This document shows positions 1 to 48,348 of a DNA stretch of 48,348 nucleotides, piece by piece (within the stretch, counting starts at the first letter, position 1; every line of letters begins with the position of its first letter). This DNA comes from Bigelowiella natans CCMP2755. Lineage: Eukaryota > Protista > Cercozoa. Below the pieces are notes generated by a model, which saw nothing but the letters and a program-made list of their open reading frames with translations, did not search any database and was not told the origin of the DNA. The stretch is from the NCBI GenBank assembly GCA_000320545.1, contig ADNK01002202.1, forward strand, positions 1 to 48,348, read 5' to 3'. Both the position numbers and the translations under genes were made by a program.

Positions 1-332
1 CGCATGGAAACTCCGCTTCTCCTCCTTCTCTGATCCTCCTCTCTCCCCCCCCCCTCCCCGCGGGCCAAATCAGCCTCGAAGACGGCCATGGCGGGCTCCA
101 CCTCACCGATGACAAACAAATGAACGAGGTACTTCTTCAGCGCCGAAAATGCTGCCGCTGGGGTCTCAAACAACACTCCCAACACCCTCTCAAGACGATC
201 GAGGAAAGCTTCGGTATCTTGAGAAGACTGCTGCTGCTGCAGAGCGAGGCAGAGGCGGAGATACGGTGATAATGTTATGAAGCGCTTCAGCGATGTCCCG
301 TAGTCGATCTGTGGTAAGAACATGGTGTTTTG

Positions 333-390
<58 letters not shown>

Positions 391-1498
391 CTTGTAAGGG
401 CAGCTAGCGATCATCACGGCGGAAAGAAGGATAATATCGACGTGAGGCAGAAGAAGGAGTAGAGGCAAACGAGCAAGCAGGCCGTAAAAATGGCCGGGGG
501 GAGGAAAGGGGGAAAAGTAAAAAGAGAGAAAAGGAGAGCGCGGGAAACGAAGAAAAACGCAAAGGATAATAGTATTCAGGTGGTGAATGTAAAAGACTCT
601 GGAAGATATTGCTGACGTTCATCCTGTAGATTAAGATATGGAGCTGGTTGCAGGCCCTGTGCAAAGCGTGCAGTCTCTCCACAACACCTCCCGATGTTGT
701 TGTTGTTGATGATGATGATGATGATGATGGGACGCTCGATGAGGTGCCTACAAGAATGATAATAAACTGATGGGCGATTGTGCTTTTCAGAGTGATGGGC
801 AGCACGTGCCTTGCATGCATGATTGCGGCATCATCGTAGTTGTTTTGCTCGGAGCCTGAAATCATCAGTACGGGGCCTGCCCCCCCCCCCCTTTCAGCGG
901 CGTGCCCATTGGCGGCCTCATCGCCGTTGCGACGTTCTCCTTGCTCCTCTCCCTTAAACTCGTCCTCAGCATCCTCGAGGCGGAAGATAGGTTTCAAAGT
1001 GTTCATAATCAACTCCATCGTCTGTGCCGACGCCACCCAATCGTTGGCTGCTGCCTCTCTCTCCCGTCTTTTCTCCTCCTTAGGAGGAGGCAGCAGCACG
1101 TTCACGGGCTCGTTCTCTTCCGACGATGTACTATTCTTATCACTTTGCTGGTGGGGCGTTTTTGGCTGGTCTTCGGTGTCGTTGCCAGCACCGTCCTCAT
1201 TGAGCAGGTCGTCAAGATCGAATCCCCCCCCCCATCCATCAGCACTGCTCTTGCCTTCGGATGCAGCGGTAGCTACCTGTTTTGATGCACCATCTTCTTC
1301 CCCCCCGCCGCCTTCCAGCAAAACATCCAGATCGAGAGGTGGAGCTGCAAATTGGGTCATTTATGAGGGGGGGGGATTGCCTGACGATGACGTTATGTCC
1401 TCTTCGCTTCTTTTTTATGGTTGTGAGATTCTCTCTCTCTCTCTCTCTCTCCCTATCTCTCTCTCTCTCGCGCGCGCGCGCGCGCAGATACACAAACA

Positions 1499-1529
<31 letters not shown>

Positions 1530-1583
1530 GATACAGATTTTTATTAGAATTTTCTGTCGGAGTTTTATACAAAGATTATTACA

Positions 1584-1623
<40 letters not shown>

Positions 1624-4600
1624 CTTGTGTGCGCGCGCGTGCGTATTTGTATGTGCGTGAGTTAGTAGAAGTGTTAGAACTTCAAACCACTCACGATAAT
1701 AGTAACAACAGCAGCATATACTTTACCTTGAGTTTTGATTGTTTCTGCAGTGCCTCCACTACCACCACCATTAGCAGCAGCAGCAGCGGTGTTATCGTCG
1801 TTGTCGCTATCACCATCATCAAGAGCTGGCAAAAGGTCCTCGTAGAGTCCTGGGTGCGTTGTCTCAGAGATATGCTCCAAAATCTGTAGTGTTTATCAAC
1901 GAGGGAACAATGAAGAAAAGCACTTAATTTTGACCACATGGCAGCATTGATAGTAGCACCACCACCAGTTACAACAACAACGACATCAACAAGAAAGAGA
2001 TGAAGGAGAAGAAGAAGAAGAAGAAGAAGAAGAAAAACATCAACGAAGACAAATATCTACACGACAACCTTGACCCAGTTCCTCCTACGCGTCCCGCGGC
2101 TACAAAGCCTGGATTTATAGAGCTTCTTCAGGGCCACGATGTCTGGCTGGTGCCGTCGTCTCTGCCCTCTCCCCCCCCCCCCCGCCCCTCCAGACGCAAG
2201 ATCGCAGGCAAAGGCCGTGATGGACGGCGCCTCCCTCAGGTGCACGAAATCGGGGAACGAGTCCTCGTTGACGTCCCCAAACACACTGCAATAGACTTCC
2301 AGGCGGCTCAGGTACTGCGCCACCGCCCATCGATAGACGAGAAGCAGAGCCGAATCTACGGAGGAGAGCTGGTCGTCGCTCGCCTCCACCGCCTCCTCAA
2401 CCTCCTCCTTCAGGTAGTCCGTCACGGAGAGGCCGAGCTTCAGCATTCTCTCCGCACTCTCTCTCGAAGACGCTCGCCGCGACACGATCTGCGCCAGCAC
2501 CCACCAGGGGTCCTCCACCCGTGCGAGGCAGCTGTCAATGGACTCGAGGGTCACCTTCGATCGCAGCCATTTGCTGTGGTAGATCGGATTCACGCTCAGG
2601 CGGCGCTGTCGCGCGAAGCGAAGCGCCTCCTCGAATCGGCCGCTCTCCGTGAGGCCCTGCAGAAACATCGCAGGGGTCTGCTCCTGCATGGAAACCAACG
2701 AGAATGTGCGCTTTAGCTCGACGCGAGATATTGTTGGAGATGGCGACAGAGAGGAGGAGGAGGAGGAGGAGGAGGAGGAGGATGGTGTTGCGCCGTCAGT
2801 CGCCTCCATTTCTTCCTCTCCCCTACTCCTATGCTGCTGCTGTCCTGATTCCACGGCTTTGGACTTGAAGTACTCTCGCCTACACGAGAGAACAAAGATC
2901 TGAGAGAGGGGGGGGCGCGGTGTCGGTGACCTGTCTTGCTTCGAGGCTCCTCTCTCATCCCCTCTGCGACCGGTTTCATCCTCACCGCCACCGCCGCTGC
3001 GATTATTAGCGCAGCAACAAGCGATCTTGCACGGAGACTCGAAACGGTCCTCTGCCAATATCAACGAAGAAGAAGGTAACGCTAATGCTGCTCCGCTCCT
3101 TTCTCCCTGCTTCTCCTGCTCTTTCTCCGGGGTGCTGCTGCTGCCATAATTACCATCACCATCACCATCGATAAGTGCCCGCACTGATAGCTTACCCGAC
3201 CGCGAAACACGCGCTATGCTTGTCTGGTTCCACCAGGCAATATCTACAAAACACTCGCCGTCTTGGCTGCTTGTATTCGTGCTACTACTGCCCTTCTTCT
3301 CCCTGCGTGTCGCCTCTTCCTCTTCGCCGCCGGAATTGTCAGAATCGTGTGTTTTCTCGCCTTCACCACCACGGCTACTTGAATTTAACAGTAGTTGCAG
3401 CGAGTAGACCGGTTTGCTAGTACCGGAGGAGGACGATGACGATGGCGCCGATGCTACGATCTTCATCACGACGAAGCTGCCGTATGGATTAAGGCATGCC
3501 ATCATCGACCCCCCCCTCGCACCCTGCGCCTCTGAGGAAGAGGCGGGGGAGAGGGGAGGGGAGGCTATGAACTTCGAAGGCCAGAAACGAGGCTCCGAGA
3601 GGTAAGAGGACGAGGTGTCGTTGCTGCTAATGTCGATGTCGGAAGAAGAGCTCTTGCCTTCAACCCCCCCCCCCTTCCTCCTCCTGCTGCTGCGATGGTG
3701 GCTGTTTCTTCGACCCTTCCGTCGGCATGCTGAGGTGATAATGTTCATTCCAGAGAGCACCCAAAGACCGTGTGCGGCAGCATGCAGCATCGAGTAAGCG
3801 CCCCCAGAATGCCTGTCTCCTGCCAAGTTTATGTATGTTCAAAATTAGAAGAAGAGAGGTGGTTAGCGATGACGTTGACGAATCGTCACCGTCATTAAGT
3901 TTTCATGCCTAGAACTCACCTTCCGCGCTAACAGCATTCGTTTGGGAAATGTGTCCTCTAGTCCCTGGCTGAGAGGCCTCATCGTCTCCTCCATTTTCGC
4001 GCACACCCTCAAGGGCACAGACAAAGTCGCCGACTCGATGATCTGAAGAGCCGCCATTGCCTCCGACGCCATGACCGCTCCCTGCCCTCTTCTTCGATAT
4101 GCCGTATAGGTAGTAGTTGCTAAGACCCTTTCCAGGCTCTCTCGCTACAACTAGTACCATTGAGGTTTGGTGGGGGGGAGAATCGCAATGCGGCGGCAAG
4201 ACGTACATCCCAGCGTAGATAAGATCGCCATCTTGCCTTCTACTAGACGGTTTCTTCATCCTTCTAAGATCGGTAACATGTGTGTCTGTTATCGTCCACC
4301 CTCCCCCCCTTTCGTACATGCTATAGTCAACAAGCGATCCCAAAGCAGAGGTGAGGGTGTCGTCGCCACGACTATCATCGTCTTCGCTCGTTACTACCCG
4401 CAAATCTAGGCATAACATCGAGCCTCCAGAGCCAAGGATGTGAAGTGTGATTGTCTTCTTCTTCGTCGTCGTCATCCTCGCTTTCTCCTTCCCTTCCATC
4501 CTCTCCGTATCTGTATTGAACATGAGCGCAGTGACGGCCTCCTCACTGCCACCTACTGGATGACCTCCCTCCCTACCACGCTTTGTGAATCGAGAGAGAG

Positions 4601-4912
4601 AGAAGCTCAAAATCGGCACTCCACCGGCCTCTAGATCATACACAAACACAGCATTCCTCCCCCGAACCCTTCCTGGTTTGCTTCCCCTCGTCTTAACCGA
4701 ATTATCCTCCGAGGGGTTGGTATGATGGCCATCCTGCGCGGGGGGGATGGAGGAGGAGGGGGGCGGGGCGGGATCCCCCACGAACAACTCCTCGCACGGA
4801 TCGTCGCACCACGCAATAGCCAGTAGTCGACCGCATGCGCTGATGGCGACAGGTCGGTTGAGAACAGGGACACACGAATGACCGTAATAGCTGTCTTGGA
4901 GGCCACGCCCAG

Positions 4913-4944
<32 letters not shown>

Positions 4945-5160
4945 ACTGGAATATCAAAGTCGAACTCGAAGTTGGTGAAATCTGAGTCTTTCGAGCGTAC
5001 CTCTATCATGTCGTCCTGGACTATGTACATCCGATCACCGGAGGGTGACATTTCAATCTGCCAAACGCCTTTCGACCGAAGTTCATCCTCGTCGCTGCCC
5101 CCGCCGCCATTCGTTTGGGTGAATACCAAATTCTCCTCCGGGAAGGCCTCCGTGCCCTGA
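1..5160 (-). CDS. NBAS: NBAS/Sec39/MIP2-like Golgi-to-ER tethering subunit; multi-exon, 3' end beyond the window start, exact start codon unresolved (~5160-5230)
   Basis: Collinear minus-strand ORFs 3909-5129, 2057-3826, 1674-1880, 404-1360 and 190-468 are separated by microsatellite-rich GT-AG introns. WQIEMSPSGDRMYIVQDDMIEVRSKDSDF and FSLVSMQEQTPAMFLQGLTESGRFEEALRFARQRRLSVNPIYHSKWLRSKVTLESIDSCLARVEDPWWVLAQIVSRRASSRESAERMLKLGL resemble, from recall, the conserved N-terminal blocks of NBAS/MIP2. Confidence 0.8.
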
Positions 5161-6722
5161 GCGCATACAGCAGTATTTTCGTTTTGTGTGCGAGGAGCTT
5201 ACTCCCAAGTAAGGGCCAAAAAATTATCATTAGATATAATAACTAAGGGCCTTCGAAATTTGCTGTACCTTCTTTTCTCTTTTTCCGCACAACCGAGAGC
5301 AAATGGATCTGCTGGACGATGGGGGGGACGAAGAGGAGGAGTGTCGCTGACTTGCTAATTTCGAGCTCAGCTCTCGTTGGCTCCTATGGCATAAAACATT
5401 GCAAGAATCATTTTGAGAATTTAAGAGATTGGAAACAGGTAGAAGAGAGAAGGGGGGAGAGAGGAAGAGAGAGGGAGGGGAGAAAAGAACCGTAAGAAAG
5501 CATTAAACTCGTCCTCTGACGCTCGTGCCATGTCCACTTCGTCGACTTCATCAGCCTGCCATCGCGGCTTGTGCAAGTATACATTATACCTAATGTATGT
5601 AAAACCCCACCGTTATCATCTGGCTGCGTAATAATATAGTATCTGTAGCGCATAAGCGCAAAAGTAGTATTTGTATGAGGGGGGTACAGGGGAGATGGTA
5701 ATAAAGGGGGGAGGTTGGAAAAAAGAATGCATACGGAAAGACTTTAAACTAGAACATGGATTGAAGATTTAGGAGGTATTGATATCTCCTCAGGTGAATG
5801 ACTCACAGGATCTTGTGCTTCGAGCCCTTCCGTGGCAGCGCTTCCCCCCTCCGCCGACTATGTTTGTAGTCCGCCATCCACAAGAGATACCCAACCCCGC
5901 GCTATCAGCTGATCAAAACTTTCCTTTGAATACTGATAGCGCGTTCGCTAAAGGAGACAGGGGCTATAGGAAGGGTTCGATGACGTGGCGTCGGACGGGG
6001 TAGGGGTCCGCTTCCCAGAGCACCTAAAAAGTGTTGTACCTGTTGTTGCCACTCAAAAACATACTTTTGAGGGCGCAAGTACATTCAGCATATTTGCCGT
6101 ATATTTTTCTGTCTCGCATGAGCGTCGAGAAGCAATTTCCTTTTCACTATTGCGACTCGATATTAGGATGTCGCAAGGCGAAAAAGAATCCCTCCTCGCG
6201 ACTGGTTGACCATCCCCCCCCATCATCTGGAGCGGCATGGCGACTGCTTTTATGCCTGTCCGCATGGGTCTCACCCTGACCCGAAACCACAAATTCGCCT
6301 CCTGTTTTCAAACTCCGAGTGTTAAGGCATTCGGATTAGCATCTTCTCTGACAGGGATCTTCGGTGGCGTGATGATGATGAACAGGTTCCTGAGATTTCC
6401 TCGTTTCTGCTGGTTTTGTTTCACTTTTGTTGTACGGTTGCGTTTGTAGAAATAAACGAAAAATCAGCAAGGCGAATAAAGGAGCAAGACCATGCAACAG
6501 CTCAAACAGAAAGGCTAAACGACAGAGAAGAGCAAAGACTACGTCCTAATGGTGTACATGTCCAGCCTCCAGATAAGTTCGCTGGGGATAGGATACAATA
6601 AGAGTTAAGGGGGGGTATTCATCTTAGTTTCGAGTACACGCACCTTGATTATAACATAAGTATGCCTTAGTATGAAAGATCATGTCGTTCACGTTTGTGA
6701 CACACAAATACAAACTGCGCGC

Positions 6723-6770
<48 letters not shown>
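6723..6770. repeat. (AT)n microsatellite
   Basis: About 22 AT units. One of many (AT)n, (CA)n, (GA)n, (CAT)n, (TAG)n and poly-C/G tracts in the window. Confidence 0.95.
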
Positions 6771-6772
<2 letters not shown>

Positions 6773-6899
6773 TAATATGTAATTTGTGCGTACGTGTGCG
6801 TGTGTGTGCGTGCGTGCGTGTGTGGTACTAGTATATAGAATGAGGTATTGCTAATTTGATATGTATCAAAATTTATATCTGCTAATTGAGACAGTGGAG

Positions 6900-8050
6900 A
6901 AGGCAAGTCAAAAGCTTAGCAAGTAGTACTTGCAGAGCTACATAATTATTATTGCGCCTGTCTAACAATACAAATGATTATACAATACATGCACGATGCG
7001 ATTATTCTAGCTAGCTAGCTCGACGCACAAGGACGCCGCCCGTTAGCTACTTTAGCGCTACATACTAGCGTACACTGGATGTAAACTATAGGTGTAGGAA
7101 GTCTAGCAGGCCTAGAAGCCGCAGTGCCATCGCAGTAATTGCCGTATATATAGCCGTGCACGTCATTATAGCACTAGCTAGCTAGAGCAGCAGCTCAGCG
7201 CATCTAGCTAGATAGCTAGCTGTGTGACTTGGCTGGTCGTACGTACAACACGGCATAGGCTTGCTAGCTTGCCAAATGCTAGCATGTCTAGATGTCGTCG
7301 TGTACTGCTCTAGCTAGCTAGTCTAGTAGTGCTGCAATGCATATATAGATGCAAGTACGTACAGAATTTATGATTTATACGTTATATCGTATAGTGATCG
7401 CTGTCTAATGAAGCGTACCGTACGTGCTAGTTATATTAGCTAGTACGTAGCGTGTGCAAGGTGAGTACGGTCATCAGCCCATCAGCCAAGTAAGATCTAG
7501 AGATCTAGAGATTGTTCATGTGTACTAGTCTAGTAGTGTCGGCTACTAGTAGGTGCAGTCTAGCAGTGTGTAGGCTAGCTGCTAGCTAGTTAGCTAGCTA
7601 CACCAACAACAAGCTTGTAAGCACCAGAGCTAGCTAGCTAGAGAGCTAGAGCTAGAGCTGTGCACACGTACTGGCGCCAGCGTACTAGAGTAGTGCATGT
7701 ACTGCATATTGCGACACCAATACTAGAATAAATGCACGTAAGCTACATCTATTATCTAGTAGCTAGATCTAATACATGCTAGCATGCTAGCGCTGTAGTA
7801 CACGTGCCAGCTGTCTAGCTAGATGTATTTGCTAGATTACATGACCGTTGCATTGCCTCGATCATGCTGCATGGCTACCTAGATGGGCGTAATAGCTGTA
7901 TGATGTTTTAGCGCAGGAGAAGCTTATAGGCTATATTGGGAAGAGCATTATCTTTCTAGCATTATTATGCTAGATTGATAGTAAGTAACTTATGTTAGAT
8001 TAGTAGGGTTCCGTGCGTGTACTTAGCTAGCTAGGGCGATGCACAGAAAT
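6900..8050. other. CTAG/GCTAGC-rich intergenic island (weak TpA erosion) downstream of ALAS
   Basis: Dozens of CTAG, including runs such as ctagctagctagct (7007-7020). No ORF in the track between 6601 and 8087. Many non-CTAG TpA are still present. Confidence 0.85.
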
Positions 8051-8189
8051 ATACATATGTGTGAATGTTCATTACCATAACGCTATTTGCGCACTGCCAG
8101 GCTGTTTGCGTTTTATGACACCAAGTGTGATTGTACAGATTTTATATTGATGAGCACGACTTTTCAGTTGTATGTCCAAATGCATCTGC

Positions 8190-9932
8190 TTACTCATTTG
8201 ATCTCTCAATCCCAAGCTCTTCCCAAATGTCATCAAGAGCGTCAACCGCCTCCTCTACCATTGTATTATCGTGTAGAGGACCTGGAGTAAATCTGTAACG
8301 CTCGGTGCCGACAGGGACGGTGGGGTAATTAATGGGCTGTACATAGATTCCGTGTTTTTGCATTAGAAGGTCAGCTCCCTTCTTGCATAGTTTTGCGTCC
8401 CCAATCATCACAGGAATAATGTGACTTTCTGAATTTATAAACGGGATACGTCGCGCCTTCAACAATTTTTTCATCGATGCAGCCCTCTCCTTCTGAATAT
8501 CTCTCTCCTCGTTGCTATTTTTCAGGTAGCGTACGCTTGCAAGAGCCCCAGCAGCGACCGAAGGAGGGATTGAGGTGGTAAAAATAAATCCAGGTGCGAA
8601 GCTCCGCACAGCGTCAACGATAACAGAAGGCCCCGCGATGTAGCCTCCATGCACTCCATATGCTTTGCCCAGAGTGCCAGATATGACAGTGATACGGTCG
8701 GAGAGACCGCGTAGTTGAGCAACCCCGCCCCCCTTTGATCCATACAATCCAACAGCATGGACCTCGTCAATATAGGTGAGAGCCCCATATTTGTCAGCAA
8801 GGACGCAGATTTCTTCGATTGGAGCGATATCGCCATCCATGGAGTAGACGCTCTCGAACACAATCAGTTTGTTTGCATCAGGATCGGCGGCAGCGAGTAG
8901 TTCTTCGAGATGGCCGACGTCATTATGACGCCAGATATGCTTGGGAACGCGTGCGTTTCTGACTCCTTCTATCATGGAGGCATGATTTGATGCGTCGGAG
9001 AAGATCTCGCATTTTGGTAAGTGTTTTGCGATTGTGCTAATTGCCGCTTCGTTAGCTACGAAGCCTGAGGAGAAAACAAGAGCTGATTCTTTGTCATGCA
9101 CTTCGCCCAATTCTTTCTCCAGTTTAGTGTGGTAAATTGTAGTTCCAGATATATTGCGGGTACCTCCTGCACCAGCACCTAAGCTACGCGTTGCATCACA
9201 CATTGCATCGATTACAGTAGGATGCTGGCCCATCCCCAAGTAGTCGTTGTTGCACCAAACTTCAATAGATTTTTTCGCAGCCTCTGTGCGTGTTGGATCT
9301 TCGTGATAAGTAGCTTTCGGAAATTCACCAACATGTCTCTCCACGTCAACGAAGGTACGATATTTGCCTTCCTTCTTTAATCCCTCGAGCTTGGAACTGA
9401 GAGCCTCGGACGCAGCCACAGGGAGCGCTGTGGTCTGAATGTCCCTCGCCAACTTTGTGGCAAACTCTTGCTGGGATACTTCCTCAGAGAATTTAATCTC
9501 TGCAATATCCTCCTTTTGTGCAGCATCCGCACGGGGATTCTCGTCGACCTTAACTGAAGGCTCCGATGCGAGGTCGGCAAGATCACATGAGATGTCGTTT
9601 GTTTGAGTAGCCATGCTTGAGAATCCTGAGTAGTACTGGTTGCCAAGTTGTTTCTTCTCGCTAGGAAGTTCTGTCGGGCGTGAATATTGAGACTTCACAA
9701 GGAAAGGACACTTATCCCTAAATTGCTGGAAGTAGGAAGGAAGTTGTCAGAGGACGAAACCCCCCCTTGTTAAAAGAAATGGACATCTTACCGTGTATAC
9801 TTTCGAAAAAGATTCTGCAGGAATGGCGCTTCCCAAGAATGACAAGAAGGGGCATTTTGTTCCCTGCTTGGTGCTTCCAGCGAGGAGGGTGCAGGCCTTG
9901 TTCGTTGCTGTGCAGAGGCGTTGGCTCGCCAT
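8190..9932 (-). CDS. ALAS: 5-aminolevulinate synthase (mitochondrial C4/Shemin pathway); exon 1 9932-9792, intron 9791-9726, exon 2 9725-8190
   Basis: Motifs [63 protein letters not shown] (PLP lysine) and [17 protein letters not shown]...TTCCAG intron joins an N-terminal presequence in frame, giving two CPFL heme-regulatory motifs. Confidence 0.97.
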
Positions 9933-12900
9933 TGTGTTTCGGCGTGTTCGGTTTTGCGAGACTATATTCCGTTGATACCCGTGATTTTATCCCCAAATAT
10001 GCATTAAATGGAATAAATCGGGAGTCGTATAGGCTAAATTTCCCCCTTTCACAACCATAAAGGTAGTATTTTATGTATTCTCGCGTCTGACTAAATAATT
10101 CCGCTCGAGGCAACGGGGCTAGTCGGTCAATATTAATGCAAAAAATCTTTGAACATGGTTAAATCGGCCTATATTTCTTAATTGACTGTCTAAATCCCGG
10201 TAGTACATTTGGACGGTTGCCCTCCACCACCGATTTTTGACACAGTAGCCAGATTTTTTGGACGCAAGCGAGACTCGTGCAAAATAAACGCCATCGTCAA
10301 AACAATCAACAATAAATCAATAAAATGGCAACTAGATCCGGTGCAAAAAAGGTGATATCGCTGGAAACAATGCGTCTATTTTCAGGTGTGAGCTTGCTGC
10401 ACTGTTCGTGGCAAAAAAACAAAAAATAGGTTGGTGCCGACACCTGAGAATTTTTAGGAGCTATCAATCGTCTCTGAGAAGACTCCTGAATTTTCTTCTG
10501 CGCTGCCGCTACCGCCTTCCTCGACTGTTCCTTTTTGCAATTTTTCAGGTTGTAAGATCTTGATAGATCAGCCATCGCCCTTCGAACATTGATCTACTTT
10601 CCTTCAAATAGCAAATTTTAACAAAAATACGATCTTTATTCTGGTAGATCTAGCTTGTAGGAAAAGAAAAAATCTACGATAATACTTTAATTTCAAACTG
10701 ATGCCAAGCGGCATATTTCGTAAATCCAGGTACTACGACATGAGAAGGACTAATATTTTGCAACTTTGGGTCTTGGAATTGCACGGTGCTATTGAATGAT
10801 ACGTTTACATATATCTTAAAAAAGGCATCTATTACCCTGTTCAACAGGGTAATACGACTCGTAGATCCTGTTGAAAGGAAGGATAAGTCGCAGGATATAA
10901 ATGGCCTTTATTTAATACTTACTACGACAAGGCTGAACATTCCGAAAGCCGAAGGTCCCCCCCGGTTCCCTGCAAGAGAATATGCGACCCACTGTAGCAG
11001 CCCTGATACACCTACTCGTTCTATTCAAAGGTTTTCGACATATGTATATATTCATAGGAACATCTCTCCTAAGGACTAGTCATATGACCTGACCTAATAG
11101 ATTGTAGAATGAAATCGGAATGGGAATTATTAAAAGCCAGCCCGTACTCTCTGTTCAGTTTAATGGTTTCGAATTAATAATTTTTTGTTTCTTTCACTAA
11201 GGTTCCTTCGGGCAGCATTCTGCTCATAAACCGAATGCAAAAGAGACACTTAACTGCATCAAAAATAAGGTTTAAAGCTGCTGTGAAACTTTGGAGTATT
11301 TACTGATCTCTCGCGTTCCTGAACTTTCTTGCTTGCTCGGTTTTAATGTTCAGTGTCCCGATAAGTTTTACGCCTGCTTCTTCGACAAAGTTTGCAGTAA
11401 GTCTTTTACTTCAAATCTGCACAAGTTATGGAGGATGATATGTTTCCCCTTGTTTCCAGTGAAAAGTGCGAAATGCGTCCAAGATTGCGACAGCAAGCCG
11501 AAGGATGAGCAAGATGCTTGTCGGGTGCAATGTTTGGCACATCTAAAAGACAGGCCACAGGTGTCGATTTAAACATATTATTTATGCTCCAAATTGTGAT
11601 GTATGAATGTTCGAATATTCTACTCAGCTTGTCGAAGGAATCTTTGACTGTTCCCTGGAGAAAAAATGTATTCAGGGCCCTCCATTGGGTACCTAACCAT
11701 TCACAAAGCTTATTTGCCTATAATATCATTGGACATCACGGTACTAATGGGATTCTTTTAGGCCCACCTGGTGCTCAAGTCGTTAATTGCAATCCGCAAC
11801 AGGTGCAGCTATACTTCACGAACTCCGCTCACCCTAAGATATTATAACGCTGAACCTACGTTGTTGTCGTGTAGGATGCGTGTAGCGGAGATGCAAGTTG
11901 CTGGCAATGGAGGAAATGTGTCGGGGTAAACTGCATCTCATCGGTAATACATTCCGTATTCAAACATCTGTATGTGCCAGGCTTCCCATTGTCGCACGTT
12001 CGACATTGGCTGTCTTAGCGAATGTGAAGCTCCAGACTACAAACCAGGTGTGGTCGTCTCTACCCCTCCGCGTTTCATTGAAACTTACACGTTAGCACTT
12101 TTGGTAACCAGATAACAGCACGCTAATGCTTACCTACTGTTCAATGAAAACCAAACAACAAATCATCGTGCCTGCCAACGCACCAGCTGAGAGTCCTGAG
12201 GCAGCAGCGGGGGGTTCCAGTGGTCGGGCCGGCAGTGGATCAGTGGTACTACTTCGGAGGGAATAGTAAAATAAAATAACATGAATTTGCACGATGAATT
12301 CTGAAATCAACAGGATAGGGGGGAGGAGTGGGGAGGGGGGGGGGAGGTGAAGAGTAACATTATTCTTGTTTCAATTAGCCCTCAAGCGACGGTGCTTCGA
12401 AAAAGAAAATCAATACGTTGGCCTGGTAACTTGCTAAGATTGGTTTTTCGAATAACCACACACTGAATAGTATACTTCAGGGTCTTCGGTGGCCTTGGAA
12501 TAGCATTTGCAGCACTTGGGTCGATATATTTTGTGAAGCGGTCCTTTTGCAAAAGGAACACTGAAACGTTACACGAGTTGGTGAGAAAGTTTTCTTCTAA
12601 CATTCGTAAATGTGAAGTTTCAGCAAATTTTATACATTCCGAATTCAGGTGGGCATGTCGGCTGTAGAGGAGGAGGATGTAGATGGTATTGACCACGAAG
12701 CTCTCCCAGGTAACGTTTGGATATAATTTTATTCTCTCACTAAATTTTGACATTTAATTTTCAACAGCTGAAGAAGGAGAAGAAGAAGAGACGGCACTTG
12801 AGAAAGAACTAAAAAGATCAGAGTGGGATTGAGCAGTAATTGTTATTATGTATAGAAAGAAATTTTGCACCTCGATTTTAAAATAAATGTAGAATTAGAA

Positions 12901-13139
12901 TGACTTCGCATTATTCCAATGATAGCAAGCGAGTACAATCTTTCCAAATGGCCAAGTCAGCATGCATCTGGAAATTATAAAGTTCATGAGTTGACACTTA
13001 ACATAGAAATTTGGAGCTTTTGTGGCGCATAATTTCTCCCATGGCGCGCAACCAAAGCCTGCGCATCCATCCAACAGGAACATGTTATATTGCAAATGAA
13101 GGAATGTATATTGTAACGCCTGCAAAACCTCGAAACGTG

Positions 13140-14197
13140 TGATGTAATGTGTGCACGCATGCTAGCATGTGTGTGTTATGTGTGTGTGAGTGTGTGTGTG
13201 CGTGTTTGCGTTTGCGCGTGTGGTGCATGTGCTGGCGCGCACAATCTGCAATGCGCATCAAGCTTCTCGATCAGTGTGTGTCAAACACACATTGACAAAC
13301 GATGGGCCGCGTACGTCCGGCTAGCTAGCTCCAAGCTAGCTAGCCTCAATGAGGCCCACGCTAGCTAGGTAGCCAGCACGCATGCCAGCACATCTGGACA
13401 TCCTAGATGCACGAACGCACAGACGATCAGCAATGCATGCCACTAGCATGGTGTGTGTGCACCTAGCTAGCTAGCTGTGCTAGCTGTGGGTCGTTTGTGG
13501 ATCTAGTCAACTAGTCAAGTGTTGTCAGCATGTCCACGTGTCTAGCTGGCTAGAGATGTGTGCACGTTTTGCATCGTCTTGTCAGCTGACATGTTCACAG
13601 CCATTTTGTTCAGATTCAACCATGGACTCAAATGGTGTGTGTGCATGCACGACCATGCCAGCATGCTAGCATGTGTAGGCGTGCTAGCGTGTCTGGAACA
13701 GGCACATCACACATTGCTTCTTGAACTGTTCAAATTGGCAAGGGGGTTTCACTCCCCCGGGTTTTGGTCCGCATCATGCTCGGCGGTTTTGCCCCGGCGT
13801 CAGCCGGGAAAATTTTTCGATTTCACCCAAAAAAATGCAAATTTTGTTCAAATTCCTCAATGTTTTCTTCAAAAACCATCCACAAAGTGTCCAGTGAAAT
13901 TGCCCAAGATGCACATTGGCGGAACTCTTGGCATCGTGTCACTGGGATGTCTCAGATGTGCCCAACCCACTTCCCTGGCGCATGCAGATTTGATCAATGC
14001 TTTGTTCATCATTCCCGCCCTTTCCATCGATGTGTGCACCAGCGTGTGTGACTGATCACGTGCGCAGCGTCGATCATCCAGTCGTGCGCGACGTCGCGAC
14101 GTCGCGACGTGTCTAGCTTCAATTTGATGATGAAGTGACAAGTGTGCATCAGAGTGGGAAGCTGTGAGTGCTTGCGTGCGCGCGCGCTGGGCACGCA
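13140..14197. other. TpA-erased, CTAG-retaining island (left flank of the LTR element)
   Basis: 13687-14197 (511 bp) contains one TpA, inside CTAG (14113-14116). 13140-13690 is rich in gctagc and alternating purine-pyrimidine tracts. Confidence 0.92.
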
Positions 14198-14523
14198 TGT
14201 AGCGCGTACCACTACGCGGGCACAAGTCACGTGCGACAACAAAGGGGTTGTCGCGGATATAGAATATAGATAACGTAGATATTAATACAGCATAGGCACG
14301 TGGGTTCCGGCGGGACTCATGGCAGCACACCGGAAGTGTGCTGCCCCACGTGCGGCGGCATTCGCGAAAGCTTCGCGAATGATTACGCAGTGCACGATTT
14401 AATAAAAATATAATCTTTAATAAAAATAAACACAACTCTTCAAAAGGAAGCAAACGTGCCTTTCCCCCCCCCTGCCTACTTGTGCACGTAGCGCCTCGGC
14501 CTGTGAACACCTTACGCGCAACA
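14198..14523 (+). repeat. 5' LTR (326 bp)
   Basis: TGTAGCGCGTA...TACGCGCAACA (11-bp imperfect terminal inverted repeat). Identical to 19588-19913. Contains AATAAA signals at ~14401 and ~14419. Confidence 0.97.
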
Positions 14524-14528
14524 ACCTT

Positions 14529-14546
14529 TGGCTTCCACACACGGGA
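14529..14546 (+). promoter_or_regulatory. Primer-binding site (complement of a tRNA 3' end, possibly tRNA-Glu/Asp)
   Basis: TGGCTTCCACACACGGGA(AACGA) starts 5 nt after the LTR. Its reverse complement TCGTTTCCCGTGTGTGGAAG-CCA looks like T-arm + acceptor + CCA. The tRNA isotype is a guess. Confidence 0.7.
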
Positions 14547-14562
14547 AACGATTTGACTAACA

Positions 14563-17500
14563 ATGTCACAGCAGCTAGAAGAACAGCAGGACTTTGGCTC
14601 GCAGGCCGTGCAAGGGCACGAGCAGAAACAGGAAAGGAAGGGCGATACGGACGCTAAGGAAGGAGGAGGAACACCTCCACAGGCACCGCCGGGACCAGCA
14701 CCCGGGATTAAGAAAGCAGATGCAGCAGCAGAGGCACTGGAGAACTTCTACGAGGCGGACGACGAGGACGTGGCCGCCGAAAGCAAGAAGGTCGTAATGG
14801 CATTACGAGCCTTGCGACCCAGGGCGAGCAACTACGCCAAACTGAAAGTATCGATAGAATACAAGTATCAGACACATGATGTTTGGGCAGCTATCATGCA
14901 GGACATCATGGATTACGAAGCAGACTTACCTCCAGAGTGGGCAGCTTTGTTTAGGAACGACGGGGGTCTGGGCGCCTCGCGGGGGACGACCCAGAGCACC
15001 GTCAAGCAGCAGCAGCCGGTACAGCGGAACACCCAGTTCATGTCTGTTAAAACAGCACCGGTTATGATAACGAAATACAACGGGAAAAGAGGTGAGGCAA
15101 GGAGGTGGTGGAAGAACGCTAGGAGTATACTCTGCGACTTTACCCCTAACCCCACCGAAAACGACAAGCTCAAATGGCTAGCTATAATAAAGCAAGCCAT
15201 GGACCTTTACGAGACAGGCAGGACCCGGATCAGGCAGCTAGAGAAAATACACACTACAGTTAGTGGGCTACGAGACGTTGAGGCGATAATGAAGGCTTTT
15301 GTAAATGAACAGGATGCTAACTCCCTACCCCAGGCTATTAGAAAATACAGAGCAATGATGCAGCATGAGAGAGAACCTGTTAGAGACTTTGCCACGCGCT
15401 TCCAGGATATGATCGACGAACTACATGATTTTAATTACAACACAGGTGATGATCAGGCAAGGTTTGAAGAGTTCAAGTTAAAGATAAAGGAATCCACTTA
15501 CGTTACGGAGAAAGGCTACACCACGATGGAGGCAGCAGTGCAGGCTATATCCCTACGCGAGCAGGAGCAGGACCGCAAGTTTACCAGCCCTAAGGTACCT
15601 GGCATAGGAAACATTAACGCTATTAAGCCGCAGCGAGACTGGTACAAGGACAGGGAAGGTAACCGACGTTGCGGATACTGCTCACGTAAAGGGAAACACA
15701 CCGCTAAAGACTGCAGAGACAGGAAAGAAGGACGACCCAGGATGACGATCAGGCAGCTCAACGAACACTACGAGAAGTTAAAGAGAAAGAAAGGCAGAGG
15801 ACAAGGATATAACAACAGCAAATGGCAAGGCAGCAACAACGGGAAGAACAATAAATATAAGAACAAAAAGCAGAACAGTATCAATGCTATACAGCAGCAG
15901 ATAAACGGAATATTAGATCACCTTAAGCAGGCGCCGACGAAGACAGCAGTACCAGCAACGCAGGACCAAGACAAGCCCATGACCCTAGACGACATAAAGA
16001 ACTTAGGAGTATGCAACATTAATGACGAAGACGCTAACAGGACTATCAAAGTTGCTATGACCAAGGTTAAAGTTAAAGACAGCTACGGAGACTACAAGAA
16101 ACTACCTGCCCTTTGGGATAGTGGCAGCATGCCGAAGTCCTTCATAAGCCTAAGCACAGTAAGAAGGTTAGGACTATTGGATCAAGTGACTAAGAAAGAA
16201 CGTAAATATGCTCAAGCAGACGGAAGCTCTTCCATGAAGACCGTCGGTGAGCTAATGCTAAAGCTACAGATACCTGGCAGCGACGCGGAGACCCAAATCA
16301 AGACCCGAGTAGCCATGACTTTATCCATGGAACTACTCCTCGGACAGGATGCCCTAGAAAAATTAGGGGGGATCATATCATTCTACAATCACAAGATATA
16401 CTTTGCTAAGTTGCCAAAGAAGTCAGGCAGGACCATCAGCCAGAACATGATACGGCTTGACGAGTGGACCTCTGAGTCAAGCGTTAATGCGTTAGAGTTT
16501 ATGGACCTAGCGGACAACAAGCTACCTACACCTACCGAGCTACGGAAGAAGAACCCCGGCAAGACCATCCGACAGATAACGGAGCTACTGGACAAGACCC
16601 CCCCAGCTGATGATTGGGATATCGACAAAGGCAAAAAGTACATTAATAAAATATTAAACGAGAAGTACTCTGACATCACCAAGCCGACGACGAAGCCCTC
16701 CAGCAAGCTTACCCCAGTAAAGATCGAGCTAAAGAAGGGATACGAAGAGTGCATCATCAATGACCCAGAACATAGGCGACCGGAAGCGGACTGGGAAAAG
16801 ATAGAGTGGCAGATCAATGAATGGGCAAAGGAAGGGAAGATAGAGCCAAGCAACTCACCATGGAACGTGAGACATGTGCTAGCTAAGAAACCTACTTACC
16901 CTTTCTTCCGCCTGGCGCACAACTTCATCCGCCACAACCGAGTAATAAAGAGGATCCAGACACCTACACCAAGGATAGATGACGTTATTGAACACGTCAT
17001 AGGATACAAATACTACTCTTCCCTAGATAAAAATGAATCATACATGCAGACACCCATCCACAAAACCTCCCGCCCCATTACCGCGTTCTCCAGCAGGCAC
17101 AGGAAGTGGCACTTCGTCGTATTCCCTTACGGCCTAAGCATATCAGGGGATGCGTTCAGTAGTCAGAACTACAGGGCATACACACATGATGGGATGGCGT
17201 CTGTGTTGTGGGTGTTTGTGTTTGTGTATGTGGATGATGACATAATATGTACCAACACAGTCGTCGCTCAGATCTTCCTCCTGGAAAATATATTTATTAG
17301 GTTTGCACACTTCGGTTTTACTATTAGACTGCAGAAGTGTACATTCCTAGCTACAAGAATCAAGTGGTGTGGATATTACCTGGAGCAAGGCCGCATCACC
17401 CCAAACCCCGAGAAAGTAGCAGCACTACAGCAAGCCCCTAAACCTAAGAATGCAAAGGAGTTAAAGTCATTCTTGCAGACTGCAGCTTGGATACTACGTA

Positions 17501-19536
17501 GGTTCTCCCCTACCTACGCTAGGACTGCAGCTGCTTTTACTACTGCTTACCGGAAGGAGAACTCTGTAGGCCTCAGCTTCGCTAAGGTGTGGGCCAAGGC
17601 TGGCCTTGATGCCCACTTCGATAACCTAATAAAGTTATGCAGCAACACCCTATTGAATGCTAAGCTAGACACTACTAGACCAGCTACCCTATGGACAGAC
17701 TGGTCTAAGCTAGGTATGGCTGCTGTACTTACCCAAGACCAGCAGATCATACGGGTGTGGGGCAGGGCCTGCACAGCAGCTGAGGCCAAGTACAGCCCTA
17801 CAAAAGGAGAGTATAAAGCCATGACTGAGGCGCAGAGGAAACTAAGATACTACCTGCTGTCGGTGCCCAGCTTCACCTTAATGACTGACCACAAGCCCCT
17901 CCTAGGCATCGACCGCAAGCTCGAAGCGCCTAACGATGAGTATGCAGCTATGAGGGCGGACACGGAAGAGTTTAGGGACAAGAGGACAGTGGTCTACGCA
18001 CCAGGAGACAAGCAGCTTGCTGACTATTTCAGCAGGCTGTTCGAAAAGAAAGTCCCTACCCAGGTCACCCCTATGGTTAACGCGATTACCTTCGAGGACG
18101 GCGACTTCCTGCCTGAGCCAGAGGAGCTCCAGCACCTTCAAGAACACCTGGATAAATACAAACACAAGCATGAGGTACTTAGTGATAGGATATATGTATA
18201 CACTAATAATGTTAGGCGTACCTACGTGCCACGGCGGACCAGGGGAGCCCTTCTCTTTACCGCCCATGGACCTGCACACGTAGGAGAAAACCATATCACT
18301 GCTCTACTCTACCATTACTACTGGCCCTACAAGCTAAAAGAGATAAGGACATACCTGCGTGGCTGCAGGTGCTCCAGCTTGAAGGCGGCAGGCGTCGCCA
18401 CCAAGGAGTCCAGCAAGAGCCGTGCATCTAAGAAAATCAAAGCAAGGAACTTCTTAGATATCGTGCAAATTGATGTTTATAAGTACGATGGCTATCACTA
18501 CCTTACCTTCGTTGATGTGGCCACTGGAAAGTGCTGGGTTAAAAAGATTATCAAGGTCAACGTTGCTAAGAAGAACAAAGGCTTATATAAGCAGAGGCTT
18601 ACTAACTGCTACCGTACCTGGGAGTCTGAGCTCCAGGCTATCCCTGATGAAGTTAGCATAAACAAGATACCAAAGAAGTTACATGTGGATAATGAGACCT
18701 CTCTTCTACAGCTACCACACCCTAATATTGATGCCTCACCTGTATACTATGCCCAGTCCAACTCCAAGGTAGAGCGACTCCACCGCACCTTGGCCAACCT
18801 AAGCAGGATAAATAGCACCACACCAGACAAGATACAAGGGTTAGTAAACGACACCTTCACGTCTGGGGGAGGTATCAAGGATAAGGAGAGGGAAGAAGGC
18901 GACGACAACGACGACGATACCGAGAGCGAAGACGAGAAGGTCCCGTACGATGGCCGAGTTCTAAAGGAAGGACAGTATGTTAGGGCCAAGGTAAATCTGA
19001 GATCGAGAAATAAACAAGACCCCTTCTGGGGTGGCGTTGCAAAGGTTACCGAGAGGAAGGGGAGGAAGCAGTACTACATCTATGATGGGAACAGGGTCAC
19101 CTTGCGCCACATCAGTCACCTAAAGAATTATGATATCGGTGAGAAGCTCCTAGAGGATGTTAAAGTAAACCCTACTGTGTGGGAGCGAGCAATGCCTTGT
19201 TTAGGACCCCGACCTAAGTTCGATGTGGAATATGGAAACAATAAGGTCAGGGTGAACGACGATTGGCGCATGAAGATTGTCTATCTAGGCTACCCTGGAT
19301 TACGAAATATGGAGAGGGTAGCTATGAAAATAAAGGACGGAAAATATCAGCTACTCTACCTAGCTGTTCCCGACTTACCCTTTGAGCACTGGTATAAGGT
19401 CCTGGGGGACCTTGATGCAGAGGGCTGGTATGGACACGAACCTAAGGACGAAGGTGAGTTCTGGGTAAGCGACAAAGGAGATAAGGTTAGAGAGGAATCT
19501 ATTACCTGGTGGTTGGTGAAGTTCCGAAAGCGATGA
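14563..19536 (+). CDS. Gag-Pol polyprotein (1657 aa): Gag with Zn knuckle, aspartic protease, RT, RNase H, integrase, SH3/GPY-F-like module and a C-terminal methyltransferase-like extension
   Basis: CGYCSRKGKHTAKDC (15670-15714); LWDSGS protease (~16117); SPWN, SLDKNESYMQ, FPYGL and YVDD RT motifs; WTDWS...YSPTKGE...TDHKPL RNase H; AHGPAH...CRC Zn module; QID/HVD/KVE integrase catalytic residues. Confidence 0.96.
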   Translation: MSQQLEEQQDFGSQAVQGHEQKQERKGDTDAKEGGGTPPQAPPGPAPGIKKADAAAEALENFYEADDEDVAAESKKVVMALRALRPRASNYAKLKVSIEYKYQTHDVWAAIMQDIMDYEADLPPEWAALFRNDGGLGASRGTTQSTVKQQQPVQRNTQFMSVKTAPVMITKYNGKRGEARRWWKNARSILCDFTPNPTENDKLKWLAIIKQAMDLYETGRTRIRQLEKIHTTVSGLRDVEAIMKAFVNEQDANSLPQAIRKYRAMMQHEREPVRDFATRFQDMIDELHDFNYNTGDDQARFEEFKLKIKESTYVTEKGYTTMEAAVQAISLREQEQDRKFTSPKVPGIGNINAIKPQRDWYKDREGNRRCGYCSRKGKHTAKDCRDRKEGRPRMTIRQLNEHYEKLKRKKGRGQGYNNSKWQGSNNGKNNKYKNKKQNSINAIQQQINGILDHLKQAPTKTAVPATQDQDKPMTLDDIKNLGVCNINDEDANRTIKVAMTKVKVKDSYGDYKKLPALWDSGSMPKSFISLSTVRRLGLLDQVTKKERKYAQADGSSSMKTVGELMLKLQIPGSDAETQIKTRVAMTLSMELLLGQDALEKLGGIISFYNHKIYFAKLPKKSGRTISQNMIRLDEWTSESSVNALEFMDLADNKLPTPTELRKKNPGKTIRQITELLDKTPPADDWDIDKGKKYINKILNEKYSDITKPTTKPSSKLTPVKIELKKGYEECIINDPEHRRPEADWEKIEWQINEWAKEGKIEPSNSPWNVRHVLAKKPTYPFFRLAHNFIRHNRVIKRIQTPTPRIDDVIEHVIGYKYYSSLDKNESYMQTPIHKTSRPITAFSSRHRKWHFVVFPYGLSISGDAFSSQNYRAYTHDGMASVLWVFVFVYVDDDIICTNTVVAQIFLLENIFIRFAHFGFTIRLQKCTFLATRIKWCGYYLEQGRITPNPEKVAALQQAPKPKNAKELKSFLQTAAWILRRFSPTYARTAAAFTTAYRKENSVGLSFAKVWAKAGLDAHFDNLIKLCSNTLLNAKLDTTRPATLWTDWSKLGMAAVLTQDQQIIRVWGRACTAAEAKYSPTKGEYKAMTEAQRKLRYYLLSVPSFTLMTDHKPLLGIDRKLEAPNDEYAAMRADTEEFRDKRTVVYAPGDKQLADYFSRLFEKKVPTQVTPMVNAITFEDGDFLPEPEELQHLQEHLDKYKHKHEVLSDRIYVYTNNVRRTYVPRRTRGALLFTAHGPAHVGENHITALLYHYYWPYKLKEIRTYLRGCRCSSLKAAGVATKESSKSRASKKIKARNFLDIVQIDVYKYDGYHYLTFVDVATGKCWVKKIIKVNVAKKNKGLYKQRLTNCYRTWESELQAIPDEVSINKIPKKLHVDNETSLLQLPHPNIDASPVYYAQSNSKVERLHRTLANLSRINSTTPDKIQGLVNDTFTSGGGIKDKEREEGDDNDDDTESEDEKVPYDGRVLKEGQYVRAKVNLRSRNKQDPFWGGVAKVTERKGRKQYYIYDGNRVTLRHISHLKNYDIGEKLLEDVKVNPTVWERAMPCLGPRPKFDVEYGNNKVRVNDDWRMKIVYLGYPGLRNMERVAMKIKDGKYQLLYLAVPDLPFEHWYKVLGDLDAEGWYGHEPKDEGEFWVSDKGDKVREESITWWLVKFRKR

Positions 19537-19578
19537 AGGTCTAAGGGAATAAGGAAGGAAGGAAGGAGCAACGTGACT

Positions 19579-19587
19579 TGGGGGAGG
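19579..19587 (+). promoter_or_regulatory. Polypurine tract (PPT)
   Basis: TGGGGGAGG immediately 5' of the 3' LTR. A further purine run lies at ~19543-19568. Confidence 0.85.
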
Positions 19588-19913
19588 TGTAGCGCGTACC
19601 ACTACGCGGGCACAAGTCACGTGCGACAACAAAGGGGTTGTCGCGGATATAGAATATAGATAACGTAGATATTAATACAGCATAGGCACGTGGGTTCCGG
19701 CGGGACTCATGGCAGCACACCGGAAGTGTGCTGCCCCACGTGCGGCGGCATTCGCGAAAGCTTCGCGAATGATTACGCAGTGCACGATTTAATAAAAATA
19801 TAATCTTTAATAAAAATAAACACAACTCTTCAAAAGGAAGCAAACGTGCCTTTCCCCCCCCCTGCCTACTTGTGCACGTAGCGCCTCGGCCTGTGAACAC
19901 CTTACGCGCAACA
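19588..19913 (+). repeat. 3' LTR (326 bp)
   Basis: Base-for-base identical to the 5' LTR on visual alignment; followed by TSD CGCA. Confidence 0.97.
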
Positions 19914-20539
19914 CGCACAAAGTGTGCCAGTGTGCGCCATCGTGCCCACACGTCTTGCTCGTGCGTCCAATCCCAAGCAGCTCTGGAGCTGCGCGTCGCG
20001 CATCACATCCAGCTTCATTGATTGCCGCATCGGCACCGTGCAGGCCGCTAGGAGCCACACATCGAAAACTCACCAAAGTCAAAACCACCAAAAAAAAGCA
20101 CTTTTTTGGCGCGGAAACGTTCAATTTTGCGAATTTTGGAGTGGAACTTCTGGAGGTGACGGAGTTGCTCTTGACACGGCCTCTGAGCATGTTTTTTTGA
20201 GCCAACGCGCAAAGGGGACCCTTTCCGCGGCACCCAAAGTTTTTGCCCTCGATTTTTTTCCTTGAAAATCCACTTTTTTGCACCCCTTTCTGGACAATTC
20301 TGGACCTTCTCACACGTCCAGAAGTCTTCTGTGGTGCTTCGGAAGAAGTTTGGATTGGATTCCGAGCATGACACGGACCAAAACCCGGGGGAGTGAATCC
20401 CCCTTGTCAAATTGGACATTCAGCTTCGCTGTGGACAAAGGGCAGCGCCGGCACAGTTGCATCACGCGTGGATTTCGTTGTCGTCGGAACATGAAATCGC
20501 GAAAAACAATGACATTTTCCTGATGCGACGTGAACATTT
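19914..20539. other. TpA-erased island (right flank of the LTR element)
   Basis: 626 bp with a single TpA, inside CTAG (20048-20051), despite long A and T runs. Confidence 0.93.
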
Positions 20540-21158
20540 TAGCTTGGTTTTCTGTCAATCGCCTGATTTTGTTCCGATCATTCCCAAGATTTTTTGTGAA
20601 TTTAACTTTTCGGCTAAAATTACTACGACCAGTAGACCAGCTGGTGCACCCCACCTCCACACACAAGACAGAGAGGTGATACTGAGACAGTAGGTGGAAT
20701 AGTCACCGTTAGCGAAGCCGGAAAGGATGGCCGGAGTGAGATATATGTCCATAGAACTTCCTTTACGATATCATCATTGAAAATCTTTATGAAGTGAGCC
20801 GCACGTCATGATTTCGTCGTCAGTGCCTGAAATTCACGTCTTCACAAGTCAATGTGCGATGTCATTTAGTTTCTGAAATGGAAATCCTTGCTGGCGCAAC
20901 GTGATAAGGACTGAGATAGACCCGTCGCACCTACGAAGGAGCCAACTCAACTCGATTCAGAACGAGAGATAAAATGCGAGCATCGAATTTGGCCACAGTG
21001 TCTCGGGGAGGATACTTCCTCAGCATTATCCTGGGAATCACGGCGGCAGGTAGCAGTGTGGTGAGAGTCCCAGGTACATCGTTTCACTTTATCGTTGGCT
21101 TTGTAATTGAAGTGCATTGAATGATGCTCGAAGTAGAGTGTACTCGGAATGATAAAAT

Positions 21159-22377
21159 ATGGCCCCTGACACCCGTGTAGTAGTTCTATTCTTTGTTGTT
21201 GAATCTGACGCACTTCCACATGCAAAAAAGGGAATCGGCCATTTGCTATTGGCGGCGTCTCCTGGCCTCGCTCTTCACTGCCACGGGTCGCTCCGTCCCC
21301 AGCAGCTTGCCCATCGGCAGATCCTCTTCGCTGTCATGACCATAACCGTCGTCTTCGTTACAGCTCAATCTCCCCCTTTAACATCGCACCTGTGGTTGAC
21401 CGCTACGAACACAGAAAGCCCATCCCGCACACAAACGCGGCAGTTCTTCCCCCCACGGCCGAATCGCCGCTCGACAACGAGGAAACAGAGAAAGCTGCAA
21501 GTCCTTCAACACCAGCAGCATACTATTCCCCAGCATTGCTGTTTCGGCGTAAGAAACGATGGCTACGAACACCCTTGCACGTCGTATCGGCGTCCGCAGC
21601 GGCAACTCCAGATGCAGATGCAGATGCCGATGCCTTTCGGAGCAAATTCGAAAAAATCGCCAGTAACATGATCAAGTACCAGCCGCCCCCGTCCTCTCCT
21701 TCGCTGATTGATAGGTTGAATAAGGTCAGCATGCCACGCGCAAGCACGCTTGGGCTCCTTTCGCTCAGCACCTATCCCGTATACGCCGAGGGGGGGAAAC
21801 CCTGTTTCAGCACTTACTTTTCTGCCAAAGACGAATAGTGAATAGCGTTGGGGGAAGAAGATCCGAGCGAGTTTGATGACATGAGATCGATCACTTTCAC
21901 GTAAATTAGGTGGTGGATAAAGGTGTCGGAAGCGTGCTGTTGATTCTGACTGCTCTTGCTTCTCTCGTCCTGGCTAACAACCCAGCAACAAGTACCTGTT
22001 CTTTTTTTTTTTAAGAAAACGTTTTGGTCTGCTGATAAGGGCGTGAAATAAGACATGCTGCATCTTCCTCTTCCTCTTCTTTGCAGGTGCTGCCTGGATG
22101 GCCTTTTGGGATACTACTGTTGGGCCTATGCTTGGCGCTCATCAGCTTTCTTGGAAAGGGTAGTGAAGATTCGCCTTTGAAAATGATGACTGTGTGGGGG
22201 GGGGGGGGGGGGGATGGTTTGATGACGAGATTATTCCGAAAAGTCGCTCGTTGACGTCAGTGATTCCTTCTGCGGATGAGAGTTAAGATCGTCGTTTTCC
22301 ATGGGATGTTTTGCGGAGCATGTGCCGTTCTCATCATTGCATCCTCCGTAGTATAGTGTAACATTTCTGCTCCTCTT

Positions 22378-22418
<41 letters not shown>

Positions 22419-22974
22419 TGAGCGTCGTCGTGTGTTGACACAATACGATAATACCTTCTACGCTTCCTCTACCACAATGCATCCTGCCGCAGGTGGATCA
22501 ATGAGGGGTTGATGGCCATTTTCTTCTTCACTGTCGGCTTGGAAATCAAGAAAGAGGTGTGCAAATGTAGCAGTAGTCGTGGTAGCAACGGTATTCTAGT
22601 CCCCCCCCTCCTTCTGCTACTTCTCGTGCTACTACCGATTTCCACTCTGGAGAATGCGGCTTGCTGTCGCGACAGTGGTGATTTTTGGTGACATGTATAT
22701 GCGGGTTAGTCTTGCAAGCGATACCGTACGAATTTCTATCAATCCAATATCACCATACTGAGACAGCGCGCGCGGTGTGCAATTTCCCTCATCACGATGG
22801 GTATATTCTTGCTGGCTGGTTGGTCTTTCTTCACGTTTCTTCGATTGTTCTCTCGTCAGCTCGTCGTTGGTTCTCTCTCAAGCATCAGGACTGCTCTGCT
22901 GCCCTGCATTGCTGCCTTAGGTTGCATAGAGATGATGATGACGATGACGATGATGATGAGTGATGAAGCCTGTT

Positions 22975-23014
<40 letters not shown>

Positions 23015-23335
23015 CTGATTCTGATATCTAAATGAATAGATAGATATATAAAGAAATCTATATATATACATAATAAGGGCATAATATCTACGACAACAAG
23101 CCGCAGCGCATTTTACGTGACCTTTATTGGGAAGAGATCTTCGTTGCATTGTTGTTTCTGGTTGTGGTTTGTGTGAAGCATTCCTCTTCCCCCCCTCTCC
23201 CCTCCCCCTCCTCCTCATTCTCTTTTATCCTTTACGCTTGGTACCTTCCGCAGGGGGTATGATAGCACCGATTCTGTTTTATCTGGCTGTGAATATATTA
23301 CCAGGGGGCAATTTGCAGGTGAAGGGGGGGGGAGT

Positions 23336-23388
<53 letters not shown>

Positions 23389-24645
23389 ACCTGTTCATTC
23401 CTGGCAAAGCACTAATTTTGTTACGTTTCACGCTTTCGAATCACATCATAATCATCATCACCATCATCATCATCATCAACAACAGGGGTGGTCTATTCCA
23501 ATGGCCACGGATATTGCGTTTGCAATGGTGCTGCGTCTAGTATTTTCAGAACAACGCTACATCCTCCCCCTTCCCTCCCCTCCTCTCCCCTGCCTAATAG
23601 ACGAATCATGGGAATGCAATTTTCCCACGAATTTTTACTCTGGCAATGATATCCACCAGCGAGTTATCATCACGAGTAACCTCATATTTCATCATCATCA
23701 TCATCATCGTCGTCGTCATATCGTCATTATCATCACCATCCTCTAATACGCAACGTTGTTGCTGTTATCACTGTGCTCACAGGGGGTCTTTTCGTTCTTT
23801 AAGAACCGCATGCCCCCAAGTGTTTCCCCATTTCTGCTCACGCTGGCTACAGTTGATGATTTGGGTAGTAGTAGTAGTAGTAGTAGCAGTAGTAGCAGTA
23901 GCAGCAGCCGCAGCAGCTAGCAGCACACCAGCAAATAGCATATCGACCCGAAATAATCGAGAGTATATTTAATGGGCAGAGGTTCATCACCATCAACATT
24001 ATCATCATTATCATCGTCATTATCATCATTATTATCATCATCATCATCATCATCACCATCATCCATCCATCAGGTGCTATCTTGGTAATCGCCGTGTGCT
24101 TTGCAAGTCATATCAATCTGCCCTACCTCATGGCCGCCTCTGCCATCACAGCAGCTCTCAATATCCTGGTGAGAAGGACACCTGCTGCAACCAATAATCA
24201 ACAACTCGATCGTGTGAAACGGGAAGAATGGGGAGGGGGGGAAGTGAAAGGGGGGGGGGGGGGAATGCAAATGTCACTATTTCTTCAATGGGGATATATG
24301 GATTATGGATTATTAGGGTCGGCGGATGAGCACAAAGCTCGTCTCTTACGGTGTCCTCGGTGTTGCGTTGTGGTAGGATGCATACACACACAAAACGTAT
24401 TCTATCAAAAGGGAAAATAGGAAGAAACTGTTGTTCTGGGGGGGAGGGGGTCCTTCACTTCTTCTTTTTCCATTTGTCAATGTTGTTGTTGTTGTTGCCG
24501 TCGTGATAGTATGATCTGATGTTCATTTTTTGCATTTTGAAGGTATACTTTGCTTTTGTCCGGGGTGAATGCTGACATTGCGGGAGTTGTCACTGCTATG
24601 GCAATACCTGCAACCAGGGTATAATAAGAGCCTTCACCCCCCCCT

Positions 24646-24690
<45 letters not shown>

Positions 24691-24938
24691 ATGTTGTGTG
24701 TACGTATGTGTGCGTAGTGTATTTCTCCTGAAGCATTTCATTCTCCCACCCCCCCCCCCCTCCCCTCTTAAAAATCCCCCAGGGAATGAGATACACGAAG
24801 AACCCAAGAAAGAGGCGTGATCTTGCTATTGTCGCAAATGCGAACTTGTAATACTATTAGTAGTAGTAGTAGGATTACCCTTTCAAAACGTGTATTTTAG
24901 ACCAAACACACACACACACACCCCCACAAATATAATTT

Positions 24939-24974
<36 letters not shown>

Positions 24975-24976
24975 GG

Positions 24977-25016
<40 letters not shown>

Positions 25017-25602
25017 GTATTCGAAAAAAGAAAGAAAGCGAGAGAAGAAGGAGAGAACTTCGCTAATATTTAGTATTCGGATTACTAATACCCCCCCCCC
25101 CCCCCCCGCCCGATGTGGCAGGTGCGATTGGGTTTACCATGTCGTTGTTCTTGACGGAGGCTGCTCTTACCGGAGTAGCCGCACAGAGTGCGAAGGTTGT
25201 GGCAGGCACCGGCGGTGCTAAGTAGCGGCGCTGAGAGAAGAATGTTTCAACTCCCCTGCATTTGACAAATGATGATGACGAGTTGTATTTTCGGGCATGG
25301 TTCAATGTCCGAACCTCTAAAAACGCTATCATGATGCAGTGAGCGGGGAGAAGGAGATCAGATCATTCAGACGCAAACAACCTGTCCTTTAAAAAAACCT
25401 CCTGTCGCTTGTGCACGCTTAGATCGGCATTTTCATCTCCTCTTTGCTGGCGGTTATCGGCGGGTCCATTTACATGCGGAGTTTCCCCATTTTCGATCCG
25501 AACAAGATGCTCTTCACAGACACGGAGCGCAAGAAGAATGGAGGGTATGTCCCGTGCGTAGCAAGTAGGGAGGCCTTCGCTTACAAGTTGTTTTTTTCGT
25601 AA
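21159..25602 (+). CDS. nhaA: NhaA-type Na+/H+ antiporter with a long N-terminal (possibly organelle-targeting) extension; multi-exon, start and end approximate
   Basis: Exons encode GVGSVLLILTALASLVLANN (~21910-21990), WINEGLMAIFFFTVGLEIKKE (~22493-22556), LPCIAALG/GMIAP, GWSIPMATDIAFAM, FLLTLATVDDL/GAILVIA, SGVNADIAGVV, IGFTMSLF (~25126-25150) and IGIFISSLLAVIGG (25423 onward). Confidence 0.9.
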
Positions 25603-26019
25603 ATCTTTGATAGATCGGGTCCCGAGGAACATAACTCGGATTTAAACAGTACAAATAGCACTGCGGTGCAAAAGGATGATCATGGCGACGCTCCTCCATC
25701 TGTGGCGGCTTCCTAGATATTTCAAGAATAGAATTCCTCCGTTTATCTCCTGTTGAATTTGTAATCGCATCGAATGCGAAATCTTGAGTAGAATTTAGTG
25801 CTGTGCTATCACGCTATGATATGCTCATAAATTTACAAACCCTTTCTTGTTCAAGATTCAATGCAATACATCATCATGCTAGCATGACTGATGATAGAAA
25901 GAAACATAATTAATTGCAAGAAATATTTGTTAATGAGTTGAACGTCCAGAACATTGTGAAAAGCAAAATCTACGTTGTTTTAATCTGTAACAATCCACCT
26001 GGTCAATAGTAGAGGTTGC

Positions 26020-26470
26020 ATGAATTCATGACATGCCGCCAGCTACTCATTTCGTGCTGAGCAATCCTAGACACACATTTGTGTGCAAAGCAGAGCTTGG
26101 CTCACGTCGTGTGCAAGCGCAAACACTCTGCTCATTGACATCTACGACAAGTGGGCTAGTGGGGCTGGCTAGCTGGCGCGGTTTGAGCCGAATCTAGCGA
26201 ATTGCAATCTAAAGTCATGCTAGCTGTCTAGCTGTGTGTTGCTAGCTAGCTAGCTAGCTAGCAGTCTAGCAGTTAGGCTACGCTCCCCAACCTACCAGCT
26301 AGCCAGTCTACATCTTACCGTTCGGTCATGCTAGCATGTGTGCACTTCTGACCTGCTAACTTGCTAGCTTGATCTAGAGATGTCTAGATGCACAAAACAG
26401 AATGCGCCGGTGCCATCCGTGCAAAATGATTTGGCAAGTTACGCAATGGAAACAACCGCGGCTGACAAGC
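26020..26470. other. CTAG-rich, partly TpA-depleted island between convergent NhaA and K+ channel 3' ends
   Basis: (GCTA)n run at 26241-26262, many CTAG, and few other TpA in 26030-26210. Confidence 0.8.
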
Positions 26471-26851
26471 CAGGTAATCAATGGATGTGCCATTGATAGC
26501 AATTGCGCATTGTTTGTGTATCACAGTCTGTCACACACGCAATTAGCACGGAGCATTATGGTCGTAGTGCTCTTATCTAGTTATTTCAAAATCTCTAATA
26601 GCAACGTATCACCTTGCGTTAGATGCAATAGAAACGTTGACAACATTTATAAATTCTAACGTATGACGCAACGATAATTCATGAAATCTGTACAGCCGTA
26701 ATTTTGCAATTTGCTGCTAAATTAAATGCTTCATTTGAGCGATATTTAATGTACATGGCGTCGAGGTAATCAATAAAATAATCTTTCATAAGATCCTCTG
26801 CCGACCCTGCCATTTATCTTAACCAATGGGTTGTGGGTTGCTATCCGTATC

Positions 26852-29800
26852 TCAGGACGATGGCCCTAGCACTGGAGATTCAGATTCCAACGTGGTGTCA
26901 TCGGACAGAGAATTGGTTTTATTTCCTGAAATACTTTCATTTTTATGTGATATCGTCACTGGGAGTGGTGCTGGATCTATCACACGTCCTGTTTCGTGCT
27001 GATTAATGACTGTCTCACGGCATTCCCGCGAACGACCCCGACGGCGAACAAGAGATGCAGATGGGAGGCTGTTGGATCTCGAATGGCTTTTACTTTTCGA
27101 TTTCTTCAAAGCATGCACGATTTCATCTTGTTTTGATTTCTTGGCCTGAAACGAGAAAAAAAGTGACTATTGAATACACAAATATAGGACATAAGCTTTC
27201 ACGAACCGAATGCAAAGGCGTACTTCCCCAACGATCCTTCACGTCAGCACTTGCCTTGTGTTCCAATAGTAGTTTGCACATTTGCAGATTTCCATCAGCT
27301 GCTGCTATGTGAAGACCTGTGCGATAATCATAATCTCTAACATTTGGACTAGCACGAGCGCTTAAGAGTCGCCTTAGTTTTGCGACATCTCCCTGATGTG
27401 TCACATTACATAAGTATTCTCCTCTGTTTTTTAACCGAAGTTGGGCTCCATGGGATAATAAAACTTTGAGAACTCCATCACGGCCATTTTCTACAGCTTC
27501 AAGTAGTGGAGTCCTCCCAATATGGTCTTCACAAGACATGTTTGCTTTATACTTGATTAACAACTGTAAGAGGAGAATTAGAAAATTAAATTGAAGACTT
27601 CTGTTCAATAGATGTTACGAAATCTCACCTTTACAACATCCAGATTTCCCTTGGCAGCAGCAAGATGTAGAGGAACTCTTTTGTCATAGTCTCCGACGTT
27701 TACAATATTTTCCATGCCTTGAAGTGCACGTTCTAGTTGACGTGAATTATTTGATGAGGCTAACTGACACATATGGGAAGCAATATTGTGTTCGCAGTGT
27801 TCCTTAAACGCAATCACGCTCTGCCGTGTCTCATCTGCTATATGTTGGAATGAAAACAAAGGGCTTGTAATTTGCAACTTCCGGACTCTTCCCTGAAAAA
27901 ATTCGCATTTTACATGGAAGTCAGATAAAATGGTAATTGAATCTACCCGCCCAAAGGGCCCTTTTTTTGACCTCCTTAAGAATCTAATTCTCTCCTCCGG
28001 ACGAAGAGTTTGTAGCTGTGACGCAGGACGGCTCTTTAGATCGTCTGTTGTCAACGAATTAAATGATTTCCATTCAGTAAGCTGCCTAGTTTTACTTTCA
28101 TCGGGGACTGTGGACACTTTTGGAGTCTGATTTGCCTGAATCGCATCGTCCTCCCCAACTGGTGTTGAAGAAGGTAACGTTGGGGTTGATGTTGCTATGT
28201 TTGCATTATCATTTTCTCCGTTAATTTGCCTCCTTCGCAGAAGCTTATTTGGCTCTTTTTCTGTCAATGGATTTCTTCGAGATTTGAAGACTTCCATTTC
28301 ATTTTCCTTTGCTAATCCAGATCTGTCATATCTCTTTGGGGACGTTCCCCGATAGATCGTTCTGGCATATTTATGTGATAAGTAATAACAATGGCATGAA
28401 AGAAACATATAACCTTAGGAATGTTTTCCCCTTCCTTTTGTCTAACGAGCTGAACCCCGAAGTATGACCACTATTTGCATCCTCATACGTTTCTCGTCTG
28501 CTTGTATGTCTGCTTCCTTGTCTGCTTCCTTGTCTGCTTCCTTGTCTGCTACCATACCTTTTCCCAATTCTTCTCTGTTTTGGGGAAGGCATCCACAGAA
28601 TTAAATTCAGATGCCATAGTACTTTGAGGAAAATAAAGTATCAAAATACTCACACAGGCGGCGATTGAATCCCTCAGGCAGCGTAATCTTTGGACTATAT
28701 TTGATACGACGTGTAGACCATCCAATGCGAAAACATTTTCAAGCTCTCGTTTGAAGCCTTCTTCGATTTTTAAAATAATAGAACTTTCCCTGACCCGAAT
28801 CTGTAATTTTAATTCGATCATGAAACATTCTTACGAACAAACAAAAAGTACTTGTCAAGTTAGGTTTGCTTTATGACTGATTACAGTAAATGGCTGATGT
28901 CCACCAGCAAAGAAACCTTCAGATCCAAAGTGCCCTCCTGGCCGTATGATAGCACAAGATTCCTATTGTTTGTGTTTGTGGTTTTCAATATCATATGAAT
29001 CTTTGGCATTATTGAAGAATCTTTACCTCTTTTGATTCATCTCGACTATGCCTCTTTGAAGCATCACCTGGTGTTAAGATCTCGCACTCTCCTTTGACAA
29101 GGATATAGAAGGCACAACCGTAATCTCCACGCTGGATTATTTTCATACCCTATCAAACAATTCAATATAATATGTGCCAGAGACGCAAAGTTTTCATATA
29201 TTACCGCCATGAAAAGTTCCTCTTTTACATAGGCAAGGAGGTTCTCGCCAAAATTAGCACTTACTCCATGAAAAATATCTATTGAATTAATCATATCATG
29301 GAACCGTGCACATCGAATCTTCATTCGTACTGCAGCCGGAAGGACATCCATGGCTTCTTGTCCGCGTGCAAATTTCAAACTCTCTTGTAACTGAAGGAAG
29401 CCTAACACCTAGTTGAAATATTGATTGTCATAAAGGGGGAAAATTTTTTGTCCAGAAACCAACCTTACGCTGTAATCCTTTTGGAACTTGAGACCTTCGT
29501 AAGAACTTAGCTATATCGTCAAGATGTTCTCTCCATTGTCCTACCTTAGAATCAGGTCGAGATACTAGGAAAGTAATCTGTCCAATAAGATATGACGTTA
29601 TTCCTAGATTGGTCATCATGTAGAGCACCGCCCTAGAATGAAGCACAGAGACTGTGAGACAAAATTCAATCATCTGAATATTTCTGTATTTATATAATCA
29701 GGTACCAAGCGCGCTCTTGGACATTTTGTGGAGCAAAATCTGCATAGCCCACAGTCGTAAACGTGGTTACTGCAAAATATAGCGAGGTCGTATATCTGGT

Positions 29801-30560
29801 ACCAAGGGACTCATTCTCAAGCCCTATTGCACTAGCCCCAACCCAGGTGTTTTCACCGAAACCTTCTTGACGAGCGAATTCGTAGAAAATGCATGCCGCC
29901 CAATGAGTGTTAAAGGTCATCATCATCACGTATTTAAGGAATGAGACTACAAAGTAGTTAAATAGTCTGCTTTTTTCCATGGCTGTAAGAAGTGGGAAAA
30001 ATCGTCGAAGCCTAAGAAGTCGGAATAGCTGGAGCAAAGATAGGTAAGGTCCATCGACTACTCTTTCGAAAGGAAATATTGACAGTATATCCACCGCGAA
30101 GTAGGTTGTTAAATATTTACGCGCTAGGACTCGGTGTTCTGTAATTCGAAGGCCGTGGGTCTCCAAAGAGACGAAAAAAGTCATTATAATGTCGATGTAA
30201 AACAAAACATCGAATGAAATTTCTAAGTTGTCGCCCTCCCTATCCTCTAAGAAAGCCATGGCAAGAGGTGTGACGATCGCAGATATGAGGGACAACAATG
30301 CAATCTGAGTTGGAAAAACTTGAGTCAGTGGAATACAAGTTCTAAATTTCTTCAGTTCCTTTCGGGAGTGCATTTCAAAGATTAAGTTCCTCTCGACCTA
30401 CCAGAGTCCACCATGATAAATAGAAGGGACCATCATGATGTACAATGAAATCGGTGAAAAAACTTGATCCTTTGCTTTCATCCTCATCATCTGAACTGTC
30501 CAGACTATTTCTCATAATCACTTCCAAATAATCCGCATCAGCGAGAGCGCCGTCCACCAT
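26852..30560 (-). CDS. Plant-type Shaker/AKT-like K+ channel (6TM + pore, cyclic-nucleotide-binding domain, ankyrin repeats); multi-exon
   Basis: S4 segment LLQLFRLLRLRR; pore YTTSLYFAVTTFTTVGYAD; S6 YMMTNLGITSYLIGQIT; C-linker/CNBD segment (IDIFHGVSANF...KEELFM); ankyrin repeats DYDKRVPLHLAAAKG, DHIGRTPLLEAV, DYDYRTGLHIAAADG and DRWGSTPLH. Short AT-rich introns. Confidence 0.93.
28507..28552 (-). repeat. 12-bp coding tandem repeat (GSRQ)x3 + GSRH in the K+ channel
   Basis: tgtctgcttcct repeated; the ORF track reads YGSRQGSRQGSRQGSRH. Confidence 0.85.
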
Positions 30561-31428
30561 GGAACCACTCTCCCGCTCGATAGTATTCTATATTTGTTGG
30601 AAAAGGAATTACGTACGTTAGGCTACCAGTAGGGTTCACGCGCACAACAGACTACCTCCATCGGATCCTAAATTGATGGTGCCCTAAGGGTTTCCTTCGA
30701 CTTTCGAAGAATAAGACTTAAAAACAGGGCAATTTAGCTACCGCGACAAGTATCATCCGCTGTCGGATTACGACTCTGGGCCCGCCTGCAAATGGCACGT
30801 GATGTTTGAGAACTTCCATTCTTGGGTCGGAGCTTCAACCGTTTGTGCTGCATTTTGGGAAGAAACCGCCTGCGTTTCATGAAGTATGAAATGACTTAAT
30901 TATCCATTTTGAGTATCGGGGATCCCCGTATTTCGTGCACTAACCGCCGAGCGGACAATAACTGATGCCACTGGGACAGAGCGCATGGAGGAGAATCAAT
31001 CCCCCAAAAGGGTTGCTGCTTCCATCGGTTTGATTTGCTTTTCCTGTAAGAGACTGAGGGCATTTCCTCTTTCTGGGGAAATTGCCTTCGGGCGAAGCTC
31101 AAGTCGGTAAAAACGTTGCACGTGCAAGGCGTGCTGCAAGCTACTGACCTTACCTTTGGGCACACTGTCCTCCAACTATGGTGTTGGGCGTGCTTCTCGG
31201 AATGTTACTTGGGTCCCCTTTGTTACAAGCGATACCACTGGGCCCTCCGTAAGAATTTACAGAGAATAGTTCTTTCTGTGGCTGTTACTGATTTAAAAAA
31301 AAATCATTTCGCTCTATTACATCTTAGTAATTTGGACTCAGTGGTCGCTCAACCGGAACTTGTTTCTCCTCAAGTAAGTTACACGCACACAGTGTTGGTT
31401 CCATTCTGACATTAGTAACATTTAGAGT

Positions 31429-34400
31429 TTGGTGAGAATAATTGCATTTGCAATACCTGCTCCTGAAGCTCCATTTAATAACAACGACGACGACGACGAA
31501 GGCAGCGATGACGACGATGACGAGGATATCGACGATATTCTTTCATATTCTTGGACTAGCAACGTTGCTGGTCTAGAACTTGAACCAGAGCCTTCTCTAA
31601 CTTTTCCAGCTTCGCTGCTTGCTGGGGGGGCTGGATCATATATTTTCACAGTCACAGTCACGGATACACGCCAACCCAGTCTCCAATCAACGGTAATATA
31701 CATTTGAAGGGATACAATTCGTGGTCTCTTACACTATAATAACTCTAGGGCTCAGTCACTGTGACATTATTTGATTTCCCGACAATTTCTGCATTCTCAA
31801 TCGCTCCGACAAATGGGATAGCATACACAGACATATTTACCGGAACTGTGGATGCAGCAGGCAGCATGCCTCTTTTTTATTTATTTAGGGACACTCTTAC
31901 AGGAGATCCTTTGTCAACTTTTGATTTGGACTCTACCATTGAGTTTGTTGTCTCACCTGGATTCAGACCAATATCGGTAACAATACGAGACTCTGTGGGA
32001 GGAGAACAAACGGCGATGTCAAATCCTATAAATGTGACAGGCCAGATAGTTCCACAACTAGATTCTCTTCCACAATTAGATTCTCTTTGCATCCAAGTTT
32101 CAACCATCTTCAATGATATGTTAACACTTCTGAACAGCGTTGAGATAGCTTTGGGGAAAAGTCCTACTCAGTCTCTGGAACCACTTCTCGACGGTGGAAT
32201 ATTGCTGCAAGAGACGCTTTCAGATGCAACACAAGCGATGGAATATGACTTGGGATTTAGAACTTCACTTTTTTTTATTGACCTACTTCAGTTAGTCCCT
32301 TTTTCTACAGAACCTATTTCAAGCTGTTCAACGACGCTCGGGATCAACGGTAGTCAGCTTAATGGAACTGTTGCATCTATATCCAGGATCCTGTGGGAAG
32401 TAGTTGTAGACGAGCTTCGTGAATCAATAGAGGCAGATCCTGGAGTAGAAGGTCGGAAACTCGAGATGCTTCTTCAGGTTTGACGAACATATTTCATTAT
32501 ATAATTGTACACATTATGATACTTAACGATAGGAATTAGCACTATGATTTCGTAACAATGTGTTTTTTATGCTTAAATGCTCCCCTTTCTTCAACTCCCA
32601 GAACCTCGATTCGTTGGTGAACAATACATATCGGGTTCCTTCTCTCAATATCGTAGCTGACTTTGCGACAATGCTGAATGTAACCGTCGCAACAACGACA
32701 CCTTCGCTCATCGTGGACACATTTCTTGGGATACGCTTAGCACAGACATCTTCAAATCTACTTGCAATGGCTATTGGTTTAACAAATGAAGGCAGCGATC
32801 TAGACTGTTCAAGCCTAGACTTCTCTCTGGCATACTTCGATGAGGTCTGACCTCCATAGAGTAGTAGTATTAGTAGAGTAGTAGTAGTAGTAGTAGTGGT
32901 GGTGGTTGAAGTATAGACTAAACTCGCTAACTGATGCAAAATACGAACAAATCTTAGATGTTAGAGCAAGCCGGAAACGCACTCGCTCCTCTGGACTTAG
33001 CGTATGGAATTCAATCGCCAATTGTACAGGCCGTGACATCCAATGTATTCAGCGATGGCAGCAATTATGGAACTGAATTAGCTTCGGGAGTTCAGGTGGC
33101 TGTGTCGTCGCCACCTGGCTTATCTCTAATAGATGTTACTGGGCAAGGAGAAAGAACAACAGAGATTCTAACCATAGCTACACTTCCTACTATTTCTTCT
33201 TCATCTCCATGTCGACAGCCATTACCTGGTTTCATCCCACGTACGTCCCTGACCAGCGTCACTTCCACAGGGGATGTATCTAGTGGCGTCACGATCACTT
33301 TCCCAGGCTTAGTTCCTTCTGAAGGAACCGAGCTTACCTGCCAGTTTTGGGATGTGGCTGCTCAGAGCTTTAGTTCAGAGGGGTGCATCACCATATTCAA
33401 TGCGAATGGGCAAAATGTACAATGCATCTGCAACCATCTTACCCAATTTGCGGTATTTGAGTCTCAAGCCACTGGAGAGGAACCATCGCTTGCAAAGCAA
33501 GCTATATTTGTAGCAGTTGCTGGCTCTTTCTTCTTCCTTATCTTATCTATTTGTATGACGGCGTACCAGATCCAGTCTAAGAAAAAGCGCTTCGACAATT
33601 TGAAGATGACGTTTCTTCTCTTCCAATGCCTGTCTAGTATTCCCCTTAGTCTTTTGTTATCTGGCTACATTGATGGATTTAGAATTTCAGATGTAACGCC
33701 GATTGTGTTGGTTATTGTATTTTCTACACCTCATACTTTGCAGTGGGGCAGTTACATCATCTCTTTGTATCAGTGGGCTGTGATAAATTACAATGTTGGG
33801 ACACAACAGAGCATGCTAAAAGAACTCTCGGATATATTTTCTGAGTACATCTGGTCGGTATACCTGAGCCTTTTTGCAGTTGTTGCGTTAGTCTGGCTTA
33901 GTTTCTCCATTTTCTTCTTCTATATAAATAATCCGATTCGAGTCGTTGGACCAATAGTTCAATTTTTACTTAAAGTCGGATTTGCGGTCGGCATAGTACA
34001 TATTGGACGACAGACAAAAGAAATTATGGATCAATTGACTCATGCAGAAGCACTGAAGGGGAGAATCCAGGCCGTATCTGTTTACATTAAGATTCATAGC
34101 TACTTGTTACTAAGTCAAAGCGTAATTCTTGTGGCAGCTGCAGCAGTTGCATTTGATTCAAATGCTCTCATCCTGTCACTTGTAATTTGGTACGTTGCTG
34201 ATATACTGTTGGTTGTCCTGCAGATTGATTTTTTAAGAGGATTATCACTGCTGAAAGGCGCGATAGACGTCACGCACACAGTAAAGAGATCAGTCACGAA
34301 AAGTAGAAATGTCTCCGGAACAAAGGGCAATGTTCAACTGAGTTTGGAATTGGCAACCGATGAGGAAAACAAAAATAGAGATGCTGACATATCAAGAGTC

Positions 34401-34679
34401 AGGAGTAAGAAAAAGAGTGTGGATTCAGTACCTTCTACTGCGGATGGGTCTATGACACGGGCGGGACCACCACATACGCCGAATGACAGCTTTGCTTTGA
34501 TAAAAACAGGTGCAACATCTACTTATTCTATCTCACCTGCAAGTGTGCAGAATTCTCGAACCCCTTCATCCGATCATTCGCTACTTCATTATAACTCGTC
34601 GCGTACTGAGGATCGAATTCGCCGCGATCTAAGAAAGAAAAATGTAGGGCATCTTGTGATAGAGCATGCAGTTGATTGA
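31429..34679 (+). CDS. REJ/PKD-like ectodomain + GPS (GAIN) + ~7TM receptor, adhesion-GPCR/polycystin-like; 5' end uncertain (possibly ~30800)
   Basis: YSWTSN...SLTFPASLL...YIFTVTVTD and FSIAPTNGIAYTDIF...PLFYLF look REJ-like. The GPS motif CQFWDVAAQSFSSEGC...CICNHLTQFAVF is followed by about 7 hydrophobic segments and a Ser/Lys-rich tail. Exons ~31429-31690, 31750-32477, 32530-32844, 32958-34679. Confidence 0.85.
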
Positions 34680-34819
34680 GAACACACAACTATTCATGAA
34701 TATTACATACAAAATATTATCCGACATTTTGATGGTGGTAAAGCTGTACATTTTTAGCGTCGTGTCAAGATGTAGTGCAATCGTCCAAACAGCGCATGAA
34801 ACTACGATGAGGGGTATCT

Positions 34820-35660
34820 CGTTAGATGTCTAGATGTGTGCAATGTGAACGCGGGCACAATTAGGAGCTATGATAGCTAGCTAGCTTGCTAGATGGACGC
34901 ACATCTAGACATACCTTCTTGACGCTCATTCTAACTAGTGATTTCTAGATTTATCATTGCGTCACTACTAGACTAGCTAGCTAGAGATCGTTATTAACAA
35001 AATCTCTAGACGTGCATGCTAGCATGCACGCTTTTGCGAGCTAGCAAAGTGTGGCATGCTAGCATGTCTAGATGCGTGCATTCATAGATCTAGAGATGTG
35101 TGCAATGTGCACTAGCATGCTAGCATGCATGTGCTCTAGACTCTAGAACTAGAGAATGTCGAGGTGATTTAATGATTTACATGTCTAGCAAGCTAGCTAG
35201 CTAGCTAGTAGATGTGCTAGCGTCGGCTACTACTAGACTGTGCTAGCTAGCTAGCACATAGTGCATGGCTAGATGGGCTGGCTATCTGGGTCGGCGTAGC
35301 GTGTCAACTAGCTAGCTAGCTAGGTAGCTCTAGAACTAGCCCAGCTAGCCAGCTAGCTAGCTAGCTAGCTGACCAGACGCCACTAGGACATCTAAACATC
35401 TAGAAGTGCTAGAAGGCCTACACTTGTCATGTGCTAGCTGGCTAGAAATTTCGTTGGCGATGAAATTGATGAGCCTATAACTTGCTAGATGACGTCCATC
35501 ACATTGCGCTCTCACTTGACATTCTAGCATTGCTACATGCTAGCATGACAGGCTAGCTGGGCTCATCAGCCATCGCACCTAGCTAGCTAGCCTTATTATC
35601 AACCACATCTTGCACATCACTAGATCATGCACCCATCTAGCCATGAGCTAGCATGCTCAC
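34820..35660. other. CTAG-rich island between convergent receptor and TLDc gene 3' ends
   Basis: Very dense ctag/gctagc/tctaga/gcatgc, with (GCTA)n runs at ~35192, ~35308 and ~35352. No ORFs. Confidence 0.88.
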
Positions 35661-35907
35661 CACAAAACGTTATCATCGTCTCTATGATGTGACTCAAGAG
35701 GGAGAGGGAGACTTCTCTCTGTCGCGACGGTGATATCCGAGATTCCACTCATCTAACCTTCATCTCATGTTCATTGTCTAATTTCTAATTTTGCTTTCCA
35801 AAAACCGCAGTTTCGCCGTGTCGGATGACTCCTCCCGCCCGTCGCCATCCACCCGTTGTTGAAGTCCACAAAGAGGACGCAATATCGATGTTAGGCCATC
35901 TTGTCAT

Positions 35908-36190
35908 TCATTCGACTTCTCCCCAGGCCTCCACGTCATGCAGCACGAATTCTTCATCCTCTTTTGTCCCATCGATTTCGGTGAGAAGAGGCAGGTAACA
36001 AGACAGGGTAAAGCAGGTGAAGTAAGGCAACGAGCATAGGAAAGAAGCTTCCTCGTGTGCGGTCTCCCCCCCCCCCCCTTCCCTGCTACTATCTACTACA
36101 CGCTCACGTCGCTATTTTCATCGTATACCAGCAGTTGTTGATAAGGCGGGACTTCCAAAGGTAGAGCTCGCTCCACTGATGGATCATAGA

Positions 36191-36232
<42 letters not shown>

Positions 36233-36478
36233 TGTTAGTCATCATCATCGTCGTCGTCGTAATAGCCGTTGTAAGCACAAACATCATCATCATCATCATG
36301 ATCATCAAATGCACCTAGTTCCATTCTTGAGGTATCTGTCCACGTATATTGCTGGGTCAGATCCGCCGACAGTGAGGGAAGACTCCTGTCATTATTATGA
36401 TTATTGCTATCTATTATTATATTCTTGTTGCTCTTGTGTGTGGAGCCATCGCTGATGATGATAATGATGATGATGATA

Positions 36479-36509
<31 letters not shown>

Positions 36510-37060
36510 CGGCAAGTGCACTCGATATATGCGCGCGCGTGTGAGCGATGTAGTAGCCAAAAAAGATCGAGAATCTCTACTTATCCTCTCAAACGCTGTG
36601 TACCCTCAGCAGGAGCATGCAATCGTTTCCCCCTGCGAATATGAGAGAGGGAGGAGGAGGAGAAGAAGAAGAAGAAGAAGAAGAAAGAGAGGAGAAACCA
36701 ACAAAGGCAGAGAATGACTAACAATAAATAACAGCAACATCAAAGAGCAATTCCTATCATCATCACCATCACCATCATCATCATCATTATCATCATCTAC
36801 ATACCCGTCCATTTCCACACCAAAACTCTTGATCGCTTCTTTGTCTGCAGCACCAAAAGTGGGGGGGGTAGCAGGCGATGATTTTAGGTCGTATAGAGAG
36901 AGGAGGAAAGATGCTTTCAGGGATATTGTAATATTACACAAGTACACTAACGATTATAAGCCGTTGTTCAAACTCAAGATCATCATCATCATCATCACCA
37001 CCATCATCATCATCACCATCATCACAATCATCATCACCGTCACCATCATTTGGTTCATCT

Positions 37061-37113
<53 letters not shown>

Positions 37114-37304
37114 ATTACCAAATCATAGGTTTCTTCGATTTTGAAGATTTGTGTTTCTCTTCCTCCATAGTAGGTCGCGCTCCTTAAAAGGGGGTGGGGA
37201 GTGAAGAACCCGAACTTCCCACCTCCATTCCGCCAAGATTATACTTTAGCCAAGTTTTTTTCATAAGCTTCATAAGCTCGAGATTGTGTGTGTTTTGTGC
37301 TCGT

Positions 37305-37335
<31 letters not shown>

Positions 37336-38417
37336 GGGAGGGGGGGGGGGGGGGTCGCGGCGGATATTTCTAAACACCAAACCGATGAGGCGCATGAATG
37401 ATGCAAACAAATGCCAAAAGCTTCGGTGCGAAGCTAACCGGCACTGCTGCTGCTACTGCTACAACTGTTATTGTTACCTGTGGAGTCCTTGAAGATGATG
37501 ATCTTTCCCCGAGAGTTCTTCAATGACCTAGACATTCTCTCGAGGGAGGCTCCATCCTTCTTCATAGCATAAGTGCAGGCCCAGTCGCGCATGTGATATC
37601 GGCTAGGAGCAGACCGAATGACGGTTTTCAGTCTGATTGTGAAGGGGTAGGAGGGGGGGGGGGGGTCATGAGATGGTGTCCACTGCACAGTAACAGTCCC
37701 AAATGATGCCTTCAAATATATCTTCGGTAGGAAGGGCAGGGATGGTGGGGGTGATGATGACGATGATGATGAAGGTGATGATGGTGGTGATGGTGGTGAT
37801 GGTGAGGGGGAAACATCTCAGTGTTTGGTTGGCAAACGGCACAGCAATTCTAATCGGTCGATGAAGCAGCACAGCAAGCAGAGCAGTACTGTTCTTTGGT
37901 GAGAATGGAGCTTGCATCAAGGATCTCGCACGCCATGTCCAAAGGCTTGATCTTCTTCGTCTGAGTCACATTATCATTATCATCATCATCGTAGTCGTCA
38001 TCATCATCATCCTTATCACCCACACAGAAACAAAGCTTCCTACAAGCACGCAGAGTAGCAAAGGGGCGGCTGGCACAATGGCGTCATCATTACCGCACGA
38101 TGAAACACGTTGTTGCTCACGTCTTGAATGCTGATAGGCAGCAAGTTCTCGAAGCTGACGCTACGGTATCCTGTGCAGTAGTGTTTTTGAGGAGGAGAAG
38201 GTAGTTGTAGATGGTGATGATTAGTACTATTGGAGAGCGAGTTTAGTGAGTGATGCATAGAGGAGAGGAGACAGAGAGAGGGGGGGGGAGGGTTGTATTT
38301 TCGCCTCATGAACGACATATATCGTGTATCGCCCAGCGCTTCCCCCCTCCTCCCCTCCCCACCTCGAAAGTCTCCTTCTTGCACCCAATCGTCGTCGTCA
38401 TCATAGTCATCTCGGTT

Positions 38418-38461
<44 letters not shown>

Positions 38462-38481
38462 CTCTGTCTTTGTTCTCCTCG

Positions 38482-38521
<40 letters not shown>

Positions 38522-38655
38522 GTACATATATGTATGTATGTATTTATGCATTTGTGCCGATATGAAGGATAGTACCCTCGGGGCCTTCATCAGCATTGAG
38601 TCTCTCCTCCATGAACGCTGCCAGCTCCTCCGATGCCTGCACGTGTGTGGGTTGG

Positions 38656-38691
<36 letters not shown>

Positions 38692-38905
38692 CGATGACGT
38701 TGATGATGATGGTGTTGGAGAAGGAAAAGAAGATAATTTATTAGTTGTCTGCTGAGAAAACACATGAGGACAAAGAAGAAGAAGAAGAAGAAGAAGAAGA
38801 AGAAGAAGACGACGAGCAGCAGCAGCGCATCCCATGCCCCTTCCTATTACCTTTGAGAGCGTTCTCTCGAGCTCCTTCGACGAACTGGCAGCCATTGCAC
38901 TCTAT

Positions 38906-38936
<31 letters not shown>

Positions 38937-39377
38937 TATAATATGAATATAGTGTGTGTGTGTGTGTGTGTGTGTGTTTATTTAATCATAACATGGTGTT
39001 CGTCGCGTTGTTGCAATAATGTGTTTAGCAATAATGTGTTTATCATCGTCTTCTCCTCCTCCTCCTCTTCCGCCGCCTCCTCATTCTTCTTCTTCTTCTT
39101 CTTCTTCTTCTTCTTCTTCACAACCGATCGTGCAGTAAGGGCGGCCAGCACGTTAAGGTGAGCACTTAGCGTCTTTCCCATGTCAACGCCGATTTTCTGG
39201 TACTCCTTGCACAGAGCTGGAAGCTGTCTCTTGATAGCAAATTCGGCGAACTTGTTCAAATCCTTCAACGATAGCAAGTAGCTCTAAGGTTGGGGGGGGG
39301 GGGTTCAAGGCAAAATGGATGAATATGATGCGATTGTACGCGTAAGAAAGAGAGAGAGAGAGAGAGAAATCTTGCAT

Positions 39378-39417
<40 letters not shown>

Positions 39418-40249
39418 ATACAAATATCTGCCACTAGTACCTGGTACGTCGTCAATACTTCCTGTCGCAATGCCTTTAGGTCTGAGAGAAAGGGGGGGGG
39501 GGGGGTGATAGCGGTTGGTTGGTCTTGTTGGCGTTTTTAGCACGCAGAATGCAATATTGAGGAGGGTTCTTTCGAAAGGGCAGGAAAGGGACGTGTTTAT
39601 ATATGATAGGGTATCCATGATAGAGCTTCCTCCCTCCCCAAAGAATGCCACCAACATGCAGAATGCAGCCTTTAACCGGGCGCGCGTGCCGTGGAGTGCT
39701 GCGAGACGCACAGGACAAGTGTACTTCTCCCGCAACGGTTTTTTTTTTTTTTTTCCTTCCGCTGCTCGAGTTGTTGTCTGCTTTCGAAAAGCTGGTTTGA
39801 TGTTGTCAGCCCCCTTATGCTCCTCTTCCTCTTCTTCTTCCTCCTTTTCTTCACGCCAGGAGGCGGAACTACTACGACGACTATTACTACTACTACTACT
39901 ACTATTACTACTAGTAGTAGTACCTGCATTTCCTAAGACCATTCCCGCCAACTTACCAATGAGGGACTCATGCTTTGGCTGCTGCTGCTGGGGGGAGGAA
40001 GTATCCTAGTACGATGGCACGGTGAGGGTGATGACGATGATGATGATGACGATGGTGATGAAGATGGTGATGATGATGATGATGATGATGATAATGACGA
40101 TGATAATGATGAATGGTGATGATGACTATCATCATTGCCGACTCTGCAGAGAATACTAGGATATAATTCGGAGAGATGCATTTTGTTCTTCGTTTGACAG
40201 TATTTTGTGGATAAGGCACACATTCTGCATGTATACTGCAGGCACCACG

Positions 40250-40282
<33 letters not shown>

Positions 40283-40383
40283 ATCACCTTGAGGCTGGCC
40301 TTCATCTCCTGGTCACACTGTTTTATAAGCTGAGAAGAGCATCATAGATCAGCAACACCAAGTCAAATAGTAGTAGTTGTAGC

Positions 40384-40418
<35 letters not shown>

Positions 40419-40801
40419 AAGTAGTAGTAGTAACTCAAGTAGTCGCTGTAAAGATCCGTCAAGACAACAGTGCCCCCCTGACTCATTGATGTTATCGATG
40501 TAGTAGTTGTTTTGACAGTGATTCCCACTCCTTTTCCCTCCCTCCCTTTCCCAGCTCAGCAATCATCACCCTCATTGTGCTCGCACGCAGCTTCTCCATC
40601 CTGCCACGGCGCGTCTTCAATTCCTTCGCGCACTGAGCGTGGGAGAGTTTGGTTTGGAGTGATGAGGGAAGAAACAAAACGCTCCTAGGAGAGGCAGAGA
40701 CCGAGAGCCATGCCAAGTTCATATGCATCGTGTGTTTCTGTGTGCGCGCGCTTTTCTTATTGTATAGAGTATATATGATATCTCCCATATTGTATACATT
40801 A

Positions 40802-40842
<41 letters not shown>

Positions 40843-41188
40843 CTCCCAGGCAAAACTCTTGAGTTCGCCGCATGTATGTAGCTTCTCTACTACCTCAGAG
40901 TGCCTTCCGACGATGGTGTTGTACAAAGCTATGGCTGCCGAAGTGAGCTTACGTAACGGCACCACCACCTACCGACGTCAGATGACCATGTCATATTTCG
41001 CACACTGTCTCACTAATCATTACTCTGCATCGAAGTAGAAGTTTTATCATCGTTCTTCAACCTCGAGCTCCCCATCCCCTACCCCCCCCCCCCCACACAC
41101 ACCATACCTTTCGAAGCACGAGTTTTGCGGACAGCTGCCTCTCCTCGGCCTCCGATTGAAGAACCTTATTCAACAGATGGTCAACAAA

Positions 41189-41221
<33 letters not shown>

Positions 41222-42219
41222 GTGATGGTGATGATTACTACTACTTCTGCAACAAACATCCTAACGGCATGGCGAGTTGCTGTTTTCGTCTAGACGTACA
41301 GGAAATCGCTCGTTTCAATGTCACAAATAATCACAGAAGAAGACCCCAAATCCCAAATGCCATCGGCTTCTTCGCTACATCTTCGTTAATAATACCTCCC
41401 ATGTGCTTTGCCACGCTTGCATAGGCCCCAGCTTTCTATCTCCTCCAGGCTTTGATAATCCAGCAGCGCTATTGCTCCGTCGGTCCCTTCGTTTGCCATC
41501 GCTAACTGTCGCCCCTTTCTCTTCTTTGGCATTCACGATGTCACCTGCGCCACTTTGCCTTCCATCCGTTGAAGAGGCGCTACTCCTCCGCCCTGTTGGG
41601 AAAGAAGAAGGAGACACGCGTGACTTTTTGGAAGACAGTGCCAACGATAATGCAAAACATGAAAGTGCGCACTGGACCTTTGTTCGATGCCTGCAGCATC
41701 TCGTTGATTTTGACGAGTTTAGCTTCGTTGTGCTGCATTGCATGCATCATGAAAAGGAGTTTCCACCAACGACGCAACGCTTTTCAAATGAATATAGTTG
41801 GGGGCTTACCTCCTTCTCCATTGTGTATATTTTCCCAATAACCGAGACGGCCTTTCTTGTATTAAAGAGAACTTCTCGCAACCTATTTGGGGCAGAATGA
41901 GGGCAGACAACCAACCCCGCAGTTTTATACGATTCCTGCTTAATTTTAAGAGCCAAAAAATTCCTTATAAAATTGGAAATTCCCATCCCTAGCCCCCCTA
42001 ACAAAGATTCCCGTACTTCTTAGCGATGGCATCGGTCAATGCAAAGAGGTTCTTTTTTGTCTTCGCCCTCCGCTTCCTTTCAGGAGAGGGGGCCGAATCA
42101 TCCATCACAGCCTTCTCTGATATCTCTTGGCTGGTTTCACTAGTTTCTTGATCACTGCAAGGCCTATTCTCCTTGCCCTTTCCGCCGGCAAGCGGCGGGG
42201 AGGCGGCCGTCGAAGCCAT
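35908..42219 (-). CDS. TLDc-domain protein, possibly with an upstream TBC-like region; many small exons in microsatellite-rich introns, 5' extent tentative
   Basis: Exons read WACTYAMKKDGASLERMSRSLKNSRGKIIIFKDS, GGKFGFFTPHPL...YYGGRETQIFKI, SLTVGGSDPAIYVDRYLKNG, ISGASSTFGSPAL and FVLHDVEAWGEVE* (stop 35908-35910), the TLDc motif series in order. FAEFAIKRQLPALCKEYQKIGVD (~39200) is weakly TBC-like. Confidence 0.75.
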
Positions 42220-42441
42220 GGAGCAACCGCCTTTTTGTTTCTTCTTCGAACCCTCGGGATCAATTCAGTCCAAAATCCAAGCCATTTTCACCATAATTAA
42301 CTTAAATTCCTTGTCGCAATGATATTTTCCCTTGGTACTCCATCAAAAGTTGCCAACCAGGAGAGAGCATGAGCCCTCACCACTTCATCACGTTCCGCTT
42401 TTGCAGCCGCTTGATGATCTTGAGGCGCGTCCAGCTTGTTA

Positions 42442-43400
42442 GCCTTGTGCACACCTTGTTGGAATGTCGAAATGAACATGAATCAATCCACCATTCATTC
42501 AAGGGCGACTGTCCATGAAAATTTCTTTCTTTCTTTCTTTCTTCGATCGTTCACTCGAAAATCAATGGGTCAAACTTCAATGTTTGCCGAGTGCAACACA
42601 GGCGCACCTTTGTTTGTCCAGTGTGCAGACATTCACTTGTCGTCCATTGTGTCTTCCGCATTGTTCTTGTTTTGTTCTTCTTCGGTTTGTCGCTTCACAA
42701 AGCTCCGCTCCCCTCCGCCTGGCACAACTCGTTTTTTCCAAATTGTCACTGACGTTCATGCAACACATGCACCACCAGTTTTCGGGAAGGGTTTCATGTT
42801 GTGCAAGAACAAACACGGCGCATTTGTGAGAAGCATGTGCATTCAACTCATTGGCACGAGCGTGCTGCACAAGCTAGCAAGCGTGACAACTGTGCAACTC
42901 GTGTGGACCACTGTCACAGTGGACGGCGTTGACGTTTCCAGCTAGCCAGGTTTGGATGTTTGTGCAGCGCAACAGCCCGCTATGACCCTTTGGAACGGTG
43001 CGTCCATCGGTGGGTTTAGCTGCTGCACAAGGACAATTCTGGACCAAAAGTGAGCTGGTCGTCTGCGGCCTCATCACACCTAGCACACATTGTCAGTTGC
43101 TACATGTGCGCCGCAGATGCACGCTAGCACGTGTCAAGCAGATGTTTGACATGTGTCTAGACATCTTGTAGACATGCCAGGATGCTGTGCATGATGTGAG
43201 CGTCCAGATCGACGCAATGCAAAGCATGCTCAGGCTAGAGCTGGACTGATCGAGATCGCGATGACAGCACAGATCACGTAACTGACAGGAAGGCTAGTAT
43301 GGTAGACCACCTAGCCACGCTGTGCACATGCATGACACGTGCACTAGCTACACATCTAGACATGTCTAGATATCTGCAGGCGTGAGACTTAAAATTTGAC
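42442..43400. other. TpA-erased, CTAG-retaining island downstream of NSRP1
   Basis: 42442-42980 (539 bp, T-rich) has two TpA, both in GCTAGC. TpA reappears gradually toward 43400. Confidence 0.92.
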
Positions 43401-43588
43401 GGATAAATGCGAAAATATTTTGACGTTCCAGCTAGCAATGGGCAGTGTTGAAAGCGAGCCCCTACGGTGAACGTAACTGCGTGACTACATGTTTACGAAG
43501 GTGGTTTCCTTAACTCTTATGCTGCAAACTTTGACAAATTGAGTTGTTATACACACACAAAGGAACCAAAATTGTATTCTTCTTCGTA

Positions 43589-44668
43589 CTATGCTTTACC
43601 TAATTTTTCGGCAAGCTGCTGTTTTGCCTTCTTCCTCGCCAAATACCTTTCTTTAGCTGAGAGAACCTTATCGCCAGTGTTTCGTTTTAAGATGACCTGT
43701 TCTTTCGGTTTTGCATTATCGGAGCTAGCTGCTTTCTCATTTCCTCGGGATGTGGCATCTGCCTTGATTTCGGAAGTGACAGTTGGCTCTGCCTTTTGTC
43801 CTTTATCTGCCTCTGTTTTGGATTTCTTTTCTGGTTGTTCCACTCCATATCGTGCTAAAGCTGCCTTTGCCACATCCAGAGAACTACGCTTGCGCGATTC
43901 TGCCTCTCTTGTTTTTCTTCTCTCCTCCTTTCTGCGTGCTTTTTCTAACTTCTCTCGCTGTTCGCGAGCTTCCAGTTCCTTCACGACACGTTCTTCGATC
44001 GTTACCATGTTCTCATCTTCTTCGTCCGCCGATTTTCGCGAGAGGATATGTGACATTAAGCCCATGTTAGAAATTTTTCCTTTCCTCATTGCCTCCGCTT
44101 TGATTTCATCTATTGCATCCAAACGATCTCTTTCCTTCATCCATAGTTCCCTCTTTTTCAACTCCTTTTTATACGCTCCGGTAACATACTTTTGCTTGTC
44201 TCCGTAAAGATCATCATCCCTTTCACGCTCTTTTAGCAACACCCTTTCCTCGATGATTGCTTGCTCTATTTCTCGTTCCTTTGCCTTCTTCACTAAATTC
44301 TCGATGTAGCGAGATTTCCTTTGTCGCTTCTCCTTTTTTATGGCCGCCGCTTTATCAGCCCGTTTCCCCTGAATATCCTCAAACACCTCGTCATACTGGA
44401 AGACTGTTGGGTCTTCTGCTAGTGCTTTTTGTCTATCCCTCTTCACTTTCTGCTTTCGGTACTTTAGCAAATTGTAATCAATTGGTTGGTTGCCTTCTTC
44501 ATCGTCATCATCGCTATCCTCGGTGCTGAAGATGGAGGGCACGGGCTTCTTCTTCTTAGGCTTGACCAGCCCGTACTTCTTACCTTTGACACCAATGGAT
44601 GGGGTCGAGGAACTCGAAGCACCAAGAGAAAAAATAGAGGCAGGCTTCAGCTTCTTGCGAGATTTCAT
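43589..44668 (-). CDS. NSRP1: Nuclear speckle splicing regulatory protein 1 (CCDC55/DUF2040), intronless
   Basis: KKYGL, ALAEDPTVFQYDEVF, SRYIENLVKKAKEREIEQ...ERVLLKERE...YGDKQKYVTGAYKKEL and C-terminal SAKERYLARK. Likely start MKSRKK at 44668. Confidence 0.9.
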   Translation of the reverse strand: MKSRKKLKPASIFSLGASSSSTPSIGVKGKKYGLVKPKKKKPVPSIFSTEDSDDDDEEGNQPIDYNLLKYRKQKVKRDRQKALAEDPTVFQYDEVFEDIQGKRADKAAAIKKEKRQRKSRYIENLVKKAKEREIEQAIIEERVLLKERERDDDLYGDKQKYVTGAYKKELKKRELWMKERDRLDAIDEIKAEAMRKGKISNMGLMSHILSRKSADEEDENMVTIEERVVKELEAREQREKLEKARRKEERRKTREAESRKRSSLDVAKAALARYGVEQPEKKSKTEADKGQKAEPTVTSEIKADATSRGNEKAASSDNAKPKEQVILKRNTGDKVLSAKERYLARKKAKQQLAEKLGKA

Positions 44669-44797
44669 AGGCTTGGCACAAGGTGGAGAGGGAGCGGCAA
44701 AGTTTAGAAAAGTGATTTGCCAGCGGAGATGAGAGTGTAACAAATACAATGGCTTTTTCCCCGTGCGACAATGGAATATTCATGTCTCTTACTCTAG

Positions 44798-45211
44798 TCA
44801 AATCAATCACAGGGCAAATCAATCACAGGCACAAGTTGTGAAATTCCAAAAAAAAAGGATGTCGCACGGAACAAATTCAGTCCTTGTTCCGTAGCTCCAT
44901 CTTCGGGCCGAGGAGGCGGAATCGAACTGCTCCCACAATTTGTTTGAGTTTCCCACACACGACCCTCATGCTTCTGAACACACACCACACGGAAAAACTG
45001 CATTCACACATTCATGCACATCATCTGCTCATTCGTTCAGGCTGTCTGGCTTAATGCTGTCATGCATGATTCCATGCTGTCATGTGGTTCAGTTGCCGCG
45101 GGCAGCTAGGTTTGCAAACTTGCCAACTTGGGAGCTAGACGACAGGCAGGAGAAGGACTTCGCAATCGAAATGAGCAAACGCAAGAAGCTCAGCATTGGC
45201 ACGCGTGCGCA

Positions 45212-45255
<44 letters not shown>

Positions 45256-45560
45256 CCTTACCCATGCCAGCATGCTTGTTGCGTTTGCCTGCAGAGCTAG
45301 CAGAGGTGATCAACCTGCACGTACGTGTTGCATGCACAGCTAGACAGTGTCGTGTGCAAACACAACGCAAACAAGTTCTTGCACGTCCAGCTTGCACGTT
45401 CAGCATGAATCGCAGTGGCGGCGGCCTCTTTGTCTCTCTAGCTCCATCACACGCACATGATTTCTTGCAATTTGAAATCTGCATTTCCGTTCGTGATGCC
45501 ACCATCCTAGCATCACAACTAGACAAGATTCTAATCTAGAAGATGCATGATGCAATGCCA
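44798..45560. other. TpA-depleted, CTAG-retaining island
   Basis: About 5 non-CTAG TpA versus about 7 CTAG over ~730 bp. Confidence 0.85.
44799..44829. repeat. Tandem direct repeat CAAATCAATCACAGG x2 upstream of NSRP1
   Basis: Copies at 44799-44813 and 44815-44829. Confidence 0.85.
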
Positions 45561-45610
45561 TGATTAAGTGGGTTTAGTTGCTCATCGCATCATGTAATGG
45601 CTGTTCAATT

Positions 45611-46244
45611 CTAATCACGACGTCGTTGTCTTGACTTCAATGAGGGCGAGGTCCTCGAGCTCTTGCTCCGTGCTGTAGTGGATGACCTTTTGGCGTTCGC
45701 ATTTTTTCTTTTCCGCGATGGTTTGATGTGCTCCAATGGGGCGCCTTCTGTGATAATTGAACATGCAAAATCAATCACACACTATTCAGAGAAGTGCTAC
45801 TCGGCATTCACAATATGATGCGGACTGCTCACTTTTCACTTCCATTGGCGGTACACGCTCGCCCTTGGGATGTACTGGACTTCCGTACCTAATTACACCG
45901 AACGGAAACTTCACGAATATACAACGGACACACGCTACTGCATTGCGCCTGCTATCGAAGAACAATTAGCTTCCGAACGACATCATCGGGGTCGTCGCTC
46001 AGGGATTGGTATGTTATTACTTGTCACATTTCTTCTTGTGAAACTCGACGTAAGCGTTGCGGAACTCCTGGATGTCTCTGGTGGAATAAAGTCATTACGT
46101 CATCACCATCATCCTTGTCGTCGTTATATTAGATATCACTCGCCTATTCGTTGAAAAACGCCTAACTACCTTGTCCAGAGTTGGTCGATTGTAGTGCCTA
46201 TCAGTTCTTCAAGCCGTTTCTGGAATAAACAAATAAATGAATAT

Positions 46245-46277
<33 letters not shown>

Positions 46278-46353
46278 CGGTGGCATCAATCTTATGCCAA
46301 GCTATGTTCAGTCTCGTACCACACCTCCCTGCAAATGTATTGTGCACAGCAGC

Positions 46354-46388
<35 letters not shown>

Positions 46389-47294
46389 AAGCAATAACTC
46401 TCAACCTTAGCCTCCTCGATCGACTTGGAAAGCCTTTCAAGTTTCTCCCTGAGCACAAAACGCAATATCTCATACGCACACTCCTATCACGGGCCATTGA
46501 ATGTCTGCCAGAAGCTGCAACAGCATCACCACCAAACGACTCTAGCGAACACAGAAGAATACAAATGCGGCTCTATTCTCTTCCCGAAATATACTAGCTA
46601 TTATCATCATCAACAACAACATCCGTCGATTCTTCCTCCTCCTCCTCTTATAGTGAGCCGTTTCTTGCAGACCTTTATTCCCAAAGGGGTGTGGTAAGGG
46701 CACCCTCTGGGTAGTAGACGGCTGCTTTCATCTTTGTTTTGCCCCCCCTCCCCCTTATTTTCTCATTATGGCTCTCCCAGTACTACTGCCGCTACTATAC
46801 TACTGCTGCTGCTGCTACTACTCATTAAGGTATTGATAACCTTGTCGCTGAAAGAAAAGGCATCTTCAGCAAATAGTCGAAAGACTCTGGATCGCCCTAA
46901 CAGGAATGGAGGGAAATGGAGGCTTTTCAGATTATTCCCCCCCCCCCCCCAGTGTTTACATAATTAGTCAGACTCTTTCTTCGCTGATGTATGATAAATA
47001 CTCTTTTGATCCCTTTCTTCTATGGGCTATCTCGTATTTTCCCATAAAATTGTGGTGTTGGGAGCACACACAGGACGCTTTGAATTATGTAGTTTTCCTC
47101 GCAGCGAGAGGAGAGGCACCCCCCCCCCCCCCCCCCCCCCCTGGATTACGTCTGTTATTATCGGAGTTGGGGAGTTGTTATATTTACCTGTTGAAAAGTT
47201 TGAGCTTTCCCTGCATGACGTACTCGATGAAACGGTACTGATTTTATGGCAAATAACAGAGAAACCATTTTCAAATTTCTCCCTGTCTCCATCC

Positions 47295-47332
<38 letters not shown>

Positions 47333-47686
47333 ACATATAATAACGTCAGTGACAAACGAGATGGCACACATAGACATCTCCTTCATCGCGGCGCTTTTCT
47401 TGTGAGGCGCAGAGCCAAATCCAACGGTCTCACCGGTGAGAACCGTATCGATTTGAATTCGTTGATTACGTGATAGTTTTTGTTAAGAGAAACGCTCTCA
47501 GCCATGGCTGGGGGATATTTTGCTTTGAACGTGTATTTTTGGACAAACAAACACCACGCTTCTCCCGCAGCAACTAACCGTCATCGTCATAATCTTCTGC
47601 TTTAAAGCGTTAATCTGGTAGTCCTGTTTTGGAGCGACGAGCAGCAGCGAGTGTGAAATCGTGGTTACGTGTAAACAAATGCGTGC

Positions 47687-47721
<35 letters not shown>

Positions 47722-47877
47722 TGTGTGTGTTTGCAAATATAGCTGACGAAGCAAGAGAGAGACCGACCTTCCTCCTTTGATACTGCACACGCCGTATTTT
47801 GTAGAAGTATCTTTTGTATATCGAGAGAAGATCAGAGGACTTATGTTTAGCTTGCTCGAGGATAGTGCGCGCGCACA

Positions 47878-47915
<38 letters not shown>

Positions 47916-48077
47916 AACATACACATAGTGCATATGCATAACCCTATTGATGTTGGAAAATTCTCTGTCATACGATTTGCAGTGAGCTCTGATGATGTTC
48001 CAGCTGCTAGTTCTATGGGTATTCTTCCTGCTGTTATTCCTACTGCTACACTCCTCCTCCTCCTCCTCCTCCTCCTC

Positions 48078-48113
<36 letters not shown>

Positions 48114-48348
48114 TTACTAGTACTGCTACTGGGACTAATTACCTGATAATTTGGTCAGTATCTTCAAACTTTCTGAGCCGTGTGCCTGGCTCAAACATCC
48201 ACATATTGCTCTGCGTAGCATGACACGCAGCAGTTGGAGAAGGGTGGGAGGACTTTCATCCAGGACAAACGATGCATTGGCTCGCAAAAAGCAGCAACGA
48301 ATGGACGAAATGAAAATCAGGCGCAAACACACATACACACACACACAC
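45611..48348 (-). CDS. 3' part of an unidentified multi-exon gene
   Basis: Short minus-strand coding-like segments between microsatellite introns, e.g. NASFVLDESPPTLLQLLRVMLRRAICGCLS and KHKSSDLLSIYKRYFYKIRRVQYQRRK. Basic terminal exon ...KRSSTTARSKSSRTSPSLKSRQRRRD* (stop 45611-45613). No family recognised. Confidence 0.5.

What the first reader, a model, noticed from the sequence alone, without database searches (positions are those of the whole stretch)
19159..19536. Gypsy integrase ends in a degenerate Dam-like N6-adenine methyltransferase fold, where chromoviruses carry a chromodomain
Seen: after the SH3/GPY-F-like module (GQYVRAK...FWGGVAKV...RHISHLK) there are ~125 extra residues beginning VKVNPTVWERAMPCLGPRPKFDVEYGNNKVRVNDDWRMKIVYLGYPGLRNMERVAMKIKDGKYQLLYLAVPDLPFEHWYKVL. 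Established: DIRS1-type retroelements carry a phage-Dam-like domain with the approximate pattern L.P..F..I...G...DLFA...N...DW....YAFPP...I.RVL.KI...ILVVP.WP...W...L. By eye the order and spacing match (DW, VY, ERVAMKI, LAVPDLP, W..L). The [DNS]PP[FY] catalytic motif appears as GYPG and DLFA as DVEY, so it is probably inactive. Inference: a dead MTase fold fused to a Ty3/gypsy integrase could act as a DNA- or methyladenine-reading targeting module.
Basis: partly seen in the sequence, partly recalled or inferred. Interest (0 to 1): 0.8.

Follow-up and report, generated by a model that had tools for sequence, protein, structure and literature searches.

The report
Gypsy integrase with dead methylase tail
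An intact jumping gene in a marine alga ends its integrase with a conserved domain predicted to have the shape of an adenine-methylating enzyme but lacking its catalytic motif, so it is likely a non-catalytic binding module, a divergent variant of a design described in a 2026 preprint.

Summary
Confirmed. The 126 residues end a 1,657-aa Gag-Pol ORF of an intact, young Ty3/gypsy element (identical 326-bp LTRs, 4-bp target duplication); identical records are named Bigelowiella natans. Pfam, PHROGs and NCBIfam miss the domain, but 38 diverged relatives exist. An alignment-based model (pLDDT 95) matches phage Dam-type N6-adenine methyltransferases (TM 0.60-0.66) and PCIF1. The family profile aligns with DIRS-type domains above all 100 shuffles. 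None of 38 rows has a canonical [NDSH]PP[YFW] motif, and 13-18 residues of the SAM-binding half are missing, so it is likely a pseudoenzyme. No targeting or 6mA-reading role is shown: the adenine-stacking aromatic is gone, the family is mostly acidic, and only one insertion site was seen. Gypsy elements with Dam domains are in a 2026 preprint, inactive DIRS versions were proposed in 2016, and this scan noted similar elements, some degenerate, on other DNA. New here: a deeply diverged, conserved clade below Pfam detection, in a chlorarachniophyte. Side findings: 20 minus-strand splice junctions across the element in marine RNA, and TpA hypermutation of old copies. Verdict: new variant of a known kind.

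The parts
14198..14523 (+). 5' LTR, 326 bp, TG...CA, identical to the 3' LTR
14194..14197 (+). Left target-site duplication CGCA (right copy 19914-19917)
   Evidence: flanks
14529..14546 (+). Candidate primer-binding site (TGG, 5 nt after the LTR); the priming tRNA was not identified
   Evidence: print; inference from position
14563..19536 (+). Single Gag-Pol ORF, 1,657 aa from the first Met, no internal stop
16099..16359 (+). Aspartyl protease (DSG)
   Evidence: Pfam PF13975 E 0.0022, below the curated cut-off
16801..17928 (+). Reverse transcriptase (YVDD) and RNase H; nearest solved relative is Ty3
   Evidence: Pfam PF00078, PF17917, PF17919; 4ol8 and 7q5b, E about 1e-24
18226..18852 (+). 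Integrase HHCC and catalytic core; second D to E spacing 27 rather than 35
   Evidence: Pfam PF17921 E 0.0022; PFV integrase E 0.0044; spacing 26-27 in all 15 of 17 sequences where it could be measured
18964..19125 (+). SH3/GPY-F-like integrase C-terminal module (assigned by position, not folded)
   Evidence: conserved, mean 47% identity to 16 relatives; weak PFV integrase profile match
19126..19533 (+). Dam/DIRS/PCIF1-type N6-adenine methyltransferase-fold domain, likely catalytically dead
19288..19299 (+). GYPG at the position of catalytic motif IV (NPPY in phage Dam)
19580..19587 (+). Polypurine tract directly before the 3' LTR
19588..19913 (+). 3' LTR
14842..19505 (-). Span of 20 splice junctions (19 GT-AG, 1 GC-AG on the minus strand) in RNA contigs: spliced antisense RNA, with no long ORF in the part tested

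Best explanation
The integrase of this intact Ty3/gypsy element ends in a conserved domain predicted to have a Dam/DIRS-type adenine-methyltransferase fold that lacks the catalytic motif, and it likely works as a non-catalytic tether that holds the integration complex on a host chromatin-associated partner or target DNA. Shown: intact young element, in-frame fusion, conservation across a deep clade, fixed spacing to the SH3-like module, absence of motif IV. Predicted: the fold (about 0.93). Inferred: capture once from a DIRS-type element and inheritance with the integrase; loss of catalysis (about 0.85); a tethering role during integration (the weakest step, about 0.45-0.5); a protein partner is at least as likely as a methylated base.
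For: Fold: pLDDT 95.0, pTM 0.89 with a 42-row alignment. Foldseek on viral models gave 15 matches at E<=0.001, of which 6 are named (adenine-)methyltransferases and 1 a giant-virus 'WW domain-containing protein', TMq 0.58-0.66. A Foldseek-independent search of 48,161 solved chains put PCIF1 first (Z 6.9, rmsd 3.3, 111 aligned), then KsgA/Erm, with T4 Dam at Z 5.0. Sequence: DIRS-type profile match above all 100 shuffles; 30 of 42 family domains beat the 99th percentile of shuffles on the DIRS HMM, and only the C-terminal one of 23 windows of the polyprotein scores (8.8 bits, next 0.3). Dead: 0 of 38 rows canonical; motif-I Asp to Trp spacing 14 (12 of 12 measurable rows) against medians of 32 (DIRS) and 27 (phage Dam). 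Kept by selection: mean 33% identity to 16 relatives with invariant P82 and W89; distances correlate with integrase/SH3 distances (Mantel r 0.40, n 16). Part of the integrase tail: spacing from the SH3-end motif to P82 is 85-88 in 30 of 31 sequences. Targeting by integrase C-terminal modules is established for chromoviruses (stated in bioRxiv 10.64898/2026.05.21.726589). The one insertion seen lies inside a TpA-depleted, inverted-repeat-bounded relic.
Against: No binding or targeting data, and a single insertion site. The family domain is mostly acidic (median net charge -3.7 per 100 aa, pI 5.2, n 34; this copy pI 8.0) against +0.7 for DIRS domains, which does not favour direct DNA binding. 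No PDB Foldseek match reached E<=0.001, and Z 6.9 is within the range the tool says a common arrangement can give. The profile match to phage Dam alone was within shuffle range (16.7 against a maximum of 19.9), and the HH probability to DIRS was only 32%. Other gypsy elements carry Dam-like domains at other positions (preprint; unverified scan notes), so position next to integrase need not imply a role in integration. The domain is less conserved than RNase H (52%), integrase core (46%) or the SH3-like module (47%).
Confidence: 0.45

Rival explanations
1. The dead fold acts earlier, inside the particle: it would bind the element's own RNA or cDNA to aid packaging or reverse transcription, or shield adenines from a host adenine-editing defence.
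For: PMC4738411 proposes that inactive DIRS1 domains interact with template transcripts (passage). The nearest solved structure is an RNA-cap enzyme, PCIF1. The host mutates TpA in foreign DNA (bioRxiv 10.64898/2026.01.13.699255), and old copies show it: 16 of 18 differences in P0024 are TpA-type; P0036 has no Tyr in 1,243 aa.
Against: Copies carrying the domain were still hypermutated. The domain is mostly acidic. The fixed join to the integrase tail fits an integrase function more simply.
Confidence: 0.22
2. The domain is a structural part: it would stabilise or multimerise an integrase whose core is shortened, with no ligand of its own.
For: The integrase D-to-E spacing is 26-27 throughout the clade, the SH3-to-domain spacing is fixed, and many of the most conserved residues are Trp, Pro and Gly, as expected of a fold core.
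Against: GYPG is itself strongly conserved at the former active-site loop (G 30/38, P 35/38, G 35/39), which suggests a retained binding surface.
Confidence: 0.17
3. It is still an active methyltransferase with a non-canonical motif that would mark new cDNA with 6mA, as proposed for DAM-LTRs.
For: The fold is retained. A divergent subgroup has Ser-Phe-Pro-Phe/Leu at motif IV (P0067, P0068; P0084, P0085), and one cluster has Asn there (NYVG). DAM-LTR copies are 6mA-enriched in ichthyosporeans and Euglena (preprint).
Against: 0 of 38 canonical motifs, and 13-18 residues lost from the SAM-binding half. Even NPP-bearing eukaryotic DAMs gave no 6mA in E. coli.
Confidence: 0.08
4. The domain is an unrelated small alpha/beta fold that resembles Rossmann methyltransferases by convergence.
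For: The single sequence has no hit in Pfam (E<=1), PHROGs or NCBIfam (E<=10); structural Z is under 8; identity to DIRS or phage domains is only 10-12%.
Against: Five partly independent lines point to the same family: viral Foldseek, PCIF1 at the top in PDB, the DIRS profile, a weak Pfam Dam hit for one relative (E 0.032) and language-model neighbours (Dam clusters at 0.79-0.80, a lead only).
Confidence: 0.05

Closest known systems
DAM-LTR retrotransposons (Fernandez-Moreno et al., bioRxiv 10.64898/2026.05.21.726589; read parts 1-4 of 5 of the main text, supplements closed)
   Same: Ty3/gypsy element with a Dam-like domain in Pol; small domain with a five-strand sheet, one N-terminal and further C-terminal helices; probable capture from DIRS.
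   Different: Their domains were picked by HMM at E<1e-5 and keep Asn-Pro-Pro. This clade has GYPG, a shortened SAM-binding half and no such Pfam hit (best relative E 0.032). None of their five lineages is rhizarian; Bigelowiella, Rhizaria and chlorarachni- occur 0 times in the main text. Their supplementary tables could not be checked.
MT domain of DIRS1-type tyrosine-recombinase retrotransposons (PCIF1 clade of Iyer et al., PMC4738411; passages read)
   Same: Best sequence match; embedded in a retroelement polyprotein; judged likely inactive, with binding or mimicry roles proposed.
   Different: Here it follows a DDE integrase in an LTR element with a target-site duplication rather than RNase H; it is about 18 residues shorter in the N-terminal half and has a distinct Trp-rich C-terminal part.
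Phage Dam-like N6-adenine methyltransferases (Pfam PF05869) and PCIF1/CAPAM
   Same: Predicted fold (TMq 0.58-0.66 to viral models; Z 6.9 to zebrafish PCIF1); GYPG in register with NPPY.
   Different: No catalytic motif, no Pfam hit, 10-17% structural identity.
Chromoviruses (chromodomain at the integrase C-terminus)
   Same: An extra domain at the same position in a Ty3/gypsy Pol.
   Different: No chromodomain hit or fold; no targeting shown; RT placement relative to chromoviruses not tested.

Membership tests
Ty3/gypsy LTR retrotransposon | Direct LTRs TG...CA with target-site duplication and polypurine tract | tested here: met
   identical 326-bp LTRs, CGCA duplication, purine tract before the 3' LTR
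Ty3/gypsy LTR retrotransposon | Order PR-RT-RH-IN and Ty3-like RT/RNase H | tested here: met
Ty3/gypsy LTR retrotransposon | Primer-binding site matching a host tRNA | tested here: inconclusive
   TGG 5 nt after the LTR; no tRNA in the window and no genome held
Ty3/gypsy LTR retrotransposon | Integrase D,D(35)E triad | tested here: inconclusive
   Residues present and invariant in 16 rows, but spacing is 27; the canonical 35 is recalled knowledge
Chromovirus | Chromodomain after integrase | tested here: not met
   no chromo hit at E<=1 in the polyprotein or 38 relatives; model is alpha/beta and matches methyltransferases
Chromovirus | RT groups with chromoviruses in a tree | not tested
   no reference RT set was fetched
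Dam N6-adenine methyltransferase (PF05869) | Reaches the Pfam cut-off (28.1 bits) | tested here: not met
   no hit for the window domain; 1 of 38 relatives hits at 14.4 bits
Dam N6-adenine methyltransferase (PF05869) | Reduced Rossmann methyltransferase fold | tested here: met
   predicted model
Dam N6-adenine methyltransferase (PF05869) | Catalytic motif IV [NDSH]PP[YFW] | tested here: not met
   0 of 38 rows
Dam N6-adenine methyltransferase (PF05869) | SAM binding and methyl transfer | not testable with these tools
   needs an assay
DIRS1-type MT domain | Profile similarity above chance | tested here: met
   the reference set of 77 was picked by a YAFPP pattern, and 65 of 77 follow an RNase H end motif
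DIRS1-type element | Tyrosine recombinase instead of a DDE integrase, no target duplication | tested here: not met
   DDE-type integrase, direct LTRs and a duplication
DAM-LTR (2026 preprint) | Ty3/gypsy element encoding a Dam-like domain | tested here: met
DAM-LTR (2026 preprint) | Conserved Asn-Pro-Pro pocket and HMM hit at E<1e-5 | tested here: not met
DAM-LTR (2026 preprint) | 6mA enrichment on copies; host encodes AMT1 | not testable with these tools
   no genome or methylome held; AMT1 is reported for Rhizaria in general (PMC7145601, one passage)

The most novel reading that the evidence does not exclude
A marine gypsy clade turned a captured adenine methyltransferase into a reader that steers integration into chromatin marked for the host's TpA adenine-editing defence, or that shields new cDNA from that defence: a chromodomain-like targeting module built from a dead methylase. 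The one insertion seen sits in a TpA-erased relic, and Tyr-poor copies among the metagenomic relatives hint that other hosts of this clade share the mutator.
Probability: 0.12. Interest if true: 0.8.

Novelty: new variant of a known kind. Interest (0 to 1): 0.4.

Why it matters
The DAM-LTR preprint explains these domains as 6mA writers, while the older DIRS literature calls them inactive. A deep clade that keeps the fold without the catalytic motif, fixed to the integrase tail of a recently mobile family, shows that the fold can be selected for something other than canonical catalysis. It also shows that Pfam-based screens undercount such elements. Because this family is young, intact and multi-copy in a culturable alga with a sequenced genome, insertion-site mapping and domain assays are feasible, which makes the non-catalytic question testable. 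The function itself remains unshown.

Tried and rejected
Single-sequence scans of Pfam, PHROGs, NCBIfam and PDB sequences gave nothing useful; collagenase hits (E>=0.48) were rejected. The single-sequence fold was unusable (pLDDT 39). The Atlas gave no usable hit for the window domain. PDB sequence searches with family profiles gave only spurious rows: TALE repeats, by summed weak repeats in the integrase part, and V-ATPase C at E 0.5. tblastn of one relative against phages gave Dam-annotated hits only at E 0.2-0.7, used as a lead. Profile-profile comparison with phage Dam alone was not above shuffles, and a global-mode run failed to align. A DIRS pattern in viral contigs gave 2 chance loci. 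Word-based homolog searches found mainly same-genome copies. Locus searches with the family alignments could not run, so no DNA context, dN/dS or insertion sites of relatives were obtained. No host genome is held. Complex prediction of integrase core with the domain gave no answer (score 0.00, alignments not used); it is not evidence either way. The second-look structural alignment (pdb_via) never ran. A coding antisense gene was tested for 18150-19600 with 8 introns removed: stops in all three frames, longest open stretch 118 codons, so it was rejected for that splice pattern only. A one-LTR circle reading of an RNA contig that runs from the ORF end through the LTR into gag was not accepted, because contig graphs collapse identical LTRs. 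One misaligned row (P0081) was dropped between alignments A2 and A3, and P0032 (partial) was left out of A1. A1's 42 rows include 5 near-duplicates of other rows. Claims of absence from print rest on searches of an open-access library only.
Full report
Observation. The window is eukaryotic, microsatellite-rich DNA. The flagged 126 residues are the end of one stop-free frame, 14557-19536, with first Met at 14563. It lies between two identical 326-bp LTRs (14198-14523, 19588-19913), flanked by a CGCA duplication and preceded at the 3' LTR by a purine tract. Pfam finds RT, RNase H, and weaker protease and integrase zinc-binding hits in that order, and nothing at E<=1 in the last 200 residues. The RT-RNase H part is closest to Ty3 among solved structures. 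Proteins with 99-100% identity are named Bigna1/Bigelowiella natans gene models; 8 clusters were found and 20, some with 14-25 member sequences (not a copy count). The element is therefore an intact, recently inserted, multi-copy Ty3/gypsy retrotransposon of a chlorarachniophyte alga.

Relatives. An exhaustive phmmer search gave 46 hits at E<=0.001: 8 identical or near-identical and 38 others. Those long enough carry RNase H, integrase and the SH3-like module upstream and end with this domain; one B. natans model runs on past it. Of 10 looked up, 7 are from metagenome or run assemblies without a host name, 2 are other B. natans models and 1 is an MMETSP transcript, so the host range is unknown. 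In a 42-row alignment (5 rows are near-duplicates) P82 and W89 are invariant and three more Trp are nearly so. Mean identity to the window protein is 33% for this domain, 46-47% for integrase core and SH3-like module, and 52% for RNase H; domain distances track integrase distances (Mantel r 0.40, n 16; shared descent alone explains this). The spacing from the end of the SH3-like module to P82 is 85-88 residues in 30 of 31 sequences.

Fold. Without an alignment the model was unusable. With it, all five models reached pLDDT 94-95. Against viral models, 15 matches had E<=0.001; 6 are named methyltransferases (5 of them N6-adenine), 1 is a giant-virus 'WW domain-containing protein', 1 is uncharacterised and 7 have no name; TMq 0.58-0.66. 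Against the PDB no match reached E<=0.001; the top rows were Trm11 and PCIF1. The independent aligner ranked PCIF1 first (Z 6.9), followed by KsgA/Erm and other SAM-dependent enzymes, with T4 Dam at Z 5.0; Z under 8 is not decisive alone. Language-model neighbours of one relative were Dam clusters at 0.79-0.80, a lead only.

Sequence kinship. I built two reference sets: 38 phage Dam proteins (from 124 loci, 98 unique candidates) and 77 DIRS-type domains (from 116 pattern-picked loci), 65 of which follow an RNase H end motif; 2 of 3 tested hit Pfam Dam and PCIF1 weakly. Against phage Dam the score was within shuffle range, though GYPG fell on NPPY. On the DIRS HMM, 30 of 42 family domains exceeded the 99th percentile of shuffles; on the phage HMM, 8 of 42 did. 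A DIRS-type donor is thus the better fit, but no tree was built and the donor is not established.

Catalysis. In 38 rows with the segment complete, motif IV reads GYPG (18), AYPG, GFPG or GCPG (3 each), GHPG or NYVG (2 each) or single variants; none is canonical. Six of the 7 rows with C, H or R in place of Y are Tyr-poor proteins, likely TpA-mutated copies. The stretch from the presumed motif-I Asp to the Trp before the catalytic strand is 14 residues against medians of 32 and 27; exactly where the deletion falls differs between aligners. The phage and DIRS alignments differ by one residue in register, and either way the polar catalytic residue and the following aromatic are missing. From established enzymology of N6-adenine methyltransferases (own knowledge), these residues activate and stack the flipped adenine, so the domain is likely inactive. 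Two divergent rows keep Ser-Phe-Pro-Phe/Leu, closer to the ancestral motif.

How it likely works. The fixed join to the integrase tail and clade-wide conservation make a non-catalytic tether for the integration complex the best single guess (0.45). Direct 6mA reading in the old pocket is not favoured: the stacking aromatic is lost, the family is mostly acidic, and I found no report of 6mA in this host. Rivals are a role on the element's own RNA or cDNA (0.22), a structural role beside a shortened integrase core (0.17), residual catalysis (0.08) and convergence (0.05). The one insertion site lies between 62-bp inverted repeats (13722-13783, 20362-20422; 88.7%) in DNA almost free of TpA (rho 0.15 and 0.05 against 1.06 in the element). 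That fits targeting to silenced relics, but a single site also fits chance or survival bias.

What is known. bioRxiv 10.64898/2026.05.21.726589 (parts 1-4 of 5 read; term search; supplements closed) describes five DAM-LTR lineages found by HMM at E<1e-5, with Asn-Pro-Pro kept, and names no rhizarian lineage in its main text. PMC4738411 (passages) places DIRS1 domains with PCIF1, calls them likely inactive and proposes RNA binding or mimicry. PMC5890265 (passages) covers cytosine methyltransferase capture by gypsy and DIRS elements. PMC7145601 (one passage) reports AMT1 in Rhizaria. PMC12695648 (term search) does not mention this host. The scan's own unverified notes list 7 similar gypsy-Dam findings in other genomes, several called degenerate and two after the integrase; none matched this sequence. 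The element works like a DAM-LTR in architecture, fails the catalytic and HMM criteria, and is not a chromovirus by domain content. Novelty: new variant of a known kind.

Side findings. RNA contigs from marine metatranscriptomes show 26 joints over the element (15 listed; 5 more seen). All 20 listed fit minus-strand introns, 19 GT-AG and 1 GC-AG, of 56-165 nt; 8 of 20 occur in two or more runs of different studies, and none occurs in 2 DNA runs that cover 14198-17000 unbroken. MMETSP translations show matching skips. Contigs carry no strand information, so the antisense reading rests on splice-site orientation. In the part tested the spliced RNA has no long ORF, and introns are T-rich on the minus strand (36% against 25%), so default splicing of antisense read-through of an A-rich element is the plain explanation. 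Old copies show TpA-to-TpG/CpA change, the signature reported for this host in bioRxiv 10.64898/2026.01.13.699255 (abstract and passages).

Verdict. Interest 0.40.

Noticed in passing
window 14842-19505 (minus strand): Twenty listed splice junctions (19 GT-AG, 1 GC-AG) run antisense across the whole element in marine RNA contigs, 8 shared between studies and absent from 2 DNA runs. One more is implied by MMETSP proteins (18644-18739) and one, read by eye, from 19541 into the 3' LTR (19826). No long ORF in the part tested. A candidate silencing RNA, or default splicing of antisense read-through.
   Followed up: partly
P0024, P0032, P0036, P0040 (older B. natans-type copies); P0056-P0059, P0065, P0084 (metagenomic relatives): Tyrosine-free or tyrosine-poor copies: 16 of 18 differences in P0024 are TpA-type, and P0036 has no Tyr in 1,243 aa. 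This extends the reported TpA hypermutation to gypsy elements and hints that unnamed hosts share it.
   Followed up: partly
window 13520-14197 and 19914-20600: The element is inserted in a TpA-erased relic with 62-bp inverted repeats (13722-13783 / 20362-20422); 6 of the 8 surviving TA steps are in CTAG.
   Followed up: partly
window 18472-18852: The integrase core has a D-to-E spacing of 26-27 across the clade and appears short at its C-terminal helices.
   Followed up: partly
window 42000-43000: Another TpA-depleted stretch (rho 0.21), possibly a second mutated relic.
   Followed up: no
window 14461 and 14567: Three RNA runs share a 1-nt deletion in the LTR C-run and three share a C>T at 14567, suggesting wild strains or one source copy differ from this copy.
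   Followed up: no
P0030 (gene model): A fragment of the domain lies inside a gene model whose other part looks, from recall, like a plastid-targeted light-harvesting-like protein; probably a mis-joined model.
   Followed up: no
P0080: A full-length relative carries both a CCHC knuckle and a CCCH zinc finger in Gag.
   Followed up: no
window 8190-9746, 29690-30397, 32958-34679, 43589-44779: Ordinary host coding stretches: aminotransferase class I/II, ion transport, GPS motif and NSRP1.
   Followed up: no
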